Notes under the pieces: generated by a model
The model's database searches: none
The model's input: the letters and a program-made list of their open reading frames with translations, nothing else
Told to the model about the DNA's origin: nothing
Part shown: one piece after another, positions 1 through 64,000 of the stretch
Position numbering within the stretch: position 1 is the first letter of the stretch
How the letters are laid out: each line of letters starts with the position of its first letter
Sequence record: OP177727.1
DNA length: 64,000 bases
Strand: one strand, 5' to 3'
Source of the DNA: Escherichia phage pEC-M2929-1AR.1
Translations under genes and position numbers: made by a program

Positions 1-169
1 AAGCTACAACACCATCTTGTCTGTCGTAACCTTCCCAATGATATTGAATAATTACTTCATCTTCTAAGCAATAAAAGAATTCTTCTTCATTTACTACGAA
101 TGGTACAGTGTTATAAATTCTTACTTCCTCTTCTTGAGGAAACTTGCGAATTACTTTTAAAGTATACAT
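1..169 (-). CDS. hypothetical protein, 5' portion only (continues beyond window start)
   Basis: Open minus-strand frame from window edge to ATG at 167-169, GGAG-type RBS just upstream (plus 175-179); absent from ORF track because no stop lies in window. Confidence 0.45.
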   Translation of the reverse strand, partial: MYTLKVIRKFPQEEEVRIYNTVPFVVNEEEFFYCLEDEVIIQYHWEGYDRQDGVVA

Positions 170-280
170 AATATCTCCTGATAAGTATTTAGTAGTAGTG
201 GTATGTGCGTTAAGGAGTCGCACCCCTCCATCTCAGAAGGAACTAGGCTTGTTCTTCGAAGACACCGCTGGCACGGAGTT

Positions 281-356
281 TGGTCGTGGTAAACGGAGTC
301 GAACCGTTGTTTCTCGATTATCGGTCGAGTGTACTAACCATCTGTACGATACCACA
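281..356 (-). tRNA. tRNA, anticodon GAU (Ile-type); CCA encoded
   Basis: Hand-folded cloverleaf: acceptor 7 bp, D stem GTAC/GTAC, anticodon stem CTCGA/TCGAG with loop CCGATAA, T arm AACGG-TTCGACT-CCGTT; position 33 is C, which is unusual. Confidence 0.55.
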
Positions 357-361
357 ATAAT

Positions 362-450
362 TGGCAGCAAGGTGAGGAATCGAACCCCTTGATCTATGGT
401 TTGGAGCCATATTGAGTACCATACTCTTTTAAATCTACCCGGCTATGAGT
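362..450 (-). tRNA. tRNA-like element, possible degenerate tRNA (anticodon-like loop CCA)
   Basis: Good anticodon arm (TATGG-CTCCAAA-CCATA) and T loop TTCGATT with CCA end, but no acceptor or D stem could be paired by hand. Confidence 0.3.
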
Positions 451-502
451 TCCTTGAAGTGTCAATGTAACTTAATCATTACACCAGAAGGGAGGTATTT
501 AT

Positions 503-581
503 TGGAGGCGGGAGTTGGATTTGAACCAACGATCTCCAGCATATGAAACTGGCGAGGACGACCAGACTCCTCTATCCCGCA
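503..581 (-). tRNA. tRNA, anticodon CAU (Met, fMet or Ile2 type)
   Basis: Acceptor TGCGGGA/TCCCGCC with 1-72 mismatch, D stem GAGG/CCTC, anticodon arm CCAGT-TTCATAT-GCTGG, T arm GTTGG-TTCAAAT-CCAAC, CCA encoded. Confidence 0.6.
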
Positions 582-596
582 CAATCTGTAATAATT

Positions 597-672
597 TGGT
601 TGATAGTAAGAGAATCGAACTCTTCTCGCAATGCCTTATGAAAGCACTCGAAACGCCAGCTTCACACTATCA
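597..672 (-). tRNA. tRNA, probable anticodon CAU
   Basis: Acceptor TGATAGT/ACTATCA, T arm AAGAG-TTCGATT-CTCTT, anticodon loop TTCATAA; D arm not cleanly resolved by hand. Confidence 0.5.
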
Positions 673-764
673 ATGGCTAACCCTTTATAACCCGTCTTGG
701 CGTGGTATCCTTGATAGGACGGTGGATATCCGTTGCAAACCCTATGATATCTCTTAGATATGGT

Positions 765-844
765 AGCTAAGGTGAGACTCGAACTCACAATCCCCTGGGG
801 CAATACGTTCTAAGCGTATCGTGTATACCATTCCACCACTTAGC
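765..844 (-). tRNA. tRNA-Leu, anticodon UAG (type II, long variable arm)
   Basis: Acceptor GCTAAGT/CCTTAGC, anticodon arm ATACG-CTTAGAA-CGTAT, variable stem CCCC/GGGG, T arm GTGAG-TTCGAGT-CTCAC; CCA not encoded. Confidence 0.6.
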
Positions 845-922
845 CATAATAAGTACACCACTGTAAGAAGCCTCAATGTGCTATTGACAGTTAACCAAGT
901 CTACTCCTTGGATGGTGTTATT

Positions 923-997
923 TGGTGCAGAGAGATGGTAACGATCCATCCTTTCTACCTTTTCAGGGTAGCACTAATCCGTCTCAGCTATCTCTGC
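923..997 (-). tRNA. tRNA-Phe, anticodon GAA
   Basis: Acceptor GCAGAGA/TCTCTGC, anticodon arm CTACC-CTGAAAA-GGTAG, T stem GATGG/CCATC with atypical T loop ATCGTTA. Confidence 0.55.
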
Positions 998-1002
998 AAA
1001 TT

Positions 1003-1078
1003 TGGTCAGTGCGGCAGGACTCGAACCTGCGACCCGAAGCATCCAAAGCTCCCACGCTACCAACTGCGCTACGCACTG
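1003..1078 (-). tRNA. tRNA-Pro, anticodon UGG
   Basis: Acceptor CAGTGCG/CGCACTG, D stem GCGC/GCGT, anticodon arm GGAGC-TTTGGAT-GCTTC, T arm GCAGG-TTCGAGT-CCTGC, CCA encoded. Confidence 0.65.
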
Positions 1079-1085
1079 TAAATAT

Positions 1086-1160
1086 TGGCTGGAGATCTAG
1101 GAATCGAACCTAGTCATCACGACTTCAAAGGCCGTTGCCTTCCCACTAGGCTAATCTCCA
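1086..1160 (-). tRNA. tRNA-Gln, anticodon UUG
   Basis: Acceptor TGGAGAT/ATCTCCA, anticodon arm ACGGC-CTTTGAA-GTCGT, T arm CTAGG-TTCGATT-CCTAG, CCA encoded. Confidence 0.65.
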
Positions 1161-1259
1161 ATAAAACTAAAAATCACTTAAAAAGAACCGCTAGAGTTTG
1201 AAGGAGAAAACCATGAGCGAAAAGAGAAATTTTCTCTAGCGATTCCATTTAAATAATCT

Positions 1260-1333
1260 TGGAGCGAGTAACAGGACTTGAACCTGCACCTGGAGGGTGG
1301 AAACCTCATATGCTACCATTAACACTATACCCG
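1260..1333 (-). tRNA. tRNA-Gly, anticodon UCC
   Basis: Acceptor GCGGGTA/TACTCGC (one G-U), anticodon stem GAGG/CCTC with loop TTTCCAC, T arm GCAGG-TTCAAGT-CCTGT. Confidence 0.6.
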
Positions 1334-1389
1334 CTTAACAATATTACTCTAACATATTATTAGCCCCTTTGTCAAGAGGCTTTTGATAT

Positions 1390-1719
1390 TTATTTTAAAA
1401 TAGTAGATGCACCACGTCTGTTTAGATATGCAATAGTAAAATCCAAATCACCTATTTCTTCAGGTTCCCACTGACCTTCTAAACCATAACAAGAACAATG
1501 ATATGCGTGTACTTCATAAAACAAAGATGTTTTCATATCATAAAAATAAACGTGAGATTCACCTTCATAATATGCACAATCATAAGTGGCAGAAAGAATT
1601 ACAATGTTATCCTTATCTAACTCTACTTCATAATATCTTTCAACATCTTCAATATCATCAAAACCATCGAAAACATTGATATTAAAATATTTCTCTAACT
1701 CTTTTTCTGTCACATACAC
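1390..1719 (-). CDS. hypothetical protein (109 aa) embedded in tRNA cluster
   Basis: ORF track; AAGGAG RBS 5 nt upstream of ATG on minus strand; flanked by tRNA genes. Confidence 0.6.
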   Translation of the reverse strand: MYVTEKELEKYFNINVFDGFDDIEDVERYYEVELDKDNIVILSATYDCAYYEGESHVYFYDMKTSLFYEVHAYHCSCYGLEGQWEPEEIGDLDFTIAYLNRRGASTILK

Positions 1720-1736
1720 TCCTTTAGAGTTAAAAT

Positions 1737-1811
1737 TGGTGCTCCCACAAGGACTCGAACCCTGATAAGTTGCTTACAAGGCAACCGTAATAGCCGTTAT
1801 ACGATAGGAGC
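1737..1811 (-). tRNA. tRNA-Thr, anticodon UGU
   Basis: Acceptor GCTCCTA/TGGGAGC, anticodon arm GTTGC-CTTGTAA-GCAAC, T arm CAGGG-TTCGAGT-CCTTG, CCA encoded. Confidence 0.65.
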
Positions 1812-1890
1812 AAAATATTTGCTTGGTAGGATTTGATACCTACAATTCTAGAAAATTCTAGAGGTTTCTATTAACTCTACAAGCACTATT

Positions 1891-1975
1891 TGGCGATGGA
1901 TCAAGGATTTGAACCTTGCTAGAACTTTCGTTCACGGATTAACAGTCCGTCGCCCAACCACTAGGCCAATCCATC
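1891..1975 (-). tRNA. type II tRNA (long variable arm) with anticodon GUU (Asn-type anticodon on Ser/Leu/Tyr-type body)
   Basis: Acceptor GATGGAT/ATCCATC, anticodon arm ACGGA-CTGTTAA-TCCGT, variable arm stem GAAC/GTTC, T arm CAAGG-TTCAAAT-CCTTG. Confidence 0.5.
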
Positions 1976-1982
1976 TTTAATT

Positions 1983-2070
1983 TGGTGCAGGTAGTTGGAC
2001 TCGAACCAACGAAGCCCCGAAGGGCAGGAGATTTACAGTCTCCAGCAATTGCCGCTATGCGATACCTACG
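1983..2070 (-). tRNA. tRNA-Tyr, anticodon GUA (type II)
   Basis: Acceptor GTAGGTA/TACCTGC, anticodon arm GGAGA-CTGTAAA-TCTCC, long variable arm, T arm GTTGG-TTCGAGT-CCAAC. Confidence 0.65.
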
Positions 2071-2074
2071 TGTT

Positions 2075-2150
2075 TGGTACATCGTGAAGGATTCGAACCT
2101 TCGACCTTGGAGTTAAAAGCCCCTTGCTCTACCAACTAAGCTAACGATGT
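2075..2150 (-). tRNA. tRNA-Lys, anticodon UUU
   Basis: Acceptor ACATCGT/ACGATGT, D stem GCTT/GAGC, anticodon loop CTTTTAA, T arm GAAGG-TTCGAAT-CCTTC. Confidence 0.65.
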
Positions 2151-2284
2151 ATAAATTATCTTTAAAATAGCCAGTGTTTGCGGCACTTGACTATGAAGTA
2201 TTAGGGTATCGGTAAGATGGTGGAGGCCATCTGCCGAAAGTTTACTCTATTAAAGTAAGATTACAAGCTACATTAAAGATAACT

Positions 2285-2370
2285 TGGCGGTAGATGTAGG
2301 ACTTGAACCTACACGCCGTTTCCGACGACAGTTTAGCAAACTGTTGTGGCTACCATTTCACCAATCTACC
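2285..2370 (-). tRNA. tRNA-Ser, anticodon GCU (type II)
   Basis: Acceptor GGTAGAT/ATCTACC, anticodon arm ACAGT-TTGCTAA-ACTGT, long variable arm, T arm GTAGG-TTCAAGT-CCTAC. Confidence 0.65.
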
Positions 2371-2378
2371 GTTCTTAA

Positions 2379-2531
2379 TTATTCAAAACAACCGGAATCT
2401 TTTTGTTCTGCTTTTACCATACGAATATTTTTACCATCTTCAGATTGTTGAAGATTAGAATACTCATAAACAACTTTATTATCTACAATCTTAACTCCGG
2501 TAACAACCTGTCCAATAGTTTTATAATTCAT
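2379..2531 (-). CDS. small hypothetical protein (50 aa)
   Basis: Track ORF 2379-2579 trimmed to internal ATG at 2531 because the upstream part overlaps a tRNA; AGGAG RBS 4 nt upstream of that ATG. Confidence 0.45.
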   Translation of the reverse strand: MNYKTIGQVVTGVKIVDNKVVYEYSNLQQSEDGKNIRMVKAEQKDSGCFE

Positions 2532-2549
2532 AAAGCTCCTAGTTGAATT

Positions 2550-2639
2550 TGGAGGAAGATAATGGAGTCGAACCATCACCGTATCGCTACAATGGGCCAG
2601 GGTTCAAACCTGGTTGCGCACCGCTGCGCCCTACCTTCC
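2550..2639 (-). tRNA. tRNA-Ser, anticodon UGA (type II)
   Basis: Acceptor GGAAGGT/ATCTTCC, anticodon arm CCAGG-TTTGAAC-CCTGG, T arm GATGG-TTCGACT-CCATT, CCA encoded. Confidence 0.55.
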
Positions 2640-2702
2640 CGTTATCATACTTTAAATCTAACATAAAACTATCTTGTTTGTCAAGTAGTTTTTAAAACTT
2701 TT

Positions 2703-2784
2703 TGGTCGGGGTGACAGGATTCGAACCTGCATACTCCAATTACTCGGTTAACGCCTGATTAGAAGTCAGGTGAGATACACCCCG
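2703..2784 (-). tRNA. tRNA, identity unresolved (candidate anticodon loop CTTCTAA = UCU, Arg-type)
   Basis: Acceptor CGGGGTG/CACCCCG and T arm GCAGG-TTCGAAT-CCTGT are clear; the 47-nt interior could not be folded into a canonical D plus anticodon arm by hand. Confidence 0.4.
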
Positions 2785-2856
2785 TTTTCACAGTAACTAT
2801 AACAAAAAACTAAGTGAATGTCAAGATATTTTTACTAAAATTATTATTTAAATTGA

Positions 2857-2962
2857 AGCCTAGTTATGGAATCGAACCATATTTCGTATTTAGTTAGACA
2901 AAGCGGTCTAACATATTTTTCAGGCTTTGATGGCCTCGGAATTACCAAATACCCTACTAGGC
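2857..2962 (-). ncRNA. oversized tRNA-like RNA (about 106 nt)
   Basis: Perfect 7-bp acceptor-like pairing (GCCTAGT/ACTAGGC) and canonical T arm (TATGG-TTCGATT-CCATA) enclose a 74-nt interior containing hairpin GTTAGAC-CGCTTTG-GTCTAAC. Confidence 0.35.
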
Positions 2963-2964
2963 GT

Positions 2965-3050
2965 TGGTGCAAGTGGAGGGATTCGAACCCTCAATCATTT
3001 AAGCGTTGCGTTTTAAGCACAATGTGTATCACCAATTCCACCACACTTGC
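2965..3050 (-). tRNA. tRNA-Leu, anticodon UAA (type II)
   Basis: Acceptor GCAAGTG/CACTTGC, anticodon arm TTGTG-CTTAAAA-CGCAA, long variable arm, T arm GAGGG-TTCGAAT-CCCTC. Confidence 0.6.
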
Positions 3051-3081
3051 ATATAGGAGATGCATAGCATCTCCTTTTAAA

Positions 3082-3157
3082 TGGTGGTTCCCCAGGGTTA
3101 CAATCCCTGCCCTCGACACTTATGAGGTGTGCGCTCTCGTCAGTGAGCTATGGAACC
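3082..3157 (-). tRNA. tRNA, anticodon CAU (Met-type)
   Basis: Acceptor GGTTCCA/GGGAACC, D arm GCTC-ACTGACGA-GAGC, anticodon loop CTCATAA, T stem CAGGG/CCCTG with atypical loop ATTGTAA. Confidence 0.5.
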
Positions 3158-3164
3158 TTGAATA

Positions 3165-3431
3165 TTAAGCATACTGGGTCATTTCACCAGCTTCGCGTTT
3201 CTCCAGAAGAACTGTAATCAAAGCAATAGCTGCTTCTTCTTCGTGCGGAAGCCCCATTTCATCCAGAAGAGCAAGGAAGTCAATTACCAAACTTTCTGTT
3301 TTAAGGCTAACGCTACCATTTTCGTTTTCAGTAAGAACTGATTCAGGTTCAAAAATAAAGATTGCTCCACCTTTATTATCAATCAATACGTGCTTCTCAA
3401 TCAATTCTTTACCATAAGTACGTTCTGTCAT
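3165..3431 (-). CDS. hypothetical protein (88 aa)
   Basis: ORF track; AAAAGGAGAAAACT directly upstream of ATG on minus strand. Confidence 0.6.
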   Translation of the reverse strand: MTERTYGKELIEKHVLIDNKGGAIFIFEPESVLTENENGSVSLKTESLVIDFLALLDEMGLPHEEEAAIALITVLLEKREAGEMTQYA

Positions 3432-3481
3432 AGTTTTCTCCTTTTTGTTTAACTTGTGCTTATCTTAGCAAATAACTAGCT

Positions 3482-3598
3482 ATGTTGTCAACTAGTTTTT
3501 ACAATATTTTTTCTTGATCTGTAACCTAGTGTATAACCGCATACAAAAGATACAATAGCAATAAAAACAGATAAGCCAAAAATAATTTCTGTAGACAT
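3482..3598 (-). CDS. small hydrophobic protein (about 38 aa, predicted membrane peptide)
   Basis: Hand-translated MSTEIIFGLSVFIAIVSFVCGYTLGYRSRKNIVKTS; AAGGAA RBS upstream; below the ORF-track size cutoff. Confidence 0.35.
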
Positions 3599-3611
3599 AC
3601 TGTTTCCTTAA

Positions 3612-3833
3612 TTATGTGAAATCTAATTCCTCCTCTGGTGTTGTGTAATTTAGAAGAAGATCAGTTACACTTTGATGTTGATAAACCCTTTCGGGACTGT
3701 CATCGAATGCCAAACTTGTACAAATCGAGCATAGATCCGACTCTTGAATATTACCATTCCTGTCTCTACGGGAATGATTAGTCAAGTGTCTGTTACAGGC
3801 TCGGCAACGAAAATAAAAATTATGTTGTTTCAT
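3612..3833 (-). CDS. small Cys-rich (zinc-ribbon-like) protein
   Basis: ORF track; CRAC and CSIC pairs; AAGGA RBS upstream of ATG. Confidence 0.5.
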   Translation of the reverse strand: MKQHNFYFRCRACNRHLTNHSRRDRNGNIQESDLCSICTSLAFDDSPERVYQHQSVTDLLLNYTTPEEELDFT

Positions 3834-3904
3834 AAATCCTTCGTGAAGCCCATCCAGGGCAGTTGTAGGCTCTCCTTACCTTAATCTTATCACGAAGTTT
3901 TTAT

Positions 3905-5638
3905 TTAGTCAACCTGGATGGTTCCCATAGTACGAAGAACCTCTACATCAACACGGTTGCGGATATCAGTGAATGTTTCATCACGTCCTTCTACTTGTGG
4001 TGTAATAACCTTACCATTCTTGAAGATAACTTGTAACTCATTGTCTTCATCCTGGATATCTTTAAAAGAAAGATTATCTACAAGAGAAAGATTACCATTG
4101 GTATCCTTAACAACCTTAATAAAACCTTTTGCAGAGCGTTTACCAGGATCAGTTTTAGGCTCCTTACTTACCAAAATTTCGTGTTCACCGATGATACTAC
4201 CTGTTGCTTTAACAGCAAAACCAAAAGTATCTCGTGTATTGAACTGATAAGTATAACTACCAACACCAAATACAATATTGGAAGCTGCAAAACCTTTCTT
4301 CTTCAGTCGGCGTAAGATCTCGTGTTCTCGTTCAACAGTAATAGAATCACCATAAATCATACCGATATGCTGATCAAGAACCTTGTAACCTTTTCGGTTG
4401 ATAGTACCACCAAACACTTCCCAAAGGATTTGAATAGAACCTACTGCTTCACAATAAGGAATCTCATAAGTTTCATCAATGCAATCAGCAACACTGCAAT
4501 CCTGAAGAACATTGTAATACTTATTAACATCAGCCAAATGAACTACTTCAGTGGCTGTCGCAATACCATTATTTAAGAGGTCTTCATAGTTATCAAAAGA
4601 TTCAACATTGTATCCTGCAACAACTTTAACCGGATCTCCTGAATCTGGACGAATAACAAGACGACCATTTCGTGACATAATGGAATCTTTCAATTCTACC
4701 AGAATGCGAGTCAATACAGCCCAATAGTCATAAGAGTCTGCTACATATGAACAAAAACCTTCTGGAACAATTTCTTCGATATAACGACGAAGAAACTCTT
4801 TTTCTGCTACATAACGAAGCCCATCTACATCATCTTTAAGATGTGGAAAATGTTTCTTCAGATCTTCAACAATAGCTCCAATGTTAGTCGTTGCTACTGA
4901 ATGTTCTGTTGCCGGAATCGAACCTGCAACAAACTGATCATAATCAATACCATAATAATCATGCACAGTTTCAATAGCCAGAATATTATCTGTTCCTGTG
5001 AACGATGCCAAGTGAGCGATACCACTCTTATAACCATCTTCGATATTACTTAAACCACGTAGGCTAAAGTCATGACACTGGAAGTTAACGTGATCAATAT
5101 TATCACACGTTGCCATCGCATATGCCATAGCGATACGCTTATACTGAAAAGCTGCTGTAGCGTTAGTCATTGTCTTCCAAGTTTCATCTGACAACAGTGT
5201 TTCCACATAGTTAGTTAACCAAAAGAATTTTTCTAAAGTATTATGCACAGTAAACACAGGAACACCAATAGGACACAAAACACCTTCTGGCAGAGATCGA
5301 ACTTCCAGCGGAAGATAACCTAAATCGTGCAATTCTCCCCAACATTCAGCAGAAGGAGCAGAAGCACCTAATGCATTTTTAGACATACGATAAAATTTAT
5401 TTACTGCTGCACTACGAGACATTTTAAAGAAGCTATCCCACATAGTTACAAGAGCATCAGTGACTGCTCGACGAATACCTAAAACAATCACACCACGTGC
5501 TTCACGATCTGCATAGTGTGCAAAGTTTTTATCATTACGAGGAGTTAAATTAGAGAAAATAAGTTTTGTATTTTGGTTGTACATCTGCTTGTGACCAGGT
5601 TTGTACCAATCAGTAGCAAAAGGTGCAAAAATATTCAT
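3905..5638 (-). CDS. nadV: nicotinamide phosphoribosyltransferase family protein (NadV/NAMPT-like; candidate Namat of a NARP1-type module)
   Basis: 577 aa; NAMPT-family blocks DWYK, LPLEVRSLPEG, FTVHNT, HDFSLRG, SFTGTDN, RPDSGDP recognised by eye against known NAMPT sequences. Confidence 0.85.
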   Translation of the reverse strand: MNIFAPFATDWYKPGHKQMYNQNTKLIFSNLTPRNDKNFAHYADREARGVIVLGIRRAVTDALVTMWDSFFKMSRSAAVNKFYRMSKNALGASAPSAECWGELHDLGYLPLEVRSLPEGVLCPIGVPVFTVHNTLEKFFWLTNYVETLLSDETWKTMTNATAAFQYKRIAMAYAMATCDNIDHVNFQCHDFSLRGLSNIEDGYKSGIAHLASFTGTDNILAIETVHDYYGIDYDQFVAGSIPATEHSVATTNIGAIVEDLKKHFPHLKDDVDGLRYVAEKEFLRRYIEEIVPEGFCSYVADSYDYWAVLTRILVELKDSIMSRNGRLVIRPDSGDPVKVVAGYNVESFDNYEDLLNNGIATATEVVHLADVNKYYNVLQDCSVADCIDETYEIPYCEAVGSIQILWEVFGGTINRKGYKVLDQHIGMIYGDSITVEREHEILRRLKKKGFAASNIVFGVGSYTYQFNTRDTFGFAVKATGSIIGEHEILVSKEPKTDPGKRSAKGFIKVVKDTNGNLSLVDNLSFKDIQDEDNELQVIFKNGKVITPQVEGRDETFTDIRNRVDVEVLRTMGTIQVD

Positions 5639-5709
5639 AGTTATGTCTCCTTGTTTGTTAATGTGGGAGTATCTTACTAAGCATACTCCCTATTGTCAAC
5701 ACTTATTAT

Positions 5710-6603
5710 TTAAAAATTCCACACATATGGAGATACAATTTGTTGTTGCAAATCTGACTGATTCTTAACAAGAACACCGGAATCTTCTTGGATGTTATCT
5801 TCCCACACATTAAGAGAGTGAATACAGTCAAAGTGCTCACTTAACTCTTTAAGACCTTTAGAAAAGATACCGTGTGTAACATATAGCTCAATCTTACCTG
5901 CGTTACGAGCACGTAGCACTTTAGCCAATTCGATAAAAGTTCTACCACCATCACAGATATCATCTACGATCATCAGGTTACGCTTATTGAAATCCTGTAC
6001 AGAAATGTCTGTACGAACAATAGCACCTGTTGCGGTATCTCTAACCTTCTCTGCACAGAACACATCTAAAGACATTTTCTTAGATAATTTAAATATTTTC
6101 TTAAGAGCACCACCATCAGGGCTAACAAGAGCAAAATTCTCCATACGTAACTTCCACTTTAAAGTTTCGTAAGCAATCTCTTCTTGAGGTATTACACAGA
6201 GTCTGTCAAACACTGCTGGAGTAACATCACTATGCGGATCAGCAACGATAACACGTGAGAAATTTAATGAATTAATTATAGAAGCAAATGCTTTAACTCC
6301 AAATGCTTCCCCAGGCTCACACACTCTGTCTTGTCGTGCATACGGCACATACAACATGAGTAAATCAACACAATATGGTTTATGATATAGCATATTGTCC
6401 AATGCATTCTTAGTCATAACCAAAGTCATCAAGTCTTTAGCAGATCTTACTTCTAAAGTGAGTAAGATTCTGTCTGTAGTATGATTGAAAACTGATAGAT
6501 TCGTATCTAACTGAACATGTTGTTCTCCACCAGAGAATGTAAACACTTTAACGTCTACATCAGTAACATAACAGTCAACACCATGCAGAATACTAACTTT
6601 CAT
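5710..6603 (-). CDS. prs: ribose-phosphate pyrophosphokinase family protein (Prs-like; candidate Adps of a NARP1-type module)
   Basis: 297 aa; PRPP-synthetase blocks VPYARQDR, LVSPDGG, PRPP-binding loop MIVDDICDGGRT, VTHGIFS. Confidence 0.8.
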   Translation of the reverse strand: MKVSILHGVDCYVTDVDVKVFTFSGGEQHVQLDTNLSVFNHTTDRILLTLEVRSAKDLMTLVMTKNALDNMLYHKPYCVDLLMLYVPYARQDRVCEPGEAFGVKAFASIINSLNFSRVIVADPHSDVTPAVFDRLCVIPQEEIAYETLKWKLRMENFALVSPDGGALKKIFKLSKKMSLDVFCAEKVRDTATGAIVRTDISVQDFNKRNLMIVDDICDGGRTFIELAKVLRARNAGKIELYVTHGIFSKGLKELSEHFDCIHSLNVWEDNIQEDSGVLVKNQSDLQQQIVSPYVWNF

Positions 6604-7012
6604 TCTTTATCTCCTTAGTTGAGTTAGGACTTTATGTTCTCTACTCTACATACAGATAGATCTAAAGTCAATAGATATTTATTATTTAATTAATAATAAA
6701 ATTAATAAATAATCTATTGTTAGTATAGAGCATGTATGTTAGTATTATATACATAACATAGTGCTATATGTAGACTACTCAGTTGTCTGTTAGATCATGT
6801 ATCACAAGATTAGATAACACCCCCTCGCTGCGCTCGGCGTTTTTCGGGGGTTAGGGTAGCATACTTTTTTGCGTTTGTCAACACCTTTTTAGATTATTTT
6901 TAAGTACAACCTGAACCTCCTAAAAACGATTGTAACGAGTTTTACTGTGAGGTAAGGTGATTGCATATCTTAGGTGCTATTAGCTCGTTACAGAGCCATA
7001 CAGGAGGGAATA

Positions 7013-7381
7013 ATGAGGGTCACACGTTACGTTAGAAGTGAAACAATAGATGGAGGCATAATGTATGCTTTCTACGATGATAAAACTTTTTGTTCTGCAT
7101 TCTATGAAGAAGACTTGTCTACTGAGTGGCAACAAATCATCTTCTTACTTGACATTTTGAAAAGAAGAGATAACCTTGAAGGTATTGAGTGGACAGTGGG
7201 AAGCAAAGTTATCGTTGCAGGTTTAAGCAAACATGAGTTGCTTGACTTAGACTGTAAACTTTGTAATTATCAATTCTCAAAACGTTTACCATTAGAAAGA
7301 CAGTTAGGAGTTGAGATTCATGTTGACTTGGGCGATGGAGTATCCTATACTCTCAACAATCATAGTGCTGACATTAATTAG
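7013..7381 (+). CDS. hypothetical protein; first gene of long plus-strand array
   Basis: Track ORF 6974-7381 trimmed to ATG at 7013 preceded by CAGGAGGGAATA. Confidence 0.5.
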   Translation: MRVTRYVRSETIDGGIMYAFYDDKTFCSAFYEEDLSTEWQQIIFLLDILKRRDNLEGIEWTVGSKVIVAGLSKHELLDLDCKLCNYQFSKRLPLERQLGVEIHVDLGDGVSYTLNNHSADIN

Positions 7382-7447
7382 TGGGATCACAAAGTGCGTC
7401 ACAAGCATTTGCGATTGTTTAACACATTTTAAACAAAGGAAAAATAA

Positions 7448-7645
7448 ATGAATCAAACTATGCAAACAATCTATAGAGTAATCCTTGGTGAGTTCCATGT
7501 TGTTAAGTCAACATTGAATTATGAAGAAGCTAAAGAGAATTTCTTGCTATGGGTTGAAGCATTTTCTGAAGTTGAAAAGGTAAGTTACAATTGTGTAACT
7601 TTAACTGCTGATCACGTACCTGTATTGGAGTTTATTAAGAAATGA
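7448..7645 (+). CDS. hypothetical protein (65 aa)
   Basis: ORF track; AAAGGAAAAATAA upstream of ATG. Confidence 0.5.
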   Translation: MNQTMQTIYRVILGEFHVVKSTLNYEEAKENFLLWVEAFSEVEKVSYNCVTLTADHVPVLEFIKK

Positions 7646-7881
7646 AAAAAGAAATTTTAACTGATGTAACATATTCTTGTATTAGCAAAGGCGGTTTATA
7701 TCGTGTAGTTGGCTTTCCTAAACCAGCGGGTGTATCTAAAGTATTTGATCCTGTTGTGATCTACGAAGATGTAAGGACTGGTCAACAGTATTGGCGATTC
7801 CAGCAAGATTTCTTACACCGCATGGAGGTTGTTGATGGCGAAAACACCGAAGAAGCGATCCGTAACAAAGCGCGCATCTAA
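7642..7881 (+). CDS. hypothetical protein (79 aa)
   Basis: ORF track; ATGA start/stop overlap with upstream gene. Confidence 0.5.
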   Translation: MKKEILTDVTYSCISKGGLYRVVGFPKPAGVSKVFDPVVIYEDVRTGQQYWRFQQDFLHRMEVVDGENTEEAIRNKARI

Positions 7882-8170
7882 AGATGGGGCGGCAAAAGCC
7901 GCTCCTAAGAAACAAAAATTTGACACAGAGGCTTTTGTCTTTGATACTCCAATAGAAAAGATAGAAGAAGCTCTTGCTAAATTTGAAGCACGTGATGCAG
8001 ATCCTATGGCAGATCCTTTCACAGAAGATGAATTGTACTGGTTTGGCTGGTGGGTTTTGAATCTACCAGAAGCTAAAAAACGAGGAATGAAGTCAGTTCC
8101 TATTTGCGCAAAAGAGTCGGCTGTGTTAGGTTTATACGAGAAGCCTAAAAGAAGGAGCAAAAAGAAATGA
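7835..8170 (+). CDS. hypothetical basic protein (Lys/Arg-rich termini)
   Basis: Track ORF trimmed to ATG at 7835 with GGAGG 6 nt upstream; overlaps previous gene in another frame. Confidence 0.45.
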   Translation: MAKTPKKRSVTKRASKDGAAKAAPKKQKFDTEAFVFDTPIEKIEEALAKFEARDADPMADPFTEDELYWFGWWVLNLPEAKKRGMKSVPICAKESAVLGLYEKPKRRSKKK

Positions 8171-8445
8171 GAAAAACTTATCTGAAGTGTTTGTCTGTTG
8201 TGCAAAATGAATGGTATTCAGGTTTGCTGACAGCAGGTAAGAAATATGAAGTGCTCAATAAACCAGGGGCAAGATTTTCATTAATTAAGAACGACAAAGG
8301 CACTGAAATGCTTATTTCAGTTGCAGATTCTATGTATGGTACTTTTGAGTTGGTCTATGAATATGTACCAATTATTCTTGAATACAGCGGTACAAACAAA
8401 CCTTACACAGCTTTAGATGTGATCAACAACAAAAGGAATAAGTAA
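8167..8445 (+). CDS. hypothetical protein (92 aa)
   Basis: ORF track; overlapping start with upstream stop. Confidence 0.5.
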   Translation: MRKTYLKCLSVVQNEWYSGLLTAGKKYEVLNKPGARFSLIKNDKGTEMLISVADSMYGTFELVYEYVPIILEYSGTNKPYTALDVINNKRNK

Positions 8446-8636
8446 TGTTCCTTATTTATTCAGGTAAAGCCAAATACATGCAAGGTGTGAAGCGTGTAGA
8501 AGTAGTAGATACTGTAACTATAGGAAAATCCTTTATTCTTTATTTGTTTTATATCAATGGAGAAAGATTTGCTGTTTCTAAGAAGTTGGTAGATAATGGT
8601 AAAACTTGGAAAGAAGAGAAACAGGAAGGGGGTTGA
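8445..8636 (+). CDS. hypothetical protein (63 aa)
   Basis: ORF track; ATG overlaps upstream stop (TAATG). Confidence 0.45.
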   Translation: MFLIYSGKAKYMQGVKRVEVVDTVTIGKSFILYLFYINGERFAVSKKLVDNGKTWKEEKQEGG

Positions 8637-8637
8637 T

Positions 8638-8980
8638 AGTGGCTAAAATTCTTTGGTTAGATGATTTAAGAGATCCTAAAGATTATGGTTATGAGGATGC
8701 TATTTGGTTAAAATCTTTTGAGGATTGGTTATCTTTTGTTTCAGATGAAGATAATTTCAATAATATCTCAGAGATACACTTCGATAATGATCTTGGAGAA
8801 GATCAGGAAGGATATCATGCATTCTTAGACGTAGAATGTATGTTGTATGCGGGTGAATGGGATGCTCTTAAGACTATCTATGTCCATACATCAAACCCTT
8901 CTGCTGCTGGTAAATATATGTTAGCTAAGGAAAATTTTATTTCATCCTATGGTGTTGAAATTAAACGTGTTAACTATTAA
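8638..8980 (+). CDS. hypothetical protein
   Basis: Track ORF 8606-8980; probable GTG start at 8638 after GGAAGGGGG. Confidence 0.45.
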
Positions 8981-8989
8981 GGAGGTGTT

Positions 8990-9136
8990 ATGCTTTATGT
9001 TATTTGGATAGATGAAGGGGATGGGTTTTATATATACAAACACACTAACCATTGGCCCGATGTAGAAAAAGCACTTGCAACTTTTGAAGATTGCTTTTAC
9101 GATATACATACAGACGAAGAGTATGAAGAAAATTGA
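8990..9136 (+). CDS. small hypothetical protein (48 aa)
   Basis: Hand-translated MLYVIWIDEGDGFYIYKHTNHWPDVEKALATFEDCFYDIHTDEEYEEN; AAGGAGGTG RBS; below ORF-track cutoff. Confidence 0.45.
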   Translation: MLYVIWIDEGDGFYIYKHTNHWPDVEKALATFEDCFYDIHTDEEYEEN

Positions 9137-9495
9137 TGTGCGCTACTAATCAACATGATATTTGTTACCAACCTCTTACTTGGATTGGTGAGGATCACTA
9201 TGCTCAACGTGTTATAGTATGCGCTGCGAATAAGTATATTCTCAACAATGGCGAAGAGTTAATTATTCCTTGTGTTAGGCATGCAAATCCTGTACTATCT
9301 GCACAACTTAATGTTTTAAAAGATGCAGGATTGATTGATAAACTGTTTTGCTTACCTGATAATCAAGGGTTTATTGATCAGTATTATAACTGGTGGAGTC
9401 GCAAAGATGCTTATATCATTGCAGATAATGCCAAACAAATTAATTATGAAAGAAATGGTCACGACAGTGAACTATTCAGCGAGGGATTATACTAA
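9133..9495 (+). CDS. hypothetical protein (120 aa)
   Basis: ORF track; overlapping stop/start with neighbours. Confidence 0.5.
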   Translation: MMCATNQHDICYQPLTWIGEDHYAQRVIVCAANKYILNNGEELIIPCVRHANPVLSAQLNVLKDAGLIDKLFCLPDNQGFIDQYYNWWSRKDAYIIADNAKQINYERNGHDSELFSEGLY

Positions 9496-10046
9496 TGTTT
9501 ATTACAAGTGATTTGCATTTTATGCACAAACGTATCCGAGAGTTTGCTCCTGAATATCGCCCGTGGGAAGATATGGAGCATATGACAGAAGCACTGATCG
9601 AAGCATGGAATAAATGTGCCACAACACCAGGAGTAAAGATGTACCATCTTGGGGACTTCTGTTTCGGGACTGAAGAAGATACCCGTAAAATTGCTTCACG
9701 TCTTCAAGGTGATATTACTTACTGTGTTGGGAACCATGATTACAGCAAACACCGAGAAGTGCTTGCAGAATATGGTGAGGTTGTGTATTATGACGAAGTG
9801 AAATATCAGAAACTGTTCTTCGTCTTAAGTCATTATCCTATGGCTTCCTGGAATAAACAAGGACATGGATCAATCATGCTACACGGGCACTCTCACGGAT
9901 CATTCCCTGATCATTTGTATGGGAAAATGTTGGATGTTGGTTGGGACGCACACGGAAAAATCTTGCATTTTGACGAAATCATCTCTATTATGGATAAACG
10001 TGATATTGTTGTTGTAGACCATCATAAGATAATCAAAGGAGATTAA
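9495..10046 (+). CDS. calcineurin-like metallophosphoesterase (candidate RNA/DNA 3'-phosphatase)
   Basis: Motifs DLHF, GDFCFG, GNHD, HGHSHG typical of the metallophosphoesterase superfamily. Confidence 0.7.
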   Translation: MFITSDLHFMHKRIREFAPEYRPWEDMEHMTEALIEAWNKCATTPGVKMYHLGDFCFGTEEDTRKIASRLQGDITYCVGNHDYSKHREVLAEYGEVVYYDEVKYQKLFFVLSHYPMASWNKQGHGSIMLHGHSHGSFPDHLYGKMLDVGWDAHGKILHFDEIISIMDKRDIVVVDHHKIIKGD

Positions 10047-10047
10047 G

Positions 10048-10980
10048 GTGGCTAAGTTCAATTGTGATGACCTGATTGCAAAAGGTTTAGTGCATAAAAA
10101 AGAAGTTAAATCTGGAGAGTATGCTGGTCTTGCTGTACTTAAATACAAAAACAATGTATTCTGGGATAACTTGTGGAACGTTGACAAACGACTTCTAGAT
10201 TGTCGTGGGTTGGTTGTTGACTCAGAAGATAATGTTGTTATTTGGCCTTTTACTAAAATCTTTAATCGTTTTGAGAATGGTACAGATCTTCCAGCAGACC
10301 AGCTTGTAGATGCTGTCCGTAAAGTAAACGGTTTTATGGCATCTGTAGGTGTGTACAAAGGGCAACTTATTGTATCAACAACAGGGAGCCTAGAGTCAGA
10401 TTTTGCAACTCTTGCCAAGAACCATATTGTTTCCGAGTGTGATGACATAGAATATTTCATTAAGTGGACAGAAAGTGCAAAAGCAACTTTCCTTTTTGAA
10501 ATCTGTGATCCTTCTGATCCACATATTGTTGAAGAAGAACCAGGTGCATACTTAATTGGAGCAAGAATTCAAAATGATGATGGGACAAGTTTCATGCTAC
10601 CTGAAGGTGTGCTCGATGGGATTGCATCTATTACAAAATTTAAACGTCCTGAAGTTTATCCGATGATTAAATTTTCAGATGTTGTTGAAATGTCTAAACA
10701 TTGTAAGCACGAAGGGTTTGTTGTTCGTGAAACAAACTATCCGTTTAACTTGCTGTTAAAGATTAAGTCACCATACTATCTTGCTAAGAAATTCCTTATG
10801 CGTGGTGGCAATAAGAAGTGGGATATGATTTGGGACAACCCAAAAAATGCTAAACAAATTGTTGACGAAGAATATTATACTTTGCTAGAATGGCTTCGAA
10901 ACAACTTTACTAAGACTCAATGGGCTGCTTTAGATCCACAAGAGCGACGTAAAGAAATAGAAAACTTCTTTGGAGGCTAA
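10048..10980 (+). CDS. ATP-dependent RNA ligase-like nucleotidyltransferase
   Basis: Covalent nucleotidyltransferase motifs: KVNG (motif I), FLFEICDP (III), EGFVVRE (IV), LLLKIKSP (V). Confidence 0.6.
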   Translation: MAKFNCDDLIAKGLVHKKEVKSGEYAGLAVLKYKNNVFWDNLWNVDKRLLDCRGLVVDSEDNVVIWPFTKIFNRFENGTDLPADQLVDAVRKVNGFMASVGVYKGQLIVSTTGSLESDFATLAKNHIVSECDDIEYFIKWTESAKATFLFEICDPSDPHIVEEEPGAYLIGARIQNDDGTSFMLPEGVLDGIASITKFKRPEVYPMIKFSDVVEMSKHCKHEGFVVRETNYPFNLLLKIKSPYYLAKKFLMRGGNKKWDMIWDNPKNAKQIVDEEYYTLLEWLRNNFTKTQWAALDPQERRKEIENFFGG

Positions 10981-11385
10981 ATGAAACAACTTATCATTTT
11001 ACGTGGTGTTTCAGGTGCAGGTAAATCTACAGTAGCAGAAATTATTTCTGAAGGTTATTGGCCTATCTGTGAGGCAGATCAATATCATTACACAGAAAGT
11101 GGTGTTTACGATTGGAAGCCAGAGAATGTAGGTAAAGCACACGCATGGTGTCAGAGTATTGTTCGTGATGCTATGGCATCTAATATTAAAAAGATTATTG
11201 TCTCTAACACTTCAACCACAGAGAAAGAACTTAAACCTTATTTTACTCTTGCTGAAGAGTTTGGTTATCAAGTTATCTCCTTAGTTGTTGAAAATAGGCA
11301 CGGTAACGACTCAATTCATGAGGTTCCACAACATACTCGTGATCAGCAAGAGAAACGTCTTCGCAGTTCACTTAAGTTACAATAA
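10981..11385 (+). CDS. P-loop kinase (polynucleotide 5'-kinase-like)
   Basis: Walker A GVSGAGKST near N-terminus, about 134 aa; directly follows the ligase with ATGA overlap. Confidence 0.55.
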   Translation: MKQLIILRGVSGAGKSTVAEIISEGYWPICEADQYHYTESGVYDWKPENVGKAHAWCQSIVRDAMASNIKKIIVSNTSTTEKELKPYFTLAEEFGYQVISLVVENRHGNDSIHEVPQHTRDQQEKRLRSSLKLQ

Positions 11386-11394
11386 GGAGAGTGT

Positions 11395-11715
11395 ATGGAA
11401 ATTTATTCTGGTGAAGGTAAGTATTTTACAGTAGTCGATAATGGTGAAATTATTATTTATCGCTACGGAAGTGAGTGGAGGAACGAGACAGGAGACGGCT
11501 ATATCTTATCTTTGCTCCGTTTGATTAATGATCTTACGGAAGAACTTGAAGAAACAAAACGTTCATATGATGATCAAGTAGATTCATTAGAAAACATTAT
11601 TTCAGATCTAAATGAAGAAGTTTGTTATTTGAGTGGACAAGTTTCAGAGTTAACACTGGAATGTGAAGATTTAGGTGATGTTATTGCAGATTTAAATGAA
11701 CGTCTTAAGGATTAA
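11395..11715 (+). CDS. hypothetical acidic protein with predicted coiled coil
   Basis: ORF track; GGAGAG RBS upstream. Confidence 0.5.
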   Translation: MEIYSGEGKYFTVVDNGEIIIYRYGSEWRNETGDGYILSLLRLINDLTEELEETKRSYDDQVDSLENIISDLNEEVCYLSGQVSELTLECEDLGDVIADLNERLKD

Positions 11716-11718
11716 TAT

Positions 11719-11943
11719 ATGAGTACAGCTATCTATGTTAAAGGTGTAAGCGAAGATCAACAAATGTTATTCTCATTTGGTGAGAATACTGAAATGGAAG
11801 ATATGTTTAATGATATCCTTGATGCTCTTTCTTCGGAAGGGTTCACAATGATTACATACTTTATGGCAACATCTTCTGAATACGTTGATACAGATCTTGA
11901 AGATTTGATGGAAGAGATTCAAACTCTTGTGTATAATTGGTAA
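11719..11943 (+). CDS. hypothetical acidic protein (74 aa)
   Basis: ORF track. Confidence 0.45.
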   Translation: MSTAIYVKGVSEDQQMLFSFGENTEMEDMFNDILDALSSEGFTMITYFMATSSEYVDTDLEDLMEEIQTLVYNW

Positions 11944-11951
11944 GGGTAACT

Positions 11952-12140
11952 ATGACATTTATTGAAGAACTAACGAGAATTGCAAACGCACCTAACAGTA
12001 GCGAAGATCCTTACTTTATGGTGGATGATTACACTGGTGGTAATATTGATGATGCCTATGAACTAGGCAGACTACACGGTGAAATTGAAATGGCTAAATG
12101 GGTTCTTTCGCAACTGGAGGTTAAAGATGAAACAAACTAA
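11952..12140 (+). CDS. hypothetical protein
   Basis: Track ORF 11937-12140; ATG at 11952 preceded by AAGGGTAACT. Confidence 0.4.
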   Translation: MTFIEELTRIANAPNSSEDPYFMVDDYTGGNIDDAYELGRLHGEIEMAKWVLSQLEVKDETN

Positions 12141-13242
12141 TCCTACATTGTATGGTAAAACTTCTACAGGTAAAATTAAACAGTGGTCAGTCTATACCGA
12201 AGGTAGTGTTGTAACTGTTGCTCATGGTCAATTAGGTGGAAAGATTACTAGCAAATCTTATACAGCAGAACCTAAAAATATTGGTCGCTCAAATGAAACA
12301 ACAGCAGAAGAACAAGCTGAAATAGAAGCTCTTGCCAAATGGACAAAGCAACTTAAGAATGGGTATTATAAAACAAAAGAGGAAGCTGAAAACCATGTTC
12401 CTTCCACACCCATGAAATGTCAGGATTATAAAGATTATGCTGATCGTGTTTTGTTCCCAGGTTATGCACAGTATAAATTGAATGGTCTACGTTCAATGAT
12501 TAACATGCAAGGTGAATGTTTATCTAAAGCTGGGGAGGTATATAAACTTCCACCTCACTGGAAAGAAATTCCAACCTTCATTAAAGAAGTAGTTGGTCAT
12601 CCTCTTGACGGTGAAGTTTTTGCTGGTTTGGGTGTCCTTAGCCTTCAACAAATTAATAGTGCGTGGAAAAAGCATAATGCTAACACTCCGCTTCTTAAAT
12701 ACTATGTATATGATGTTCCTGTACCATCTGTACCATTTGAGAAGAGGGTTGAAGTTTTGGCTGCTCTAAAAGAAGTAGTTGAAGATAAAGGTTTAGATGA
12801 ACTTATTTGTGTAGTGCATACAGAGTACATTGAAAACCAAGAGCAGTTTGATGCATTCTATGCAAAAGCTCTGCGTGAGAAAGCTGAAGGTGTTGTTTAT
12901 CGTAATGCACAAGGTGTTTACGAGTTTGATAAACGTTCTTATGATGTTATTAAACGTAAACCACGTCAGACACTTGAAGTTAAGGTGGTAAGTGCAAAAC
13001 GTGATAAAAATGGTGACGGGGTATTGACAGGCGAGATGGAAAATGGTAAAGTAGTCGAATTCCTGATGCGTAAGGATTCAGATGAAACCATTAACTATCG
13101 TAAAGAAGAAAATGCTTTGACACTTATTGGTCAATTTGTTGAAATTGAGTACGAAGAATTTTCAGACGAAGGTATTCCTACCAAGCCTGTTGGGGTACGT
13201 GTACGTAAGATGATTCCAGGTACTTGGGAACCAGCAGAGTAA
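12127..13242 (+). CDS. ATP-dependent DNA ligase-like nucleotidyltransferase
   Basis: Motif I KLNG, motif IV EGVVYR, motif V VIKRKP; N-terminal extension; ATG at 12127 preceded by GGAGG. Confidence 0.6.
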   Translation: MKQTNPTLYGKTSTGKIKQWSVYTEGSVVTVAHGQLGGKITSKSYTAEPKNIGRSNETTAEEQAEIEALAKWTKQLKNGYYKTKEEAENHVPSTPMKCQDYKDYADRVLFPGYAQYKLNGLRSMINMQGECLSKAGEVYKLPPHWKEIPTFIKEVVGHPLDGEVFAGLGVLSLQQINSAWKKHNANTPLLKYYVYDVPVPSVPFEKRVEVLAALKEVVEDKGLDELICVVHTEYIENQEQFDAFYAKALREKAEGVVYRNAQGVYEFDKRSYDVIKRKPRQTLEVKVVSAKRDKNGDGVLTGEMENGKVVEFLMRKDSDETINYRKEENALTLIGQFVEIEYEEFSDEGIPTKPVGVRVRKMIPGTWEPAE

Positions 13243-13251
13243 GAGGTAAAT

Positions 13252-13431
13252 ATGGTATTAGTAACATTTCTTATGATGTTAATTGCTATTGCAATTATAA
13301 TGTTAGCCTCGTTTCCAGTGAACAAATGGTACTGCAATTTTTGTAGATTTGTTGTTTTCCTCTGTGCTGGGGCGTATATGGGCGAATCGGTAGTTCGCAT
13401 TAGTGTTTTTTTAGAACAATATTTTAAATAA
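13252..13431 (+). CDS. small membrane protein (59 aa)
   Basis: Hand-translated hydrophobic ORF MVLVTFLMMLIAIAIIMLASF...; AAGAGG RBS; below track cutoff. Confidence 0.4.
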   Translation: MVLVTFLMMLIAIAIIMLASFPVNKWYCNFCRFVVFLCAGAYMGESVVRISVFLEQYFK

Positions 13432-13440
13432 GGAGAAACA

Positions 13441-14163
13441 ATGATCGAGAATTTTTTCAAACAAGTAAAAGTGGACAATAGCTTCTTTATCAAGGCTGCC
13501 GATCAAATTGTTGCTTGGAATGCTAAGGCACGTGGTGGCGTAACCCCAGAATTTACTCAAGAGATGTTTGAAGCTCAACTTTCTTTTGTACGAGAAGAAC
13601 TAAAAGAGTTCCAAGCAGCAGCACAGGAAAATGATCACGTTGAATTACTTGATGCAGCAGCAGATATTTTTGTGGTAGCATCCTACCTGGCATTTATGTT
13701 CTTTGGTAAAGAAGGTGTTGATAAAGCTCTGGAAATGCCGACAGGAGATGTTCTGGCAGAAAACATTTACGACGTTATCATTGAATTTGATAAAATGATA
13801 GAAAATGACTTGCAATTTGCCCTAATGTCTCTTACACTTACACGTATGGCACGAGATACTTTGGTACGTTCTGTTTATAACGAGAAGAAGGTTATGCGTG
13901 AAGTGTTGAATAGCAATGAGTCCAAGTATCCTACCAAAAAGCAACTCCTGGCTATTTGGGAAACTAAGGATATTGTTGAAGCTCTTGAAAAAGAGTGTGA
14001 TGCTATCGAGATGCGAAGCAAAGATCGTGCAGAAGGTTCTTATACTGGAGTACATGCTGTATATAACGAAGTTCAAAAGGTATACGTATTCTTTGATGAC
14101 AAAGGTAAAATTATGAAGCCATCTACCTTTGTTAAACCTAATATCGCAGCAATCATTGCTTAA
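13441..14163 (+). CDS. MazG-like all-alpha NTP pyrophosphohydrolase (tentative)
   Basis: EExxE...E..D pattern (REELKEFQAAAQENDHVELLDAAADIF) resembling MazG/dCTPase family; GGAGAAACA RBS. Confidence 0.35.
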   Translation: MIENFFKQVKVDNSFFIKAADQIVAWNAKARGGVTPEFTQEMFEAQLSFVREELKEFQAAAQENDHVELLDAAADIFVVASYLAFMFFGKEGVDKALEMPTGDVLAENIYDVIIEFDKMIENDLQFALMSLTLTRMARDTLVRSVYNEKKVMREVLNSNESKYPTKKQLLAIWETKDIVEALEKECDAIEMRSKDRAEGSYTGVHAVYNEVQKVYVFFDDKGKIMKPSTFVKPNIAAIIA

Positions 14164-14167
14164 GAAA

Positions 14168-14192
14168 TAAAGCCCCTTCGGGGGCTTATTGG
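14168..14192 (+). terminator. intrinsic terminator-like hairpin (AGCCCCTTCGGGGGCT)
   Basis: GC stem with TTCG loop after stop of upstream gene, followed by T-containing tract. Confidence 0.4.
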
Positions 14193-14199
14193 AGGTATT

Positions 14200-14478
14200 A
14201 TGTTAACAGCAGAAGATATCTTTAAACACGGTTTGCGTCAGGTAATCAAATCCTTGAAGAATGCAGGTATTGAAGATATCACACAGGAAATTGTTGGTTT
14301 AGAAAAAGAAGGTAAGAGAACAGAATTTAAGTTTTACACAGAAGAACAGTGGTTGAGTAATCCGCAAAACAAAGCTAATGAGGCTGTTAGTCTGTTTGGT
14401 AAATCTTATAAAGGATTTAAATATCCTGATCATATTGTCGAATATGATGGTGTAAAATATTTTGTAGTTGTTATTTGA
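14200..14478 (+). CDS. hypothetical protein (92 aa)
   Basis: ORF track; GGAGGT RBS. Confidence 0.5.
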   Translation: MLTAEDIFKHGLRQVIKSLKNAGIEDITQEIVGLEKEGKRTEFKFYTEEQWLSNPQNKANEAVSLFGKSYKGFKYPDHIVEYDGVKYFVVVI

Positions 14479-14488
14479 GGAGAAAACT

Positions 14489-15373
14489 ATGTTTGCTAAA
14501 AATTTCAAATCTTGCGTAACCCTGATTTCTGGTGATGGTCTGTCTATTTCAGCACTGAACACAGTAACAGACAAACCGCTTGATTTTGTTGTGGCACAGG
14601 GGCAACAAGCACATACCATTGGTCTTGTTCGTTTTGAAGATGATGGTTCCTATGTAAAAGTGTTCTCTGGTTTAGAGGTTATTAAAGTAGGGCAATCTGT
14701 TAAGAAAGTTAACAAGAAGAAAGTTAAACGCATTCTTAATGAAAAACTCCAGGAGATGGAACAAGAGTTTATTGCTGCAAATCCTACTAAAGAGTTCTTC
14801 TTGGACAAAGAAAGCAAAAAAGCAATTGAGGCTGATATTGTGTTTTCTTTGCTCCCAGAAACAGAGGCAGATGATTTCTATAACTATGTTGTTGTAGACA
14901 CTGAAAACAGTATTACCTATGTTCTTAATGGTACTAAGAAAATTAGTGAAGATATTGCTGTATTTCTTCGTGAGGTGTTGGGTACTTTCCCAGTTCTGCC
15001 GTTTAGTGTACACGAAGAAGCCATTATTAAAGGTTTTGATACCATCTTAGAAGAACATGAAGCTGAACGACTGACCCTGGGTAATTATATTAAACTTGAA
15101 GATTCGGAAGGTGTGGTTGTATGGAGTAAAGAGTCCCTTTATGAATCTCGTGCAGTAGAACTTATGGAAGATGGTAAGCACGTTGTTGCCATTGGCCTGG
15201 AATATGACGGCTTCGTTAACTTTATTGTTGATAAAGAATTTAAGTTGAGTGGTATTAAATTCCCTAAATACTTTAATGATGAAGAAGGATCTTTTGAAGC
15301 ATCTGTCCTTCTGTGCTTTAACGAAATCCGTGGTATTATGCAAGACCTTATCAAGTCAACTATTCAAAAATAA
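14489..15373 (+). CDS. rdgC: RdgC-like recombination-associated protein
   Basis: Block IVFSLLPETEADDFYNYVVVDTENSITYV...FLREVLGTFPVLPFSV closely parallels E. coli RdgC (HSLLPRAF...LGSLPVVPLS); GAGGAG RBS. Confidence 0.6.
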   Translation: MFAKNFKSCVTLISGDGLSISALNTVTDKPLDFVVAQGQQAHTIGLVRFEDDGSYVKVFSGLEVIKVGQSVKKVNKKKVKRILNEKLQEMEQEFIAANPTKEFFLDKESKKAIEADIVFSLLPETEADDFYNYVVVDTENSITYVLNGTKKISEDIAVFLREVLGTFPVLPFSVHEEAIIKGFDTILEEHEAERLTLGNYIKLEDSEGVVVWSKESLYESRAVELMEDGKHVVAIGLEYDGFVNFIVDKEFKLSGIKFPKYFNDEEGSFEASVLLCFNEIRGIMQDLIKSTIQK

Positions 15374-15447
15374 TACTTGACTTACTAATTTAATATGTGT
15401 TAATATGCCTACCTACTTAGTTAGGTGGGCTTTTAAGGAGACACACC

Positions 15448-15660
15448 ATGAAAAAACTTCTTGTCGGTTTACTTCTAGTAATCAGTTCTTATTCTTATGC
15501 TGGTCAAATAACTTTAATTAATTCTGGAGAACAAGTTTCTGGAAGTACAAAATACTGTTTTTACTCTAACGGTATGTACGACAAGGTTATAGAGGTTTCT
15601 GCAAGTCGTCAGTGTCCCTACACACGAACATTCTCAACAGAGAGTTCAGATGATGAATAG
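15448..15660 (+). CDS. small secreted protein (signal peptide, 70 aa)
   Basis: N-terminal MKKLLVGLLLVISSYSYAG signal-peptide-like; AAGGAG RBS. Confidence 0.5.
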   Translation: MKKLLVGLLLVISSYSYAGQITLINSGEQVSGSTKYCFYSNGMYDKVIEVSASRQCPYTRTFSTESSDDE

Positions 15661-15668
15661 GAGGTAAT

Positions 15669-16787
15669 ATTAGCGGTTACATTTTAATCCAACCGGAAGA
15701 CCTGCACAAATATGTTGACGAGAACACAATTCTTGCAATAGACTACGATCAAGTGGCGTTCCAAGCGTCTTCAGCTTTAGAACAAAGAAAAATCCACGCT
15801 GTACACAAGGCTTCCGGTAATGTAAAAGAGTTTGAAACAAGAACAGACTTTTGGGGTAAATCTTCAAAAAATATTGGAGGATGGTTAGGAGCACTTAACG
15901 CGCAACGCGAAGCTGCTGGTAAAAAGTTGTTCTCTAGAGAAGATTTTGAAATAAAAGACGTTCAAATAGTCCCAGATAATATTTCTTTTACGTTTCAAGC
16001 TGCAAAGACAAAAATAACCCAGATGATGGATCACCTAAAACTTCAAAAGTATTGCGGTGTCATCGGGGTAGGAAAAACCTTCCGGCATTCTTTCAAAATG
16101 CCAAAAGAATATAAATCAGAACGATCAGATTTAAGACCAATCCATTTATCAGATACTAAAGATTATCTAGTTGAAAAACATAACGGTGACGTTGTTACTG
16201 GTATTGAGGCAGATGATGCTTTAGAGATCTATGGGTATGCAGGGTATAAAGCCTATAAGGAAACTGGTAAGTTTTCTCATATTGTAGCATCTATCGACAA
16301 AGATAGCTTGCACACACCAAGTTTACTCTTTAACTTTTATAAAGAGGATGGTGTTTATAAAAATCCTTGTATTATTCTGATTGATGAATCTATCGGTGAT
16401 ATCTGGATCGTAGAAAAAGGTAAGAAAAAAGAAATTAAGGGTTGGGGTAGTTACTGGTTAGCTTATCAAATGCTAATGGGCGATAAGACAGATAGTATTC
16501 GACCTTACCAAGATTTCGATGTTAAGTTTGGAGATATTACTTGCTTTAATCTTATTTCCAAATGTAAAACACAGGCTGAACTTTTTCAGACAGTTAAAGA
16601 TCAGTATTATGAATGGTTCCCAGATGGCGTTAAATTTACTTCTTGGGATGGTGAAGAAGTAGAGATGACAACTGATGAATGGATAGAGACAATTTTTCAG
16701 TTGGTATATATGAAACGTTGGGCGAATGATGAAACAACTTTTGAAAGTATGCTACAAGCATATATTTCAGAGCAGGAGGAACATTGA
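15669..16787 (+). CDS. 5'-3' exonuclease / flap endonuclease (RNase H-like, FEN family)
   Basis: GDKTDSIRP matches the FEN GDxSDNIPG motif; conserved N-terminal block ILAIDYDQVAF lies upstream of the track start (GTG 15753), so a non-AUG start near 15669 just after AGGAGG is inferred. Confidence 0.65.
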   Translation: MSGYILIQPEDLHKYVDENTILAIDYDQVAFQASSALEQRKIHAVHKASGNVKEFETRTDFWGKSSKNIGGWLGALNAQREAAGKKLFSREDFEIKDVQIVPDNISFTFQAAKTKITQMMDHLKLQKYCGVIGVGKTFRHSFKMPKEYKSERSDLRPIHLSDTKDYLVEKHNGDVVTGIEADDALEIYGYAGYKAYKETGKFSHIVASIDKDSLHTPSLLFNFYKEDGVYKNPCIILIDESIGDIWIVEKGKKKEIKGWGSYWLAYQMLMGDKTDSIRPYQDFDVKFGDITCFNLISKCKTQAELFQTVKDQYYEWFPDGVKFTSWDGEEVEMTTDEWIETIFQLVYMKRWANDETTFESMLQAYISEQEEH

Positions 16788-17746
16788 GTAAATTAACAGA
16801 CGAACAGAAAGCCTTGATTGTATCTATGAAAGCACAAGGTTATTCTTCGCGTAAGATTGCACAAGAGGTGTTGGGAAGTTCTACTAAGAAGAGCACAGTA
16901 AATGATTACTTAGCTCGTGTAAATTCACCACATCGCGGTGCTCCGCAAGATAAAGGTGGGCCAGTAATTAAAATTATTGACGTAGAGACAGCACCGGAGA
17001 TTGTGTATAGCTTCTCACGTTTCAAAGCCTTTATTGCACCTGAACAAGTTATTCGTCGAGGTTACTTGCTTTCCTATTCATCTGCTGATTTAGAAACAGG
17101 AGAAGTAGAAGGTAAGAACCTTAGCAATTACTCTCTGTTTGACATAGATCATACAGATGATTGGGAATTATGTCAAGATCTGTGGCACTTGCTTGACGAT
17201 GCAGATATTGTGATCGCGCACAACGGTATTAAGTTTGATAAGGCTTATATTAACCAACGTTTTGCTTTTCACGGTATGGAGCCACCATCGCACTATGTTG
17301 TAATTGATACACTCAAGGCAGCTAAGAAGCAGTTTGCACTACCTTCTAATGCGCTTAAAGAAATGTGTTTGTATTTTGATACAGAAAACTTTAAACTTGA
17401 TAATGAAGGTTTTCCTTTGTGGAAAGCATGTTGTGAAGGAGACAGACACGCCTTCTTCCGTATGCAAACATACAATGATGGTGATGTTGTTTCTCTTAGA
17501 GATCTTTACATCAAACTTCGTGCGTGGATTCCACAACATCCTAACGTATCTGCATTCTATGACGATGAAAAACTTCGTTGTCCTCGTTGCGGTAAAGAGC
17601 ACCTTGAAGTTGTTCCTGGTAAGGTTTACACAACAGCGGTTAGTACATTCCAAGTGCTAAGATGCACATCATGTAATAGCCTGTCTCGTGGACGTGTTAA
17701 TTTGCGTAGCAAAGAGAAGCGTGTAAACACTGTTATTGGAATTTAA
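16784..17746 (+). CDS. DEDD-type 3'-5' exonuclease with C-terminal zinc ribbon
   Basis: IIDVETAPE (exo I), HNGIKFDKAY (exo II), YNDGDVVSL (exo III); C-terminal CPRC...CTSC. Confidence 0.6.
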   Translation: MSKLTDEQKALIVSMKAQGYSSRKIAQEVLGSSTKKSTVNDYLARVNSPHRGAPQDKGGPVIKIIDVETAPEIVYSFSRFKAFIAPEQVIRRGYLLSYSSADLETGEVEGKNLSNYSLFDIDHTDDWELCQDLWHLLDDADIVIAHNGIKFDKAYINQRFAFHGMEPPSHYVVIDTLKAAKKQFALPSNALKEMCLYFDTENFKLDNEGFPLWKACCEGDRHAFFRMQTYNDGDVVSLRDLYIKLRAWIPQHPNVSAFYDDEKLRCPRCGKEHLEVVPGKVYTTAVSTFQVLRCTSCNSLSRGRVNLRSKEKRVNTVIGI

Positions 17747-17776
17747 TAAAAAGGGGCGAAAGCCCCTTTATTTTTG
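17747..17776 (+). terminator. intrinsic terminator (AAAAAGGGGCGAAAGCCCCTTTATTTTT)
   Basis: GC stem with GAAA loop followed by T-run immediately after stop codon. Confidence 0.7.
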
Positions 17777-17784
17777 GAGGATTT

Positions 17785-18186
17785 ATGACTACAGCCCTGG
17801 ATATTCAAATTGATGGTGATCACTACAAACGTATGCGTATGCAACCTTTGGAACTTGCATATCTAATTGGTGCAACTCCTTGTTTCACTAAGTTAGCTAA
17901 GTATGCTTGTCGAAACAAAGGTGATCGTGTGATCAACCTAAACAAAGCGATTCACGTTATTCATATTGAAAAAGAATTGAGTGATAAATATTACAATATG
18001 TTGTATGAAGCCTACCCTAACTTAAAAAATCCTGTAAAAATTGAGTTAGCTAATCAGCTAATTGATTTATACACAGACGATGATCTTGTTCGTAAGGCTT
18101 TAAAAGCAATGTATAAAGGTAAGTATATTGAAGCAGCAGATGCTATTGAACAATTGAAGGAGAGTGTAGATGGCTTCTCACGGTAA
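17785..18186 (+). CDS. hypothetical protein (133 aa)
   Basis: ORF track; GGAGG RBS after terminator. Confidence 0.55.
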   Translation: MTTALDIQIDGDHYKRMRMQPLELAYLIGATPCFTKLAKYACRNKGDRVINLNKAIHVIHIEKELSDKYYNMLYEAYPNLKNPVKIELANQLIDLYTDDDLVRKALKAMYKGKYIEAADAIEQLKESVDGFSR

Positions 18187-18364
18187 ACAATACGGAGAGG
18201 GTGAAGTGTATAAAATATACAATAAACGTGGAGATAAACTCCTATATACAATCACAATCCCAGAAAACATGTGTAAGGCTGGTTTAGACCGTATGCTTTT
18301 CTTTAAATATAACATTCCACCTGGAGATTATGTAGCTAAAAAGGTGAGCACTATTGGAAAATAA
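18170..18364 (+). CDS. hypothetical protein (64 aa)
   Basis: ORF track; GAAGGAG RBS. Confidence 0.5.
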   Translation: MASHGKQYGEGEVYKIYNKRGDKLLYTITIPENMCKAGLDRMLFFKYNIPPGDYVAKKVSTIGK

Positions 18365-18929
18365 AGAACCTAAAGTTATTTGGGGAGATGGAACACCTTG
18401 GAAAACTCAAGCAGCCTTTTATACATATTTAAGGGGTTGCTTAAGGAAAGCATGGGTGAGACACCCGAATAAGATAAAAAAGATCCAATCTGTACGATTT
18501 AAAGCCGATAGGTTGGATAAAGATGGCAATGTAGTTTTAGATAAGAAAACAGGCAAACCGAAACAGGTTTGGAATTGTCAATGTGAATTGTGTGGACATA
18601 CAGGAGGTATGAAAGACTTTCAAGTAGACCATATTAATGCAGCAGGTACATTAACCTGTTATGAAGATATCCCAAGTTTTGTTTTACGCCTATTGTATGT
18701 AACAGAAGACGACCTGCGTGTAGTTTGTAAGCAGTGTAACGCTATCCTAGCTTATGCTGACAAGCACGATATGACATTCAGGGAAGCAAAAGCGGAGAAG
18801 GAAGCGATAGCTTTATGCCAGTCTAAAAAGGATAAAAATTGGCTAACGAAGCGCGGAATTTCACCAGAAAGTACAGTAAGTAAGCGAAGAAAACAAATAG
18901 TAAAAATTCTTCTTGACGAAGAGAAATAA
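18354..18929 (+). CDS. HNH endonuclease (possible homing endonuclease)
   Basis: CQCELCGHTGG...QVDHINAAG...CKQCN matches HNH zinc-finger nuclease signature. Confidence 0.7.
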   Translation: MENKEPKVIWGDGTPWKTQAAFYTYLRGCLRKAWVRHPNKIKKIQSVRFKADRLDKDGNVVLDKKTGKPKQVWNCQCELCGHTGGMKDFQVDHINAAGTLTCYEDIPSFVLRLLYVTEDDLRVVCKQCNAILAYADKHDMTFREAKAEKEAIALCQSKKDKNWLTKRGISPESTVSKRRKQIVKILLDEEK

Positions 18930-18974
18930 TAAAGTATTATCGCTCCCACAAATGGGAGCGTTAGAGGAGAAAAT

Positions 18975-19538
18975 ATGGCTAAACTTTATTTCCGATATAG
19001 TCCGATGAACAGTGGTAAAAGCACACATCTTCTACAAACAGCTTGGAACTATAAAGAAAGAAATATGAAAGTTCTTCTTTTAACTTCAGCTTTAGATACC
19101 AGATCTGGTGGTGCTATTGCTTCTAGGATAGGTATTAAAGAGGAAGCAAAACCAGTTAAAACAAAAGAAGATATGCTGGAAATTTATACACAACTTAAAG
19201 AGAATCCAGTAGATGCAGTATTTGTGGACGAATCACAATTCCTAACTAAAGATATGGTTGACATTCTTGGAGATGTGGTAGATAATTACGATATTCCTGT
19301 ATTCTGCTATGGACTTAAAACAGATTTTGCTACAGAATTGTTTGAAGGTTCTGAACGGTTATTAGCCATAGCAGATTCCATTACAGAATTGAAAAGCATT
19401 TGTAAATGTGGAAGAAAAGCTATTTTCAATGCTAGACTTATCGACTCTAAAGAACAGATTGTTATTGGAGGAGAAGACATTTACGAAACAATGTGTAGAA
19501 AATGTTATAACAGGAGAAATAATGCGTCTAGTATGTGA
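18975..19538 (+). CDS. tdk: thymidine kinase
   Basis: P-loop YSPMNSGKST, FVDESQF, C-terminal CKCG...CRKC zinc motif typical of type II thymidine kinases. Confidence 0.85.
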   Translation: MAKLYFRYSPMNSGKSTHLLQTAWNYKERNMKVLLLTSALDTRSGGAIASRIGIKEEAKPVKTKEDMLEIYTQLKENPVDAVFVDESQFLTKDMVDILGDVVDNYDIPVFCYGLKTDFATELFEGSERLLAIADSITELKSICKCGRKAIFNARLIDSKEQIVIGGEDIYETMCRKCYNRRNNASSM

Positions 19539-20112
19539 TTGGGATTTAGTAATAGCTCCAGCGGATATAGAATGGTTAAATTGGTTAAATGCGGTAAGTA
19601 GATCTAATATCAAATTTGATAAGACACATAAAACTGTGCACTATGATATTACGAAATATTTCCCTGATTTTAAAAAGCAATTTGGTGTAGATCCTTATTC
19701 TTTTTGGGATAACCAACATCTATATGATACTATGGGAGTAGTACCTAATAGTACAGATGTTGTTCATCGTATAATTGCAAATGGAGCTAATATATCTATA
19801 GCGAGCCACACTAAGGGTGGACACCTTAGTTCTAAATATAGACACGTAACACGATCTTTAGATAAAGTGGATTTTAGTAGAACATCTGGTAATGGTTTTT
19901 TCGCAACAAAAGAAAAATACTTATTACCTTGCGATGTAACTATTGACGATAGGGCTGAAAATCTTGTCCTGTTTCCAGATGAAACGTTGAAAATATATTT
20001 CAACACTATTTACGAAGATCCATATTTGGAAGAGTTAAAGAAACTTCCTAATGTAATTATCACTGGTTTAGATAATCAGTGGGAAGAAATTGAAAGTATT
20101 TTACTACCTTAA
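19522..20112 (+). CDS. HAD-family 5'(3')-deoxyribonucleotidase-like protein
   Basis: N-terminal CDWDLV (DxD motif) and TIDDRAEN (IDD motif); ATG at 19522 after CAGGAGAAAT; overlaps tdk 3' end. Confidence 0.5.
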   Translation: MRLVCDWDLVIAPADIEWLNWLNAVSRSNIKFDKTHKTVHYDITKYFPDFKKQFGVDPYSFWDNQHLYDTMGVVPNSTDVVHRIIANGANISIASHTKGGHLSSKYRHVTRSLDKVDFSRTSGNGFFATKEKYLLPCDVTIDDRAENLVLFPDETLKIYFNTIYEDPYLEELKKLPNVIITGLDNQWEEIESILLP

Positions 20113-20121
20113 GGAGAAATA

Positions 20122-21093
20122 ATGACAAATTCTATTTCAGCAAAAATTATTGCACACTCTCAAACATCCGAAGGTAAGGATATTGTTACCTTTGAACTTG
20201 AATATCCTCGAATCATTCACTCTGAATTGATGACGCATCGTTTGTTTTCTCGTAATGCCGCATCAAGTCGAGCTATCCCTGTTAAAACCCTGATTGAAAT
20301 GGTACGGCAATCTCCAGCACGTCCTTATCGTTTTGGTGCTAACCAACCAGGTATGCAAGATAAAGGCACAGATCACGATGCCCTGATTGATGCAGGTTAC
20401 ACTGCAAAAGAATGGTGGGACTTGGCTGCGCTAAGTGCTGCACGTTTTGCAGAAGAGTTTGCCCTTGCTGGTTATCATAAACAGGTTGCAAACCGCCTAC
20501 TAGAACCATTTCAGCGTATGAAGACTGTAGTAACCACTACAGAGCTAGAAAACTTCTTGTGGTTGCGCGTAGATGCTGATGCAGATCCTACTATTGAGGC
20601 TCTTGCTAAAGAAATTAAAAAACTGTATGAATCTTCTGAACCATATCTTCTTTTCCCAGGAGAATGGCATACACCTTACGTTAATCGTGATCGAGATCCA
20701 GAAACTGGTATGATCCGTTATTTCTTGGGTGAAACCTTCTCCAACGAGAAAATGTTGACAGAAGATGAAGCAAAAGCTATTTCAGCTTCTTGTTGCGCTC
20801 AGGTAAGTTATCGTAAGTTGAATGATACTAAAGATAAAGCATTGGATATCTATTCTCGTTTGCTGTCTGGACAAAAGGTACATGCATCTCCGTTTGAACA
20901 CCAGGCAACGCCAATGAAAGAAATGGATTTGTCAGGATTAAAACAACAGAAAGGTGGTATTAATATTCCTCCGTTCCCTTCCTCTTGGGAAGAAGGTATT
21001 ACACATATGGATCGTAAACATCGTTTGTGGAGTGGAAACTTCTGTGGTTGGATTCAACATCGTCAACTTTTGACGAACCATACAAAATGGTGA
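20122..21093 (+). CDS. thyX: flavin-dependent thymidylate synthase (ThyX-like)
   Basis: THRLFSRNAASSRA resembles the ThyX RHR-x7-S signature (first Arg replaced); located between tdk and nrdAB. Confidence 0.6.
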   Translation: MTNSISAKIIAHSQTSEGKDIVTFELEYPRIIHSELMTHRLFSRNAASSRAIPVKTLIEMVRQSPARPYRFGANQPGMQDKGTDHDALIDAGYTAKEWWDLAALSAARFAEEFALAGYHKQVANRLLEPFQRMKTVVTTTELENFLWLRVDADADPTIEALAKEIKKLYESSEPYLLFPGEWHTPYVNRDRDPETGMIRYFLGETFSNEKMLTEDEAKAISASCCAQVSYRKLNDTKDKALDIYSRLLSGQKVHASPFEHQATPMKEMDLSGLKQQKGGINIPPFPSSWEEGITHMDRKHRLWSGNFCGWIQHRQLLTNHTKW

Positions 21094-21190
21094 TCAACTT
21101 AAAATTATAGTTGACTTTTAATTGAGATTCGTGTAGTATAGGCTAACGTTAGGAGAGCTATGCTCTCCTTAAAAGAGAGAAGGAGAATTT

Positions 21191-21601
21191 ATGTCACTAA
21201 TTAATACAACCATTTGGGCGACCGTAAGTATGTCTACCATTAAGGCTACACCGATCTGGAAAGAAATGGCTAAAAAACACGGAGGAAAAATTCCTCACGA
21301 GTATCATAACACTACATTGCGAGCAGCATTAGTAATGCTTGGTATGTCTACCGATGGACATTATACAGTAGAACGTGGTGTTAATATTCGTAGTAACAAC
21401 AATCGACGTGTGGTGTTTGCAAATACTACATTGTATACTTTCCCAGTTCGACAAGACTATAAATATAAGCGAATCTATCAAGGTGTAGATATTTTGCACT
21501 TTGGAGAAGAAGATTTTACAGGTTGGGGTAGCTCTCATATCAAAATGGAAGACTTCGGAAATGAACATGATCCATCACGAGATGATGATTCTGAATTCTA
21601 A
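21191..21601 (+). CDS. hypothetical protein (136 aa)
   Basis: ORF track; AGAGAAGGAG RBS. Confidence 0.5.
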   Translation: MSLINTTIWATVSMSTIKATPIWKEMAKKHGGKIPHEYHNTTLRAALVMLGMSTDGHYTVERGVNIRSNNNRRVVFANTTLYTFPVRQDYKYKRIYQGVDILHFGEEDFTGWGSSHIKMEDFGNEHDPSRDDDSEF

Positions 21602-21862
21602 TTGAGAGGCCAAATGACAGAAAGTAATAAATATGAAGGCTGTGAAATTGAAGTCTATTTTGATGAAACATTAGGTTGCAATGTAACAGTTATCCTTGAT
21701 ACATCTAAAAGATTATCCCCAAAAAGACAAGAAGCAGACCGCAAAGCAAAGGCAAAAGGTTTTGAAGGTATAGATCATTTTGAAGGTTTTCTATACGCAA
21801 ATGGCTTATATAATGAGATGCGTGGCGGTTATGATGTAGATGTTCTAAACATGCACAATTAA
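21602..21862 (+). CDS. hypothetical protein
   Basis: ORF track; true start may be ATG at 21614. Confidence 0.45.
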   Translation: MRGQMTESNKYEGCEIEVYFDETLGCNVTVILDTSKRLSPKRQEADRKAKAKGFEGIDHFEGFLYANGLYNEMRGGYDVDVLNMHN

Positions 21863-21873
21863 TAGGAGAGGAA

Positions 21874-24135
21874 GTGACTCAGTATCTAAGCAAATCTATC
21901 CGTTATGTAACAAAAACAAACGGCAAGAAAGAAGAATTTAATCCAGAAAAACTTCGTAAATGGTCAGAGTTTGCTGCTGGTAAATTAAATTGGTCTGAAA
22001 TTGAACTTGAAGCTGTTAAACGTTGTTACGACGGTGTGCCTACTCGTGATTTACATAAAGCTATGATAGCAGCATGTATTGATAAGAAAGATCAGGCATA
22101 TAGTGATATGGCAGGTCGGTTACTTCTTGGTATGATTTATAAACAGGCTCATGGGGGATATCACAATATCCCCTCCCTCCTGGATTTCTACAATATGTCT
22201 GTAAGTAAAGGCTATTGGGGAAAAATGGATTATACAGAAGAAGAAATTATTGAGATTGGTAAAATTGTCAATCACGATAAAAACCTAACTTATGGTTATT
22301 CCGTACTGCGCCAGATGGTTGATAAGTATCTTGTGAAAGATGCGATCAATGATGTTGTTTTTGAATCACCACAGTTTTTATTCATTGGTGTAGCAATGAA
22401 GGTAATGGAAATCCAACCAAAAGATCGCAGAGTAGAAGACATTAAACGTCTATATACCTACGTAAGTGATCTTAAGATTAATTTACCATCGCCTTATTTA
22501 ACAACTTTGCGTACTAAGATTAAAGGTAGTGCTTCTTGTTGTCTGTTTAGAGCAGATGATACAGCAGAATCTTTAGCAATTGCTAACTATCTTGCGCATG
22601 AGTATACATTGAATAATGCAGGTATTGGTGTTAACCTTCAAACCCGTGCCACAGGACAAGGTGTTAAGAACAACCGTATCGTTCACGGTGGTCTTTTACC
22701 ATATCTGAAATGGATGGAGACAAGTGTTGGAGCATCAAAACAAGCAAGTCGTGGTGGAAGTGCAACAGTAACGTTTACAATATTAGAACCTGATTTTGAA
22801 GATCTGGTACGTTTGAAAAACCCAACTACTGTTAGTGAAAAACGAGTAGATAAACTTGATTACTCTATCGTAGTAAACAATGCTTTCCTGCGCCGTGCAG
22901 CAAAAGGTAAAGATTGGATGCTAGTTAGTTATGACGAAGCACCAGAACTCTATGAGGCACTTTATAAAAGTGAGGAAGAGTTTGAAGAAGTATATGAAAA
23001 AGTTAGTCGCAAACGTATTAAGAAGAAGTTTGTAAAAGCACGAGATCTTCTGGCAGAAATTATTACACAAAGAGCAGAGACAGGACGTATTTATATGTTC
23101 TTTGCGGATAATGCTAATAGGCATACTCCGTTTAAGGATGTTATTTATCAGTCAAACTTGTGCCAAGAAATTTTCTTACCTACGAAAGCATTTCACAATA
23201 TGACTGATCTTTTCACAGGTGAGAATACAGAAGATCAAGAATTGGCATTATGCTTCCTGTCTTCTATTGTAGCTGGTCGTGTTACACCAGAAGAATATGA
23301 AGATGTTGCATATTATACAGTTCTAACTATTGATAATGTTATTGAAACAATGCAGTATCCGTTTAAACATAACGAAATCACTGCTAAAGCACGTAGGTCT
23401 ATCGGTGTAGGTATTACAAACCTTGCACATTATCTGGCAAGTAATTTTGTTACTTATTCAGATCCTTACGGCAAAAAACTAATTCACGAATTAGCAGAAA
23501 GGCATTATTACTGGTTAGCAAGAGCTTCTCTTCGTTTGGCAAAAGAGAAGGGTAATGCAGAATGGATGCATAAAACCAAATGGCCTGAAGGATGGTTGCC
23601 TATTGACACCTACGCTAAAGCTGTAGACGATATTGGCAATTTTAAACTTAAAATGGATTGGGAAGGTTTACGACAAGATATCATTGCACAAGGCGGTATC
23701 CGAAATAGTGTATTAGCAGCTATTGCTCCGAATGAGTCCAGTAGTCTTGTAAGTAATACGACTAACTCTGTGTATCCTGTACGTGATACTATAGTTTATA
23801 AACAAAGCCAAAAAGGTAATGTCCTGTTTATTGTGCCAGACTATGATAAACTAAAAGATATTTACCAATCGGCTTGGGATACGCCAGATAAAGATATGGC
23901 TGAAGCATATGGATTATTGACTAAATTCTTAGATCAAGGTGCATCATGTGATAAGTGGATTGACTATTCTAAGATGGAAGGTGGTCGTTTATCCATTAAA
24001 TCAGAAATGCAATATATTCTTCAGTTTGCAAAACTTGGTGGTAAATCTTTGTACTATCTAAATAGCAGAACAAAATCGGCAACCTCACTCGCTCAAGAGG
24101 ATGAAGAATCCGGTTGTGAGGCTTGTAAGATGTAA
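21874..24135 (+). CDS. nrdA: ribonucleoside-diphosphate reductase large subunit (class I)
   Basis: 753 aa; N-terminal ATP-cone-like region, SNLCQEI active-site block, C-terminal GCEACKM redox tail; AGGAGAGG RBS, GTG start. Confidence 0.9.
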   Translation: MTQYLSKSIRYVTKTNGKKEEFNPEKLRKWSEFAAGKLNWSEIELEAVKRCYDGVPTRDLHKAMIAACIDKKDQAYSDMAGRLLLGMIYKQAHGGYHNIPSLLDFYNMSVSKGYWGKMDYTEEEIIEIGKIVNHDKNLTYGYSVLRQMVDKYLVKDAINDVVFESPQFLFIGVAMKVMEIQPKDRRVEDIKRLYTYVSDLKINLPSPYLTTLRTKIKGSASCCLFRADDTAESLAIANYLAHEYTLNNAGIGVNLQTRATGQGVKNNRIVHGGLLPYLKWMETSVGASKQASRGGSATVTFTILEPDFEDLVRLKNPTTVSEKRVDKLDYSIVVNNAFLRRAAKGKDWMLVSYDEAPELYEALYKSEEEFEEVYEKVSRKRIKKKFVKARDLLAEIITQRAETGRIYMFFADNANRHTPFKDVIYQSNLCQEIFLPTKAFHNMTDLFTGENTEDQELALCFLSSIVAGRVTPEEYEDVAYYTVLTIDNVIETMQYPFKHNEITAKARRSIGVGITNLAHYLASNFVTYSDPYGKKLIHELAERHYYWLARASLRLAKEKGNAEWMHKTKWPEGWLPIDTYAKAVDDIGNFKLKMDWEGLRQDIIAQGGIRNSVLAAIAPNESSSLVSNTTNSVYPVRDTIVYKQSQKGNVLFIVPDYDKLKDIYQSAWDTPDKDMAEAYGLLTKFLDQGASCDKWIDYSKMEGGRLSIKSEMQYILQFAKLGGKSLYYLNSRTKSATSLAQEDEESGCEACKM

Positions 24136-24141
24136 TGAAAC

Positions 24142-24165
24142 TAGGGGGCTTTGTCCCCCTTTCTT
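24142..24165 (+). terminator. terminator-like hairpin (AGGGGGCTTTGTCCCCCT)
   Basis: GC-rich stem-loop followed by TTTCTT directly after nrdA stop. Confidence 0.4.
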
Positions 24166-24175
24166 AAGGAGGAAT

Positions 24176-24511
24176 ATGCCTACATTAGTTGTATTACCTG
24201 GAGCAACACCACAAAGACGTTGGGGAAATTATACACTGGTAGATAGTAAAGATTTTACATTCGATTGGTGTTGCCATTATATTGCAGGTTTTCAATTTTC
24301 CAGTGTTGAAATATGGGCTTCCAATGATCCAGAAGCTACCTGGTATGCTTTAACCAGGGCAAGATATGATGGAGAGGTTACTATACTACTCACAAAGAGT
24401 GTATGGAACGCATTAGAGAAGGCTTACATAGAGAATGGTATGGAGAGAAAACACATTGATACAATAAAAGCAATGTGTGATATTGTGGAGGATTTAAATG
24501 GCAGCGATTAA
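24176..24511 (+). CDS. hypothetical protein
   Basis: Track ORF 24101-24511 trimmed to ATG at 24176 after AAGGAGGAAT. Confidence 0.45.
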   Translation: MPTLVVLPGATPQRRWGNYTLVDSKDFTFDWCCHYIAGFQFSSVEIWASNDPEATWYALTRARYDGEVTILLTKSVWNALEKAYIENGMERKHIDTIKAMCDIVEDLNGSD

Positions 24512-25583
24512 TTTATACAACGACACTTACAAAGAAGGTTTCTATCCTGTATTTTTGGGAGAACAGTTAGGTATTTTTGATTCTATTAATGTAACATACC
24601 CAGAAATGCATCGTCTGTACAAACTACAAAAACAGCAAGATTGGGATGAAAACGAGGTAGACTTAGATCAGACACGAAAAGATTTCGTAGCTTGTTCTAA
24701 AAGCAACTATGATGTTATGATCAAAAACCTATCTTTCCAATGGGAAAATGATTCACTTGCTAAATCAATTATCACTTTGTTTGCACCATTTTTAAGCAAC
24801 AACGAAGCATGTGCAATGATGATGAAGCAATCGGAAATGGAAGTTTTACACGCTTTGACATATTCTGAAATTATTCGTCAGTGTATCCCTAATCCAAATG
24901 AAGTTATCGATCAGATTATGGAGAATGAAAGAATCTTCCAGAGGATGGGTATAGTTGAAGAGGTAATGAGTGATCTGGCAGAAGCAGGACATAAATATGC
25001 TCTAGGTCTGATTGAGAAGGATGATAACCTTCGTCTACTGATCCTGAAAGGAATGATTGCACTTATCGGTCTGGAAGGCATTCAATTCATATCCTCTTTT
25101 GCTGCAACATTTGCTTTAGCAGAGCAGCAACTGTTTGTAGGTGCAGCTAAACTCATTCAAAAAATTATGTTGGATGAACTATTGCACGTTAAAATGGATT
25201 ATGCTATTATTGATGCACTGCTGAAAGATCCTGTTTGGAGAAAAGTATACGAAGATAATATCGACGTTCTGACAGAAATTCTTGACACGGTAGTTGGACA
25301 AGAGGAAGATTGGTGTGACTATCTGTTTAGTGAAGGAAGGGTTATCGTTGGTGGTAACGCAGAGTTGTTCAAACTTTGGGTTTACTTCAATGCTGCACCT
25401 ATCTATCGCAGACTGAAAATGAAACATAAATTCCGTGCACCGAAGAAAAGTCCACTGCCTTGGATGGATGTTTGGTTAAATCCAGATCAAATTCAAGCAG
25501 CAGCACAGGAGATCCAAATTACAGCTTACAAACTGAATTCAGCAAATAAAGATGTAAGTGATGACGAGGAGTTAGACTTCTAA
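24498..25583 (+). CDS. nrdB: ribonucleoside-diphosphate reductase small subunit (class I)
   Basis: 361 aa; ferritin-like helices with E..H diiron ligands (EVLHALTYSE, ELLHV); immediately downstream of nrdA. Confidence 0.8.
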   Translation: MAAINLYNDTYKEGFYPVFLGEQLGIFDSINVTYPEMHRLYKLQKQQDWDENEVDLDQTRKDFVACSKSNYDVMIKNLSFQWENDSLAKSIITLFAPFLSNNEACAMMMKQSEMEVLHALTYSEIIRQCIPNPNEVIDQIMENERIFQRMGIVEEVMSDLAEAGHKYALGLIEKDDNLRLLILKGMIALIGLEGIQFISSFAATFALAEQQLFVGAAKLIQKIMLDELLHVKMDYAIIDALLKDPVWRKVYEDNIDVLTEILDTVVGQEEDWCDYLFSEGRVIVGGNAELFKLWVYFNAAPIYRRLKMKHKFRAPKKSPLPWMDVWLNPDQIQAAAQEIQITAYKLNSANKDVSDDEELDF

Positions 25584-25801
25584 TGAAACTACTTTGTGTT
25601 GGATTAATTTCTGACTTCAAAGACGTTTTCGAAAAGGGAGCCTCTTATGAGGCTTCCGAATTACAGAATGGTTTCTGTGATGTTTACGGTAAACGTTTAA
25701 AAAAGAATGGTGATCATTGGCTAGGAGTTATGTCTTGCGGTCACATTATAGTTAATGGTGTAGCCAAGTTTGAAATTATCAAAGGAGAAAAAGATGATTG
25801 A
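25583..25801 (+). CDS. hypothetical protein (72 aa)
   Basis: ORF track; ATG overlaps nrdB stop. Confidence 0.45.
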   Translation: MKLLCVGLISDFKDVFEKGASYEASELQNGFCDVYGKRLKKNGDHWLGVMSCGHIIVNGVAKFEIIKGEKDD

Positions 25802-25976
25802 TTTTGTTGATGTGGATATTAATTCTGACTTAACAGAAGATGAAGGTGGTGCTTTTGTGTGTTCAGATGGAGAAAAATGTTTTACTCTGATGGTAGAAAC
25901 TTATGATGGTATCACAGAAATTCTGTTAACAGAGAATGAGTTAAAACAGATGTTAGAAAAGATTGAGGAGCTTTAA
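25794..25976 (+). CDS. hypothetical acidic protein
   Basis: Track ORF 25770-25976 trimmed to ATG at 25794 after AAAGGAGAAAAAG. Confidence 0.45.
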   Translation: MIDFVDVDINSDLTEDEGGAFVCSDGEKCFTLMVETYDGITEILLTENELKQMLEKIEEL

Positions 25977-25978
25977 TA

Positions 25979-26125
25979 ATGGATGATGTAAGTATTTGTC
26001 CTATCTGCGGCGGCACTGGGAATTTTATTGTTAGTATGGAACAATTTATTCCTTGTTGGAATTGTAACGGCTTAGGTTTCGTTCATACAGAAGAAAAAGA
26101 AGAGGAGGAAGATAGTGGGAGTTGA
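25979..26125 (+). CDS. small zinc-finger protein (48 aa)
   Basis: Hand-translated MDDVSICPICGGTGNF...CWNCNG with two CxxC pairs; below track cutoff. Confidence 0.4.
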   Translation: MDDVSICPICGGTGNFIVSMEQFIPCWNCNGLGFVHTEEKEEEEDSGS

Positions 26126-26441
26126 TATTGCATGGCGTATGTTACAGGGTGCACCTTTTAATAAATGGGAAGAGGCTGTAGGAGAAGATCCTAAAATTGA
26201 AGAAGAATTTGATGGAGATTTGAACTGGTTCTTACAAGAAGGTCTTGATTTAAGTCGTATCTCTCCTTTCTATGATGCTGATGAATCTTATTGCATATAT
26301 GGCACTTATTTAGAAGGTGGCGAAGGAAGTATAGCTGTAGATCTTGAGCAACTAAATAAGAATGCAAAAGAAGCCTACGTACAACTTCTTGAAAAATATA
26401 ACATTGAAACGGAAACTATTATTTCTCAACACGTTTGGTAA
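26115..26441 (+). CDS. hypothetical acidic protein
   Basis: ORF track; GAGGAGGAAGATA upstream of GTG start. Confidence 0.45.
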   Translation: MGVDIAWRMLQGAPFNKWEEAVGEDPKIEEEFDGDLNWFLQEGLDLSRISPFYDADESYCIYGTYLEGGEGSIAVDLEQLNKNAKEAYVQLLEKYNIETETIISQHVW

Positions 26442-26454
26442 GGAGGATAGTAGA

Positions 26455-26652
26455 ATGATGCTAGATCGACTGATCAATGCTCCTCGCGTAACAGTAAGTC
26501 CAAAAACATTTGCATCACTTTTAGAAGATGCTAGAGAGGTTTATAACTTTACTGAAGAAGAGATTCCTGTTCCTGTTGAAAAAGGTTCCAGATGGTTGTT
26601 TTATGAAGGTATTATTTTTACTGAAGGAAATAATTGGAAGGAGACTAAATGA
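26455..26652 (+). CDS. hypothetical protein
   Basis: Track ORF 26362-26652 trimmed to ATG at 26455 after AAGGAGGATAG. Confidence 0.45.
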   Translation: MMLDRLINAPRVTVSPKTFASLLEDAREVYNFTEEEIPVPVEKGSRWLFYEGIIFTEGNNWKETK

Positions 26653-27638
26653 AATACTTAGTAACAGGTGGTTTAGGCTTTATTGGAAGTGCAGTAGTTC
26701 GTTTCCTGGCTAAAAATACTAAGAATGATATTTACGTTATAGATAAATGGGGTTACGCTTCAGACCCTAGAAATTTATCAGAAACACCTAATGTAAAGTT
26801 TTGTCGTGTTGACTTGACAAATGCTCAGTTAACTGCTAAGATTGTGGCAGATGTTAATCCAGATTATATAATGCATCTTGCAGCAGAAAGTCACGTAGAT
26901 AATTCAATAGCATCACCGAGTGTTTTTATAAATTCAAATATTGTTGGAACATTTAATCTTCTAGAAGCTGTTCGTTTAATGGGAGATAAATCAAATCTTA
27001 AAATGTTTCATCATATTTCAACAGATGAAGTGTATGGTGATATGGAAGAAGGGGATTATCCGTTTACAGAACAGAATCCTTATAAACCAAGTAGTCCATA
27101 TGCTGCATCTAAAGCTGCAAGCGATCATTTGGTAAGAGCGTGGCATCGTACTTATGGTATTCCGACAGTTATAACAAATTGTTCAAATAATTTTGGAGCA
27201 TATCATCATCCAGAAAAACTAATACCTAAAACGATAACAAATATCTTGATGCATAAACCAATCCCTGTTTATGGTAATGGTCTTCAAGTAAGAGACTGGT
27301 TATACGTTGACGATCACGCAGAAGCATTACACCTAGTAGTAACTAAAGGCAAATCTGGAGAAACATATAATATTGGGAGCAGAAACCCTAGAACTAATAT
27401 TGATGTAATCTATATGATTTGTGATTATATGGATGCGGTGTATCCATCTGAAACAGATGCTTGTAGCCTCATTGAGATGGTTACAGATAGACCTGGGCAT
27501 GATTTAAGATACGAAGTGAATCCTTATAAGATTGAAAAGGAATTAGGGTGGAAAGCTAAAGGCACATTTGAAGAAAAACTTTATTCAACCATTGATTGGT
27601 ATGTAGATAACAAAGAGTGGTGGGAAAATAAAGTTTAA
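26649..27638 (+). CDS. rmlB: dTDP-glucose 4,6-dehydratase
   Basis: N-terminal [14 protein letters not shown]-binding motif, catalytic YAASKAASD (YxxxK), about 329 aa. Confidence 0.85.
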
Positions 27639-27646
27639 GGAGGAGT

Positions 27647-28516
27647 ATGAAAGGTATTATCTTAGCAGGTGGTAGTGGAACAAGACTTTACCCAGTTACT
27701 AAAGGGGTTAGTAAACAACTATTACCAATTTACGATAAGCCTATGATTTATTATCCACTCTCTGTCCTAATGCTTTCTGGAATTAGGGAAATACTAATAA
27801 TTACAACACCAGAAGATCAAATTAATTTTGTAAATCTTCTAGGTGATGGTTCTTCTTTTGGTATTTCCCTACAGTATGCAATACAAGAAAGCCCGAAAGG
27901 TTTAGCAGAAGCGTTTATTATTGGTGAGAGCTTTATTGGCGAAGATTCTGTAGCACTTGTGCTAGGTGATAATTTATTCTTTGGTCAGAGTTTTGGTAGC
28001 ATTTTAGATTCTGCTAAAGAATATATTGAAAAGAATGGTGGAGCTAATATTTTTGGGTATCACGTAAATGATCCTGAAAGATTTGGTGTTGTTGAGTTTG
28101 ATTCTGAAGGTACAGTGGTGAGTATTGAAGAAAAACCAAAAGCACCAAAAAGCAACTACGCAATCACAGGCTTGTACTTTTACGATAATTCTGTTATACA
28201 GAAAGCTAAGAGCGTTAAACCTTCTGCTAGAGGGGAGTTAGAGATTACAGATATAAATGAGATGTACTGGAAAGAAAAGACTTTACGTGTCTGTAAACTA
28301 GGAAGAGGTTTCACTTGGCTGGATACAGGAACACATGAAAGTCTTATGGAAGCATCTCAATTTGTTCATGCAATAGAAAAGCAACAAGGTATGAAGGTTG
28401 CATGCCTAGAAGAGATTGCTTTTAAAAATGAATGGATTACTTTAGACTCTGTAAAAAGTTCTGGAGAGGTTTTAAGTAAAACAGACTACGGTAAGTATTT
28501 ACTTAAATTAAAATAA
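27647..28516 (+). CDS. rmlA: glucose-1-phosphate thymidylyltransferase
   Basis: [18 protein letters not shown] nucleotidyltransferase signature, 289 aa. Confidence 0.9.
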
Positions 28517-28528
28517 AGGGGGAATTAA

Positions 28529-29083
28529 ATGATTCAAGCAACAAAAATCGAAGATTTGTTGATCATTCAACCTGACGTTTACGGAGATGAACGTGGCTTT
28601 TTCTTAGAAAGTTTTAATCAGGCTTTATATGATCAATACATAGGTAAACAAAACTTTGTCCAGGATAACCACTCACGTTCTATTCGAGGAGTTCTACGTG
28701 GGCTTCATTTTCAAAAGAAAAACCCACAAGGGAAGTTAGTACGTTGTGTTCGTGGTGAAGTTTATGATGTTGCTGTAGATATTAGGGTTGGTAGTCCGAC
28801 ATTTGGAGAATGGGTAGGTGTTCTTTTATCTGAAAAGAATAAAACACAATTTTGGATTCCTCCTGGTTTCGCTCATGGCTTTGTTGTGATTAGCGACATT
28901 GCTGATTTTGAATATAAATGTACAGAATATTACGATCCGACTTCAGAGTGTAGTCTTGCGTGGAATGATCCAGATATCAATATAGATTGGGGTTTTGATT
29001 TAATCTTTAATGATATTAATTTTAAACCTATCTTGTCACAAAAAGATCAGCAAGCCAAAACACTAAAGGAGATCATATTTTGA
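28529..29083 (+). CDS. rmlC: dTDP-4-dehydrorhamnose 3,5-epimerase
   Basis: Cupin-fold epimerase with RGLHFQ signature, 184 aa. Confidence 0.85.
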   Translation: MIQATKIEDLLIIQPDVYGDERGFFLESFNQALYDQYIGKQNFVQDNHSRSIRGVLRGLHFQKKNPQGKLVRCVRGEVYDVAVDIRVGSPTFGEWVGVLLSEKNKTQFWIPPGFAHGFVVISDIADFEYKCTEYYDPTSECSLAWNDPDINIDWGFDLIFNDINFKPILSQKDQQAKTLKEIIF

Positions 29084-29910
29084 CAAAATTTTTAATCTTT
29101 GGTTCAAAAGGTCAATTAGGACAGTCTTTGGCAAAAGTTGCGCCCGAAGATGTTATTTTGATTGAAGCAAGTGATATAGACATTACCAACTTTAAAGATG
29201 TTATGAATAGTCTTGTACAGCACGTGCCTGATGTTGTTGTGAATTGTGCAGCTTACACGGCAGTAGATAAAGCTGAAGAAGATGTTAACACTTGTATAAA
29301 TGTTAATGCATACGGCGCAACAAACATTGCCAAAGCATGTAATGATTTACTGATACAGTTTGTACATATTTCAACAGACTATGTTTTTGATGGGCATGTT
29401 GCTGGCACAGAAGAGAGTAAAACAAACCCCTTGAACACCTACGGTTACAGTAAACAATTAGGTGAAACTTTAGTACAAGCAGTTTGTCCTACAGCACTTA
29501 TTATCAGAACAGCTTCTGTTTATAGTGAATTTGGACATAACTTTTTGAAAACTATGTTGGAACGCTACAACGGTGGTCAAAAAGAATTTAATGTAGTATG
29601 TGATCATTTGTCATGTCCTACTTATGCACCTGATCTTGCAGAAACAATTTTTAAACTTGTAAAAGATGGTGTAAATAGTAAAATTGTACACTATGCAGGT
29701 GCAGATTATATTTCTTGGTATGATTTTGCACGTAAGATATTTCTTGTTATAGATTTATCTGTTACAGTTAATCCTGTATCTGCTTCAACCTATAATTCTA
29801 AAGCAGTCAGACCAGCAACATCTTATTTAAAAACAGATCCTACTTTAAATCCGCGAAGTGTTGATAGCGGTATTGTAAGAACTTTAACTATACTTTTAAA
29901 CAAGGAGTGA
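29080..29910 (+). CDS. rmlD: dTDP-4-dehydrorhamnose reductase
   Basis: Short-chain reductase fold, FGSKGQLG N-terminus and YGYSK (YxxxK) catalytic motif; completes rmlBACD. Confidence 0.75.
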   Translation: MTKFLIFGSKGQLGQSLAKVAPEDVILIEASDIDITNFKDVMNSLVQHVPDVVVNCAAYTAVDKAEEDVNTCINVNAYGATNIAKACNDLLIQFVHISTDYVFDGHVAGTEESKTNPLNTYGYSKQLGETLVQAVCPTALIIRTASVYSEFGHNFLKTMLERYNGGQKEFNVVCDHLSCPTYAPDLAETIFKLVKDGVNSKIVHYAGADYISWYDFARKIFLVIDLSVTVNPVSASTYNSKAVRPATSYLKTDPTLNPRSVDSGIVRTLTILLNKE

Positions 29911-30173
29911 AAATGAATTTTATTATCTACGGTAAACCAAATTGTCCTTTCTGCACTAACGCTAAGATTCTACTAGAACAGCGTGAACAGGATTTTAAAT
30001 ATCTTACCTTAGATGAAGACTATTCTTTAGATCAGATTCAGAATCTGGTTTTAGAGAAAACAGGTGTTCTACCACGCACATTCCCTCAGATTTTTGTGGA
30101 AGATGGTGAACAGCTAACCCACGTAGGAGGTTTTTCTGAACTACGTGAATTCATGGCTCAGATTGCGGAGTAA
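29907..30173 (+). CDS. glutaredoxin (NrdH-like redoxin)
   Basis: 88 aa with CPFC active site near N-terminus. Confidence 0.75.
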   Translation: MKMNFIIYGKPNCPFCTNAKILLEQREQDFKYLTLDEDYSLDQIQNLVLEKTGVLPRTFPQIFVEDGEQLTHVGGFSELREFMAQIAE

Positions 30174-30176
30174 CAA

Positions 30177-30320
30177 TATGAAAGGTAAACAGAAACGTAA
30201 GATCTTTTCTCGTGCTTTGGCAACAGAGCTTAAGTCCCAAACTAAAAAGACGAAGCCTAAACGTGAAATGTCTCCTGAACACCTACTGTTTCAAGAGCTA
30301 GATCATGGGGAGGGCGACTA
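30177..30320 (+). CDS. small basic protein (about 47 aa)
   Basis: Hand-translated MKGKQKRKIFSRALATELKSQTKKTKPKREMSPEH...; GGAG upstream; below track cutoff. Confidence 0.35.
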
Positions 30321-30333
30321 ATATAAGGAAAAC

Positions 30334-30834
30334 ATGGCTAAAGTAGTTGATGTGTTTGATATGTTACGTTTTGATGAAGGACTAAAGCTAACTGTATATC
30401 CTGATACCGAAGGATATTGGACAGTTGGTATTGGACACCTTCTGACAAAACTCAAAGATAAAGCAGAAGCTATACGCATTCTTGATAACTTAGTAGGTAG
30501 AAAAACCAATGGAGTTATTACCGAAGCGGAAGCTAGAAGAATCTTTGAGAGTGACGTAAAGAAAGCGATACAACAAATCCATTCAAGTACCATACTATCT
30601 CCTATTTACGATAAAGTAAGTCCTAATCGTAAAATGGCTATTATTAATATGGTATTTCAAATGGGCTTGAAAGGTGCAGAATCTTTCAAAAATAGCTTGA
30701 CTTTAGTGAGTAATTCATATTATACTCAAGCCTCTATAAATTTACGTAAAAGTAAATGGTATCGCCAAACGCCTAATCGCGCAGAGCGTGTAATTCAGGT
30801 GCTTAAAACTGGAACATTAGACGCTTATAACTAA
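30334..30834 (+). CDS. e: T4-type lysozyme (endolysin, glycoside hydrolase family 24)
   Basis: N-terminus FDMLRFDEGLKLTVYPDTEGYWTVGIGH closely parallels T4 lysozyme ([28 protein letters not shown]). Confidence 0.9.
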   Translation: MAKVVDVFDMLRFDEGLKLTVYPDTEGYWTVGIGHLLTKLKDKAEAIRILDNLVGRKTNGVITEAEARRIFESDVKKAIQQIHSSTILSPIYDKVSPNRKMAIINMVFQMGLKGAESFKNSLTLVSNSYYTQASINLRKSKWYRQTPNRAERVIQVLKTGTLDAYN

Positions 30835-30835
30835 A

Positions 30836-30860
30836 CAAAGGGGCGAAAGCCCCTTTTATA
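30836..30860 (+). terminator. intrinsic terminator (AAAGGGGCGAAAGCCCCTTTT)
   Basis: GC stem, GAAA loop, T-run directly after lysozyme stop. Confidence 0.65.
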
Positions 30861-30872
30861 AGGAGTGCAAAC

Positions 30873-31625
30873 ATGGGAAATAAAACCGCAAAGGCTCGTC
30901 GTCAATCAGCAGCCAATGATGACAAACGTGCCAGTCGTTATGCGGCTAAAGCAGTAGGAAATGATGATTACCGTCTTGATGAATTTACCCCTGTTGGGAA
31001 TCAAGAAGCTATTGTAAGAAGCATGGTTTGGAATGATTTAACCATTGTTAATGCCCCAGCAGGAACAGGAAAAACGACAACAGCACTATGGAAAGCATTG
31101 CAAATGCTTAAAGCTGGTGACTTCAGAAAGTTGATTTTCCTTAAAAACCCGACAGAAGTAGGTGATGACCAAATTGGTTTCTTATCTGGAGATAAGACTG
31201 ATAAACTAGCAGCACACTACGAGTCAACTAAAAGAATTTTCCAACAGTTTATGACTGCAAATAAATTGGAAAACGATATTGCAAGTGGCAAAATTGAACT
31301 TAATATTCCGAACTATGCACTAGGTGCTACGTGGGATAACAGCATTATTCTTATTGATGAAGTTCAACTTATGTCACCAAACACAGTAAAACTTCTCCTT
31401 GAGCGAGCAGGTCTTAATACACGTATTGTCATTATGGGCGATGTTAATCAAACATATGCAATTAAACGAAGAGCTAACGGGTTAGGTGATTTGTTAGATC
31501 GTGTTGTTCCTATTAACGAAGAAGGAGAAAGGGAAGCTATTGTAGATTTTATTGGTTATGTTGAAATGACAACTGCTGATAACCAACGTTCCCGTTTGTC
31601 TCAGTTCATCACGGAAGTATATTAA
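30873..31625 (+). CDS. phoH: PhoH-like ATPase
   Basis: Walker A VNAPAGTGKTT and PhoH-like length (250 aa). Confidence 0.8.
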   Translation: MGNKTAKARRQSAANDDKRASRYAAKAVGNDDYRLDEFTPVGNQEAIVRSMVWNDLTIVNAPAGTGKTTTALWKALQMLKAGDFRKLIFLKNPTEVGDDQIGFLSGDKTDKLAAHYESTKRIFQQFMTANKLENDIASGKIELNIPNYALGATWDNSIILIDEVQLMSPNTVKLLLERAGLNTRIVIMGDVNQTYAIKRRANGLGDLLDRVVPINEEGEREAIVDFIGYVEMTTADNQRSRLSQFITEVY

Positions 31626-31661
31626 TAATTACAAGGCAAGGATGCCTGTTATGGAGGTTAA

Positions 31662-32156
31662 ATGACGCTAATTGAGATTGATCGCAATGGTATTGATGAA
31701 TGCTATCAAGCTGGCTTAGTTAAGCCGAATGAGTTTAGACAGATTTATATTGACAAGATTGAAAAAGAAATATCTCTTCGTTTAGAGAACATGACAACTT
31801 TGCAAAAAGTTCAGATGTTTTTTAGTTGGTTAAAAGGAGAGGATTGGCTAACTAAATATTACCAGGAATTATCTGATAGTCAAGAAGGCTTGTTTGAGTG
31901 TATAATAAATGTAGCTGGGTCTAATTCAGAATTACTCCTGATTGATGAAGAAGATTCTAAACTTCTTTTTCTTAGCAGTATCTTTCACAAGAAATCTATG
32001 TTAGTAAGAAATTGCAGTGATTTACTAAATCATCCACTAACAAGAACCAATAAAATTCTTGTGGATAAAGAAACACTAAGAGCTATTGATTACCTACGTA
32101 AGTATGTAAGCGGTGGTAAAGCAGTCCTTAAAACACTACAGGAGGAAGTACAATGA
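31662..32156 (+). CDS. hypothetical protein (164 aa)
   Basis: ORF track; GGAGG RBS. Confidence 0.5.
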   Translation: MTLIEIDRNGIDECYQAGLVKPNEFRQIYIDKIEKEISLRLENMTTLQKVQMFFSWLKGEDWLTKYYQELSDSQEGLFECIINVAGSNSELLLIDEEDSKLLFLSSIFHKKSMLVRNCSDLLNHPLTRTNKILVDKETLRAIDYLRKYVSGGKAVLKTLQEEVQ

Positions 32157-32806
32157 CAACAATTATTGCAACACATAACAAAATTCTATCTGACGGTAAA
32201 GTAACAGTAGGTAATCGAGTAGACACTTTAAATTTCAAGAAAGTGCGTAAAATTGGGGATTACCTTGTTGGTGGTGCAGGACGTCTGTCTTCTATCCTGA
32301 CTTTCTTTTCTTGGTTCGAACAAAACTTACAGTGCCAGGCAGCACAAGAGACAATCCCAGGTTTGGTGATCCAGTCAGATCCTGATAAAGAAGATGAAGA
32401 GTTTGTGGCATTGGTTGTTCACCCAGACGGTAAAATTTATATGCACGAGGGTAATAATCCAACGCGAGCATATCCTTTAACTGAAGATTACTATGCTGTT
32501 GGTAGTGGGGCAGATTTTGCTTTAGCAGCTTTAGACGCTGGGGCAACCCCAGAAGAAGCGATGGAAGTTGCAAAACTACGAGATGCTTTTTCAGGCGGTG
32601 AAACTTTTGTCGAAGAGATCGAAGAACAACTGGAGCTAACAGCGGAAGATATTCTGAACTTCAGCAAGGAGCAACTAATTAGTATGCTGTTGACTGGTGA
32701 TCCTGATAGTGATGAAGCTGAAAGTATTTTAGCAGAGATGAAAGAATCACAAGAAAAAGTATTGACAGTCTCTGAAAAACTTGATAAAGTATCCTCTGAT
32801 AATTAA
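32153..32806 (+). CDS. HslV-like Ntn-hydrolase peptidase with acidic C-terminal extension
   Basis: MTTIIA (Thr right after Met), GGAGRLSSILTFFSWFE and AVGSGADFALAAL blocks parallel E. coli HslV (TTIVSV..., AGFAGGTADAFTLFELFE, AIGSGGPYAQAAA). Confidence 0.55.
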   Translation: MTTIIATHNKILSDGKVTVGNRVDTLNFKKVRKIGDYLVGGAGRLSSILTFFSWFEQNLQCQAAQETIPGLVIQSDPDKEDEEFVALVVHPDGKIYMHEGNNPTRAYPLTEDYYAVGSGADFALAALDAGATPEEAMEVAKLRDAFSGGETFVEEIEEQLELTAEDILNFSKEQLISMLLTGDPDSDEAESILAEMKESQEKVLTVSEKLDKVSSDN

Positions 32807-32814
32807 TCTAACAT

Positions 32815-32838
32815 AAACCCCCTCACGGGGGTTATTAG
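32815..32838 (+). terminator. terminator-like hairpin (ACCCCCTCACGGGGGTT)
   Basis: GC stem-loop after stop of upstream gene followed by T-containing tract and RBS of next gene. Confidence 0.4.
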
Positions 32839-32846
32839 GAGGAGAT

Positions 32847-33275
32847 ATGTTACCAGTACCTGTAATCTTTGTAGAAAAAGCCTACTACTCTTTAGAACAA
32901 AACTGTAAAAGGGCTAAAAATTTTATTGAAAGTTTAGCAGAACAGCGTTACACTGTATCTAAAAAGAGATGGTTCAGAACTTCACAATATTTAGTCAACC
33001 CTTTCGGAGAAGTTCGTGTGTTGTACGGCAACACAGAAAATATCTTAGAAAGAATGTTAGAACTAGATAGGATCTCCTCCTGTGATTATCAACTGTTGAA
33101 ATTTTACGATGTGTCAGAAAACGTTAAAAACTTTCTTGACGACTTATGTAAACGAAAAACAGAAGAAGATACAATACCAGTATCTATGGAAGAATTAACG
33201 TTCTTAAGAGATATTATGGTTTTTGAAGAAAACCCTGAAATCACAAAAGAGGAGATTTTAAGTAGTGGCAAATAA
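32847..33275 (+). CDS. hypothetical protein (142 aa)
   Basis: ORF track; AGGAGGAG RBS. Confidence 0.5.
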   Translation: MLPVPVIFVEKAYYSLEQNCKRAKNFIESLAEQRYTVSKKRWFRTSQYLVNPFGEVRVLYGNTENILERMLELDRISSCDYQLLKFYDVSENVKNFLDDLCKRKTEEDTIPVSMEELTFLRDIMVFEENPEITKEEILSSGK

Positions 33276-33774
33276 GTATGATCGTCCACCAACTGATTAC
33301 TATCCTACTCCACAAAAATGTATAAATGCATTATTTAGTGTAATAGATTTTAATAACCTTAAAGAAGAAGGTTTTATTTTTGCAGAACCGTGTAAAGGTG
33401 CTGCTGCTGCAATTTATCAACATTTTCCAGAAGGATCAGAATATTGTGAGTTAGAAGAAGGGAAGGATTATTTTAACCACGAATGGCATACTAAGCCGGA
33501 TATTATAATCACAAATCCACCATTCAGACTTGCACTTGAGTTCTTGCAAAAGAGCTTAAAAGAAGCAGACGTTTGCATATACTTGTTGCGTCTTGGGTTC
33601 CTAGAGTCTATTAAACGAAGGGAATTCCATAAACAGAACCCACCAACAAATTTGATTGTTCTTTCTGAACGACCATCTTTTGTTGCAGGTGGTACTGACA
33701 AGACAGCATATGCTTGGTACGTCTACGACCCAAAAAACAGGCTGGGTTTAACTCAACCTTTCTATTTTGTTTAA
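33265..33774 (+). CDS. small DNA N6-adenine methyltransferase-like protein
   Basis: FAEPCKGAAAA (SAM-binding motif I-like) followed by IIITNPPF (motif IV NPPF). Confidence 0.5.
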   Translation: MANKYDRPPTDYYPTPQKCINALFSVIDFNNLKEEGFIFAEPCKGAAAAIYQHFPEGSEYCELEEGKDYFNHEWHTKPDIIITNPPFRLALEFLQKSLKEADVCIYLLRLGFLESIKRREFHKQNPPTNLIVLSERPSFVAGGTDKTAYAWYVYDPKNRLGLTQPFYFV

Positions 33775-33787
33775 GAGGAGCATTTTT

Positions 33788-34018
33788 ATGACCGAGAAAT
33801 TTATTGTTACTATGGAACTCACCTTTGATGAAGAAGATTTTGATCTTCATGTATCAACTAAAGCAGATAACATTCACACAACACAGAGTGTTGCAATCGC
33901 TATGTTCTTTAAGCAAGCAATTGCAAAACAAGCTGAAGTGTGTGCTGGTTTAGCTGTAGAGTACGCAGAAGTTGTCAAGGTTCTTGAAAGTGCTCGAAAC
34001 AACGATTGGGATGAATAA
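33788..34018 (+). CDS. hypothetical protein
   Basis: Track ORF 33767-34018 trimmed to ATG at 33788 after AAGAGGAG. Confidence 0.45.
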   Translation: MTEKFIVTMELTFDEEDFDLHVSTKADNIHTTQSVAIAMFFKQAIAKQAEVCAGLAVEYAEVVKVLESARNNDWDE

Positions 34019-34221
34019 TGGCATACAATTACTATCTGGTATATTTTAACGAAACTAAGAAAAAAGACACAGGAACTAATGTTTATGCGGAATCCGAAGA
34101 ACACGCAAAAGCTATTGGTTCAGTGCTTCTTTCTAGAATAGCAGGTGAAGAAATTCCTGTAGAGGCTATCTTTGCAGAAGTTGACCCTGATATTCAAGAA
34201 GATGATATTACCACTACTTAA
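34018..34221 (+). CDS. hypothetical protein (67 aa)
   Basis: ORF track; ATG overlaps upstream stop. Confidence 0.45.
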   Translation: MAYNYYLVYFNETKKKDTGTNVYAESEEHAKAIGSVLLSRIAGEEIPVEAIFAEVDPDIQEDDITTT

Positions 34222-34278
34222 CTGTTGACTTTAACATTGAGGTAGTGCATACTTCCTGCAACAGAACAGGAGGGTATT

Positions 34279-34941
34279 ATGAAGTTTGTACTGTATCATC
34301 GACTTTCTAAGAAGAAACAACAAGGCAACCAGTATGGTATAGAGTCACAGGAAGCAGATATCCAACGCTTCCTGGATTCACAAGAAAATTATACTATTGT
34401 AGGTAGCTTTGCAGAGTTTTATTCTGGTAAAGGCGATTGGAAGCAACGTAGAGAGCTTGTAAAAGCTGTTAATCTTTGCAAAGAAACAGGTGCTACACTT
34501 GTTGTTGCTAAGGTTGACCGTCTGGGACGTAACACAGCTTCTGTTGCAACCTTGTTAGAGATGATTAATGTACGGATAGCCACTATGCCCTCCGCTGAAA
34601 ATATGATAATAAATATTTTAGCAGTTCTGGCAGAAGAAGAGGCTCGTGCAATATCTGATCGTGTTAAGAAGAGCCTTAAGGTAGCAAAAGCGAAGGGAAC
34701 GCTTCTTGGTGCAGCAAACCCTAAATACAAAAGAACAGATTATACGAAAACGGAAGAAGCAAAACGCTCAAAAGAGTTTGCACTTTCTTTAAAAGATTCT
34801 TTAGTTGCATACAGAGCTTGTAAAACGCCATATATGACGATTGCAAAGCATCTGAATGAATCAGGAAAGAGAACTATTCGTGGGAGTTTGTTCGATGCCA
34901 AAGCGGTACAACGTCTTTGTGCAAAATTGAATATTAAATAA
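34279..34941 (+). CDS. small serine recombinase (resolvase/invertase family)
   Basis: N-terminal catalytic domain YHRLSKKKQQ (Ser near position 10) and VVAKVDRLGRN; 220 aa. Confidence 0.65.
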   Translation: MKFVLYHRLSKKKQQGNQYGIESQEADIQRFLDSQENYTIVGSFAEFYSGKGDWKQRRELVKAVNLCKETGATLVVAKVDRLGRNTASVATLLEMINVRIATMPSAENMIINILAVLAEEEARAISDRVKKSLKVAKAKGTLLGAANPKYKRTDYTKTEEAKRSKEFALSLKDSLVAYRACKTPYMTIAKHLNESGKRTIRGSLFDAKAVQRLCAKLNIK

Positions 34942-34950
34942 GGAGGAAAC

Positions 34951-35154
34951 ATGGCAGTTCAATCTTTTGAGGAGACTGTTAAAAAACAATTCCTATCGAA
35001 GCGAGCGATGGTTGAATTTTTGCATTTTCTCGAAGTAGATAGGGTACTTATTGAGACTACACCAGATGGTAACTGGCAAGTCTCGTATATTGCCACCAGG
35101 CATATCGTAGACAGTACGAAAGAAGAAAGTTCGGAAGTTACGGTTGCTAGTTAA
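34951..35154 (+). CDS. hypothetical protein (67 aa)
   Basis: ORF track; AAGGAGGAAAC RBS. Confidence 0.5.
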   Translation: MAVQSFEETVKKQFLSKRAMVEFLHFLEVDRVLIETTPDGNWQVSYIATRHIVDSTKEESSEVTVAS

Positions 35155-35165
35155 AGGAGTTAAAT

Positions 35166-35738
35166 ATGCGTTTAGCTTTTAACGGGAAGATAAGCACAGC
35201 AAACATATTGTCAGCAGTAGGATTATTAGGTAAAAAATTCACACCTTTCAGTTTACCAGTTTGTGTAGATTTTGATCATGTGTTTGATATTAATAATCCT
35301 TCACGTTGTATCGCCAGAAGTAATATTGATAACCCAAGTGAAAATCTGTTTTATATTACTAAACCATCCCAAGCAATTTTGAATCAATGGGAAGCAGGTC
35401 TGATTAAACCAGGTAAATATTTTGCATTACTACCTTGTAAATCATTGGCTATAGAGGACAGTCTAAACTATGCAAACAATCTTGTTGTTACAGCATTCAT
35501 TGTCTCAGAAAAAGAAGAAACTGCGGCACTTGCAAATACTGTTAAATCTTTGTATGATGCTTTGGGTGTTACTTACACTACATTCGTTTGTGAAGATATT
35601 CCACATTGCGTTGAATTTGTAGTAAATGGTGTAACTGTATGTCGTGTAGAAACAACGCAAGATGAGGACGTTTTTATTACTGTAGCCGATGTAATATCTG
35701 AACCTGTGTTTAGTTACGCAGTTTCATTAACACATTAA
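35166..35738 (+). CDS. hypothetical protein (190 aa)
   Basis: ORF track; AAAGGAG RBS. Confidence 0.5.
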   Translation: MRLAFNGKISTANILSAVGLLGKKFTPFSLPVCVDFDHVFDINNPSRCIARSNIDNPSENLFYITKPSQAILNQWEAGLIKPGKYFALLPCKSLAIEDSLNYANNLVVTAFIVSEKEETAALANTVKSLYDALGVTYTTFVCEDIPHCVEFVVNGVTVCRVETTQDEDVFITVADVISEPVFSYAVSLTH

Positions 35739-35748
35739 GGAGAAGGGG

Positions 35749-36075
35749 ATGAAAATAACGACAGAACAGGCTTTAATAGACAAAGGAAGGGAAATCTTAG
35801 AAAGTCATTTGGAGGATATTCAAAGGACTCCAGGGTATCTCGGCTGGCGTATACAAGAAGCCGTCGATTTTCTACCCCGCAAAAATAAAGAGATTGAGGT
35901 AAGATCTCTATTCCTCCTTGTTAAAGTAGATGGTGACGCTATATACAAAGATGTAGCGTCTCACATTGAACAAATAGAAGAAAAAGCCTACAAAGAATTT
36001 GCAGATCTTGTTGTAGAACATAATATAGAAGGTAAAGTTAATATCTTTATACTTATGGATTTTGAGGAGAGTTGA
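35749..36075 (+). CDS. hypothetical protein (108 aa)
   Basis: ORF track; AAGGAGAAGGGG RBS. Confidence 0.5.
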   Translation: MKITTEQALIDKGREILESHLEDIQRTPGYLGWRIQEAVDFLPRKNKEIEVRSLFLLVKVDGDAIYKDVASHIEQIEEKAYKEFADLVVEHNIEGKVNIFILMDFEES

Positions 36076-36818
36076 TGCTAGTATATCAAGAAATTAGTGT
36101 AAAAGATGATCAAGACCTGTTTATTATTGGTGATTTACATGGTTGCTTTGATTTATACCAGAAAGGTGTTAATACTTTAGGTATCCGAGATCAAGATGTT
36201 GTTGTATCTTTAGGAGATCTTACAGATCGCGGCAAGCAGAATTTTCGTTGTACCGTTGAATTCACCAGAAAGCTAAATCGCTATGCTATTCGTGGAAATC
36301 ACGAAGATATGATGATTAAAGGGTTGCTAGAAGGTGATAGGCGATATTACGAATGTTGGTTTCAGAACGGAGGCCATACAGTTCTAAATGAGTGTGGAGA
36401 AGAAGGTGCAACTGCTCTTGCTTTGATGCTAGAAGACTTACCTGTTGTACTTGTTGTCAATTATCGTAATATGAAACTAGGCTTTATTCACGGAGGGTAT
36501 CCTTCAGTTTTGGAACATTTACCAGTGACAGAAGTTTTGCCATTTTGTTTGAATATGGATAAAGAGCAAGTTTCTCGATTCACAGAATCTTTAATGTGGG
36601 ATCGTGATATGATAGATTGCGCACTTGAAGGGATTCTTCTTCCTAGAGTTTCAGGAGTAGATTATGTATTTCACGGGCATTCTTATGTTCCTAAACCTGT
36701 AATTAGCAGTAATAGGGTATATATGGATACAGGATCTTGCTTCAATGGTAATTTAACCTTTGCATATTTTGATGATTCAAATACGTTACAATTTTATTCT
36801 ACTCTAGAGGAGGACTAA
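36072..36818 (+). CDS. Ser/Thr protein phosphatase (PPP-family metallophosphatase, lambda-PPase-like)
   Basis: GDLHG, GDLTDRG and RGNHE metallophosphatase signature motifs in canonical order. Confidence 0.75.
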   Translation: MMLVYQEISVKDDQDLFIIGDLHGCFDLYQKGVNTLGIRDQDVVVSLGDLTDRGKQNFRCTVEFTRKLNRYAIRGNHEDMMIKGLLEGDRRYYECWFQNGGHTVLNECGEEGATALALMLEDLPVVLVVNYRNMKLGFIHGGYPSVLEHLPVTEVLPFCLNMDKEQVSRFTESLMWDRDMIDCALEGILLPRVSGVDYVFHGHSYVPKPVISSNRVYMDTGSCFNGNLTFAYFDDSNTLQFYSTLEED

Positions 36819-37138
36819 TGTATAAAGTCACAATTAAAGAGACGGTAGGGAATATTACGAAAGAAACTACTATTGAAACGGAAGACGTTGAGTTAGTCAA
36901 AGAGCTTTTATTTCCAAAGTCAGAAATAAAAGATAATGACGAACAGTTGGATGAAGATAACGATACAGCAAGGGATAAATGGAAAAAACAACTAGCGGAG
37001 ATTTGGAAAAAGCCTCAAGTAACGCCTCCATTTGATCCTCGTACACCTTATAGTCCTTGGGAAATTGGAAGCCCTTGGTTTACGTACCCTATTACTCCAA
37101 TTGTTACTCCCAGTATTATTCCCAATATTACTTGTTAA
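36818..37138 (+). CDS. hypothetical protein (106 aa)
   Basis: ORF track; ATG overlaps upstream stop. Confidence 0.45.
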   Translation: MYKVTIKETVGNITKETTIETEDVELVKELLFPKSEIKDNDEQLDEDNDTARDKWKKQLAEIWKKPQVTPPFDPRTPYSPWEIGSPWFTYPITPIVTPSIIPNITC

Positions 37139-37148
37139 GGAGAAAACC

Positions 37149-37727
37149 ATGAGCGATTTATTCTACACAGGTGTTGGTAGCAGAGATATTACAGACGAAG
37201 AATGGGACACTATGGTAGCTGTTGCAAAATGGTTATCTACATGGTTCATTTTGCGATCTGGTAAAGCAGAAGGTGCAGATTCCGCATTTGAATGCGGGGT
37301 ATATGATAGTGGAAACAACACAAAGAAAGAAATATACATTCCTTGGCCTTCGTTTAAAGGTAATGAGATAGAGGGAGAGGTTATTGTTCTTGACAGACCA
37401 GATAGTGTAAACTATGCTCTGACCTTGCAATATGCAAAAGAATTGCATCCGGCTTGGGACAGATTATCTCAAGGTGCTAAAAAATTGCATCAAAGGAATA
37501 TCCACCAAGTTCTTGGCAAAGATCTTGAGAATCCAAAACCGTCTTGTTTTCTTTTAGCTTGTGCAAATACAGATAAAAATGGAGATCCTTTGGGTGGTAC
37601 AAGAACAGCTTGGATGTTGGCTAAAAAGTTTAATGTTCCTTGTTTTAATATTCGAGGTAAAAGTAAAAAACAAATCTTCGAATTTATTAAACCTATTTTA
37701 GAGGAGAATGGTCTTGTCCAGAAATAA
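37149..37727 (+). CDS. DprA/SLOG-like Rossmann-fold protein (tentative)
   Basis: GVGSRDIT, SGKAEGADSAFE and QRNIHQVLG blocks resemble DprA/Smf-type Rossmann domain; ATG at 37149 after AAGGAGAAAACC. Confidence 0.35.
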   Translation: MSDLFYTGVGSRDITDEEWDTMVAVAKWLSTWFILRSGKAEGADSAFECGVYDSGNNTKKEIYIPWPSFKGNEIEGEVIVLDRPDSVNYALTLQYAKELHPAWDRLSQGAKKLHQRNIHQVLGKDLENPKPSCFLLACANTDKNGDPLGGTRTAWMLAKKFNVPCFNIRGKSKKQIFEFIKPILEENGLVQK

Positions 37728-38232
37728 TATAAGCGTCATTAAAGATAGCTTTATTGATGTAACAAACGATATTGTACCTACAATACAATATATAGTTGAG
37801 GCACAAGGTTTAAACTTCATACGTGATAAAGTTAAGATCGTTTTTCATAATACTCCAGGTTTTGTAACAGTGGGTTCAACAAAAACACCGTGCACTACAG
37901 ATCTGATTACTTTAGACAAAAACTTAACACAAGAAGAAGTAGAAATTCTTAACCTCTATTGGTTAGGTTTTAAAAGATACGAGGATACAGCTTTATCCCG
38001 AATGTCAACTATTTTAGCTAATATTCTGGTTCGGAAAATTTCTAAAATATGGGATGAAGAAAATCCAGATGAAATAGTTTTACACTTTGCTAAACCGGAA
38101 GATGGGGCATACGATATAGACACATCTGAAATGGCTTATGGGTTTATTATTTCTGGTAATGTCTTACAGATGGAATCTTTATTGTATGTTGAGACAGTAA
38201 AACACAATAACAATTACGAGGAGGTTGTATGA
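37708..38232 (+). CDS. hypothetical protein (174 aa)
   Basis: ORF track. Confidence 0.45.
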   Translation: MVLSRNNISVIKDSFIDVTNDIVPTIQYIVEAQGLNFIRDKVKIVFHNTPGFVTVGSTKTPCTTDLITLDKNLTQEEVEILNLYWLGFKRYEDTALSRMSTILANILVRKISKIWDEENPDEIVLHFAKPEDGAYDIDTSEMAYGFIISGNVLQMESLLYVETVKHNNNYEEVV

Positions 38233-38486
38233 AAGGTTTAGAGTTTAACTTTGTAGATGCGTGGGAAGGATGGGATGAACTAGGAGTAGGGGATTTATGT
38301 TTTTATGATGTTACCTTGAAGGAAGAATACAAACATCTAGCTCCTAGTGAAGATTGCGATGTGATTCTATCTATTCTATTAAGTCAGTCTATAGTGCAAT
38401 TCGATTTCTTAAAAGGTAGTGAATGTATTGAAAGTAAAGCATTCCGTTTGGAAGTTTCTCTTGGTGAAGAAATTCCTGTAGAATAA
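38229..38486 (+). CDS. hypothetical acidic protein (85 aa)
   Basis: ORF track; ATGA overlap with upstream gene. Confidence 0.45.
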   Translation: MKGLEFNFVDAWEGWDELGVGDLCFYDVTLKEEYKHLAPSEDCDVILSILLSQSIVQFDFLKGSECIESKAFRLEVSLGEEIPVE

Positions 38487-38489
38487 TAT

Positions 38490-38515
38490 AAACCCGCTTC
38501 GGCGGGTTTTTTTTG
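38490..38515 (+). terminator. strong intrinsic terminator (AAACCCGCTTCGGCGGGTTTTTTTT)
   Basis: GC stem with TTCG loop and 8-T run immediately after stop codon. Confidence 0.8.
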
Positions 38516-38544
38516 TTGACAACACCAGTTTTTTCGAATAAACT
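38516..38544 (+). promoter_or_regulatory. sigma70-like promoter (TTGACA-N17-TAAACT)
   Basis: Consensus -35 hexamer directly after terminator, 17-nt spacer, -10-like TAAACT, then AAAGGAG RBS of 38571 gene. Confidence 0.5.
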
Positions 38545-38570
38545 ACACAAAAACAGAAAAGGAGATTAGC

Positions 38571-38984
38571 ATGTATTATAGTGACTATTTTGTAAACCCA
38601 ACAAAAGAACAACTTCAATCAGCAGTGGATAAGATGCAGATTGTAGTTAAAGAATGTGAGAAAATAAGAAAACAACTACAAGAAGAGACTGTTGTTGTTA
38701 GTAAATGGTTTGGTCTTAGAAAGAAGGTTGTTAGTAAACACAATATCATCCTTGAAAAAGCAAAAACGACAGGAACTAGTTACGCCTTACAAGGCTTGTT
38801 GCTAAATTACATTGATATAGAACAACATTCTCTTCTGCACTGTTGGCTCCACAGTCCTAGTATTGAGGATCTCTTGTTCTGGTTATCGTGTGAATCTGTA
38901 CTTTTAAATGAAAATGAGGCTTACCGTTTAAACTTCTGCTTGAAGGCAGAATTACCAGCTAGTGTTAAGGAGAAGAAGCAATAA
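38571..38984 (+). CDS. hypothetical protein (137 aa)
   Basis: ORF track; AAAGGAG RBS. Confidence 0.55.
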   Translation: MYYSDYFVNPTKEQLQSAVDKMQIVVKECEKIRKQLQEETVVVSKWFGLRKKVVSKHNIILEKAKTTGTSYALQGLLLNYIDIEQHSLLHCWLHSPSIEDLLFWLSCESVLLNENEAYRLNFCLKAELPASVKEKKQ

Positions 38985-39973
38985 TGAAAGTTTTAAGTCT
39001 TTTTGATGGTATGTCAGGAGGAATGCTTGCACTAAAAAGTGCAGGTATTGAAGTAGATAAGTATTATGCCTCAGAATTGGACAAATTTGCCATAGCTGAA
39101 AGCCAAGCCAATTTTCCAGATATTATTCAATTAGGTGATGTTACAAAATGGAGAGAATGGGATATCCCGTGGGGAGAAATTGACCTTTTGTTAGGTGGTA
39201 GCCCGTGCCAAGGCTTCTCTTCTTCTGGTAAGGGTTTGAACTTTCAAGATCCGCGATCTAAACTGTTCTTTGAATATGTTGAAATTCTTGAACATATTAA
39301 AAAGTTTAACCCTAATGTTAAGTTCATGCTTGAAAACGTTAAGATGAAGGTGGAGTGGGAAAACGTGATCACAAGTTACTTAGGTGTTGATCCCGTATTC
39401 ATTAACTCCGCAGATTTCACTGCACAGAATAGACAACGTTTATACTGGTGCAATTGGGAAATAAAACCTTGGGATATTACCAATGAAGTGTTGCAAGATA
39501 TCATTGAAGATGATAGTATCGTAGACAGAGATAAGGCTTATTGCATAGATGCAAATTATGCCAAAGGTGGTAATATAGAACAGTATTTTGAAAAGAGTCG
39601 CAGACAACTGGTTTTTTATCCAGCAGCAATATATGGGCGTAGAATTAATGAAAATGGCAAACGTAGTACATCTAAAACTGATCGTTTGGTACATTGCTTG
39701 GAAGTTCAGGACAGTGAAAAAACTCGTTGCCTCACGACTGTGCCGAAAGACGTACTATTAGCCTACATTCCACCTGGAAGATATCTGGATGCCTTTGAAA
39801 AATTGAGTGAAGGTGTGCATTATAGAAAGTTAACGGTTAAAGAGTGTTGCCGCTTACAAGGTGTTCCAGATGATTACTTTAAAGTGAGTAGTAACACACA
39901 AGCATATAAGATGTTAGGTAATGGTTGGACTATACCTGTCATTGCACATATTCTTAAGTGTATGGAGGAATGA
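38984..39973 (+). CDS. DNA (cytosine-5)-methyltransferase
   Basis: FDGMSGG (motif I), GGSPCQGFS (motif IV with catalytic Cys), ENV (motif VI). Confidence 0.85.
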   Translation: MKVLSLFDGMSGGMLALKSAGIEVDKYYASELDKFAIAESQANFPDIIQLGDVTKWREWDIPWGEIDLLLGGSPCQGFSSSGKGLNFQDPRSKLFFEYVEILEHIKKFNPNVKFMLENVKMKVEWENVITSYLGVDPVFINSADFTAQNRQRLYWCNWEIKPWDITNEVLQDIIEDDSIVDRDKAYCIDANYAKGGNIEQYFEKSRRQLVFYPAAIYGRRINENGKRSTSKTDRLVHCLEVQDSEKTRCLTTVPKDVLLAYIPPGRYLDAFEKLSEGVHYRKLTVKECCRLQGVPDDYFKVSSNTQAYKMLGNGWTIPVIAHILKCMEE

Positions 39974-40088
39974 TGGAAACATTGTGGAAAGGCTGGAAGA
40001 CTGCTCTGATAGCTTTTATAATTCCATTAACTTTTCTTGGTTGGTGTTTTTGGGAATTTATCTTTTGGTTAATTTCCCATATACATTG
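39963..40088 (+). CDS. small membrane protein (about 41 aa)
   Basis: Hand-translated MMETLWKGWKTALIAFIIPLTFLGWCFWEFIFWLISHIHWG; GGAGGA RBS; below track cutoff. Confidence 0.35.
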
Positions 40089-40096
40089 GGGGTAAT

Positions 40097-40708
40097 ATGA
40101 CTCAAAAAGTTGCATATCAAGTAGATCGTGAAGATGGTGAAGGTAGTGTTGTAGTTTTTGATACACATGGTCTTGCAGCAAGACGCAAAGGCGCTTGTAT
40201 GCTGGATATTGGTGGTGAAGATGAATACTGCACTGTACGTAGAGTAAAAGAATTTGATCAATACGCTGAAAAAGGTTTTGTACCTGCGAAAGCACTATTA
40301 GAAGCTGGATGGTGGATACCTAGCGCACATGATTATGATATTTTGGAGTCAGATACAGACGATTTTAACAGTGAGAATTTTGTTTTTTCTCTGGATGAAA
40401 AATGCGTTTGGAAAGATTGGGATGAAATGGAACGCCATGCTTATTTTATAAACGAAGCATTAGATCGTAAAACTTGGTTTGAAAATACAGTTAAAGCAGC
40501 GTATCCTCAATTTACTTTTACAGAGTTTTGGGGTGGCCCACACCATATTACCCACGTAGCATACTTCGAGTTCCCAGGCTCACGCTATAAAGGTACTGTC
40601 TATTGGGATTGGGAAGAGGACAAAGAACCTTCTGCTCAAGACTTCCGTTGCTATGTTTGTCAAGGTGATCAAGAAGCACTTGACAACTACCTTAAAAGTC
40701 TGGTATAA
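40097..40708 (+). CDS. hypothetical protein (203 aa)
   Basis: ORF track; GGGGG RBS. Confidence 0.5.
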   Translation: MTQKVAYQVDREDGEGSVVVFDTHGLAARRKGACMLDIGGEDEYCTVRRVKEFDQYAEKGFVPAKALLEAGWWIPSAHDYDILESDTDDFNSENFVFSLDEKCVWKDWDEMERHAYFINEALDRKTWFENTVKAAYPQFTFTEFWGGPHHITHVAYFEFPGSRYKGTVYWDWEEDKEPSAQDFRCYVCQGDQEALDNYLKSLV

Positions 40709-40724
40709 TCCGTAAAACTTAACC

Positions 40725-40750
40725 AAAGCCCCAACTAGGGGCTTTATTTG
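40725..40750 (+). terminator. terminator-like hairpin (AAAGCCCCAACTAGGGGCTTTATTTG)
   Basis: GC stem-loop with short T tract between 40097 gene and next gene. Confidence 0.45.
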
Positions 40751-40762
40751 TCTGGAGGATAT

Positions 40763-41317
40763 ATGGGTTTTGATGATATGTTATTATATGAGGAGGCTTG
40801 TGTGAAAGAAGCTATGGCTTTACCAGTTTTATCTATTGATATTACAACAGTAGACACTTTTTCAGATTGTGAAACGTGTGGATCGTATTCATCTATTGTA
40901 CATGAAGTCAGTGGGGATTTAGGCACTTACGAAGATGGAGATTATGCAAGTTGTTTAGGTGATAATCGAGATGGTGAAGTGGCGAATGTTGCAAACTGGA
41001 TTGCTTCTAAGTTAAAAGAAAGAAATCGTCCGTTCCCTAATCTTCTTACACCAGAAGCTATGCTTAAAGCTGAAGAAGAGATGTATGATTATGGTGATAA
41101 AGTAGCTCATGATTACAATGATCCTAATTATAAAAAATTGAGTGATAAGTATTGGGAACTAGCTAATGCTTATGATAAATACTACTCTACAGAAAACATT
41201 GTTAAATTGTTTTTAGATTTTGGAGTAGAAATTAATTGGGATTTCGAAGAGGAAGAGCGTTACGACGCATCTTCTTGGGATGATGATTACGAAGAGGATA
41301 TTGAATGCGAAGAGTAA
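40763..41317 (+). CDS. hypothetical acidic protein (Asp/Glu-rich C-terminus)
   Basis: Track ORF 40748-41317 trimmed to ATG at 40763 after GGAGGATAT; C-terminus EEEERYDASSWDDDYEEDIECEE. Confidence 0.5.
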   Translation: MGFDDMLLYEEACVKEAMALPVLSIDITTVDTFSDCETCGSYSSIVHEVSGDLGTYEDGDYASCLGDNRDGEVANVANWIASKLKERNRPFPNLLTPEAMLKAEEEMYDYGDKVAHDYNDPNYKKLSDKYWELANAYDKYYSTENIVKLFLDFGVEINWDFEEEERYDASSWDDDYEEDIECEE

Positions 41318-42117
41318 TTTTTGTCAGTGGTGCAGGTTTAAGTGCAGACAGTGGGATTCGAACATTCCGAACAGACACAGACAGTGGTCGTGCTTTATGG
41401 GAAGAATATGATTTAGAAGAGGTCTGCGATATTGGAGCTTTCCAAGCAGGTTATCGTGTGAGAACATCTCCAGATCTTCCAGTGGTTGGTGGTGTAGACG
41501 AAAATGGTATGGATTTGTATGCCAAAACACACGAATTTTATAACAAAAGACGTGTTGAGCTTAAAGATGTACAACCTAATGCTGCACATATTCAAATAGC
41601 AAAGTGGTTTAAGGAATATCCTAACCAAGTAATAAACTTGACAACAAACGTTGATGATCTACTAGAGCGAGCAGGTGTAGACAGAGATTCGGTTATTCAC
41701 GTGCACGGATATCTTCCTGAAGTAGTTTACCGTATGCATCCTGGAGATTACAAAACACTGGTAGATATTGGTTACAACAGCATAAACATAGATGATTATA
41801 ACTGGGTGAAGCCTAATGTTGTATTTTTTGGTGAGGCTGCACCTTTGTATGCAGATATGGCTCACTTGTTCGATACTTTGACCATGCAAGATTTGGTTGT
41901 TGTAGTAGGATGTTCAAACCAAGTTATCAATTTTAATTGGGAATTATTCCCTGCACTTAATATGGGTACAAAAATGATTGTTGTTAACCCAGGAATTAAT
42001 TACGAAGAAACTCTTCTTTACGAAGATAGAGGAGTCTTTGTTTATCGAGAAAAAGCCGCAGATGCTTTTAGCAATCCTGCTTTCATAAAAATGATAGAAG
42101 ATCATTTGACTAAATAA
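41305..42117 (+). CDS. Sir2-family (sirtuin-like) NAD-binding protein lacking zinc-ribbon cysteines
   Basis: GAGLSADSGIRTFR, TTNVDDLLERAG, HVHG, VVFFGE and VVVVGCSNQV blocks in sirtuin order; no CxxC pairs between the His and FGE blocks. Confidence 0.7.
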   Translation: MRRVIFVSGAGLSADSGIRTFRTDTDSGRALWEEYDLEEVCDIGAFQAGYRVRTSPDLPVVGGVDENGMDLYAKTHEFYNKRRVELKDVQPNAAHIQIAKWFKEYPNQVINLTTNVDDLLERAGVDRDSVIHVHGYLPEVVYRMHPGDYKTLVDIGYNSINIDDYNWVKPNVVFFGEAAPLYADMAHLFDTLTMQDLVVVVGCSNQVINFNWELFPALNMGTKMIVVNPGINYEETLLYEDRGVFVYREKAADAFSNPAFIKMIEDHLTK

Positions 42118-42123
42118 CTTAAC

Positions 42124-42148
42124 CAAGGGGGCGAAAGCCCCTTTTCTT
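42124..42148 (+). terminator. intrinsic terminator (AAGGGGGCGAAAGCCCCTTTTCTT)
   Basis: GC stem, GAAA loop, T tract directly after Sir2 stop. Confidence 0.6.
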
Positions 42149-42161
42149 ATAGGAGAATATT

Positions 42162-42419
42162 ATGACCACAGAACAAATCGTTAAAGACCATTTTATGATG
42201 CACTACGTTTATTACTTCAATAACAATCAACAGAAAGGTGAGGGATTTTGTTATCTATCCGCACAACAAGGTTTTGGTATCCGTCAAGCAGATATTAACG
42301 GGGCAGTGGCTGGGATTACAAAAGGCTTGGTTGAAAACCTTAAAGACAATGTTGTTGTTGTCCCAACGTGCATCTCTTATCTCTCAACCTGCCCTGAAGA
42401 AGATTTTATGCATTCCTAA
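42162..42419 (+). CDS. hypothetical protein (85 aa); last gene of plus-strand array
   Basis: ORF track; AGGAGAAT RBS. Confidence 0.5.
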   Translation: MTTEQIVKDHFMMHYVYYFNNNQQKGEGFCYLSAQQGFGIRQADINGAVAGITKGLVENLKDNVVVVPTCISYLSTCPEEDFMHS

Positions 42420-42484
42420 AACCTCCTGTAACGCATTCTAACGCACTTTTTATTTTAGTAATACGTTTCCCTACCTAATGCAAA

Positions 42485-42521
42485 CAAAAGCCCCTAGAAG
42501 CGATTCTAGGGGCTTTATTTT
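42485..42521. terminator. bidirectional intrinsic terminator at convergence of plus and minus gene blocks
   Basis: AAAAGCCCCTAGAAGCGATTCTAGGGGCTTTATTTT: 8-bp GC stem flanked by A-run and T-run. Confidence 0.7.
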
Positions 42522-42594
42522 AGTCTTCTGTAAAATATCCTATGACAATAATGATAAAGATGATTAACACTACAATACTCTCTAGTAAATTCAT

Positions 42595-42816
42595 CTATAG
42601 ATCTCGTTCATATAGTTCAATTATCAATTCATCCTCTGCTGTTATTGTACCAATTTGCCAAGTGTGAAGATAAACCTCAGTATAAGAGTGTATCTTACTA
42701 TCTAACAAGCACAACCACGTATTGTTGCTTACCTTTTCTTGAATATGAACCTTAACCACGAAAGGGTGAGGGTTATCTACTAAGAAACCAATACTACCTT
42801 CTACAACTACAGACAT
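42595..42816 (-). CDS. hypothetical protein (73 aa)
   Basis: ORF track. Confidence 0.45.
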   Translation of the reverse strand: MSVVVEGSIGFLVDNPHPFVVKVHIQEKVSNNTWLCLLDSKIHSYTEVYLHTWQIGTITAEDELIIELYERDL

Positions 42817-42873
42817 AATACCTCCTATTGTTTATGTTAGAAGTGTTTATAACAGATAAAGAGCATATATACA

Positions 42874-42898
42874 AGAAAACCCGCCGAAGCGGGTTTAG
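42874..42898 (-). terminator. intrinsic terminator (minus strand: AAACCCGCTTCGGCGGGTTTTCTTG)
   Basis: GC stem with TTCG loop and T-run downstream of 42901 gene stop on minus strand. Confidence 0.6.
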
Positions 42899-42900
42899 TG

Positions 42901-43224
42901 TTATACAATGTGTTTTGTTTTAACGTGCGAAGATTTAAAAATCTTATTATGTGATGAAATACAACTATCACGGAACACATAATAATTAACAACATCTGGC
43001 TTATCAACACAGAGTGTAACCACAACTTTCATAGGTATAGATACATTTTCACGAAGAGTAACACTACCTTTCAAACGTTCAGATGAAATGTGAATCAAAC
43101 CTTCTTTTTCGTCAATGATAACTTCTTTAACATTTTTGAAATTATAACAAGAGTTATCAACATAAGATACTCTTGCTTTTGTTTGCTTCTGTTTAGGACG
43201 AGAACCAGTGTTTATTTTTTGCAT
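42901..43224 (-). CDS. hypothetical protein (107 aa)
   Basis: ORF track. Confidence 0.5.
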   Translation of the reverse strand: MQKINTGSRPKQKQTKARVSYVDNSCYNFKNVKEVIIDEKEGLIHISSERLKGSVTLRENVSIPMKVVVTLCVDKPDVVNYYVFRDSCISSHNKIFKSSHVKTKHIV

Positions 43225-43232
43225 AGTTTTCC

Positions 43233-43520
43233 TTATTTGCTTTCACGAGCAAAATAATAATTTTCATATTCATTACGTGTAACGATTTCTGGATGATCAG
43301 GTTCACCGTAACTAAGTTTAACTTCAGGATACACTTTGGTGTTGAATAGACACGTAACGCCTCTCATATAATATCCTGTAGGACTTAAAACAACATCATC
43401 TTCACTTACACTTGAGAATTTTATTTCACCATTAGTATCTTTGACGACAATAAGAGCATGTTCAGGCCAATCAAGATTCTCTTCTTTTAGTTTTTCATAA
43501 ACTTCTTGTACTAGTTCCAT
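43233..43520 (-). CDS. hypothetical protein (95 aa)
   Basis: ORF track; GGAGG RBS on minus strand. Confidence 0.5.
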   Translation of the reverse strand: MELVQEVYEKLKEENLDWPEHALIVVKDTNGEIKFSSVSEDDVVLSPTGYYMRGVTCLFNTKVYPEVKLSYGEPDHPEIVTRNEYENYYFARESK

Positions 43521-43526
43521 ATTGCC

Positions 43527-43703
43527 TCCTCAGATTACAAATTTTTCTTCTTCTGGTTTCTCGTAGTTGGGAGAATAAACGTGGGATGGATTAAAACCTT
43601 TAAAGCTACCTCGCCCTTTTCGTGGACAATTGAACGTCTTAGCTTGGTGATCACCAAAAGATTTACCACAATGTACACATTTATAATTGGTATCTTTGAA
43701 CAT
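43527..43703 (-). CDS. small zinc-ribbon protein (58 aa)
   Basis: Hand-translated MFKDTNYKCVHCGKSFGDHQAKTFNCPRKGRG...; AAAGGAGAG RBS; preferred over overlapping track ORF 43535-43732 which lacks an RBS. Confidence 0.5.
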
Positions 43704-43859
43704 TTTACTCTCCTTTGAAAGATAGGCTGCACAATAGTACAGCCTTTTAAAAAATTAGTGTTTAAATTTTTCGATTACTTCGTCAACTTTAGCGATGATA
43801 ACATCCTGATACTTGTGACCAAAATAACCAACAACAACACCAACAATAAACGTCATCAT

Positions 43860-44459
43860 TTACTTCTCCTTTTTAACTATAATGGCTTCTTCATTCAGAG
43901 TAAACAGCAAGGAAGATGTATCACCAACACACCTTGCACCGGGAATGAGTTCTAAAATTTTAGAGGATATAGCAATAGTAGTGTCATCCAGTACGTATTC
44001 CCCAGGTAACAATCTTAATGTTATTGGAAAATCTACAGATGCCAGACCAGAGAACATCCCATCATTCAGAAGAATAACTTCTAAACCGCTATCTTCTTGT
44101 TGTGCATTATGCACTTTTTCAGGTAAGAAGTCAATACATTGATTTAAAATTTCTACATCTAATTCTACACCAGTCCTAGCCTTATAAACTCTAGCCAAAT
44201 CTATGATCCGAGAATCAATGTTGGCGTAAGGAGATTCCAAGTGTTTTGGGTCAATAGGAGCAACGCGCAATTTACTATCGAGAGATATCCACGTTACAAT
44301 CCACATTTCACCAACCCCAGGTTGATCTCGCGCAGTAAGGAATTCTACTAATGCTCCAGGATTAGGCATTATGTAATCTTGTGTGATCAACATGTTCTTT
44401 ACTCGCAAAAGCATCCCTGGCTTTAGCAAGCCCTTCTCACCACTCCAATATTCTTTCAT
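43860..44459 (-). CDS. hypothetical protein (199 aa)
   Basis: ORF track; AGGAG RBS. Confidence 0.55.
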   Translation of the reverse strand: MKEYWSGEKGLLKPGMLLRVKNMLITQDYIMPNPGALVEFLTARDQPGVGEMWIVTWISLDSKLRVAPIDPKHLESPYANIDSRIIDLARVYKARTGVELDVEILNQCIDFLPEKVHNAQQEDSGLEVILLNDGMFSGLASVDFPITLRLLPGEYVLDDTTIAISSKILELIPGARCVGDTSSLLFTLNEEAIIVKKEK

Positions 44460-44473
44460 TTTTACTCCTGCTT

Positions 44474-44746
44474 TTAATGTCGTAGTTCACTAAACTTACA
44501 AACAAAGTGAACGTTAAGAAAAGTTAGTTTTCGATCTGGTGTAAACTCTGTTACTGTTTTATACACCTGGGCAATACCGAACCTGTTGACAGCAGGTACT
44601 GACAATTGGCTTATACATTTCATAGCTGATAGTTTTGCCTCTTCTTCAGAAGCAAAATAAGTAAACATACCTTCTTCGTCAACTATAATTTCTTGTGTAA
44701 CACAATCTACAAAACAAAAGAAAACATTAGGTAAGTTTTCCGACAT
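44474..44746 (-). CDS. hypothetical protein (90 aa)
   Basis: ORF track. Confidence 0.45.
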   Translation of the reverse strand: MSENLPNVFFCFVDCVTQEIIVDEEGMFTYFASEEEAKLSAMKCISQLSVPAVNRFGIAQVYKTVTEFTPDRKLTFLNVHFVCKFSELRH

Positions 44747-44747
44747 A

Positions 44748-44960
44748 TTAGTTGTTCCTGTACTTAGAGAACAAAGTATTGATTAACCAATCAGCAAACA
44801 GTAGTCCAAGTGTACCAATACCGTAACCGATAAGCATAATGTAAGGCACTGCCTTATTTTCATTACCTGTCATCACTTCAGGAAAAATCAAAAATACAAT
44901 ACCGTTACCAACGATAATCCAGAACATAAGAAACACAAAAACACGAAGCAACATTCCCAT
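44748..44960 (-). CDS. small membrane protein (70 aa, two predicted TM helices)
   Basis: ORF track; hydrophobic segments FVFLMFWIIVGNGIVFLIF and IMLIGYGIGTLGLLF. Confidence 0.5.
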   Translation of the reverse strand: MGMLLRVFVFLMFWIIVGNGIVFLIFPEVMTGNENKAVPYIMLIGYGIGTLGLLFADWLINTLFSKYRNN

Positions 44961-44961
44961 A

Positions 44962-45144
44962 TTATTCTTCCTCCTTCACTTCTTCAACTTTACGAAGCAT
45001 ACGTTTATCAAATGTAGCTTTCTGTAGTTGCTCATTAACATCAAACCACACCACTTCGCAAGTATCGTAAGTAGATACCATTACAGTCATTAACATTTCT
45101 TCGCTGGCAAGACGTACAATATCACCTGTTTTAATATTTACCAT
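44962..45144 (-). CDS. hypothetical protein (60 aa)
   Basis: ORF track; GGAGG RBS. Confidence 0.45.
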   Translation of the reverse strand: MVNIKTGDIVRLASEEMLMTVMVSTYDTCEVVWFDVNEQLQKATFDKRMLRKVEEVKEEE

Positions 45145-45548
45145 AACTCCTCCAGAAGTTTACCAAGTTTAGTTTTAAATTCATTATCCCACGCTATGCT
45201 AACTATGTCAAGATCACCTTGTGAATTACGTTTTGTCTCTAAATAGTAACCACCACGCTCATAGCGGTGTTTTATATGCTCGATCAGACGTTCTTTATCA
45301 CTCTTAGATAAATAATCATCAAACTCCCCATTGAAAAGATCTAAGATTGTTTGTCTATTATCTCCTAATTGAGTGATTCTAAAGCTAATCAGACACCCCT
45401 GTAAACCTATATCTGTTTGTTTAAGAGAAAACCCATGACCAAAGCCGCCTGTAACTATAACAAGCGGTTTTCCTGTGATAGAGCTTTTAATAACATCTTG
45501 CTTAGGTTCTGCCAAAGATGTTAGAAACCCTTTTAACCATTTGAACAT
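45138..45548 (-). CDS. hypothetical protein (136 aa)
   Basis: ORF track; AGGAGG RBS. Confidence 0.5.
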   Translation of the reverse strand: MFKWLKGFLTSLAEPKQDVIKSSITGKPLVIVTGGFGHGFSLKQTDIGLQGCLISFRITQLGDNRQTILDLFNGEFDDYLSKSDKERLIEHIKHRYERGGYYLETKRNSQGDLDIVSIAWDNEFKTKLGKLLEELW

Positions 45549-45653
45549 AAACCCTCCTGTGTGGCGTGGCTTTGCCTAAGCGCCGAAGGCGCGGATCAAA
45601 TATAAGCTGAATTTATTACGCCCAGGTAGCCAGGGCGCATAAATATCAGAAAT

Positions 45654-45902
45654 TTACCATCGAATAACTATTCGAGTAAAGTTTTCGTCGTAATGAGATG
45701 TTTCTGTATCAATAAAAGTTGAAAAACCTTCAGCATCCAAGTTAACTTTTACAAAAGTTGGATAAAGCGTGTATATAGCAACTTCTCTGTCTCCATCTTT
45801 AGCTGCTCTCTCAATATACGAGTAGATATTTTGTAGACTATCCTTTGCTTTGTTAAGTTCTGCGTTTTCTGCCAGTTCTCTCATTTTATCTGCTACAGTC
45901 AT
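45654..45902 (-). CDS. hypothetical protein (82 aa)
   Basis: ORF track. Confidence 0.45.
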   Translation of the reverse strand: MTVADKMRELAENAELNKAKDSLQNIYSYIERAAKDGDREVAIYTLYPTFVKVNLDAEGFSTFIDTETSHYDENFTRIVIRW

Positions 45903-46171
45903 TTGTCAGTATCCTTTTCAATAAATCCTGTGGTTTTACAAGGCACACATTCGTACATTTGTCCAACATCTGCAACCACCCAACCCATTCCACTGCAATA
46001 AGGGCAGATTGTTTTGTTCTCTTTAGCATACACAGCCAGAAGTCTTTCTTCTAGCTTATTGTAATCAGCAAGAAGAACATAATCCCCTTCTGGATCTGGT
46101 ACAATATCACATTGACCAGCAGCACCTTGACTGTACACCTCTAAGCCATATCGTGTAACCATTATTCCCAC
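45899..46171 (-). CDS. Cys-containing small protein; shares CDIV-DP-G-DY block with 50666-50890
   Basis: ORF track; CPYC...CVPC cysteine pairs; shared N-terminal block with a second gene. Confidence 0.5.
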   Translation of the reverse strand: MGIMVTRYGLEVYSQGAAGQCDIVPDPEGDYVLLADYNKLEERLLAVYAKENKTICPYCSGMGWVVADVGQMYECVPCKTTGFIEKDTDK

Positions 46172-46380
46172 TCCGCAATTAGTTTTGGATTTTCTGCACG
46201 AGAATAGAATGTTGTAATGTCACCGTAAGTGTACTCTTGTTCCGACAGTTTTACAAGAGAGATCATTTCACGATCTGGAGTACCAGAGATCCAATCGAAC
46301 ACAGCAACACCACGAGGTGTTACATAGAAACCAGATGTATTACCCGTAAACTTATCTTTTGCTTTATATAATTTGTACAA
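46162..46380 (-). CDS. hypothetical protein (72 aa)
   Basis: ORF track; GAGGAG RBS. Confidence 0.5.
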   Translation of the reverse strand: MYKLYKAKDKFTGNTSGFYVTPRGVAVFDWISGTPDREMISLVKLSEQEYTYGDITTFYSRAENPKLIAEWE

Positions 46381-46587
46381 TTTCTACTCCTCATAGATAA
46401 AATCTATTAAAAACCTGCTATCAATCGGTACAAACAGTTTTACTTTTCGTAAAAAACATGCTACCCTAATCTTATATACCGAGCGATAGCGAGGTAGAGA
46501 ATATTCCATGTTATACATGGAAAGAGTATATGTAATGTTACTAACTCTATAACTAACTATATACTCTTTATATCTTACTTACTACTC

Positions 46588-46851
46588 CTATTGAAGTTCA
46601 AAGATATCCCCATCTCCATCATATCCATACTCTAACTCTCCTGTATCATATAATACAATAAAGTCTGTATCATCTTCAATAAAAGATTTAGCATAATCTA
46701 CTAACTCTTCATTATCTTCATAACCTTCCAGGTACTCAATACGACCATTGATACATTTAGCTGCAACAACTCCTGGGCCATTGCTTGGAGTCCACTCACT
46801 GTATACTCGCATGCCTAATTCTTTAATCATTGTTTGTCTCCTCATAATCAA
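46588..46851 (-). CDS. hypothetical acidic protein (87 aa)
   Basis: ORF track. Confidence 0.45.
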   Translation of the reverse strand: MIMRRQTMIKELGMRVYSEWTPSNGPGVVAAKCINGRIEYLEGYEDNEELVDYAKSFIEDDTDFIVLYDTGELEYGYDGDGDIFELQ

Positions 46852-47047
46852 CGTAATTGTAACACTTATTCTTTAAGAAATCTTCTGCTTGTTTATTATG
46901 TTTTAGAATGGTGCACTTCTCTATGTTATGTTCTACATTGTTGTGTAGATTGTATAAGTTAGCTGCACCATACAGAATACCAATTAACAAAAGCAAAAAG
47001 ATTGCTGTTGATAACAAAAATTGTTGCAACTTGTTTACAGACTTCAT
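46823..47047 (-). CDS. small membrane-anchored protein; shares C-terminal block with 50900-51148
   Basis: ORF track; N-terminal TM helix; shared C-x-KH...AE-FL...C-YV-Y block; AGGAGGA RBS. Confidence 0.5.
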   Translation of the reverse strand: MKSVNKLQQFLLSTAIFLLLLIGILYGAANLYNLHNNVEHNIEKCTILKHNKQAEDFLKNKCYNYVDYEETNND

Positions 47048-47270
47048 GAATCCTCCTTATCGTTAGTACACATTGATACTAACAAGAAGTTAAGATCGTG
47101 TCAACATCTTTGTGTTAATTTTATCCACTGTTCACATTCTTCTTTTGTGTCATACTCTACAGGCTTTCCTGTATCATTTCCACAACCATCTCCGAATGTA
47201 GCCCACCAGGAGAATAGAAAACAAGTTTCTCTTACTCTCCACTTATTGGCATAAGGTACAACATAATAAC

Positions 47271-47522
47271 TCATAGGATTGTGATCCTTAGTTCATTTTC
47301 TAAAGTATGTCTCACACATTCTTTGAAATTGTTATCAATATAAACCACACGTACTCCATGAGGTGTTTCTTTGCATTCAAACACATTGTATACAGTGTCA
47401 GATAAGACATGTTGTACGTTTACTTGTCCAACACCATTTTTAACCACAACCATTACTTTCAGTAAACTTGTATGGTTTTTAACTTCATCTTCTACGTATG
47501 CGACAACATCTTTGATATTCAT
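47271..47522 (-). CDS. hypothetical protein (83 aa)
   Basis: ORF track. Confidence 0.45.
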   Translation of the reverse strand: MNIKDVVAYVEDEVKNHTSLLKVMVVVKNGVGQVNVQHVLSDTVYNVFECKETPHGVRVVYIDNNFKECVRHTLENELRITIL

Positions 47523-47818
47523 CGTTCCCCCTGTTTAAGTACGATATAGGATTGACGAGATTTCCATCGCCCTATCTTAACAAGGCAAATAATGCCTCTC
47601 TTTAACAAATATTTCATATCTTCGTCATAAGCTGTTTGCAATTGCCACTTACTGTTAACAGGAAGCGAACCATGTACCCTCAAATGAGCTAACAAATACT
47701 TTCTTCGCTCCTTCCCATAAGGCAGATATTGCCATTCTTTCTTTGATACAGGTTCATGTACTTTACGATGCCAGTAAGTAAGGTGTCTTCTTTTATGTAA
47801 ACCCCTGTTCCTTACCAT
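47519..47818 (-). CDS. hypothetical basic protein (99 aa)
   Basis: ORF track; Arg/Lys/His-rich. Confidence 0.45.
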   Translation of the reverse strand: MVRNRGLHKRRHLTYWHRKVHEPVSKKEWQYLPYGKERRKYLLAHLRVHGSLPVNSKWQLQTAYDEDMKYLLKRGIICLVKIGRWKSRQSYIVLKQGER

Positions 47819-48057
47819 TATACCTCTACCTCCGTTACCCCAGGATCTCTAGTCCAGGTGTAGTAGAGCATACCATCTTCTTTCAGTGCAATGCGATCAC
47901 TTTCGTCTCGAAGATATAGGTCACAAACTACGCGCAGTTGCGGATCTGATCCGAGTAGTTCTGAAACAATAAGGTCATCACCGCTCATACGAGCAACAAT
48001 CACTGCATATTGACCAGTATCTGCATCAAAAATTGGTTGTCCGATGTTTAATTGCAT
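47818..48057 (-). CDS. hypothetical protein (79 aa)
   Basis: ORF track. Confidence 0.45.
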   Translation of the reverse strand: MQLNIGQPIFDADTGQYAVIVARMSGDDLIVSELLGSDPQLRVVCDLYLRDESDRIALKEDGMLYYTWTRDPGVTEVEV

Positions 48058-48308
48058 TGTGTTGTCTCCTTATTCAGTACGTTGTTTTGTGCTGCGCACC
48101 AGCACTCATAAAAACCTTGGGTTAATGGCATAGTGTAGTTTCCAGAAGGATCTCTTTCGAGATCCCCATCTGCATAACAACCACTACCTAAGAACCATTT
48201 TTCAAAATCGGATAAATCATCCCAGTCTACGCTATTTTTCATATTATACCGTCTTATACCCGACAATAGCAACCTGATTCGTAGGCTTCCAACGACCAAT
48301 AATCTCAC
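48048..48308 (-). CDS. hypothetical protein (86 aa)
   Basis: ORF track. Confidence 0.4.
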   Translation of the reverse strand: MRLLVVGSLRIRLLLSGIRRYNMKNSVDWDDLSDFEKWFLGSGCYADGDLERDPSGNYTMPLTQGFYECWCAAQNNVLNKETTQCN

Positions 48309-48702
48309 CAGAAATCTCTGTGCTACTGTTTATGTATTGGTAATGGGTATCATCATGATTAACCCACGCCATAACGTCAAGGGTAGGGGTTTTGACGTGT
48401 ACCAGCAGTGTAGCCCATTCTGGGGCTTCTTTAATATCCACAGACTCTTGCCAATCTTCTTCGATGTGCCAAGTAGGTTCACCATCAACATCTGTAACGA
48501 AGAAACGAGCTTTCATACGTTTAAAGAACATTGGTGTATACCCATGATCGCACTCTGGGATAAAATCATCCATCGTTTCGTCATAGGTGAAATATTGTCC
48601 ATCTTTATAATGAAAAGATGCGCAAAACAGTTCATTACGAGCAGGAACATGCCATACAGCTACAAAACTACGACCATGTGGATAATGTTTAACCTCTTGC
48701 AT
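48244..48702 (-). CDS. hypothetical protein
   Basis: Track ORF 48244-48735 trimmed to ATG at 48702 after AAGGAGAAAACT. Confidence 0.5.
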   Translation of the reverse strand: MQEVKHYPHGRSFVAVWHVPARNELFCASFHYKDGQYFTYDETMDDFIPECDHGYTPMFFKRMKARFFVTDVDGEPTWHIEEDWQESVDIKEAPEWATLLVHVKTPTLDVMAWVNHDDTHYQYINSSTEISGEIIGRWKPTNQVAIVGYKTV

Positions 48703-48712
48703 AGTTTTCTCC

Positions 48713-49063
48713 TTATTTTTCTTCAAAAGAATCAATTCGATTTTGTTCTATGTCAATTGCAGCATCTAAGATAAGTTTTAATGCTTCAAATTGCAAGTCT
48801 TCTTCTAAAGAGAAGACATATAAAACAACGGACTCCAAGTAAGACAGCACCCCAAGACTAAGAGTTGCAATCTCTACTCCTGCATCGGAGAAGCCTGTTT
48901 GCAAAACTTCTTTGAAGAAACGTTGTTTATCAACAATAGCAGATAAAATAAGCGTTTTACGCTCCTCTGCTGATCGCACTGTGCAGTATATGTTGCTAAA
49001 AGAATCCAGCCACATTTTGATCATACCTTGTCGGTACATAAGGATTTCAATATCAGCCAACAT
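48713..49063 (-). CDS. hypothetical protein
   Basis: Track ORF 48713-49162 trimmed to internal ATG that abuts the stop of the upstream gene. Confidence 0.4.
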   Translation of the reverse strand: MLADIEILMYRQGMIKMWLDSFSNIYCTVRSAEERKTLILSAIVDKQRFFKEVLQTGFSDAGVEIATLSLGVLSYLESVVLYVFSLEEDLQFEALKLILDAAIDIEQNRIDSFEEK

Positions 49064-49064
49064 A

Positions 49065-49232
49065 TTATTTATCCCCTGGAGAAAGATTTGTATTAATTTG
49101 ATAGTAAAAATCAAAATCCTTGTGTTGATCGCACCATTCTTGAGCCTCTTTAAATGACGCAAATTGCATAGTGAATGTTGCCATCCACGTGTTCATATTT
49201 TTGTTGAACTTGTCGATAAAAAATGTTTGCAT
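49065..49232 (-). CDS. hypothetical protein
   Basis: Track ORF 49065-49253 trimmed to ATG at 49232 (TAATG overlap with upstream stop, GGGAGGAATA RBS). Confidence 0.4.
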   Translation of the reverse strand: MQTFFIDKFNKNMNTWMATFTMQFASFKEAQEWCDQHKDFDFYYQINTNLSPGDK

Positions 49233-49465
49233 TATTCCTCCCATTTTATCCAAAGGCAGTATTCTGGAACATAAACCTCCTTCCCTTTGTTATTCACAAA
49301 GGTGTACTCCACAAATTCTGCTTTATATGTTTTGTTATACTCCTGTGCTGCTGGCACAGGACATTTTGTAATGCGCGTTTCAGTCCAACGGCGGTGTATA
49401 ACCGCCTTGTTCTTTGGATCAAACGGATGTATAAAGTGCGTTTTACTCATGTGCCATTTCCACAA
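49232..49465 (-). CDS. hypothetical protein (77 aa)
   Basis: ORF track. Confidence 0.45.
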   Translation of the reverse strand: MWKWHMSKTHFIHPFDPKNKAVIHRRWTETRITKCPVPAAQEYNKTYKAEFVEYTFVNNKGKEVYVPEYCLWIKWEE

Positions 49466-49847
49466 GATTTTTAATCATAGTTTCTCGACAGAGATTCCAC
49501 ATATCTGAAGCAACCATAGAAGCATATTCATCGGGGTTGGATTCTGGTAAAATCTCTTTAACTGCTTCTGGTGTCGGGTTGCACATAGCAGGTAGTGCTT
49601 TAAGTGCATCTTCAATAGAGAGCTTCTTACCTTCACTGTAAATAACTTCGTAACCATAGTCATTTACATCTTCTGGAATATCCCGATCCAGGAAACGTAC
49701 AGTAGAGTTATGCATTTTGTTCATAGCTTCACTAACACCAGCGCCACAAAGCTGTGCAACTTCTTCAGAGATACAATCACAAATAACAACTTCGTAAGGT
49801 TTTCCACCATAATACTGCGCATTATATTTGATTTTAACAGACCACAT
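49443..49847 (-). CDS. hypothetical protein (134 aa)
   Basis: ORF track; AAGGAGAG RBS. Confidence 0.5.
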   Translation of the reverse strand: MWSVKIKYNAQYYGGKPYEVVICDCISEEVAQLCGAGVSEAMNKMHNSTVRFLDRDIPEDVNDYGYEVIYSEGKKLSIEDALKALPAMCNPTPEAVKEILPESNPDEYASMVASDMWNLCRETMIKNLVEMAHE

Positions 49848-49902
49848 ATCACTCTCCTTATTTAACGTGTTTTAGCAATTCAATAAAACATAATCTCTTT
49901 CA

Positions 49903-50487
49903 TTACACATCCTCCATTTGGAACATCTCTTTGTGGTTAGAATAGATCTGTTTGAAAATCTTGTCAAGACGTTCATATGATTCTTTGTGCTCTTGTTTCC
50001 ATCCTTGATTTCGGATTTTATCTGCCAGATCATAAGCCTCGCATAAAACTTTGGCAAAATTGGTATTATCTATAGCACAAGCCTCAAAACCCTGAACTAA
50101 ACCCTCTACATCGTACCACGTGTAATCAGAGTTACTAGGAGGCTTTCCTGCGTCGGCTAAACGTTGCCTTACCCATTCAATACGTTTTTCATTCAAATGG
50201 CACTTACCTTCCCTACACTCTTGTTCTAATTCTTCTTTAGATTCGTTGAATGGGTGAAGGACAGGAAGTTCTGCTTTTTGCAATTGCTCCAGGTATTCAC
50301 CTACAATGCGCATAGCTTCACTGTGTGTACACTTTCTGCCTGTGTGCCAATAACGGAAGATACTTTCCGTTAAACAGATACTTTTACTAAACATCGCATT
50401 GTCTTTAACATTCGATCTAGTAACCCAGTCTATATAATATACGTAAAACTGCAATAATTCATAACTGCTTGGTATAATTTTACTCAT
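49903..50487 (-). CDS. member 4 of paralogous early-protein family (194 aa)
   Basis: Shares LLQFY, GLC/ICL and HPFN blocks with 51111-51479, 53260-53634 and 53775-54191. Confidence 0.55.
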   Translation of the reverse strand: MSKIIPSSYELLQFYVYYIDWVTRSNVKDNAMFSKSICLTESIFRYWHTGRKCTHSEAMRIVGEYLEQLQKAELPVLHPFNESKEELEQECREGKCHLNEKRIEWVRQRLADAGKPPSNSDYTWYDVEGLVQGFEACAIDNTNFAKVLCEAYDLADKIRNQGWKQEHKESYERLDKIFKQIYSNHKEMFQMEDV

Positions 50488-50494
50488 GACCTCT

Positions 50495-50665
50495 CCTTAA
50501 TTGTGAAAAATGTTATCGATCAGTATGACTAGTAGTACGAGGATAGAAGGGAGCAGGAATAGAAATCTTAACATTATGTGACGCGTGTGAGAAGCGGCTT
50601 TAGCTCCAGCCGCCAATAAGCCTACTAGTCCTACAATAAAGAGCAGTTGTTCAGGGACACCCATA
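50495..50665 (-). CDS. small membrane protein (about 56 aa)
   Basis: Hand-translated MGVPEQLLFIVGLVGLLAAGAKAAS...; start overlaps upstream stop; below track cutoff. Confidence 0.35.
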
Positions 50666-50890
50666 TTATGGAACACTTGGATACTCCGTAAGTTTGGCTA
50701 ACAGTTGAATATGTGGACACGTGAATTGTTGTCCTGGGTAGCGTGAGCTAATATCATCCAGCAAGGCAATCACAGCATTGTGCAATGCTTCGTAATCTTC
50801 ATAATACACCATTTCTCCATTAGGATCTTCCACAATATCGCAGTGACAAGCGTGAGCAGTACACGCATCCCATTCCAGACGTTTTACCAT
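50666..50890 (-). CDS. small protein sharing CDIV-DP-G-DY block with 45899-46171
   Basis: ORF track; AAGGAGGATTT RBS. Confidence 0.5.
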   Translation of the reverse strand: MVKRLEWDACTAHACHCDIVEDPNGEMVYYEDYEALHNAVIALLDDISSRYPGQQFTCPHIQLLAKLTEYPSVP

Positions 50891-50899
50891 AAATCCTCC

Positions 50900-51148
50900 T
50901 TACTCATACATTTGATATGATACATAACGATTGCAATCAAGTGCGAGAAACTTTTCAGCATTTCTTTGATGCTTGAACACAATACACTGTTCTTTTTTAG
51001 CTTCACTTTCACGAGCTTCTCTTGCCATATGATCACCTAAACGAATGATACCAGAGAATAACACGTATGCAAGAATAAGACAAACAGAGATTGCACAGAA
51101 AGTTTTAAACTTAACCATTATATTCCTCCATATCACGAATACGATCAA
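50900..51148 (-). CDS. small membrane-anchored protein; paralog of 46823-47047
   Basis: ORF track; N-terminal TM helix and shared C-terminal block. Confidence 0.5.
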   Translation of the reverse strand: MIVFVIWRNIMVKFKTFCAISVCLILAYVLFSGIIRLGDHMAREARESEAKKEQCIVFKHQRNAEKFLALDCNRYVSYQMYE

Positions 51149-51479
51149 TCACCCATTGTACACGTTCTTTGTTAAGGTGTGCAATGCCTAACTCTGTTTC
51201 TGTAAAGTAATGTGAGAAATCTGTATTAAATGGGTGTAAATGGTTCAAACCCGCTTTCTTAAACTGTTCCTTCATTTCCTCTCGTACAGAGGCTTGGAGG
51301 TTTGCTACATTCTCAACGTCTTTTATCCAAGCAATATTGTATAAGAAGTCTACGAGACACGTGCAAAGACCATAATGCTTTTTGCTAAAGTTTGTATCTT
51401 CTTGTTCTAACCACCACTCATAAAATTGTAGCAAATAGGGGCTGCTTTTCATGTTACACACTTTATTATTCTCTTGCAT
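51111..51479 (-). CDS. member 3 of paralogous early-protein family (122 aa)
   Basis: Blocks LLQFYEWW, GLCTCLVDF, HPFNTDF, VQWVIDRI; AAGGAGAG RBS. Confidence 0.55.
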   Translation of the reverse strand: MQENNKVCNMKSSPYLLQFYEWWLEQEDTNFSKKHYGLCTCLVDFLYNIAWIKDVENVANLQASVREEMKEQFKKAGLNHLHPFNTDFSHYFTETELGIAHLNKERVQWVIDRIRDMEEYNG

Positions 51480-51488
51480 GATCTCTCC

Positions 51489-51788
51489 TTAATGCCAGTC
51501 TACGATCACTGAATCTACAAAACCCTCTTTGGTGTTTAAAGCATACACCTTACTAAGTCCACGCTCTCGTAGTGCTTCCATAGCAAGATCAATCAAATCC
51601 ACTTGGCGTTTCTTTGCTTGTTCATTTGTCGGATAGTCATCCAAACCGAAAACAGATGGTTTAAATGCCTTGGAGTATTTGCCAGTTTTTGCCTGATCAT
51701 AACAATCCTGAATAACTTCATCAATAGGAAACCACAAGCCTTCCCCGCTTTGCTTTGCAATACAGCGCAGTTTTTCTGTAACAGTCAT
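51489..51788 (-). CDS. hypothetical protein (99 aa)
   Basis: ORF track; GGAGAGGAAG RBS. Confidence 0.5.
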   Translation of the reverse strand: MTVTEKLRCIAKQSGEGLWFPIDEVIQDCYDQAKTGKYSKAFKPSVFGLDDYPTNEQAKKRQVDLIDLAMEALRERGLSKVYALNTKEGFVDSVIVDWH

Positions 51789-52006
51789 TCTTCCTCTCCT
51801 TTCAATTTACACTCAAAGATACCATTCTTAATGTTATCTGTCAAATAAAGGCTATCTTCTATCTCTTCTTTTGTATACACATAAGCCTCCTTTTCCACGT
51901 CTGTCAGACCTTGCATCGGAGCTAGTAGCCACCAGCCCCGCCAGTCAAACATTGGAGACTTATCAGATACACGAAGAATGTATCTATCATTACACATATT
52001 ATACAA
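51785..52006 (-). CDS. hypothetical protein (73 aa)
   Basis: ORF track. Confidence 0.45.
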   Translation of the reverse strand: MYNMCNDRYILRVSDKSPMFDWRGWWLLAPMQGLTDVEKEAYVYTKEEIEDSLYLTDNIKNGIFECKLKGEEE

Positions 52007-52451
52007 TGTTCACATGAATATCCGCAACACCAATAAGAGAATATACTTCAACTACACTCTGTGTACGATCCAGTTTGTAACGTTTTGCCTCTTTTTCAAC
52101 TTCCTCACGGTAGATGGTTTCCATGATTGGAACTCCGTCCACTACGAGCAGGTATTTCTCTTCATGTTTACTTTTTGGTGCTTCCTCTAATACTTCTACA
52201 AAGTATTCAAACTCAGCTTCTGCAAGTAAGGTGTAACACAGAACAAAGTCTCCTTCATTTTGAGTGATAATTTCTTGTTCTCCTGCTAAGGATTGTAAAG
52301 AAGTTACACCATACCAGGCATCCACATCTAATACACGAAAACAGGAATCACCTAAGAAAGAAGCAATCCTGCTATTGCACTCAGACACATTACCAAACTT
52401 ACGGATATAAGATGCGTTTTTAAAACGATACACTTTACCAATTTCAAACAT
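51999..52451 (-). CDS. hypothetical protein (150 aa)
   Basis: ORF track. Confidence 0.5.
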   Translation of the reverse strand: MFEIGKVYRFKNASYIRKFGNVSECNSRIASFLGDSCFRVLDVDAWYGVTSLQSLAGEQEIITQNEGDFVLCYTLLAEAEFEYFVEVLEEAPKSKHEEKYLLVVDGVPIMETIYREEVEKEAKRYKLDRTQSVVEVYSLIGVADIHVNIV

Positions 52452-52459
52452 TACACAAA

Positions 52460-52639
52460 TCCTTATTGTTCAAGAATAAAAGGAATGATTTCACCATAGC
52501 TGTATTGCATGGCATTCACTTCTGCTTCTGCACGTTGTGCTAGTTCTAATGTTGCACAGATCTTGTAAGGAACAGTGCTGCATTGGCTCCAGCCTGGGGT
52601 ATTCTTTGTTACTAAGTACACAGTAGTTTGTTTATCCAT
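52460..52639 (-). CDS. hypothetical protein (about 59 aa)
   Basis: Hand-translated MDKQTTVYLVTKNTPGWSQCSTVPYKICATLELAQRAEAEVNAMQYSYGEIIPFILEQ; AGAGGAAAAGAAG RBS; below track cutoff. Confidence 0.4.
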
Positions 52640-52654
52640 CTTCTTTTCCTCTCT

Positions 52655-52912
52655 TTAAACAGTATATTCGTGTGGAAGGAAAACATAGTCTTCTCCTTCA
52701 ACAACATCAACCACTTCCCAATTCCAGCCAGGTACTTGGCTCATTGTCTTGAATGACACATAAGCAACTCCGCTGTAAGCTATATCGGCATCCAATATAA
52801 GAGGGAAAGCAACGTGTGTCAACCCCAGATAACCACAATTATTTTCAATACACACCTTAATGCTTTTCATGTTATGCTCCATTAAAGACGGGGCGTGTAG
52901 CATTACGTTCAT
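52655..52912 (-). CDS. hypothetical protein (85 aa)
   Basis: ORF track. Confidence 0.45.
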   Translation of the reverse strand: MNVMLHAPSLMEHNMKSIKVCIENNCGYLGLTHVAFPLILDADIAYSGVAYVSFKTMSQVPGWNWEVVDVVEGEDYVFLPHEYTV

Positions 52913-53189
52913 CGTTCACTGTAATAAGGTTTTTCATAACCATAACACCCTGAATATAGCCTAGCCAGCGATGGCGTTTGGTTTCAGACATACCATTACA
53001 CCCATCCTGAATTTCACTCAACATCCACAGTAAGTGGGAAGCACCTGTTTCACTAGTATCTGGATCTTCTACAGAGCTAAGAATTGTTTCATAGCGTTCA
53101 CAAATTTCTGGGTAGAATTCATAATCCTGTTCTACATCTCGCATTTCTCGAATGGAGTGACGATCAATATACAAAGCTAAGGTTTTCAT
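52872..53189 (-). CDS. hypothetical protein (105 aa)
   Basis: ORF track. Confidence 0.45.
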   Translation of the reverse strand: MKTLALYIDRHSIREMRDVEQDYEFYPEICERYETILSSVEDPDTSETGASHLLWMLSEIQDGCNGMSETKRHRWLGYIQGVMVMKNLITVNDERNATRPVFNGA

Positions 53190-53259
53190 TTACACCTCTC
53201 ATTAGTAGTTTGTTATGCGCGGTATTGCATATCTTATGGAACACAGTGTACAGACATTT

Positions 53260-53634
53260 CTACTCAATGCAAGCATTATTTGCATCTTCGATTCTGTCTT
53301 TCACCCATTGAAGACGTAATGTGTTGGTATGACATGCCAAGTCTATACACTCTGAAAGGTAATCCATGTAATCTGTATTGAACGGAAGATAGTAGTCCAG
53401 CCCTGCACATTCAAACTGTTTCCTCATTTCGTATTTCAAACTATCCAACAAACGATCACGCCATCTTCTATCTTCTTCTCTAGTTATCTCACCAACAAAA
53501 TCATCTACATAATCTACCAGACAAACACATAAGCCACTCGTTGTGCGATTCATTGCAGGATGGTTGGCAATCCATGCTTTATAGAATCGTATTAAAGCTG
53601 CACTACTCAACGGAATATTACTTTTCATTATCAC
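53260..53634 (-). CDS. member 2 of paralogous early-protein family (124 aa)
   Basis: Blocks LIRFYKAW, GLCVCLVDY, LPFNTDY, LQWVKDRI. Confidence 0.55.
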   Translation of the reverse strand: MIMKSNIPLSSAALIRFYKAWIANHPAMNRTTSGLCVCLVDYVDDFVGEITREEDRRWRDRLLDSLKYEMRKQFECAGLDYYLPFNTDYMDYLSECIDLACHTNTLRLQWVKDRIEDANNACIE

Positions 53635-53800
53635 CTCCCAACTTAAGTATTCTACCTAACAGATAAAATAATGCCTGTATTGCACTAAGGAACATACACA
53701 AAATTATAAGAAGTCCGAAACCAACAAAACCTGCTTTTATCATTAACCAAACTATCCCAATCAATTCCAACATTCTACACATCCTTACATGCATCGGCAA
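53618..53800 (-). CDS. small membrane protein (about 60 aa)
   Basis: ORF track; hydrophobic helices IGIVWLMIKAGFVGFGLLIILCMFL. Confidence 0.4.
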   Translation of the reverse strand: MPMHVRMCRMLELIGIVWLMIKAGFVGFGLLIILCMFLSAIQALFYLLGRILKLGGDNEK

Positions 53801-54191
53801 TACGATCTTTCACCCACTGCAATCTCTTTGGGTTGGTATGGCAAGAATGTGTCTTACCTTCATCTTCATAACACAGAAGATCATAATTAAAGGGTAGGAA
53901 GGAGGATAACCCAGCACACGTGAATTGCAATTTCATCTCTTCCAGCGTTTTGCTACGAACCATTTTGAAATGTTCTATATCTTCTTGCGTAGGTTTTTTC
54001 TTTGACATAGTGGTTGCCAGGTAATCCATAAGGCAATTACACAAACCAACATTCTCACGATGCATTGAGGAATGATCTTCCATCCATGCTTTGTAAAATT
54101 CTAACAGCAGTGGACTGCTAAGAGGAACACACATATCAGACTCCTTTATAAATTTACGTTTCATGCCACACATCATATAGCATCTTTTCAT
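53775..54191 (-). CDS. member 1 of paralogous early-protein family
   Basis: Blocks LLEFYKAW, GLCNCLMDY, LPFNYDL, LQWVKDRI; exact start uncertain (several in-frame Met). Confidence 0.5.
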   Translation of the reverse strand: MKRCYMMCGMKRKFIKESDMCVPLSSPLLLEFYKAWMEDHSSMHRENVGLCNCLMDYLATTMSKKKPTQEDIEHFKMVRSKTLEEMKLQFTCAGLSSFLPFNYDLLCYEDEGKTHSCHTNPKRLQWVKDRIADACKDV

Positions 54192-54496
54192 CTATTACAA
54201 GAACAGCAACATAGGAACATCATTAATGAAGGATTTAGTATAGGATTTCCCTATCAATTATTCTATATATACCTATTATTTTTAACACACCCCTTTGTAC
54301 ATAATATAGACAAATAAATATCTATGCCACAAAAATTTTCCGGTATACCCGATTTATTTCGACACACCCCCTTTTCATAAGCGTAAAGTCAATAATATCA
54401 ATAACTTGCCGCAAAATACTGCTCGCTTGCGAGAGGTGCTTAACGCGATTTTCAGCACCCCCCGATTTCTGCCGACCGTCTCCCTCAAATATCAAT

Positions 54497-54526
54497 GAGA
54501 ATTATTATCATTTGCATTATCATTCA
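54497..54526. promoter_or_regulatory. Fur-box-like AT-rich palindrome
   Basis: GAGAATTATTATCATTTGCATTATCATT resembles the enterobacterial Fur box GATAATGATAATCATTATC. Confidence 0.35.
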
Positions 54527-54691
54527 ATGACTTATAAGACTTTTGATTATTTTCTGAACAATAAAGGCACTATTTCACGCAGGATCATTTCATTTGGCAA
54601 GGTGTAGATAGATGTTTAGACTTGCCAAGTCATTGATTTACTTAGAATTTATCTGTTTTGTTGGGAATAGTGCCACCCGTGGAAGATAGCT

Positions 54692-54710
54692 GATAATGAT
54701 TATCATTTGC
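54692..54710. promoter_or_regulatory. Fur-box-like palindrome (GATAATGATTATCATTTGC)
   Basis: Matches 16 of 19 positions of the consensus Fur box GATAATGATAATCATTATC by eye. Confidence 0.45.
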
Positions 54711-54783
54711 ATACTTTCTATACTATAAAACGCCCTAAAAATCAAGATAATTCTAATTTATTGCGCTTTTAAAAAAGTAGGCT

Positions 54784-54871
54784 CAACAAATAGCAATAGT
54801 TAGGGCAACAAATAACAACAAATAGGCTATAACTATACTCAACAAATAGGGAGGTACATTGCAACAAATAG
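54784..54871 (+). repeat. iteron-like direct repeats, five copies of CAACAAATAG/A
   Basis: Copies at 54784, 54807, 54817, 54840, 54862; spacings 23, 10, 23, 22 bp. Confidence 0.7.
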
Positions 54872-54942
54872 GGATAGTATTGTGGCAATAGTATGAAAAA
54901 CCATCTATTCATATATAAATAATTTTGCGCAATAATGGTAAT

Positions 54943-55000
54943 ATTTTTCTTGACAAGAAAGATTTCTTTGTGTTCACATAGCGCCCCCTGGAAGGTGGCG
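54943..55000 (+). promoter_or_regulatory. plus-strand promoter-like element (TTGACA) followed by GC hairpin, pointing into the non-coding region
   Basis: TTGACA at 54943-54948, then TCACATAG and hairpin GCGCC-N11-GGCGC; same architecture as the minus-strand early modules but opposite orientation and no obvious downstream gene. Confidence 0.3.
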
Positions 55001-55299
55001 CATTATGATCATCAGGGTCATTATTCACTATGTTTATTATTGGATAGCTTATATTATAGCCAATGTTCCAAACATTAGCTAATAATAACGCACCGCAACA
55101 ATGTAAGGGAATACAATATACCATGTATATTGTTGCGCTTGCAGTTGTTGCAAGCTACATAAGCACAAATAATAACTATCGGTGATGGTTATTATGTGAG
55201 GTGTGTAGTTGCGTTATTATTAGCCGCCTATGTGTCCGGCATAGGCTGCTAATGATACGTTTGCGAATTATATTTCTTGTTATAGTTATTGTATGAAAT

Positions 55300-55620
55300 G
55301 ATTACGGTATGAAATGATTATTTAGGTAATAGATAGTAAGGTAAAGATTAGATCATAAATAGATAGGATATTAATTATTTAGTAATGTTACTAACGATTT
55401 AATAGTTACTTTGTGCAATAATTTAATAGATTATAGTTATAGTTTTAAAGGTTAGATAGATTATATTTAGCTTAGTAATGATTTATATTAGTTATTGTTG
55501 TTTAATATAAGGTTATCAATGAGATAGTAACAGTAAGTTATAAATAAAAGTAAGATAATTAGTTTTAATTTAGTTAGATAACTTATTATTTTATAGGTTA
55601 GATGGTCTTAAGTTAAGAAT
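55300..55620 (+). repeat. cytosine-depleted, AT-rich low-complexity tract (TAGATA/TTAGTA-rich)
   Basis: Plus strand almost devoid of C over about 320 bp; strong strand asymmetry. Confidence 0.6.
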
Positions 55621-55643
55621 GATTATCATTATTGCATTATTCA
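55618..55643. promoter_or_regulatory. Fur-box-like palindrome (GAATGATTATCATTATTGCATTATTC)
   Basis: Core AATGATTATCATTATT close to the Fur consensus core; a weaker copy lies at about 55675-55692. Confidence 0.4.
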
Positions 55644-55893
55644 GTTTATTGCATAAATAATCAGCTATAAATGAGAATGATTATTATTTAAGAGGAAAGA
55701 TAAGAAAAAGGCTGTTTTTGCCAGATAGTTACATGGAGAAATTAAAAATAAGCGGTCTAAAACACGTTGTAAGCGCCTTATGATCTTCATGGTATGGTTA
55801 TTCATCTGCTCCTTGATTAGCTCGATACCGCGATCTATTCACTTTTTTCGGTGAACGTTTTTGATAGGTAAAAGCTATCATCTTTATTGAGGT

Positions 55894-55923
55894 AAAAAGA
55901 AAGGGCGCTTATTGCGCCCTTGT
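55894..55923 (-). terminator. intrinsic terminator for minus-strand gene 55936-56319
   Basis: Minus strand GGGCGCAATAAGCGCCC followed by TTTCTTTTT. Confidence 0.65.
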
Positions 55924-55935
55924 ATGGAATGTTAT

Positions 55936-56319
55936 TTACTGATAAGCTGGATCGTTTGTTATATCAATCCAATGAGTTAAATTAATTTTATTTTTTGCTT
56001 TCATTTTCTCGATCAACCGTTCGGCTAATGTTTCGGAACGAATATAAACATAATCGCTAAAATCTTGCCCCGTTTCTTCGTCGATCATTTCGCGATATTC
56101 AATTTTCCCGATAAACGCGTGATTCAGCGCATAAGTTTTACCCGTGTACCAGTTATGTAAATGGATCTCGCATTTATAATCGTCGCTATAACCTTCGGTT
56201 GTTCTAACTTCAACCAGATCGCCTTTAAACACTGATAAGCACCACATAGGATCACGATCTACAGCGCCGTTAAAGTCTTTACCGTTTACAGTAGCCGCCA
56301 GGTTGATGATATTGCTCAT
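55936..56319 (-). CDS. hypothetical protein
   Basis: Track ORF 55936-56394 trimmed to ATG at 56319 after AAACGAGGAATCACC; the upstream track portion overlaps the promoter. Confidence 0.5.
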   Translation of the reverse strand: MSNIINLAATVNGKDFNGAVDRDPMWCLSVFKGDLVEVRTTEGYSDDYKCEIHLHNWYTGKTYALNHAFIGKIEYREMIDEETGQDFSDYVYIRSETLAERLIEKMKAKNKINLTHWIDITNDPAYQ

Positions 56320-56342
56320 GGTGATTCCTCGTTTACCGTTTA

Positions 56343-56410
56343 AAATGATTTGCCCTACGTGATACATCTTATTATAAGGGCGATCCGGTGTCAATAGGTA
56401 GAATTGTAAA
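56343..56410 (-). promoter_or_regulatory. early promoter module, hairpin-less variant (TTGACA-N17-TAAGAT, then GTATCACGTAGGGC)
   Basis: Minus-strand TTGACA at 56404-56409, conserved initial transcribed motif TATCACGTAGGGC. Confidence 0.5.
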
Positions 56411-56740
56411 GATTTGATAGTTTATTCCTTTGATGTTTTGTTGTTTGATAGTTATTAGCTATCAATATATAGCGGGGTCGTCCGGTGATTATCTTCCCCT
56501 GTCCCCCAGGTGCCGCCCGTTCCATAATAATAATCAAAAGCAGAATAAAAGGCAAGATAAAAAGCAAATTATTTCCTATGTGCTTTAAACGCTCTAAACA
56601 GCTTTATAACAGCTTTTTCATCCTGGCAAGGTGATTAGTCATTATTACCTTGTTTAAGCGGTTATAATCGGTTTTAGGCTGTTTTACGCCACCTTTACGC
56701 CTATTCTTTACGTGTTGTTTCCATCGTGAAAAAAGAATAC

Positions 56741-56772
56741 AAAAAAGGGCGCTTAGTGCGCCCCTTTCTTTT
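56741..56772. terminator. bidirectional intrinsic terminator (AAAAAAGGGCGCTTAGTGCGCCCCTTTCTTTT)
   Basis: GC stem flanked by A-run and T-run, downstream of 56781 gene on minus strand. Confidence 0.7.
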
Positions 56773-56780
56773 ACCGTGTA

Positions 56781-57170
56781 TTAATATTCGTTATAATACA
56801 TCGCTAACTTTTCATCAAAAGCCGATTGACGATCAGCATACTCCCAAAACATTTCCTGATCCTGTTGTTCGTCATCGTCCATCATATTAAATTGCGCAAC
56901 CTCCTGGTAAGTGATCGCCATATTATAACGATAGGTGATCTCTTCTGCGATGTTTTCCGGTAAAAATGATTCTACACTGTCTAACAGCATATGTAACATC
57001 ATTTCAGCCGCTTTTTCATCATTGTCAAAGCAGTAAGCAGACCATGCCGCATGATGTTTATTTTTCATCTTTGCAATCAAGCCATTGACTAAAAAAGGCG
57101 CTACGTTGTTAACGATACCCTGTAAAGATTGGAATTTTTCAACGTTAGAAACAGAAACCAGGTTGCGCAT
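56781..57170 (-). CDS. hypothetical acidic protein
   Basis: Track ORF 56781-57206 trimmed to ATG at 57170 (AAAGGTAAATACT upstream); the track start lies inside the promoter hairpin. Confidence 0.5.
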   Translation of the reverse strand: MRNLVSVSNVEKFQSLQGIVNNVAPFLVNGLIAKMKNKHHAAWSAYCFDNDEKAAEMMLHMLLDSVESFLPENIAEEITYRYNMAITYQEVAQFNMMDDDEQQDQEMFWEYADRQSAFDEKLAMYYNEY

Positions 57171-57193
57171 AGTATTTACCTTTTTGATTACCT

Positions 57194-57251
57194 GGCGGGA
57201 AACCATTTCCCGCCTACGTGGTAAATAATACCATATTGGGGATCGGTGTCA
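57194..57251 (-). promoter_or_regulatory. early promoter plus hairpin module (TTGACA-N16-TATTAT, hairpin GGCGGGAAATGGTTTCCCGCC)
   Basis: Minus-strand -35 TTGACA (57246-57251), -10 TATTAT, conserved TTACCACGTAG, perfect 9-bp-stem palindrome 57194-57214 just before the RBS. Confidence 0.6.
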
Positions 57252-57258
57252 ATACTTT

Positions 57259-57645
57259 TTATTCAATATAAATCAAATTATCTTCACCAATGTAAGCCGA
57301 CACGTCCGGCATGACCTCGGCGGCACTGGTTAGGCGGTTCGCCGTGTTAGGGGTATATATTTCAGGGCGATCCCAAAAACCAACGCCGTGACCGTTACGG
57401 GTAAAATGTAAATCATTCCCGATCTGGTTTGCTGTTGCGCCGTCGCTCATTGCCTCAGAGATAGCCGCATCATTGGCATCACAATAAGCCGCTACGTCAT
57501 GAATGATCCGCTGATGGGCTTGATCTGAAAAATCATAATCGCCTAGATTCTCAATATATTCCCCATTGTGATCCGTCGCTGGTTCGGCAAAAATAAAGGC
57601 TTCTTTATAGCCGTTGATGATTTCAATAATGATTTCTGTTTTCAT
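57259..57645 (-). CDS. hypothetical protein (128 aa)
   Basis: ORF track; noticeably GC-richer coding sequence than most of window. Confidence 0.5.
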   Translation of the reverse strand: MKTEIIIEIINGYKEAFIFAEPATDHNGEYIENLGDYDFSDQAHQRIIHDVAAYCDANDAAISEAMSDGATANQIGNDLHFTRNGHGVGFWDRPEIYTPNTANRLTSAAEVMPDVSAYIGEDNLIYIE

Positions 57646-57875
57646 GCTGTACGCTCAACAATGATAATGGTTTGCGGGATCTCGTTTTCTGCAACTATCA
57701 AGGCTTTTTTCTGTGTGATAGATATTTTAACACGTTGTAAAGTAGCGGTGAAATCTTTCATTTCGTCACGTGGTGTTTTAGTGCAATACCAGATCTCAGG
57801 CTTGCCGATCTGCAAGTTACGTAAAAATTCCGTTTTACCTGTTTTGTTCGTGATCATTTGTTTCACCTTATCCAA
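57642..57875 (-). CDS. hypothetical protein (77 aa)
   Basis: ORF track; ATGA overlap with downstream gene. Confidence 0.45.
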   Translation of the reverse strand: MDKVKQMITNKTGKTEFLRNLQIGKPEIWYCTKTPRDEMKDFTATLQRVKISITQKKALIVAENEIPQTIIIVERTA

Positions 57876-57989
57876 TACCGTGGGAAGATAGAATCATGTT
57901 AGCCATAGTTGCAATCACTCCAACCGATAACGCCAGGCCCACTATTACAACCGTGAAAATTTTCTCTAACATGATGCTACCCTCATTAG

Positions 57990-58052
57990 TGGGCGTTGCC
58001 TTATTGCCCCCGCCCTATGTGATACATATTATCAGCTTATTAGCCGTTGTCA
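57990..58052 (-). promoter_or_regulatory. early promoter plus hairpin module (variant hairpin GGGCGGGGGCAATAAGGCAACGCCC)
   Basis: Minus-strand TTGACA (58047-58052), -10 TAATAT, GTATCACATAG, GC hairpin, then a short hydrophobic ORF. Confidence 0.5.
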
Positions 58053-58177
58053 ATTACTTTTTTAAACTTCTTTCAAAGAGAAGATCATCGATCTCAGAAA
58101 CAATAAGCGTTATCAAAGGAATAATAACCGCCGCGCACATCATGGTAAGAATAATCATTTTAGTTCTCTCTATTCTG

Positions 58178-58236
58178 GCGGGAAACCATTTCCCGCCCTA
58201 CGTGGTACACTTTACCAGATAACCGCATATTGTCAA
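58178..58236 (-). promoter_or_regulatory. early promoter plus hairpin module (TTGACA-N16-TAAAGT, hairpin GGCGGGAAATGGTTTCCCGCC)
   Basis: Minus-strand TTGACA (58231-58236), TAAAGT, GTACCACGTAG, identical hairpin to other modules. Confidence 0.6.
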
Positions 58237-58237
58237 A

Positions 58238-58432
58238 CTATTTTTTACAAGGGATCAGTAAACTTCTCGCTACTGCTTCACGAAAACCTTTACTTTTTAT
58301 TAGATCTATTGTTGCAGGGTGACAAGTAAAAGCCTTTGACCATTTTTGATCACCTGGTTTACGGGCGAAAATGTATACTTCCCCGTCAATTTCATCCCAA
58401 CGAGTATTGCTTGTTAGTTTTTTAAGCGCCAT
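58238..58432 (-). CDS. hypothetical protein
   Basis: Track ORF 58238-58480 trimmed to ATG at 58432 after AAAAGAGAAATCATC; the track N-terminus overlaps the promoter hairpin. Confidence 0.5.
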   Translation of the reverse strand: MALKKLTSNTRWDEIDGEVYIFARKPGDQKWSKAFTCHPATIDLIKSKGFREAVARSLLIPCKK

Positions 58433-58453
58433 GATGATTTCTCTTTTAGTTGT

Positions 58454-58511
58454 GAGCGGCACTATTGCCGCCCTACGCAATACATTCTACCCTATTTATA
58501 ATTATTGTCAA
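58454..58511 (-). promoter_or_regulatory. early promoter plus hairpin module (TTGACA-N17-TAGAAT, hairpin GCGGCAATAGTGCCGC)
   Basis: Minus-strand TTGACA (58506-58511), TAGAAT, GTATTGCGTAG, hairpin variant shared with the 62262 module. Confidence 0.55.
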
Positions 58512-58512
58512 A

Positions 58513-58782
58513 CTATTTTTTCAAGCTCGACCAGTCAAAACACGGCGGGATCTCGTTAAAACTTGTGCCCTGTAAAGCACATAATTTTTTAGCAATAGCC
58601 GCCGTGACCTGGCGCTGTACGCGCGGATCTGCTACTGATTGGAGAAAGTAGGCGGCTTTATATGTGATCATGCTTTCGCCTGTTTCCTTGCTAACATGAT
58701 GCACTATTTTAGCCTTATCATCTTTTACCAGGGTGTAACCGGATTCGATGGCCTTGATTGCAACGTCCAATGATATTTTCAT
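58513..58782 (-). CDS. hypothetical protein (89 aa)
   Basis: ORF track. Confidence 0.5.
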   Translation of the reverse strand: MKISLDVAIKAIESGYTLVKDDKAKIVHHVSKETGESMITYKAAYFLQSVADPRVQRQVTAAIAKKLCALQGTSFNEIPPCFDWSSLKK

Positions 58783-58801
58783 GATTTATCTCTTTATTGA
58801 T

Positions 58802-58822
58802 GGCGGGGAATACTCCCCCGCC
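58802..58822 (-). promoter_or_regulatory. stand-alone intergenic hairpin (GGCGGGGGAGTATTCCCCGCC) without an adjacent promoter
   Basis: Perfect palindrome between the stop of the 58829-58999 gene and the RBS of 58513-58782; upstream sequence is coding, no TTGACA. Confidence 0.5.
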
Positions 58823-58828
58823 TTATTA

Positions 58829-58999
58829 ATTACTCTTCATCGTCGCCGTTGTAGTATTCAATGCCGTTTTCATCGGTTACGGTAATATTAACGCCACCGA
58901 TAGCAACACGATCACGGGCAAATGTCATGGCTTCATTTAAATCTTCAGACCAAAAAATATTGTGACCTTTGCGCGATACGTAAAACATAGTTGGGATCA
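58829..58999 (-). CDS. small hypothetical protein (about 56 aa)
   Basis: Hand-translated MIPTMFYVSRKGHNIFWSEDLNEAMTFARDRVAIGGVNITVTDENGIEYYNGDDEE; below track cutoff. Confidence 0.4.
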
Positions 59000-59021
59000 T
59001 GATTTGTTTCTCTTCTGCTGT

Positions 59022-59083
59022 GAGCGGGAAACCATTTCCCGCCCTATGTGATAAACTTTACTACGTTGTTTGCCTACTGTCAA
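59022..59083 (-). promoter_or_regulatory. early promoter plus hairpin module (TTGACA-N17-TAAAGT, hairpin GGGCGGGAAATGGTTTCCCGC)
   Basis: Minus-strand TTGACA (59078-59083), TAAAGT, TTATCACATAG, hairpin. Confidence 0.6.
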
Positions 59084-59084
59084 A

Positions 59085-59369
59085 TTATTTTTTAATGTTT
59101 TGCCCTACAAAATTGATCACTTCCTTAAGCTGTTTCTCAGTCATGATCGTGCCTGGTAATTCTTGTTTTATTTCTTCCGGCAAATAGATATTACCGCGCC
59201 AGGTTAATAAACAACCGTTTTGATCTTCGCAGATAGAATAAGAGAAGATCCACTCATTATCATTCTCAAGCTCCCAAAAGCACAAAAAATCTTCTTTCCC
59301 TAAGTTTTCAACGGTTAAGCATAAGCCGCGACGTGCTGCATAGTTGGAAAGTGCTTTTGTGATCTTCAT
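59085..59369 (-). CDS. hypothetical protein (94 aa)
   Basis: ORF track. Confidence 0.5.
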   Translation of the reverse strand: MKITKALSNYAARRGLCLTVENLGKEDFLCFWELENDNEWIFSYSICEDQNGCLLTWRGNIYLPEEIKQELPGTIMTEKQLKEVINFVGQNIKK

Positions 59370-59388
59370 ATCTTATCTCTTCTGTTAA

Positions 59389-59451
59389 GGCGGGGAAACC
59401 ATTTCCCCGCTCTATGAGATACAATATATTACTTATCAGGTGTGCTGTCAA
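59389..59451 (-). promoter_or_regulatory. early promoter plus hairpin module (hairpin GCGGGGAAATGGTTTCCCCGCC)
   Basis: Minus-strand TTGACA (59446-59451), conserved CATAGAG motif, hairpin variant with one extra G-C pair. Confidence 0.55.
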
Positions 59452-59775
59452 TCAATAATCTTTAATATTTTCTACATTTACAAAAGTGAGTTTATTTTCT
59501 AAGTTTTCGCCGTACCATTGCCCCATGTTGATTTCTGCGGTGCGCAACCAGGACATGCCGCGTTCTATCTTTTTGCTTGCAATGTCGATCCGGCTTTTAC
59601 ATAGTGCTTTAGCTTGCAATGTAAAAACACTATTGCCCTGTAATGCTTCCAGGTCATCATGTGCAAGGCGATACTCTTTAAAGCCTGATTCTATCATTTC
59701 AATCGCATCAAGTAAACGCGCACGATGATAGAAAAAATCAGAGTTATCCAAATAAACACCGATCACAGATTTCAT
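59452..59775 (-). CDS. hypothetical protein
   Basis: Track ORF 59452-59835 trimmed to ATG at 59775 after AAAAGGGTAAAATT; promoter TTGACA-N16-TAAAAT at about 59825-59857. Confidence 0.5.
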   Translation of the reverse strand: MKSVIGVYLDNSDFFYHRARLLDAIEMIESGFKEYRLAHDDLEALQGNSVFTLQAKALCKSRIDIASKKIERGMSWLRTAEINMGQWYGENLENKLTFVNVENIKDY

Positions 59776-60104
59776 AATTTTACCCTTTTGTTTGCGGCCT
59801 TTGCCGTTTTCAAGATATATTTTAAAGCATAACAAAAAATTGTCAAGCCTTTAAAGCGTACAACTATAAAACCTATTAAAACACAGTGTATAATAACATG
59901 GCTATAGTGGCAATACAACATAAAGCCATGCTTGTTTTCCTTCCTTCCTCATATGCTGGATTTATTACGCTATACTGTACGGGAATAATTTTCATGCTGT
60001 TTCCTTAATGTTTTAAAACGTGGTTTACAATAGAAACAAGCATACAGAAGAAAAAAGATCCTGTCAATAAGATCCCGAAAAATAAATGTAAATAGGGCAT
60101 GGTT

Positions 60105-60407
60105 TTACTCCTTAAAAAAATCATTGACAATTAAACTGATAACGCCCAGCACCAGATCACCAGGTAGCGCCGCGCTTTCGTTGTTGCTTGTTTGCACTTC
60201 CTCACTAGTATCAGCATTATAGATCGCATGGTAAGCAATAGTATAATAACCTTTTGTTATTTCTTTAAGATTAATGATTAGCACGTTATTTGTTTCATCT
60301 TGAAATAATTTAGCGGTGATAGTATTGTTTTCTTTTACACTATCGACTTTTATTGATGGATCATTTACACCAGAAAAAAGAAAAAACGTTTTAGCTATGC
60401 CGTTCAT
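60105..60407 (-). CDS. hypothetical protein (100 aa)
   Basis: ORF track; AAAGGAGAACCAC RBS; own TTGACA-N17-TAAGAT promoter at about 60425-60458. Confidence 0.55.
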   Translation of the reverse strand: MNGIAKTFFLFSGVNDPSIKVDSVKENNTITAKLFQDETNNVLIINLKEITKGYYTIAYHAIYNADTSEEVQTSNNESAALPGDLVLGVISLIVNDFFKE

Positions 60408-60454
60408 GTGGTTCTCCTTTGTTGTGTGTATCTTATAACGTGCTTTCTATATTG

Positions 60455-60856
60455 TCAATCTTTTATCTCGGTACATTTTGCTAGGGTATACGTTGCAAGT
60501 GCTGACACTAGTTTTTCATTGCTACGATCTGCGGCGGTGCTGTGTACCTTTTGAATACTTTTTAACCACGGTGTAAAATTTTGAGTCGTTAGCACACTGG
60601 TAATAATTTCACATGGTACATCTTCATTTAAGCCATTAACAATAGATTTATCTATTTTTGCCGTTAATTGTGTAACAGCACCATAAGCGATCATGTGTGA
60701 ATCCTCCATGATTTCATCGGGGATCGCGTTATTAATGATCATGACGTTTTCCATTGCATCAACGGCGCTTAATTCTGCTACTGTGGAGGATATCGCCGCG
60801 CTAGATGTTCCAACCATGCCAAAAGAGATTAAACCAGCGATCAATAATTTTTTCAT
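60455..60856 (-). CDS. secreted or periplasmic protein with N-terminal signal peptide
   Basis: Track ORF trimmed to MKKLLIAGLISFGMVGTSSAA start at 60856; signal-peptide-like N-terminus. Confidence 0.5.
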   Translation of the reverse strand: MKKLLIAGLISFGMVGTSSAAISSTVAELSAVDAMENVMIINNAIPDEIMEDSHMIAYGAVTQLTAKIDKSIVNGLNEDVPCEIITSVLTTQNFTPWLKSIQKVHSTAADRSNEKLVSALATYTLAKCTEIKD

Positions 60857-60864
60857 TTCTTGCC

Positions 60865-61107
60865 TCATATATGTTTTATTGAGATTATATTGTCACTATA
60901 TACAACGTTTTTCAACGTGTCAATAAAAATTTTATTGCCTTCAATCCCCAGGATCACGCCGCTAGTTATAAAGCCATATTGATCACGATATCGGGCGCAT
61001 AACCTTTGCCCCTGGGCTAGTGCCTTGCTTATTTCGTCTAATTTCATTTTTAAAGCTCCTGTAAAGCTGTCTAACGTTGATTTATAGGCTTGCCCTGGCG
61101 TTACCAT
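60865..61107 (-). CDS. hypothetical protein (80 aa)
   Basis: ORF track. Confidence 0.45.
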   Translation of the reverse strand: MVTPGQAYKSTLDSFTGALKMKLDEISKALAQGQRLCARYRDQYGFITSGVILGIEGNKIFIDTLKNVVYSDNIISIKHI

Positions 61108-61137
61108 TGCCTATGGGTAACAAGCCTCTATATAAGC

Positions 61138-61166
61138 TAAAAGGGCGCTTATTGCGCCCTTTTTGT
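61138..61166. terminator. bidirectional intrinsic terminator (AAAAGGGCGCTTATTGCGCCCTTTTTG)
   Basis: GC stem flanked by A-run and T-run, immediately after stop of small basic gene. Confidence 0.7.
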
Positions 61167-61303
61167 TATTCGTTCCAGTGTCTTTTTGTGCTGCGATCTC
61201 TCTTTGTTTTGTTCCGCTTGTCGCCTTTCTTGGTGATCTCTTCGTTCCAATCTTTACGCGCTTTGTTGCGGTTGAATTTTTCGATCTGCTGTGATGCGTT
61301 CAT
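61166..61303 (-). CDS. small highly basic protein (45 aa)
   Basis: Hand-translated MNASQQIEKFNRNKARKDWNEEITKKGDKRNKTKRDRSTKRHWNE; AAGAGGAAAAAC RBS; terminator directly downstream; below track cutoff. Confidence 0.5.
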   Translation of the reverse strand: MNASQQIEKFNRNKARKDWNEEITKKGDKRNKTKRDRSTKRHWNE

Positions 61304-61317
61304 GTTTTTCCTCTTAA

Positions 61318-61677
61318 TTACGCTACGTTATGATATTTTGCCAAAGTTACGATCATGCTTGCAATATATAACCAATAATTTTCCCGCTCACGGGTAACGG
61401 TTGTTTCTTTGCTTGTTTCTTTTATGTACTTCCATTCAATTAATAATTGATCGATCTCGTTATAATTAAAAGCGATATTGATATCTGACGGTAAACCTTG
61501 TAACCAGCTTTTGACACCTTGTACCATGTTGTTATTATAACGATCACGATTAGATTGATACCAGTATTCAGAATTAAAACGGCGCATCAGTTCGGTGATT
61601 TTTTCTTTTTCGGTTGTAGTACCATCAAAAGAAATAGCCGACAAAATGTAAGTTTTAATTGCTTTTGCTGATTTCAT
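61318..61677 (-). CDS. hypothetical protein (119 aa)
   Basis: ORF track; AAAGAGATAAGATT upstream of ATG. Confidence 0.55.
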   Translation of the reverse strand: MKSAKAIKTYILSAISFDGTTTEKEKITELMRRFNSEYWYQSNRDRYNNNMVQGVKSWLQGLPSDINIAFNYNEIDQLLIEWKYIKETSKETTVTRERENYWLYIASMIVTLAKYHNVA

Positions 61678-61697
61678 AATCTTATCTCTTTATTGAT

Positions 61698-61756
61698 GGC
61701 GGGAAACCATTTCCCGCCGTTGTTGTTACTTTACTTATAAATGATGCTACTGTCAA
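61698..61756 (-). promoter_or_regulatory. early promoter plus hairpin module (TTGACA-N17-TAAAGT, hairpin GGCGGGAAATGGTTTCCCGCC)
   Basis: Minus-strand TTGACA (61751-61756), TAAAGT, hairpin 61698-61718 directly upstream of the RBS of 61318-61677. Confidence 0.6.
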
Positions 61757-61770
61757 GCGAATATTATTTA

Positions 61771-61935
61771 TTTTTTAACGTTAATGTTCCCAGCTTATCA
61801 GCGTGACGCAGACCAGGAAAGATCCATTTTCCTGATTCATCTTTCACCGGGGCTTTAAGCGTAGCGCCCAGGTTGGCGGCGTTAACTTTACGTGCAACGT
61901 TGCGAGCGGCTTCACGGGTGGCGAAAGTGATCATG
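61771..61935 (-). CDS. small GC-rich hypothetical protein (about 54 aa)
   Basis: Hand-translated MITFATREAARNVARKVNAANLGATLKAPVKDESGKWIFPGLRHADKLGTLTLKNK; AGAGGAAACATC RBS; below track cutoff. Confidence 0.4.
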
Positions 61936-62024
61936 ATGTTTCCTCTTCTCTTTGTTAGGCGGTGGGCTATTCCACCGCCTTAATGAATATAGTTTACTTT
62001 ATTTTACCAGGTTTGCAAGTAGTT

Positions 62025-62240
62025 TTATGAAATAATTGTCAAAGTAAAATCATAATCTTTTGACAATTTATATTGCACCTTGTTACCGTATATGTCACCT
62101 TTACGTAAAGATCCACGGATACCGATAACATCCTTCACGTCTTTTAAATTTTTCACGCCTGTAATGTCTTTGTTGAAATACTCGTCATCTGAAAATAAAA
62201 CTTGACTTGCATTTTTTAACAGTGTGCGGATATTAGCCAT
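62025..62240 (-). CDS. hypothetical protein
   Basis: Track ORF 62025-62288 trimmed to ATG at 62240; the track N-terminus overlaps the promoter hairpin. Confidence 0.5.
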   Translation of the reverse strand: MANIRTLLKNASQVLFSDDEYFNKDITGVKNLKDVKDVIGIRGSLRKGDIYGNKVQYKLSKDYDFTLTIIS

Positions 62241-62261
62241 TTTGATAATCTCTCTCACTAG

Positions 62262-62319
62262 GGGCGGCACTATTGCCGCCCTATGCATTACATTTTACTG
62301 ATTTTAGTTATCTTGTCAA
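62262..62319 (-). promoter_or_regulatory. early promoter plus hairpin module (TTGACA-N17-TAAAAT, hairpin GGCGGCAATAGTGCCGCC)
   Basis: Minus-strand TTGACA (62314-62319), TAAAAT, GTAATGCATAG, hairpin variant. Confidence 0.6.
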
Positions 62320-62327
62320 TATTATTT

Positions 62328-62555
62328 TTAGTTTAATTGATCCAGGCACAACAAGCGATCAACATTTAGATCGGTTAGGCTAATCGTTGGCACCTGGTAG
62401 GATTCGATGTACTCAACGCTCGACCATTGCCCAAAGTTAGCGACCGCCCAGCTATTCAAGGAGGAGTGAAGATCATCCCCTTTCTTCTCGGTGATAACTG
62501 CTACTACCTGGGAGATCCCAACCGTACCGGATACGCGAACAATAACGATAGCCAT
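62328..62555 (-). CDS. hypothetical protein (75 aa)
   Basis: ORF track. Confidence 0.5.
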   Translation of the reverse strand: MAIVIVRVSGTVGISQVVAVITEKKGDDLHSSLNSWAVANFGQWSSVEYIESYQVPTISLTDLNVDRLLCLDQLN

Positions 62556-62578
62556 AATGTTAACCTTTCTTTGATTTG

Positions 62579-62637
62579 GCGGGAAACCATTTCCCGCCCT
62601 ATGTGATACACTTTACCAGATTAAAAAACGTTGTCAA
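62579..62637 (-). promoter_or_regulatory. early promoter plus hairpin module (TTGACA-N16-TAAAGT, hairpin GGCGGGAAATGGTTTCCCGCC)
   Basis: Minus-strand TTGACA (62632-62637), TAAAGT, GTATCACATAG, hairpin 62579-62599. Confidence 0.6.
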
Positions 62638-62646
62638 CTGCTTTTA

Positions 62647-62886
62647 TTACATTCCTACCATAGCGGCGCGGATACTGGTTTTGCTGAATTTATAGCCATC
62701 TGGCGTAGTATTTTGGCCCATTTCGTTAAGTAGTGACATCATTTCACGCGCGGCGTTATCTTTATTGTTGTTCACGGCTATAAATTCTTTTGCCATATTA
62801 TAAAAACCTGGATCGTTATTAATCCAAAGGCTTACATTCCAATGAGTTTTATTTTTGTGACCGTTGTACATTTTAGATTTAGCCAT
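62647..62886 (-). CDS. hypothetical protein (79 aa)
   Basis: ORF track. Confidence 0.5.
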   Translation of the reverse strand: MAKSKMYNGHKNKTHWNVSLWINNDPGFYNMAKEFIAVNNNKDNAAREMMSLLNEMGQNTTPDGYKFSKTSIRAAMVGM

Positions 62887-62908
62887 GATTTTTCTCTCTT
62901 TTTCAGTG

Positions 62909-62969
62909 AGGCGGGAAGTGTTCCCGCTCTCTATGTAATATAGTTTACTCTTTTTATTCGTGCTGTCAA
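62909..62969 (-). promoter_or_regulatory. early promoter plus hairpin module (hairpin GCGGGAACACTTCCCGC)
   Basis: Minus-strand TTGACA (62964-62969), TTACATAGAG, hairpin variant. Confidence 0.55.
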
Positions 62970-62975
62970 TGCTTT

Positions 62976-63341
62976 TTATAAATCTTTTTTACGTTTTACA
63001 TCGCTCGCATGACTGTATACAGCGATCCCATTATCACGGCAAAAACGGGAAAGGTAGGCATAATTTGAAAATTCTTTACCTTCCAGGTTGATAACCTTGC
63101 TAAATTCTTCCAGGGCGACGGTATCAAAATGATCACCATAGCCATATTGAAACGGAACGTTAACCACTTCGATCAGTTTACCGCCGATCTCAACGTCAAC
63201 CATCAAAGAGAAATAAGTATTACCATAAGACTTTTGAAACCAGCGACGGGCGCTAATATGTACCGCTTCAATGCTGGATAGTTCAATTTTAGCAGTGTTA
63301 GCTAGGGTAGCATAAGCAGAAACATTGATATTTTTAGCCAT
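62976..63341 (-). CDS. hypothetical protein (121 aa)
   Basis: ORF track. Confidence 0.5.
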   Translation of the reverse strand: MAKNINVSAYATLANTAKIELSSIEAVHISARRWFQKSYGNTYFSLMVDVEIGGKLIEVVNVPFQYGYGDHFDTVALEEFSKVINLEGKEFSNYAYLSRFCRDNGIAVYSHASDVKRKKDL

Positions 63342-63428
63342 GATTTTATTCCTTAGTAACGCTTTAATTTATATAAGCATTATAGCTTACTGATTTCAGG
63401 TGTCAAGTGATTTTTTATTTCACTTTAT

Positions 63429-63484
63429 GGGGCGTTGCCCCGTTCTATGTGGTATATATTACGGTGCTTGTTTGCATATGTCAA
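63429..63484 (-). promoter_or_regulatory. early promoter plus hairpin module (short hairpin GGGGCAACGCCCC)
   Basis: Minus-strand TTGACA (63479-63484), ACCACATAGAACGGGGCAACGCCCC. Confidence 0.5.
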
Positions 63485-63487
63485 ACC

Positions 63488-63970
63488 TTACACAATGCAA
63501 TTTTCATAATTTTTTAAGGCTTGTCTTTTTTCCTCTTCCGTCGGCATGTATGGCTGGATCTCTTCCTCTTCCAGGGTAGGCATGATTTCTTCCTCTTCCT
63601 CCTGGTCGCCCTGGTCTTCCTCTTGCGCTATGGTAACAAGTTTATTGATCTTCTCCTGGGCTTTAATTAGTTTTGCATCTAGCACCATTTTAGCGGTGTT
63701 GTATACAGTCCATGCCATGCGCTTTTCTGCGTATGCCTTATCTAGTGCGGCTAATTTAGCGGGATACTCTTCCAACACCTTAAAAGCCGGATCAATGCTG
63801 TACAAGGGATTATTTTTAGCGTCATCGCTTGGATCTGCGGCGCTTGCAATGTCAGCGTTACCATTCGCCAGCCATCCAGGGCGAACGGATCTCGTCCTGG
63901 TGTTGCCGTTGCTCTTTGCCGCTCGATTTCCTATCTGCTCCCCGCTATACCCTACCATGTGATCGATCAT
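63488..63970 (-). CDS. hypothetical protein with acidic EEEE-rich N-terminal region and basic C-terminus
   Basis: ORF track; start may be internal. Confidence 0.45.
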   Translation of the reverse strand: MIDHMVGYSGEQIGNRAAKSNGNTRTRSVRPGWLANGNADIASAADPSDDAKNNPLYSIDPAFKVLEEYPAKLAALDKAYAEKRMAWTVYNTAKMVLDAKLIKAQEKINKLVTIAQEEDQGDQEEEEEIMPTLEEEEIQPYMPTEEEKRQALKNYENCIV

Positions 63971-64000
63971 GTCATCTGGTATTATGCGCGGATCATTTGC

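Follow-up and report, generated by a model that had tools for sequence, protein, structure and literature searches.

The window, i.e. the whole stretch of 64,000 nucleotides analysed, carries at positions 26649-29910 of the plus strand four contiguous, co-directional and intact open reading frames (ORFs), rmlB, rmlA, rmlC and rmlD, which evidently make up a complete and functional dTDP-L-rhamnose pathway. The pattern of gene loss in related phages, taken together with the gene content of their hosts, argues fairly strongly that the end product, dTDP-L-rhamnose, rather than the drainage of dTTP, is what matters. The pathway probably supplies this donor sugar to candidate glycosyltransferases (GTs) encoded by the phage itself.

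Organization of the rml cluster

The cluster lies in a long co-directional block of nucleotide-metabolism genes, between nrdB and a glutaredoxin gene (grx), with TK, ThyX, NrdA and NrdB encoded just upstream of rmlB. All four genes are on the plus strand: rmlB, for dTDP-glucose 4,6-dehydratase, at 26649..27638 (329 aa); rmlA, for glucose-1-phosphate thymidylyltransferase, at 27647..28516 (289 aa); rmlC, for dTDP-4-dehydrorhamnose 3,5-epimerase, at 28529..29083 (184 aa); and rmlD, for dTDP-4-dehydrorhamnose reductase, at 29080..29910 (276 aa, TTG start). From the preceding ORF to the glutaredoxin gene, the distances between successive genes are -4, 8, 12, -4 and +2 nt, negative values being overlaps, and each gene has a Shine-Dalgarno sequence of its own. 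That of rmlB, GGAAGGAG, is found upstream of its start, which shares 4 nt with the stop of the preceding ORF; rmlD overlaps rmlC by the same length, and its Shine-Dalgarno, AAGGAG, is located 8 nt before the TTG. The 276-aa model of rmlD is the same in PaulScherrer and in independent gene calls. Within the cluster, no internal promoter or terminator signals rose above shuffled controls, and the GC3 (0.20-0.25) is phage-like.

The glutaredoxin gene (29913..30173, plus strand, 86 aa) has its best start at the ATG in 29913, preceded by the Shine-Dalgarno AAGGAG. Its product matches the Pfam Glutaredoxin model with 45.4 bits, while the NCBIfam GRX matches are below cut-off; it is no part of the rhamnose pathway and probably serves the NrdAB reductase encoded upstream. 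Further downstream, the ORF and Pfam survey places a phage lysozyme (endolysin) at 30334-30834. Both neighbours, as well as the nucleotide-metabolism setting, had been correctly recognised in the original prediction.

Identity and integrity of the four enzymes

Families were assigned by using the curated NCBIfam equivalog cut-offs, with Pfam in agreement. All four products exceed the cut-off and keep their catalytic residues, which confirms the predicted identity and order of the genes. RmlB scores 441.7 bits against TIGR01181 (cut-off 365.1) and aligns to S. enterica RmlB 1g1a with E=1e-116, its GxxGxxG, TDE and YxxxK (YAASK) motifs being intact. For RmlA, the score against TIGR01207 is 471.4 bits (cut-off 360.65), residues 2-288 covering model positions 1-284 of 286; comparison with S. 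enterica RmlA 1iim (E=6e-125) shows conservation of both the nucleotide-binding loop G-G-x-G-T-R-L (GGSGTRL) and the sugar-phosphate/metal residues (LGDN, EEKP, WLDTGT). RmlC matches TIGR01221 over its full length (260.4 bits, cut-off 155.75) and S. enterica RmlC 1dzr with E=6e-64, with conservation of the His (RGLHFQ), Lys (GKLVRC) and Tyr (EYK); the catalytic Asp was put at the C-terminal SQKD by inspection only. The match of RmlD to TIGR01214 (254.3 bits, cut-off 224.05) ends at model position 261 of 285, and alignment to 1vl0 and 3sc6 reveals GSKGQLG (GxxGxxG), STDYVF and YGYSK (Thr/Tyr/Lys triad).

In the resulting pathway, RmlA would convert Glc-1-P and dTTP into dTDP-glucose, which RmlB would turn into dTDP-4-keto-6-deoxyglucose; RmlC would then produce dTDP-4-keto-L-rhamnose, to be reduced to dTDP-L-rhamnose by RmlD in an NAD(P)H-dependent step. 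The genes are under strong purifying selection: the dN/dS is 0.026 for rmlB (against PaulScherrer), 0.144 for rmlA, 0.021 for rmlC and 0.035 for rmlD, and the within-genus values of 0.02-0.14 are the same as those of nrdB and lysozyme.

The cluster in related phages

The window belongs to the genus Justusliebigvirus (phi92-like) and is 99.9% identical to Escherichia phage vB_EcoM_AMO3598; across the cluster, about 54 other records share 98-99% identity. The assembly collection lists the exact RmlA protein in 76 blocks (25 contigs read), and rmlC is present in all the 54+77 Stephanstirmvirinae-type phage records. Such a pathway is rare for a lytic phage, as had been stated, but the cluster is no new observation: it is already known, because it is annotated in GenBank for phi92 and over 100 relatives, and has been discussed in two papers. 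Olsen 2020 called it "peculiar" and offered the same speculation, guessing at rhamnosylation of DNA bases; Maffei 2021 (PMC8594841) described phi92-like BASEL phages which are restriction-sensitive despite carrying it. The cluster is identical in phi92, in the BASEL phages Bas60-62 and in Phapecoctavirus (Stephanstirmvirinae), with no material difference, and relative to phi92 and Bas60-62 the window represents another isolate of the same genus.

Some relatives have lost half of the pathway. In Phapecoctavirus anhysbys and Klebsiella phage phi1_175008, the corresponding syntenic position is occupied by rmlC-rmlD only, and the glutaredoxin gene is still directly 3' of rmlD. In anhysbys the junction is a clean excision, from the Shine-Dalgarno of rmlB to that of rmlC; the excision junction was found in 22 records (about 18 distinct phages), versus 45 with the intact one. 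The rmlC and rmlD of these variants are still under purifying selection. Among 5426 complete E. coli genomes, all have rmlB/A homologues, and 2412 (44%) have rfbD. Since rmlBA is lost and rmlCD kept, in phages whose hosts all have rmlB/A and in less than half of the cases rmlD, we infer that the selected function is the formation of dTDP-L-rhamnose. Every E. coli would make the RmlB product for the enterobacterial common antigen (ECA), and fewer than half would finish the pathway; relatives may be able to lose rmlBA, and never rmlCD, because hosts supply the RmlB product and often not the end of the pathway. A pathway of its own would free the phage from dependence on host serotype.

The bacterial rml (rfb) operon, rfbBDAC of E. 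coli and Salmonella, encodes the same four enzyme families in contiguous, co-directional and tightly packed genes. The order is different (B-A-C-D in the phage versus B-D-A-C), and so is the location, between nrdB and grx of a lytic phage as opposed to the O-antigen locus. Nucleotide identity to the E. coli genes is about 65%, over about half of the cluster, and phage RmlD falls in a deep phage-only clade, at most 46% identical to named cellular proteins. Judging from these comparisons of similarity, order and RmlD phylogeny, the acquisition is not recent and not from E. coli. Phylogeny of all four proteins against the host genes had been proposed for dating the acquisition; the comparison provided this limit on its age and source, the phage-only clade being that of RmlD.

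Candidate glycosyltransferases

In agreement with the original prediction, the window contains no GT among ORFs of at least 150 aa, and none was detected by the Pfam survey of the 20 kb surrounding the cluster. The transferase, which had been considered unidentified, was sought in the rest of the genome as had been suggested, and candidates were found outside the window: near-identical genomes have four candidate GT genes by the primase/helicase, about 70 kb away. Across the subfamily, two to four GT genes adjoin the primase/helicase (four candidates in PaulScherrer). The constant ones are a small DXD-type GT and a GT4-fold enzyme; in Justusliebigvirus, a paralogue of the latter and a GT-A enzyme come in addition. 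The predicted model of the GT-B enzyme has a GT4 fold (pLDDT 94.6), and that of the GT-A enzyme (pLDDT 88.6) features invariant FDDD and YGxED motifs.

Record counts for the small GT and for RmlC are identical, with 54 at >=95% and 77 at 60-80%, and the rmlCD-only Klebsiella phage keeps the small GT and one GT-B. This co-occurrence may just mean that both are core genes of one subfamily. In the mechanism that we consider probable, dTDP-L-rhamnose would be donated to the phage's own GTs, encoded beside the primase/helicase, and we infer that their donor would be dTDP-Rha rather than a UDP-sugar.

Possible acceptors of the rhamnose

The acceptor is the weakest step of the proposed chain. It would be other than bulk DNA, and most likely a phage (virion) protein, because the outside homologues of the conserved GTs sit in head-gene cassettes. 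The sole outside homologue of the small GT is the C-terminal domain of gp41 of Cellulophaga phage phi18:1 (35% identity, E=6e-22), encoded inside the head module beside a Methyltransf_24 enzyme. The GT-B is homologous to gp6 of Streptomyces phage KimJongPhill (27% identity, E=5e-13), part of a trio of RmlB-like dehydratase, methyltransferase and GT that immediately precedes the terminase, portal, scaffold and capsid genes. Both cassettes are thus capsid-adjacent; their role in glycosylation is assigned by analogy with cluster O mycobacteriophages. The whole chain, from donor supply through the GTs to a putative virion-protein acceptor, is put forward tentatively, as somewhat less than an even prospect.

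Actinophage virion-glycosylation cassettes (cluster O/F1 mycobacteriophages; Streptomyces Zukovirus genes 4-6) contain multiple tandem GTs, as observed here, and the Streptomyces one combines the homologous GT4-type enzyme (27%, E=5e-13) with an RmlB-like enzyme of a 6-deoxyhexose pathway. In contrast to these cassettes, the sugar genes are here separated from the GT genes by about 70 kb, both are outside the structural module, no adjoining methyltransferase partner was observed and the host is Gram-negative. For a virus that encodes GTs as well as a pathway to a rhamnose nucleotide sugar, precedents presumably exist in the UDP-L-rhamnose synthesis of Mimivirus and the capsid glycosylation of PBCV-1. 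Giant viruses and chloroviruses use UDP- or GDP-linked pathways, with different enzymes and in eukaryotic hosts, and we know of no sequence-level relationship between their sugar genes and phage rml. Giant-virus GT1-type proteins are found among the structural neighbours of the GT-B.

Several observations do not favour a virion acceptor. The head-module comparison involves two distant homologues (27-35% identity). The GT genes are not located in or beside the structural module: they are in the replication module, by primase/helicase and DNA polymerase, and rml is in the nucleotide-metabolism module, a context that suits a role on DNA or in early host takeover equally. By fold, both GT types resemble enzymes whose acceptors range from small molecules and lipids to polymers and proteins, and phage DNA glycosyltransferases give similar structural matches.

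With a distinctly lower probability, the GTs may act at the inner membrane, on its cytoplasmic side, and add rhamnose to LPS core, O-antigen or ECA intermediates, which would mask the phage's own glycan receptors and result in superinfection exclusion or in less loss of progeny on debris. These phages recognise surface glycans, namely the LPS core glucose, and relatives target ECA (Maffei 2021, PMC8594841). GT4 and GT-A are folds typically seen in the assembly of LPS and polysaccharides, and the structural matches include PglA, PimA, TarP, WrtF and the Listeria wall-teichoic-acid rhamnosyltransferase RmlT. The genes are outside the structural module and, if expressed early as their position suggests, would allow time for altering the envelope. 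However, the surroundings of both clusters showed no flippase and no GtrA/B-type or other membrane component, and the closest relatives of both conserved GTs outside the subfamily are in head-gene cassettes, not in envelope loci. The 20-kb surveys around rml and the GT cluster revealed no Pfam families of a temperate seroconversion module (GtrA/GtrB, serotype-specific GT). Seroconversion phages are temperate, whereas the phage analysed here is a virulent myovirus; the phage examples of envelope remodelling known to us are likewise temperate, and within a lytic cycle there is little time for newly made LPS to arrive at the surface.

Rhamnosylation of DNA bases, also among the options originally proposed, is unlikely. 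A modified pyrimidine would here be the acceptor, to which GTs next to the replisome would transfer rhamnose, on the model of the T-even, RB69/DLP3 and TET-associated systems, which add other sugars. In these hypermodification systems (T-even glucosyl-hmC; RB69/DLP3 arabinosyl-5hoC; clusters of C5-MT, 5mYOX and GT), a phage NDP-sugar supply and several GT-A or GT4-like GTs are found among DNA-metabolism genes, as here, where rml is among nucleotide-metabolism genes and the GTs adjoin primase/helicase and DNA polymerase. The GT-A enzyme shows sub-threshold matches to TAGT (PF20691, 23.3 vs 27.5 bits) and to the PHROG of T-even beta-glucosyl-HMC alpha-glucosyltransferase, as well as R...DDD...ED motifs like those reported for phage DNA GT-A enzymes, and a C5-cytosine methylase is located at 38984-39973. 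One argument for regarding DNA rhamnosylation as unlikely is the lack of a base-activating enzyme of ThyA or TET type. Neither a ThyA-family hydroxymethylase/hydroxylase nor a 5mYOX/TET or JBP dioxygenase was detected in the window or, in a 98-99% identical genome, among the larger proteins lacking annotation, a search that could have missed very remote homologues. The sole thymidylate synthase is of ThyX type, and its family is represented in over 1,000 phages that lack rml, among them rV5, ICP1, PAK_P-like and N4-like ones. The Klebsiella relative that keeps rmlCD lacks the TAGT-like GT-A, and the 50 best structural matches of the GT-B (PDB, BFVD) include no T4 alpha/beta-glucosyltransferase. 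Unlike in the known systems, the GTs are not clustered with the C5-methylase and the donor would be a dTDP-sugar, not a UDP-sugar. Broad restriction resistance is also missing, phi92-like phages being 'exceptionally susceptible' to type I, II and III restriction (Maffei 2021, PMC8594841).

There is a similarly low probability that rhamnose is transferred to a small molecule or a host protein during host takeover. In structure, the GT-B best matches small-molecule enzymes (BshA, MshA, TreT, GlgM), with the protein O-glycosyltransferases GtfC, Gtf3 and SdgB also ranking high, but the same matches are obtained for GTs with quite different acceptors. A metabolite acceptor might be linked to the neighbouring genes: TerC, TelA, vWA-TerF-like and TerD are encoded within a few kb of the GTs, and the same strand carries, further on, genes for macrodomain, phosphoribosyltransferase and HAD proteins.

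It is highly improbable that the pathway acts without a transferase as a metabolic drain, consuming dTTP or diverting host dTDP-4-keto-6-deoxyglucose from ECA and O-antigen: the cluster does lie among dNTP-supply genes and RmlC and RmlD alone would divert the ECA precursor, made by every host, yet a dTTP drain needs RmlA, which natural variants lose along with RmlB while keeping rmlC and rmlD, most members carry rmlBA, which adds precursor, and waste of dTTP is unlikely in a phage that invests in TK, ThyX and two ribonucleotide reductases.

Conclusions

What is new for this already known cluster is its context: the GT genes outside the window, the relatives that have lost rmlBA, the absence of a base-activating enzyme and the homologues of the GTs in head-gene cassettes. 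A sparse or sequence-specific rhamnosylation of the genome, with base activation by an enzyme outside the ThyA and 5mYOX/TET families and a dTDP-sugar as donor, is very unlikely; if true, it would be a new class of DNA glycosylation, devoid of broad restriction resistance, that may serve regulation, packaging or evasion of non-restriction defence. Transfer to a virion protein, the acceptor tentatively preferred here, would possibly provide the first rhamnosylated virion of a lytic phage of Gram-negative bacteria.

Integrity and surroundings of the rml cluster

Four co-directional ORFs of 329, 289, 184 and 276 aa occupy positions 26649-29910 of the window, on the plus strand, and score above the NCBIfam equivalog cut-offs for RmlB (TIGR01181, 441.7 bits vs 365.1), RmlA (TIGR01207, 471.4 vs 360.65), RmlC (TIGR01221, 260.4 vs 155.75) and RmlD (TIGR01214, 254.3 vs 224.05), with Pfam in agreement for all four. 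Upon alignment to solved enzymes, the motifs GxxGxxG, TDE and YxxxK of RmlB, GGSGTRL, LGDN, EEKP and WLDTGT of RmlA, and GxxGxxG, STD and YxxxK of RmlD were found intact, as were the catalytic His, Lys and Tyr positions of RmlC. The genes overlap or are at most 12 nt apart, each preceded by its own Shine-Dalgarno sequence; rmlD starts with TTG, 8 nt downstream of AAGGAG. Judged by sequence, the phage enzymes look functional.

Upstream of the cluster are genes for a thymidine kinase, an NT5C-like protein, a ThyX-type thymidylate synthase, NrdA and NrdB; downstream are a glutaredoxin (best start ATG 29913), a 47-aa ORF, a phage lysozyme and PhoH. The ORFs, their family scores and motifs, and their neighbours confirm as written the original prediction of a complete rmlBACD pathway within a nucleotide-metabolism array. 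Promoter- and terminator-like sites in the rml region are as many as in shuffled sequence, so that neither operon boundaries nor internal transcription signals can be called for rml. The only terminator-like structures near the cluster are two GC-rich hairpins, one at 24143-24160, just after nrdA and callable on both strands, and one at 30837-30856, just after the lysozyme gene (AAAGGGGC..GCCCCTTT); the number of such sites is not above that of shuffled sequence.

The long co-directional block that contains rml also includes, on the plus strand, a MazG-like (PRA-PH) protein (13441-14163), an HslV/proteasome-like peptidase (32153-32806), a C5-cytosine DNA methylase (38984-39973) and a SIR2-family protein (41305-42117). 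On the minus strand, a 16-tRNA array (281-3157), including three tRNA-Met(CAT), two Leu and two Ser, was identified by ARAGORN. Two further minus-strand ORFs, at 3905-5638 (577 aa) and 5710-6603 (297 aa), correspond in length and position to the nicotinamide phosphoribosyltransferase and PRPP synthetase of PaulScherrer (BASEL phage Bas60, a Justusliebigvirus relative). This putative pair (3905-6603) resembles a module for NAD+ salvage or reconstitution, possibly with a counter-defence role.

Relatives and previous descriptions

The cluster is 99.9% identical to that of Escherichia phage vB_EcoM_AMO3598 and 98-99% identical to about 54 other records, including phi92, alia, PHB05, ECGD1 and PaulScherrer, all of them Justusliebigvirus; in their annotation the four genes carry proper names. 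Five records labelled "Campylobacter phage", A150, A145, B15, C3 and A110a (MG065639, MG065645, MG065650, MG065656, MG065689), either show 98.5% identity to the Justusliebigvirus of E. coli or match Phapecoctavirus; a mislabelled host is the probable reason, or else contaminating phages.

The cluster is thus already known, being in GenBank since phi92 and flagged in print, and its observation adds nothing new by itself. Olsen et al. found it "peculiar" that rml should lie in the DNA metabolism region, and proposed that hydroxymethylated nucleotides might be rhamnosylated (PMC7552041). Maffei et al. 2021 described the phages as "exceptionally susceptible" to restriction-modification "despite ... 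a putative dTDP glycosylation machinery" (PMC8594841); a 2024 paper restates both points. The speculation that accompanied the original prediction is the published one. No report of rhamnose on phage DNA or virions of the subfamily (Stephanstirmvirinae), and no later paper settling the function of rml in these phages, was found in the literature searched.

Origin and selection

Comparisons within the genus give rmlB, rmlA, rmlC and rmlD dN/dS values of 0.026, 0.144, 0.021 and 0.035, respectively; nrdB has 0.024 and the lysozyme gene 0.054. In the Phapecoctavirus ESCO5 the cluster lies in the same syntenic slot, with Rml proteins 54-72% identical and flanking NrdB, lysozyme and PhoH 76-84% identical; the more distant Klebsiella member 05F01 has the B-A-C-D set in this slot too.

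A recent capture of rml from the host was considered and rejected. The best match in E. coli covers 52% of the cluster at a nucleotide identity of about 65%, and the host operon is ordered rfbB-D-A-C, whereas the phage order is B-A-C-D. RmlD homologues form a phage clade, ranging from 99% down to about 50% identity, their contigs being up to about 150 kb long; cellular relatives (those named are from Flavobacterium, Bacteroidales, Chitinophagaceae and Porticoccaceae) reach at most 46%. The GC content of the genes is phage-like, and their GC3, 0.20-0.25, is close to that of adjacent phage genes. On the evidence of slot synteny, selection and distance from host genes, the cluster is concluded to be an old, vertically inherited part of the subfamily.

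Variants retaining only rmlC and rmlD

In the Phapecoctavirus anhysbys (L004) and in the Klebsiella phage phi1_175008 (L005:2785-4531) only rmlC and rmlD are present, in exactly the same slot; Mt1B1_P17 is a further natural rmlCD-only phage. The anhysbys junction (L004:3400-3440) reads ...TAAGGAGAGAAAATG(rmlC), that of ESCO5 ...TAAGGAGAACTGATG(rmlB); comparison of the former with positions 3400-3440 and 5280-5320 of ESCO5 (L009) indicates a clean excision of rmlBA, from Shine-Dalgarno to Shine-Dalgarno, predicted to leave rmlC translatable. This junction is common to 22 records, about 18 distinct phages once visible GenBank/RefSeq duplicate pairs are removed, and the intact Phapecoctavirus junction is found in 45. 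In the deleted lineage, dN/dS values of 0.03 for rmlC and 0.11 for rmlD indicate purifying selection. Since phi1_175008 is nearer to Justusliebigvirus than to Phapecoctavirus (NrdB 88%, RmlC 75%), its loss of rmlBA is probably independent of that in anhysbys.

In E. coli, rffG and rffH are universal, as part of the ECA pathway. Homologues of rmlB/rmlA were found in 5426/5426 complete E. coli genomes, rfbD in 2412 of the 5426 (44%), a count that may miss very divergent alleles. Given that the host always supplies the first two steps and often lacks the last two, what the phage needs is, on the simplest interpretation, dTDP-L-rhamnose as end product. Other uses of the pathway rank low: the drainage of dTTP, also proposed originally, would require RmlA, which the natural rmlCD-only variants lack, and diversion of ECA precursors fits poorly with the presence of rmlBA in most members.

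Candidate glycosyltransferases

In agreement with the original prediction, no glycosyltransferase (GT) was found in the window, whether from Pfam assignments precomputed for 20 kb around rml or from direct Pfam scans of the other ORFs of at least 150 aa. A search outside the window, which had been proposed along with it, located four candidates in PaulScherrer, bas60_0048-0051, grouped on the minus strand at 47580-50756 (L002:581-3757), beside primase/helicase and DNA polymerase (DNA polymerase A) genes; the same cluster is found in a further Justusliebigvirus contig (L006:7769-10945).

Two of the four are paralogous GT-B proteins with a GT4 fold (model pLDDT 94.6), whose best structural matches are BshA, GlgM, MshA, TreT, PglA, GtfC and SdgB. 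The third, a GT-A protein (model pLDDT 88.6), has invariant FDDD and YGxED motifs, and matches, with low TM-scores, STIV A197, WrtF, chondroitin synthases, Listeria RmlT and TarP. The fourth is a small DXD-type GT of 187 aa with an RDID motif. Sequence searches with the four against solved structures and NCBIfam returned nothing, and the small GT had no Pfam match even when E=10 was allowed. Fold searches with the GT-B and GT-A proteins gave generic GT4 or GT-A matches only, so that the acceptor cannot be read from the fold. In the PaulScherrer annotation, the GT-A gene and the adjacent GT-B gene overlap by 53 nt.

The small GT is the best conserved of the four (74% identity to the Klebsiella relative); its record counts, 54 near-identical and 77 at 60-80%, equal those of RmlC. 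The rmlCD-only phage phi1_175008 retains just the small GT and one GT-B, which reduces the minimal conserved set to RmlC, RmlD, the small GT and one GT4-type enzyme.

At most a few kb separate the GT cluster from TerC, TelA, vWA-TerF-like and TerD genes, and a Hydrolase_2 cell-wall hydrolase is encoded close by (L006:1-5751); in the same contig a Gad2 (anti-Gabija) family protein adjoins the DNA polymerase. In PaulScherrer, the same strand also carries genes of the macrodomain, phosphoribosyltransferase and HAD types, and its DNA polymerase and UvrD/Rep helicase are annotated with inteins (L001:41715-45029, L002:21294-24068); the 859-aa L006 polymerase is apparently without one.

Possible acceptors

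Outside the subfamily, homologues of the small GT were found only in Cellulophaga phages, as the C-terminal domain of gp41, whose gene lies between that of a head-morphogenesis protein and those of the prohead protease and major capsid protein, and adjoins a Methyltransf_24 enzyme. Homologues of the GT-B proteins occur in Streptomyces Zukovirus phages, as the third gene of an RmlB-like dehydratase - methyltransferase - GT trio that immediately precedes the terminase, portal, scaffold and capsid genes; the dehydratase scores 203 bits with TIGR01181, below the equivalog cut-off. The Justusliebigvirus rml and GT genes, in contrast, are outside the structural module. From this comparison with distant homologues, a virion protein is tentatively proposed as the single most likely acceptor, with rather more chance of being wrong than right. 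Host envelope glycans come next, as an unlikely acceptor.

Phage DNA bases are given a slim chance. Both the rml and the GT modules lie among DNA-metabolism genes, and the GT-A protein has sub-threshold matches to TAGT (23.3 bits vs 27.5) and to the T-even beta-glucosyl-HMC alpha-glucosyltransferase PHROG; the phage DNA GTs of Pyle et al. have like motifs and like generic structural neighbours, and in RB69 and DLP3, GT4-like GTs occur together with NDP-sugar enzymes of the phage's own (PMC13326640). In those systems, however, the acceptor hydroxyl is created by a ThyA-family or 5mYOX/TET enzyme, and the DNA resists restriction. The window yielded no such enzyme, and neither did the larger unannotated proteins encoded elsewhere in the genome; the C5-cytosine methylase has no TET/JBP partner nearby. 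The sole thymidylate synthase (20122-21093, plus strand, 323 aa) is ThyX-type and keeps the HR..S..N..S.R signature; it is very divergent from characterised ThyX (TIGR02170, 35.8 bits vs a cut-off of 87.9), with no sequence-level match in PDB. Though divergent, it was rejected as a hidden base hydroxylase, since more than 1,000 phages that have neither rml nor these GTs encode members of its family, rV5, ICP1, PAK_P-like and N4-like phages among them. Furthermore, conservation of the TAGT-like GT-A does not extend to the whole subfamily, T4 alpha/beta-glucosyltransferases are absent among the top 50 structural matches, and phi92-like phages are restriction-sensitive (PMC8594841). Taken together, these points make the originally suggested rhamnosylation of DNA bases unlikely in bulk; sparse DNA modification by some unknown chemistry is a remote possibility. 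A small-molecule or host-protein target is held to be just as improbable as DNA.

Implications

What the analysis adds to the known cluster is the location of candidate transferases, the end product as what the phage appears to need, and reasons to consider DNA glycosylation unlikely. The rmlBA-deletion variants, together with the 44% vs 100% distribution of the corresponding host genes, lead to simple genetic predictions. Strong selection maintains at least two GTs, along with the final two steps of rhamnose activation, throughout a subfamily of coliphages that have broad host ranges and are relevant to therapy. If the acceptor is a virion protein, phage virion glycosylation would be extended from actinophages to enterobacterial phages, and would matter for antibody recognition in phage therapy.

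Follow-up and report, generated by a model that had tools for sequence, protein, structure and literature searches.

Two methyltransferase genes, a phosphatase gene and a DprA-like gene of an Escherichia phage are probably separately inherited accessory genes

The window analyzed here is a stretch of 64,000 nucleotides from Escherichia phage pEC-M2929-1AR.1 (OP177727.1). A preliminary description had noted two methyltransferases about 5 kb apart in the same direction, with a phosphatase and a DprA-like protein between them. Indeed, all four genes were found on the + strand: an NPPF amino (N6-adenine-like) methyltransferase of 169 aa (33265-33774), a Ser/Thr metallophosphatase resembling lambda NinI and E. 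coli PrpA/PrpB (36075-36818), a DprA-like protein of 192 aa (37149-37727) and a C5 cytosine DNA methyltransferase of 329 aa (38984-39973). The methyltransferase genes are separated by 5.2 kb and are the only two ORFs with methyltransferase catalytic motifs in the 64 kb. That description had passed over a serine recombinase and some eight small ORFs. All genes are under purifying selection (dN/dS 0.03-0.14).

The stretch 33265-39973 matches Escherichia phage vB_EcoM_AMO3598 (PQ226818.1) with 100% identity and Bas60 PaulScherrer (BASEL, MZ501100.1, Justusliebigvirus) with ∼98%, the gene order being the same in both. The corresponding genes in PaulScherrer are bas60_0202 to bas60_0189. GenBank records of the relatives name a putative N6 adenine methyltransferase, a site-specific recombinase, a phosphatase, a DprA-like recombination protein and a Dcm-like C5 cytosine methyltransferase. 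The locus is already known and consists of already annotated accessory genes of a known group of E. coli phages. It would belong to a long one-directional arm of accessory and DNA-metabolism genes in a Justusliebigvirus (phi92-like, Stephanstirmvirinae) coliphage. The arm, from ∼6 kb to 42 kb (∼36 kb), has a positive GC skew and carries all its annotated genes on one strand. Because the whole arm points one way, the common + orientation of the locus genes carries no information.

The small methyltransferase begins with a GTG start codon that overlaps the preceding ORF by 11 nt. Its translation corresponds to a class I SAM fold, in which motif IV, (D/N/S)PP(Y/F/W), reads NPPF and motif I lies upstream of motif IV. 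This bears out the N6A-like methyltransferase of the preliminary description and shows the catalytic core to be of the gamma class. The protein is a single domain and lacks a separate target-recognition domain; the adjoining ORFs showed no recognizable similarity to HsdS or to recognition domains. No Pfam or NCBIfam model matched at E≤0.01, the thresholds of N6_Mtase, Eco57I, Dam and EcoRI_methylase not being reached, and matches to curated families were sub-threshold and clustered around the NPPF motif. A search of PDB sequences with the protein alone returned nothing, and a profile gave weak matches only. Relatives are present in 494 of 50,697 phage records. Among its best structural matches are the rRNA m6A methyltransferases METTL5 and PH1948, with Z scores equal to those of DNA enzymes. 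This match weighs against a firm assignment to DNA. The enzyme could act on RNA (rRNA or tRNA adenine, as for METTL5) or on protein glutamine and so adjust host translation; we consider such a role very unlikely. The small methyltransferase would instead act on adenines of phage DNA, its specificity being low or dependent on a partner.

The recombinase (34279-34941, + strand) is a small protein of the resolvase/invertase type (PF00239, E = 8.4e-22; phrog_125 'DNA invertase', E = 1.3e-31). Inverted repeats that could serve as its target were searched for between 32.8 and 36.2 kb; none was convincing, and those seen were short, imperfect and chance-like. It is followed by an ORF of 190 aa (35166-35738, + strand) belonging to phrog_4806 (E = 3.7e-60), with no match in Pfam or NCBIfam. 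Databases label this ORF 'histidyl tRNA synthetase' or 'putative aminoacyl-tRNA synthetase', a putative function in either case.

The phosphatase matches PF00149 well above threshold (E = 7.3e-14, 53.1 bits, cutoff 21.5) as well as phrog_246 'NinI-like' (E = 1.1e-76). The translation contains the motifs GDLHG, GDLTDRG and GNHE, so that its identification as a Ser/Thr phosphatase is upheld. Comparison with the PrpA/PrpB-type model NF008516 gave E = 1e-27, yet the score of 97.6 bits lies far under the cutoff of 326 bits. The gene has a dN/dS of 0.13 and probably encodes an intact enzyme of the lambda NinI/PrpA type. To our knowledge, no biological substrate of NinI, the lambda protein phosphatase, is known in phage infection. 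Interference of the phage phosphatase with host signalling, as had been proposed, is conjecture.

The DprA-like assignment had been regarded as the weakest of the four. It held: the protein belongs to phrog_768 (E = 1.9e-60), and AF2 predicted a Rossmann fold of the SLOG/DprA type with a pLDDT of 96.8. In the model, this single Rossmann domain appears to fill all 192 aa, with neither a SAM domain nor a C-terminal winged helix. The protein itself had no match to PF02481 at E≤1, a level that 47 of 57 family members did reach, mostly with weak matches (best E = 4.9e-6). PDB sequences yielded nothing when searched with the protein alone, and weak matches only with a profile. Alignment of the family to E. 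coli Smf by hhalign and hmmsearch covered only the N-terminal 40 residues, and later motifs were matched by eye. Single-stranded DNA is contacted by arginines R52, R143 and R170 in H. pylori DprA and by R139, R234 and R261 in ShosA. In the phage family GSR (R12) and RN (R116-N117) are invariant and were matched by eye to VVGSR and PRRNR of Smf; the third arginine was not placed. The gene is found in 1,250 of the 50,697 phage records, which span many families. We infer that the DprA-like protein may bind ssDNA and, in repair or in replication that depends on recombination, assist the loading or regulation of a recombinase of the RecA type.

ShosA is a labile DprA-like antitoxin, and ShosTA is an abortive-infection system. 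An anti-defence role of the phage SLOG protein could take the form of a sponge for nucleotide signals (e.g. against Thoeris gcADPR) or of a stable ShosA stand-in neutralizing ShosTA. We judge this role highly improbable. No PADLOC model, including ShosA, matched at E≤0.001, and the fold comparison favours DprA proper over ShosA or ThsA. Moreover, the SAM domain, which according to published work is needed for the stability of ShosA, is absent here. No relevant paper on phage SLOG sponges was found in the literature searched. A broader version, in which the DprA-like family serves counter-defence (as ShosA replacement or binder of SLOG signals) and, separately, the small methyltransferase is sequence-nonspecific or RNA-directed, also appears rather improbable.

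The second methyltransferase is a canonical C5 enzyme, as had been proposed. It passes the curated thresholds of PF00145 (E = 3.4e-43, 148.7 bits, cutoff 22, residues 1-327) and TIGR00675 (E = 1.3e-40, 140.1 bits, cutoff 100.65). The full catalytic motif set (I, IV, VI, VIII, IX and X) was found, including F7-DGMSGG (I), P74-C75-Q (IV), E117-N-V (VI), Q148-NRQR (VIII) and G312-N-G (X). By sequence, its closest relatives in the PDB are DNMT3A/B, M.HaeIII and M.HhaI, with DNMT3A as the top match and the alignment confined to the catalytic core. Enzymes of the SPbeta type align to residues 1-154 only, and the recognition region (approximately residues 153-280) resembles no characterized enzyme. 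An orthologue of E. coli Dcm (CCWGG; NF007772) was rejected, since the score was 29.9 bits where 710 are required and only residues 280-328 aligned. 'Dcm-like' in the record of the relatives is a generic label. At ≥95% identity the C5 methyltransferase occurs in 54 of 50,697 phage records, the next among the matches listed having 52%, and this high-identity form is limited to one phage genus. Its dN/dS is 0.07. On phage DNA under replication, the enzyme would methylate a single short motif that contains cytosine and thereby shield only that motif.

The possibility of a phage-borne restriction-modification system was rejected. The ORFs flanking the methyltransferases (32847-33275, 38571-38984, 40097-40708 and 40802-41317) were screened against Pfam, PHROGs, PADLOC and PDB sequences, and no nuclease partner was found beside either methyltransferase. 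The ORF of 137 aa directly upstream of the C5 gene (38571-38984, + strand) belongs to phrog_16551 (E = 9e-76) and has no relative in Pfam, PADLOC or PDB. Translational coupling is suggested by the overlap of its stop codon with the start codon (ATG) of the C5 methyltransferase.

According to published plating data, this phage group is exceptionally sensitive to restriction-modification systems (PMC8594841). Avoidance of palindromes is strong in the window. AAGCTT was observed 0 times (21 expected), CTGCAG, GGATCC, CGATCG, AGTACT and CAGCTG were likewise observed 0 times each, and GGCC occurred 21 times compared to 63 expected. GATC, CCWGG and GCGC are not avoided. Since GGCC is strongly avoided, it is an unlikely target of the C5 methyltransferase. 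The sensitivity of the group to restriction together with the strong palindrome avoidance argues for methylation as no more than a narrow supplement. Restriction would be evaded mainly by avoidance of restriction sites, and the two methyltransferases may act as independent orphans, each giving narrow, site-specific protection. No methylome or gene-knockout data on Stephanstirmvirinae methyltransferases were found in the literature searched.

The locus had further been interpreted as a block for anti-restriction and for interference with host signalling, and this reading was not supported. All promoters and terminators given here are predicted elements called by consensus matching. A hairpin resembling an intrinsic terminator (38490-38509, + strand; 8 bp GC-rich stem, then a T run) ends the unit with the small methyltransferase, phosphatase and DprA-like genes. 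It is followed by a sigma-70-like promoter candidate (38516-38544, + strand; TTGACA, 17 nt, TAAACT), and both elements separate the DprA-like unit from the C5 unit, which is closed by another terminator-like hairpin (40725-40745, + strand). Phage phAPEC8 has an annotated terminator at the position equivalent to 38490-38509. It carries the genes for the small methyltransferase, the phosphatase and the DprA-like protein, arranged as here, and has neither the C5 methyltransferase, whose slot is occupied by a DUF7275/DUF7277 protein, nor the recombinase, which is missing from its syntenic place. The C5 methyltransferase is probably an orphan that has a promoter-to-terminator cassette to itself and was acquired in the lineage of Justusliebigvirus, and the serine recombinase would likewise be a lineage-specific addition. 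The small methyltransferase is probably an older gene, shared with Phapecoctavirus and Vequintavirinae.

In a cooperating module, the methyltransferases would mask the DNA, the DprA-like protein would shield incoming DNA or stimulate the methyltransferases, and the phosphatase would reverse defence-related phosphorylation. A precedent for a partnership of DprA with methyltransferases is provided by H. pylori DprA, an inhibitor of type II restriction enzymes that also binds methyltransferases and stimulates them (PMC3597690). Further support could be seen in the + strand from ∼32.8 to 38.5 kb, where two weak 6-bp hairpins were the only ones seen and no strong terminator-like site was called. 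The order of small methyltransferase, phosphatase and DprA-like gene is also kept in Justusliebigvirus and Phapecoctavirus, but in two sister genera, common descent by itself would lead one to expect such conservation. Moreover, the C5 methyltransferase lies in another predicted unit and is missing from phAPEC8, and Vequintavirus has kept only the small methyltransferase of the locus genes, placed after PhoH and a protease. Five DprA-like neighbourhoods were inspected in other, unrelated phage groups; they contained genes of NAD/nucleotide metabolism, replication or the head, and a methyltransferase or phosphatase was near the DprA-like gene in none of the five. In addition, the RM systems tested strongly restrict phages that are nearly identical to this one (PMC8594841). 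We therefore regard a single module as unlikely; the block reading is weak because of the one-way arm, the predicted terminator/promoter split, the gene content of phAPEC8 and the scattered contexts of the DprA-like gene. These results indicate that the locus probably comprises several independent, separately inherited accessory genes and not one system or functional unit.

As a discovery the locus has little weight, given that the phage genome has been deposited and that each gene named in the preliminary description already bears this annotation in a curated relative. The picture is corrected in that the genes do not appear to form a module and the C5 methyltransferase appears as a lineage-specific cassette, not a Dcm orthologue. 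In addition, two very widespread uncharacterized phage families come to the surface, the Rossmann-only DprA-like protein and the 170-aa NPPF methyltransferase.

Compared to PaulScherrer and AMO3598, no substantive difference was found and the annotations agree. The phosphatase shares the metallophosphatase fold family and the catalytic motifs with lambda NinI and E. coli PrpA/PrpB, but remains under the equivalog cutoffs. Unlike M.TaqI, HsdM and gamma N6-adenine methyltransferases of the Eco57I/MmeI type, the small methyltransferase lacks both a recognition domain and a specificity subunit, and it is structurally just as close to the rRNA methyltransferases METTL5 and PH1948 as to gamma-class DNA methyltransferases. 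While bacterial DprA/Smf (PF02481) and ShosA serve as the reference, the phage DprA-like protein consists of the Rossmann domain only, lies below the Pfam threshold and stems from virulent phages. For the C5 methyltransferase, a comparison is offered by the Dcm of phage K42, a CCWGG-specific orphan that triggers retron Ec86 and for which its authors used DNMT3A as structural reference. Both enzymes occur without a nuclease partner and share the full ten-motif catalytic architecture, the PCQ cysteine and kinship to DNMT3A, but the K42 enzyme comprises 237 aa and the C5 methyltransferase described here 329 aa.

Domain searches confirmed all gene identities given in the preliminary description, two DNA methyltransferases, a phosphatase and a DprA-like protein. 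On the plus strand, the small methyltransferase (169 aa, 33265-33774) matches phrog_799 'DNA methyltransferase' (E 1.7e-56), and a calcineurin-like metallophosphatase (36075-36818) matches PF00149 (E 7e-14) and phrog_246 'NinI-like' (E 1e-76). They are followed on the same strand by the 192-aa DprA-like protein (37149-37727; phrog_768 'DprA-like DNA recombination-mediator protein', E 1.9e-60) and the 329-aa C5 cytosine methyltransferase (38984-39973; PF00145, E 3.4e-43; TIGR00675, E 1.3e-40). The phosphatase also shows similarity to NF008516, the E. coli PrpA/PrpB-type model (E 1e-27), at 97.6 bits, far under the 326-bit cutoff. In a motif scan of all ORFs of the 64 kb, methyltransferase catalytic motifs were confined to the small and the C5 methyltransferase genes. 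Omitted from the preliminary description were about eight short ORFs and a small serine recombinase of the resolvase/invertase type (34279-34941, plus strand; PF00239, E 8e-22). The recombinase is carried here by a virulent myovirus; Justusliebigvirus has the gene, and the syntenic place in phAPEC8 (Phapecoctavirus) is without it. Its surroundings gave neither convincing inverted repeats nor an invertible segment.

Over 33000-40200, the sequence is the same as in Escherichia phage vB_EcoM_AMO3598 (100% identity). For the other Justusliebigvirus genomes listed, BASEL phage Bas60 PaulScherrer among them, identity is 97.9-99.1%. The PaulScherrer record labels a putative N6 adenine methyltransferase, a putative site-specific recombinase, a putative phosphatase, a putative DprA-like recombination protein and a Dcm-like C5 cytosine methyltransferase, with a sirtuin family protein slightly beyond the latter. 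Annotations for the named genes thus exist already in the public records of this phage species group, and the observation is correct yet not new. Purifying selection maintains all genes of the stretch (dN/dS 0.03-0.14).

Four lines of evidence speak against one block at 33265-39973, and this reading is not supported. Every ORF of 31-42 kb lies on the plus strand, and this stretch belongs to a long arm of positive GC skew (~6 to 42 kb). Since the arm is one-directional, the shared gene orientation is uninformative. A terminator-like GC-rich hairpin with a T run (38490-38509, plus strand) is directly followed by a promoter-like site, TTGACA/TAAACT (38516-38544, plus strand). These predicted sites would place the DprA-like gene and the C5 methyltransferase in separate units, the second of which ends with a hairpin at 40725-40745. 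An annotated terminator is present at the position equivalent to 38490-38509 in phAPEC8. There, the conserved order is PhoH, HslV-like, small methyltransferase, aaRS-like ORF, phosphatase and DprA-like; the recombinase is missing, and a DUF7275/DUF7277 protein instead of the C5 methyltransferase fills the slot after the terminator. In Vequintavirus MaxBurger, the small methyltransferase is retained with just PhoH and a ClpP-like protease. The neighbours of the DprA-like gene were inspected in five unrelated phage groups, and they are NAMPT/PRPP synthetase; PhoH and anaerobic RNR; hoc/gp24; replication genes together with a split NAD-dependent ligase; or an endonuclease. In none of the five was a methyltransferase or phosphatase found beside it. 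The predicted sites, the gene content of phAPEC8 and MaxBurger and these neighbourhoods speak against the proposed anti-restriction block, and the proposed interference with host signalling is not supported either. The observation itself is confirmed.

Two further arrangements were seen in this arm. The order PhoH-like ATPase, protease, small NPPF methyltransferase (30873-33774, plus strand) matches that of Vequintavirus MaxBurger (L011 4570-7468), the protease being HslV/proteasome-like in the Stephanstirmvirinae window and ClpP-like in Vequintavirus. A perfect 12/12 sigma-70 consensus (40680-40709, plus strand; TTGACA, 18 nt, TATAAT, extended -10 TG) lies directly upstream of the GC-rich hairpin at 40725-40745, which is terminator-like on both strands, an odd arrangement.

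Structural matches of the small methyltransferase, given with their Z, include the rRNA m6A enzymes PH1948 (13.3) and METTL5 (13.1), the DNA N6-adenine enzymes MmeI (13.0), M.TaqI (12.7), BseCI (12.1) and CamA (11.9), type I M subunits, and Erm/KsgA (about 11). Its motifs follow the gamma-class order YxTP, EPCKG, NPPF, and its YxTP segment lined up with the corresponding one in a type I HsdM subunit. A recognition domain is absent. No curated family was matched at threshold. Weak family matches among the 56 family members were mainly to DNA adenine methyltransferase families, namely EcoRI_methylase (52/56), followed by N6_Mtase, Dam and Eco57I; MTS, a generic domain of small methyltransferases, was weakly matched in 29/56. 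DNA is the more likely target.

The catalytic motifs of the C5 methyltransferase are complete (F7xGxxG, P74-C75-Q, E117-N-V, Q148xRxR, motif IX near R281, G312-N-G). Its nearest solved sequence relatives are DNMT3A/B, M.HaeIII and M.HhaI, with alignment limited to the catalytic core. Orthology with E. coli Dcm was rejected: the Dcm model scored 29.9 bits where its cutoff is 710. The label 'Dcm-like' is therefore generic, and it does not establish a specificity for CCWGG. Only 54 phage records carry the enzyme at >=95% identity; among the matches listed, the one after these is 52% identical. Flanking ORFs revealed no nuclease partner adjoining either methyltransferase. A cytosine methyltransferase carried by a phage can be a liability, as the Dcm of phage K42 triggers retron Ec86 via CCWGG methylation in its msDNA (bioRxiv 10.1101/2023.08.16.553469).

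The whole window (1-64000) displays classic restriction-site avoidance, strong for 6-bp palindromes. AAGCTT (21.3 expected), CTGCAG (9.3), GGATCC (8.6), CGATCG (7.5), AGTACT (7.2) and CAGCTG (7.2) were not observed at all, and GGCC was observed 21 times (62.6 expected). GATC, CCWGG and GCGC are not avoided in the window, and these may be candidate protected motifs. In the simplest reading, site avoidance would be the chief strategy against restriction, and the two orphan methyltransferases would cover at most a few specific motifs.

Other genes of the window also stand out. A MazG-like NTP pyrophosphohydrolase is encoded at 13441-14163 (plus strand; PF01503, E 3e-7). According to a published survey, Justusliebigvirus and Phapecoctavirus carry Atd1, an anti-TIR factor and (p)ppGpp-depleting enzyme that is MazG-like (PMC11370490; bioRxiv 10.1101/2022.06.09.495361). 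This ORF is likely an Atd1 homologue, and it is a better-supported anti-defence gene than any in 33265-39973. On the minus strand, opposite to the arm, a NAMPT-type phosphoribosyltransferase (3905-5638; PF04095, E 5e-38) adjoins a PRPP-synthetase-like protein (5710-6603). Together they make up an NAD+ salvage pair, a type of gene set that has been proposed as a counter to NAD-depleting defences; in the related phage alia, a tRNA cluster lies next to them. At the end of the arm, a Sir2-family gene (41305-42117, plus strand; PF02146, E 1.5e-22; phrog_2162) translationally overlaps an 'aaRS-like' ORF (40802-41317, plus strand; phrog_9509). The Sir2-family protein is kept in phAPEC8, whose annotation cites similarity to rV5 and PVP-SE1. 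In relatives, the ORFs 40802-41317 and 35166-35738 (plus strand; phrog_4806) are labelled 'histidyl tRNA synthetase' or 'putative aminoacyl-tRNA synthetase'. This label looks over-stated, given their length of 171-190 aa and no Pfam/NCBIfam match for either.

The DprA/SLOG-like Rossmann assignment of the 37149 protein, the weakest of the preliminary description, was borne out: the predicted structure has a Rossmann fold. Structural matches were a MoCo carrier protein (16.0), three DprA structures (15.3, 14.8, 12.1), TM1055 (15.0), LOG-type proteins (about 14), ShosA (13.3), YpsA (12.2) and the ThsA SLOG domain (10.7). Nothing beyond the Rossmann domain is present in the protein, whose gene occurs in 1,250 phage records. 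PF02481 was weakly matched in 47 of 57 family members (best E 4.9e-6), and DprA chains were the best PDB sequence matches of the family profile. By inspection, four motifs pair with those of E. coli Smf (GVGSR/VVGSR; RSGKAEGAD/TSGLARGID; HQRN/PRRN; GGTRTA...F.I.G/SGSLVTA...FALPG). Within the superfamily, sequence points to a place nearest DprA. Three arginines are reported as ssDNA contacts in H. pylori DprA and ShosA (PMC12961424), and the invariant R12 and R116 of the family are, by inspection, the putative counterparts of two of them, with none assigned to the third.

The residual value of the locus is limited to two widespread phage protein families of putative function. The best precedent for a partnership of DprA with a methyltransferase comes from H. 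pylori, whose DprA stimulates methyltransferases and is an inhibitor of restriction enzymes (PMC3597690); in this phage, however, phyletic distribution and gene neighbourhoods speak against a dedicated pairing. Replacement of ShosA, the DprA-like antitoxin of ShosTA that works via ssDNA and RecA, has a low probability. ShosA is labile once host transcription is shut off (PMC12961424), and the phage protein could in principle stand in for it; however, the 37149 protein matches no PADLOC model, and it differs from ShosA in being without the SAM domain that is reported as necessary for ShosA stability.

Follow-up and report, generated by a model that had tools for sequence, protein, structure and literature searches.

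A gene for a Sir2-family protein lies in a 64,000-nt stretch of the genome of Escherichia phage pEC-M2929-1AR.1 (OP177727.1), hereafter the window. The source phage is a phi92/phAPEC8-like E. coli myophage, and near-identical genomes in GenBank already annotate this gene as Sir2. Just upstream is a gene for a strongly acidic 184-aa protein, preceded in turn by one for a 203-aa acidic protein, and a gene for an 85-aa protein follows Sir2 on the same strand (Table 1). Homologs of the 203-aa protein occupy the same position in phages nepoznato (67% identical) and EP57 (68% identical), as do homologs of the 85-aa protein. Of the immediate neighbors of Sir2, one encodes a cytosine methylase and three encode proteins without a known function; RNA-end healing or sealing genes do not figure among them.

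The sequence-only reading of this DNA had described an operon ending in a clean terminator. The terminator stands, as a GC-rich hairpin directly 3' of Sir2 is followed by a T-rich tract. The genes in 40097-42419 do not form a single simple operon, however, because a promoter and a hairpin split off the 203-aa gene and the 85-aa gene lies beyond the Sir2 terminator. The promoter-like site matches the consensus hexamers at 12/12 positions, carries an extended -10 TG, and has conserved counterparts in alia, nepoznato, and EP57. A transcription unit that includes the acidic and Sir2 genes probably begins here. The hairpin that follows it keeps its stem in nepoznato and EP57 despite different sequence, and could serve either as a terminator for the upstream gene or as a structure in the 5' UTR. 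Seven terminator-like sites were found in the region, compared with 2.2 +/- 1.6 in shuffled sequences, and the plus-strand and minus-strand gene blocks converge at the strong bidirectional terminator past the 85-aa gene. The overlap previously described between the acidic gene and Sir2 is also present: the stop codon of the former falls 13 nt beyond the ATG of the latter, which is preceded by a GAGGA Shine-Dalgarno sequence.

Table 1. Positions of genes and predicted transcription signals in the 64,000-nt window
Feature	Position	Strand	Evidence or description
Nampt-family gene	3905-5638	-	Pfam NAPRTase, 131.5 bits
Prs-family gene	5710-6603	-	Pfam Pribosyltran, Pribosyl_synth
RNA-repair/ligase block	8606-14163	+	Pfam matches; tblastn synteny with Mydo and rV5 blocks
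cREC	8606-8980	+	
Metallophosphoesterase	9495-10046	+	
Rnl1-type RNA ligase	10048-10980	+	
P-loop kinase	10981-11385	+	
ATP-dependent DNA ligase	12079-13242	+	
MazG	13441-14163	+	
203-aa acidic protein, PHROG 8514	40097-40708	+	PHROG E 1.2e-91; no Pfam match
Sigma-70 promoter-like site	40680-40709	+	TTGACA, 18 nt spacer, TG-TATAAT; overlaps end of 203-aa gene
GC-rich hairpin between promoter and acidic gene	40725-40745	+	8-pair stem; -15.8 kcal/mol
Acidic protein, PHROG 9509	40763-41317	+	184 aa; overlaps Sir2 start by 13 nt
Sir2-family protein, zinc-less, class III (CobB/SIRT5-like) ancestry	41305-42117	+	270 aa; Pfam, PHROG, PDB, and Foldseek matches
Intrinsic terminator-like hairpin, directly 3' of Sir2	42125-42143	+	6-pair GC-rich stem, then TTTTCTT; folding z-score -2.4
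85-aa protein, PHROG 15991	42162-42419	+	PHROG E 1.7e-52
Strong bidirectional terminator	42487-42516	both	13-pair stem; -22.1 kcal/mol, z-score -4.4

The Sir2 protein carries the sirtuin NAD-binding blocks that the sequence-only reading had pointed out, namely GAGLSADSGIRTFR (residues 9-22), TTNVDDLLERAG (113-124), HG (134-135), and VVFFGE (172-177). It belongs to the Pfam SIR2 family (PF02146; 80.9 bits against a cutoff of 24, E 1.5e-22), with GAGxS at residues 9-13 and NxD at 115-117, and to PHROG 2162 (E 1.9e-105). An AF2 model (pLDDT 81, pTM 0.82) has the sirtuin Rossmann-type fold, so that the assignment to the sirtuins holds in both profile and structure searches. The best PDB sequence match is E. 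coli CobB (1s5p, E 1.1e-18), and CobB is likewise the best Foldseek match of the model (E 1.5e-17, TM 0.83). The top matches by sequence and by fold, E. coli CobB, Sir2Af1, and SIRT5, are all class III deacylases. In keeping with this, Y79 and R82 align with Y92 and R95 of CobB, the YxxR pair of the class III acidic-acyl pocket; the CobB numbering was confirmed against the CobB mutant entries I131C and Y92A. Like CobB and SIRT5, the phage protein has the catalytic His, N-x-D, FGE, and this Tyr/Arg pocket. Unlike them, it lacks a Cys4 zinc site and carries Thr where the motif normally has Gln; it shares only about 26% identity and bears a 24-residue variable insert (residues 47-70). Every NCBIfam CobB model scores far under its cutoff, the best reaching 106.2 bits against 243, and the protein is thus not a member of the CobB equivalog.

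The CxxC…CxxC zinc ligands of sirtuins are located between HG and FGE. C41 and C203 are the sole cysteines of the 270-aa protein, and both fall outside that interval; residues 135-171 contain none at all, confirming the lack of zinc-ribbon cysteines reported from the sequence. When aligned with zinc-bearing relatives, the first ligand pair corresponds to Y142 and D148 and the second pair to a gap. This state is common: 47/135 of the nearest representatives have 0 or 1 cysteine in the small-domain region. H134 is present in all 135, and most of the residues needed for deacylation are at least 85% conserved in zinc-less and zinc-bearing relatives alike. Besides the lost cysteines, the only clear separator of the two groups is Q114T, with Thr at the position of the almost universal Gln of TQN(I/V)D in 33 zinc-less and 7 zinc-bearing representatives; one zinc-bearing relative that was looked up is cellular. 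That no other position separates the groups suggests that the basic chemistry is unchanged. Within the phage clade, Y79 and R82 are invariant in our alignment, as are F21, R22, N115, D117, H134, F174, F175, E177, and N228, and G176 occurs in at least 90% of sequences. The residues of the latter set are those needed for deacylation.

The Sir2 family is widespread in phages. We found it in 992 phage records, including T5 (T5.102), rV5, Mydo, KVP40-like phages, and jumbo phages. The protein studied here shares 48-57% identity with the Sir2 proteins of rV5, Mydo, and T5-like phages (Mydo 56%, T5-like DT571/2 52%, rV5 49%), and its full-length similarity places it in the clade of T5.102, rV5, and Mydo that corresponds to PHROG 2162. 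With T5, T5-like phages, rV5, Mydo, and Serratia phage BF it has in common the zinc-less small domain, TTNVD, YxxR, and an invariant VINFNWELFP. We are confident that it is a T5.102-family, class III-derived sirtuin, and the comparisons above show the T5.102/rV5/Mydo family to be a zinc-less offshoot of the class III (CobB/SIRT5-like) cellular deacylases. The gene is an ordinary member of a widespread phage family of zinc-less sirtuin-like NAD+-using enzymes.

Both the clade and its lack of zinc ligands are known from earlier work. Iyer et al. (2022; PMC9503650) analyzed the phage sirtuin clade and proposed a role in RNA repair analogous to that of Tpt1. Skliros et al. (2016; PMC5107563) noted that zinc ligands are absent from the Sir2/CobB proteins of KVP40, phiSt2, and phiGrn1, discussed them together with phage NAMPT/NMNAT NAD+ salvage, and proposed on the strength of modeling and transcript data only that deacetylation activates acetyl-CoA synthetase. 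Those sirtuins are 36-40% identical to the one studied here and belong to more distant, schizo-T4-like Vibrio phages. Given the annotated GenBank gene, the published link between zinc-less phage Sir2 and NAMPT, and the published clade analysis, the finding is already known. A search of the literature found no biochemical assay of any member of the phage sirtuin clade.

The zinc-less form had been taken as closer to bacterial defense NADases and ADP-ribosyltransferases than to deacetylases. Zinc loss is typical of defense SIR2 NADases, and the phage protein does share with ThsA, DSR1/2, SIR2-HerA, and SPARSA a zinc-less, NAD+-using Sir2 domain. The domains of those systems, however, fall in Pfam SIR2_2 and work with sensor domains to which they are either fused or coupled, whereas here a PF02146 domain stands alone in a 270-aa protein. 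Pfam lists only PF02146 and not SIR2_2, the sole PADLOC match is marginal (PDC-S65, 37 residues, E 0.003), and no defense SIR2 occurs among the top 50 structural matches. We accordingly reject a defense-type SIR2. SirTM, which resembles the phage protein in its sirtuin fold and in a proposed non-deacetylase use of NAD+, is recognized by QG where other sirtuins have HG, by a zinc domain that is still present, and by its linkage to a macrodomain (PMC4518038); it is also associated with a GcvH-L operon. It is ruled out by the HVHG of the phage protein, with H134, by the missing zinc domain, and by the lack of macrodomain linkage: neither Pfam nor NCBIfam detects a macrodomain in the 203-aa, 184-aa, or 85-aa neighbors. 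Profile and structure comparison with ThsA/DSR SIR2, SirTM, and CobB thus places the protein with CobB and not with ThsA/DSR2 or SirTM, and the retained His134 and Y79-x-x-R82 also speak against the proposed affinity to defense enzymes.

The acidic 184-aa protein has a pI of 4.05 and a net charge of -33. The poly-acidic C terminus claimed for it is real, with a net charge of -14 over the last 25 residues. It combines conserved C36, C39, G40, and C64 with a disordered tail rich in Asp, Glu, and aromatic residues. Structure comparison found no match to its fold outside its own family, known DNA mimics such as Ocr and ArdA included, and the suggested DNA mimicry is speculative. A weak Pfam match to PheRS_B1 (E 0.03) and a match to L32 fell below the cutoffs and were disregarded. 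The family is represented in 136 records, compared with 992 for Sir2, and is found only in phage groups that carry Sir2, namely Stephanstirmvirinae, Eneladusvirus, and the RaK2 group (whose relatives GAP32 and 121Q carry Sir2). The two genes adjoin only in Stephanstirmvirinae; they are non-adjacent in Eneladusvirus, and in nepoznato an HNH gene sits between them. We rejected the acidic protein as an obligate partner of Sir2 on the basis of these separations and of its absence from T5-like, rV5, Mydo, and Vibrio phages. It is better described as a lineage-specific, co-expressed neighbor with a possible role as partner or regulator. At this locus of the 130-kb EP57 record, Sir2 and both ends of the acidic gene look to have been naturally lost, which is no more than a hint that the two genes are dispensable.

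Two other regions of the window bear on the function of the sirtuin. The first is an RNA-repair/ligase block adjoined by a cluster of 16 tRNA genes. Its Mydo counterpart runs in the order phosphoesterase, RNA ligase, cREC-like gene, kinase, Sir2, DNA ligase, MazG, and that of rV5 in the order RNA ligase, cREC-like gene, Sir2. While Sir2 thus lies inside the RNA ligase/kinase/DNA ligase block of the Vequintavirinae, here some 27 kb separate it from the end of the block upstream, and it follows the cytosine methylase gene and is coupled to the acidic protein. The second is a minus-strand pair of Prs-family and Nampt-family genes, which bears out the claim that the same genome encodes an NAD+ rebuilding module. 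The pair has the gene architecture of NARP1 as defined in bioRxiv 10.1101/2024.02.11.579819, with NCBIfam matches that do not distinguish NARP1 (Adps/Namat) from ordinary Prs/Nampt. In other lineages NAD+ salvage genes sit beside Sir2 itself: a NadR-like gene overlaps it in one case (P0147), and NAMPT lies about 600 nt upstream in another (P0159).

We tentatively propose that the protein is a lysine deacylase, a reading that falls somewhat short of even odds and that we slightly favor over RNA 2'-phosphate removal. In this model Sir2 and the acidic gene would be co-transcribed, probably early, from the consensus sigma-70 promoter. The enzyme would bind NAD+ and expel nicotinamide, and ADP-ribose would pass to a nucleophilic oxygen on a negatively charged substrate gripped by Tyr79 and Arg82. 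The ribose 2'-OH, activated by His134, would then complete the reaction. The most likely substrate would be acyl-lysine on host or phage proteins, with a succinyl, malonyl, or glutaryl group favored over plain acetyl, and the phage could reuse the released nicotinamide and ADP-ribose through its own Prs-family/Nampt-family pair. We favor deacylation because the best matches are CobB, Sir2Af1, and SIRT5, because the residues needed for deacylation and YxxR are invariant in the clade, and because NAD+ salvage genes occur in the same genome and, in other lineages, next to Sir2. Many Sir2 phages also appear to be without an Rnl1-type ligase; among Salmonella phage records, for example, Sir2 has 289 matches and Rnl1 only 15. 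Several points count against a deacylase. Classical sirtuins depend on the zinc module for their stability and their peptide cleft, and here the module has lost its ligands. The Gln-to-Thr change in TQN(I/V)D could point to a different substrate or to an altered geometry of NAD+. The failure of every NCBIfam CobB model weighs on the same side. A deacylase role also leaves unexplained the RNA-end-processing gene neighbors that occur in several independent lineages.

Those neighbors favor a proposal that Iyer, Aravind, and colleagues made in 2022, in which the clade acts as an RNA 2'-phosphotransferase analogous to Tpt1/KptA and undoes damage by host anticodon nucleases. We consider it a rather unlikely alternative, slightly less probable than deacylation. 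In the first step the 2'-phosphate of a broken or religated tRNA, or of another RNA, would attack C1'' of NAD+. In the second, the ADP-ribose 2''-OH, activated by His134, would attack the phosphorus to yield 2'-OH RNA and ADP-ribose 1''-2'' cyclic phosphate. Such an enzyme would cooperate with the phage's cREC, kinase, phosphoesterase, and Rnl1 ligase. The hypothesis is in print for this very clade, the Sir2 genes of Mydo and rV5 are embedded among RNA-repair genes, and the phage studied here keeps an entire repair block beside its tRNA genes. Metagenomic zinc-less relatives occur beside cREC and Metallophos genes, beside RlaP and NADAR, beside PTH2, and near HAD_SAK_2. The proposed reaction has a close chemical parallel in that of sirtuins, and a phosphate might be accommodated by the anion pocket of invariant Tyr and Arg. 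Tpt1/KptA itself resembles the phage protein in its use of NAD+, its RNA-repair gene contexts, and its two-step chemistry; its fold, though, is that of the ADP-ribosyltransferase superfamily (Pfam PTS_2-RNA), unrelated to the sirtuin Rossmann-type fold, so by analogy it may at most be a functional counterpart.

Several observations count against it. In the phage studied here, Sir2 is far removed from the repair block and has unrelated surroundings; in T5-like phages it adjoins nrd and phoH genes, and these phages mostly lack an Rnl1-type ligase. Many phage groups with Rnl1 contribute few Sir2 records: Rnl1 is recorded in 177 Pseudomonas and 124 Streptomyces phages, compared with only 11 Streptomyces phages for Sir2, and Pseudomonas is outside the ten commonest genera for Sir2. 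The repair block already includes a metallophosphoesterase. In kinase/phosphoesterase/ligase systems the phosphoesterase strips 2'-, 3'-, and cyclic phosphates, so a Tpt1-like step is not required. The sirtuin is itself acidic (pI 4.8; clade median 4.9), which is unusual for an RNA-binding enzyme, and residues of the peptide/acyl-lysine tunnel, such as FGE, are still invariant. A broader version of the idea, which we regard as improbable, would make the zinc-less phage sirtuins, including T5.102, a convergent sirtuin-fold equivalent of Tpt1 rather than protein deacylases. The Tyr/Arg pocket would bind an RNA phosphate for 2'-phosphate removal or RNA-end ADP-ribosylation, the gene would form part of a counter-defense island with tRNA, NAD+ rebuilding, and RNA-repair genes, and in Stephanstirmvirinae the acidic neighbor with its aromatic tail would occupy or gate the nucleic-acid surface.

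Least probable of all, with only a small chance of being correct, is an NAD+ hydrolase, a macromolecular ADP-ribosyltransferase, or a binder or degrader of NAD+-derived immune signals that acts in host takeover or counter-defense, with the acidic protein as regulator, inhibitor, or nucleic-acid-mimicking partner. The zinc loss, the translational coupling to a strongly acidic protein whose family is confined to Sir2-carrying phage groups, the NADAR gene next to one relative, and the ability of a NARP1-like pair to rebuild NAD+ from ADP-ribose and nicotinamide would all suit it, but the protein has no affinity in sequence or fold to ThsA, DSR2, SIR2-HerA, or SirTM, plain hydrolysis of NAD+ would set up a futile cycle in a phage that itself encodes NAD+ rebuilding, and the acidic protein is missing from most Sir2 phages and does not consistently adjoin the gene where both occur.

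The 64,000-nt window adds little to published work. It shows that a phage can retain Sir2 after the gene has moved out of the RNA-repair block, and it reveals a lineage-specific acidic protein that is probably co-transcribed with it. About a thousand sequenced phages carry the family, including the model phage T5 and many phage-therapy candidates. A lysine deacylase would mean that phages directly reshape the lysine acylation of their hosts; an enzyme that instead removes RNA 2'-phosphates would give the sirtuin fold a new activity and extend phage RNA repair by a new arm.

The 270-aa Sir2 protein is securely a phage sirtuin of the T5.102 family, which descends from class III enzymes and no longer has their zinc ligands. 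It matched Pfam SIR2 (PF02146) at 80.9 bits (cutoff 24), with no other Pfam family matched, and PHROG 2162 at E 1.9e-105; the NCBIfam CobB/deacylase models all matched it as well, all far under their cutoffs. What had been read directly from the sequence was borne out: the quoted sirtuin motifs lie at residues 9-22, 113-124, 134-135 and 172-177, and the zinc-ribbon cysteines are absent, with C41 and C203 the only cysteines. The sequence-only reading had also leaned towards defence-type NADases, but a PADLOC search returned a sole match of 37 residues (E 0.003), and defence SIR2 proteins were absent from the top 50 structural matches of an AlphaFold2 model made with 20 homologues as input (pLDDT 81, pTM 0.82). 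A leaning to SirTM is likewise not supported. The closest PDB sequence was E. coli CobB (E 1.1e-18), with Sir2Af and SIRT5 next, and the top structural matches were CobB (E 1.5e-17, target TM 0.83), Sir2Af1 and SIRT5. With CobB numbering anchored on the I131C and Y92A mutant entries, CobB Y92 and R95 align with phage Y79 and R82. This residue pair makes up the acidic-acyl pocket of class III enzymes, and neither residue varies within the phage clade.

We placed the zinc loss among 135 full-length representatives closest to the query (clusters at 50% identity). The zinc-module region holds no or one cysteine in 47/135 and at least four in 79/135. All carry the catalytic His and the motif Asn; Tyr79 is retained by 128/135 and Arg82 by 105/135. 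Cysteine loss coincides with a Gln to Thr change in the TQN(I/V)D motif (Thr/zinc-less 33, Gln/zinc-bearing 66, Thr/zinc-bearing 7, Gln/zinc-less 9), the only strongly discriminating position apart from the zinc ligands themselves. In the AlphaFold2 model, the former zinc ribbon is a beta-hairpin (residues 135-154, pLDDT ~86-91). The one zinc-bearing close relative that we looked up is cellular, on a Mollicutes-like contig adjoining a lipoate ligase gene. Given these counts and this relative, the phage proteins appear to have branched off from cellular deacylases of class III type, losing the zinc ligands but keeping the active site otherwise intact.

By tblastn, the Sir2 protein was found in 992 phage records. 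Carriers include T5 and T5-like Demerecviridae (T5.102), Vequintavirinae (rV5, Mydo), Stephanstirmvirinae, KVP40-like Vibrio phages and jumbo phages (GAP32, 121Q, fHe-Yen9-04). In some T5-like phages (Eps7, INF11, DT57C) the match is in two pieces or is a 36-residue remnant, which suggests that the gene has been interrupted or has decayed in those lineages. The missing zinc ligands were described for Sir2/CobB of KVP40 and phiSt2, and treated together with phage NAMPT/NMNAT, by Skliros et al. 2016 (PMC5107563). Iyer et al. 2022 (PMC9503650) defined a distinct phage sirtuin clade (V5, Mydo, Serratia phage BF, SP15) and proposed a KptA-like RNA-repair role from gene neighbourhoods. Our literature search found no biochemical study of any clade member. 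Published work and GenBank annotation already cover the gene, its lack of zinc ligands, its link with NAD+ salvage and a hypothesis for its mechanism. New, but minor, are the Gln to Thr change that accompanies zinc loss, the position of Sir2 outside the RNA-repair block in Stephanstirmvirinae, and its predicted co-transcription with an acidic protein whose fold has no known counterpart.

This region shares 97-99.6% identity with phi92/phAPEC8-like myophages of E. coli in the Stephanstirmvirinae, among them vB_EcoM_AMO3598, alia, ECGD1 and phi92; in their records the same gene is already named Sir2 NAD-dependent deacetylase. Records labelled Campylobacter phage (A150, A145, C3, A110a) are 98.3% identical to it, and their host labels are probably wrong. 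Comparing positions with the annotated genes of phage alia placed a four-gene dTDP-rhamnose pathway in the window, as well as two unusual auxiliary genes, one for an HslV/proteasome-like peptidase and one for a serine recombinase-like protein. A calcineurin-like phosphoesterase gene lies 4.5 kb upstream of Sir2. The gene called DprA-like in alia had no match in Pfam or NCBIfam searches, and the name may mean a SLOG-type Rossmann domain.

Features of the Sir2 locus and of related gene modules
Feature	Position	Strand	Remark
tRNA cluster	281-3157	-	16 genes, including three tRNA-Met and tRNA-Lys(UUU)
Nampt-family and Prs-family genes	3905-6603	-	576 aa and 296 aa; adjacent pair, precedes RNA-repair block
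cREC	8606-8980		PF20274, 53.9 bits
Metallophosphoesterase	9495-10046
Rnl1-type RNA ligase	10048-10980
Small P-loop kinase	10981-11385		no phosphatase domain
ATP-dependent DNA ligase	12079-13242
MazG	13441-14163
dTDP-rhamnose pathway	26649-29910
HslV/proteasome-like peptidase	32153-32806
Serine recombinase-like protein	34279-34941
Calcineurin-like phosphoesterase	36072-36818		Pfam Metallophos, 53 bits
DprA-like gene	~37149-37727
203-aa protein	40097-40708	+
Sigma-70 promoter	40680-40709		12/12 consensus, extended -10 (TTGACA, 18 nt spacer, TG-TATAAT)
GC-rich hairpin	40725-40745		3' of promoter
Acidic 184-aa protein	40763-41317	+	ATG at 40763, stop at 41317
Sir2 270-aa protein	41305-42117	+
Terminator-like hairpin	42125-42143		after Sir2
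85-aa protein	42162-42419	+
Bidirectional terminator	42487-42516		strong

Four plus-strand genes occupy 40097-42419, where an operon ending in a terminator had been noted. A terminator-like hairpin does follow Sir2, but from the placement of the promoter, the hairpins and the final terminator, the transcription unit most probably comprises the acidic gene and Sir2 rather than the full span. The overlap of these two genes holds, with the acidic-gene stop 13 nt past the Sir2 ATG and GAGGA 5' of that ATG. The promoter is followed within ~15 nt by the GC-rich hairpin, which stands before the acidic-gene ribosome-binding site, so that an RNA started there would have a terminator-like stem at its 5' start. 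Promoter and hairpin are kept in Phapecoctavirus, where the stem sequence differs. The 11-mer AACTTAACCAA has exact copies at 40716-40726 and 42116-42126, each directly 5' of a hairpin flanking the acidic/Sir2 pair, with no further exact copies within the 64 kb; it is not kept in phage nepoznato. An exact 15-mer, CTAGGGGCTTTATTT, is common to the GC-rich hairpin and the bidirectional terminator. These repeats may mark a common terminator module, or they may be left over from the insertion of a cassette.

The acidic protein has a pI of 4.05 and a net charge of -33, of which its last 25 residues, the acidic C-terminus noted earlier, carry -14. Its family, PHROG 9509, is small (136 phage records by tblastn; 17 clusters when 5.8 billion proteins were searched with a profile), with net charges of -22 to -38. 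Members conserve C36, C39, G40, C64, a helical core and an Asp/Glu/aromatic tail, which terminates in EEC in Stephanstirmvirinae. The gene adjoins Sir2 in both Stephanstirmvirinae genera; in nepoznato (Phapecoctavirus) an HNH endonuclease-like gene (246 aa, L004:5477-6217, coordinates of the nepoznato locus) stands between them, and in Eneladusvirus the two are not neighbours. Phage EP57 holds only a middle fragment, residues 77-155, at a locus with no Sir2 (L009:4001-4237, coordinates of the EP57 locus), apparently through a natural deletion. All phage groups in which the family turned up also carry this type of Sir2. Because most Sir2-bearing phages are without the acidic protein, any functional partnership could only be one added in particular lineages.

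Two themes recur in the gene context of Sir2: NAD+ salvage, and the processing of RNA or tRNA ends. Zinc-less metagenomic relatives stand beside cREC and Metallophos, between RlaP and NADAR, ~600 nt after NAMPT, overlapping PTH2, and overlapping a NadR-like NMNAT/kinase gene with HAD_SAK_2 close by; on T5-like contigs the relative comes after nrdA, phoH and nrdD. In our phage, the tRNA cluster immediately precedes the genes for NAD+ rebuilding and RNA repair. The Prs-family/Nampt-family pair shares its two-gene architecture with NARP1, an NAD+ reconstitution pathway in which Adps and Namat rebuild NAD+ from ADP-ribose and nicotinamide (bioRxiv 10.1101/2024.02.11.579819), but the NCBIfam calls are ordinary Nampt and Prs.

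Lysine deacylation, preferentially of acidic acyl groups, is the function that we tentatively rank first, because the residues it would need are all conserved and the nearest relatives are deacylases. The published hypothesis of RNA 2'-phosphate removal is a close second, possible but somewhat less probable. It draws on a parallel in chemistry and on the RNA-repair neighbourhoods that recur around Sir2: Mydo has the order phosphoesterase, RNA ligase, cREC-like, kinase, small ORF, Sir2, ATP-dependent DNA ligase, with MazG further on, and rV5 resembles it. The window holds this block (8606-14163), syntenic with both, but minus Sir2, which has moved ~27 kb downstream, after a cytosine-5 DNA methylase gene. 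This move weakens the hypothesis, and so do the phosphoesterase already present in the block and the acidity of the Sir2 protein (pI 4.8; clade median 4.9). The link to RNA ligase is partial: among Salmonella phage records, Sir2 occurs in 289 (mostly T5-like) versus 15 for the Rnl1-type ligase, whose apparent absence from T5-like phages also counts against the hypothesis. Conversely, phage records with this ligase number 177 for Pseudomonas and 124 for Streptomyces; Sir2 matches only 11 Streptomyces records, and Pseudomonas is outside its ten commonest genera. It is unlikely that the protein serves as an NADase or ADP-ribosyltransferase, or in anti-defence, under regulation by the acidic protein. 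For lysine deacylation, the link to NAD+ salvage would be a natural one.
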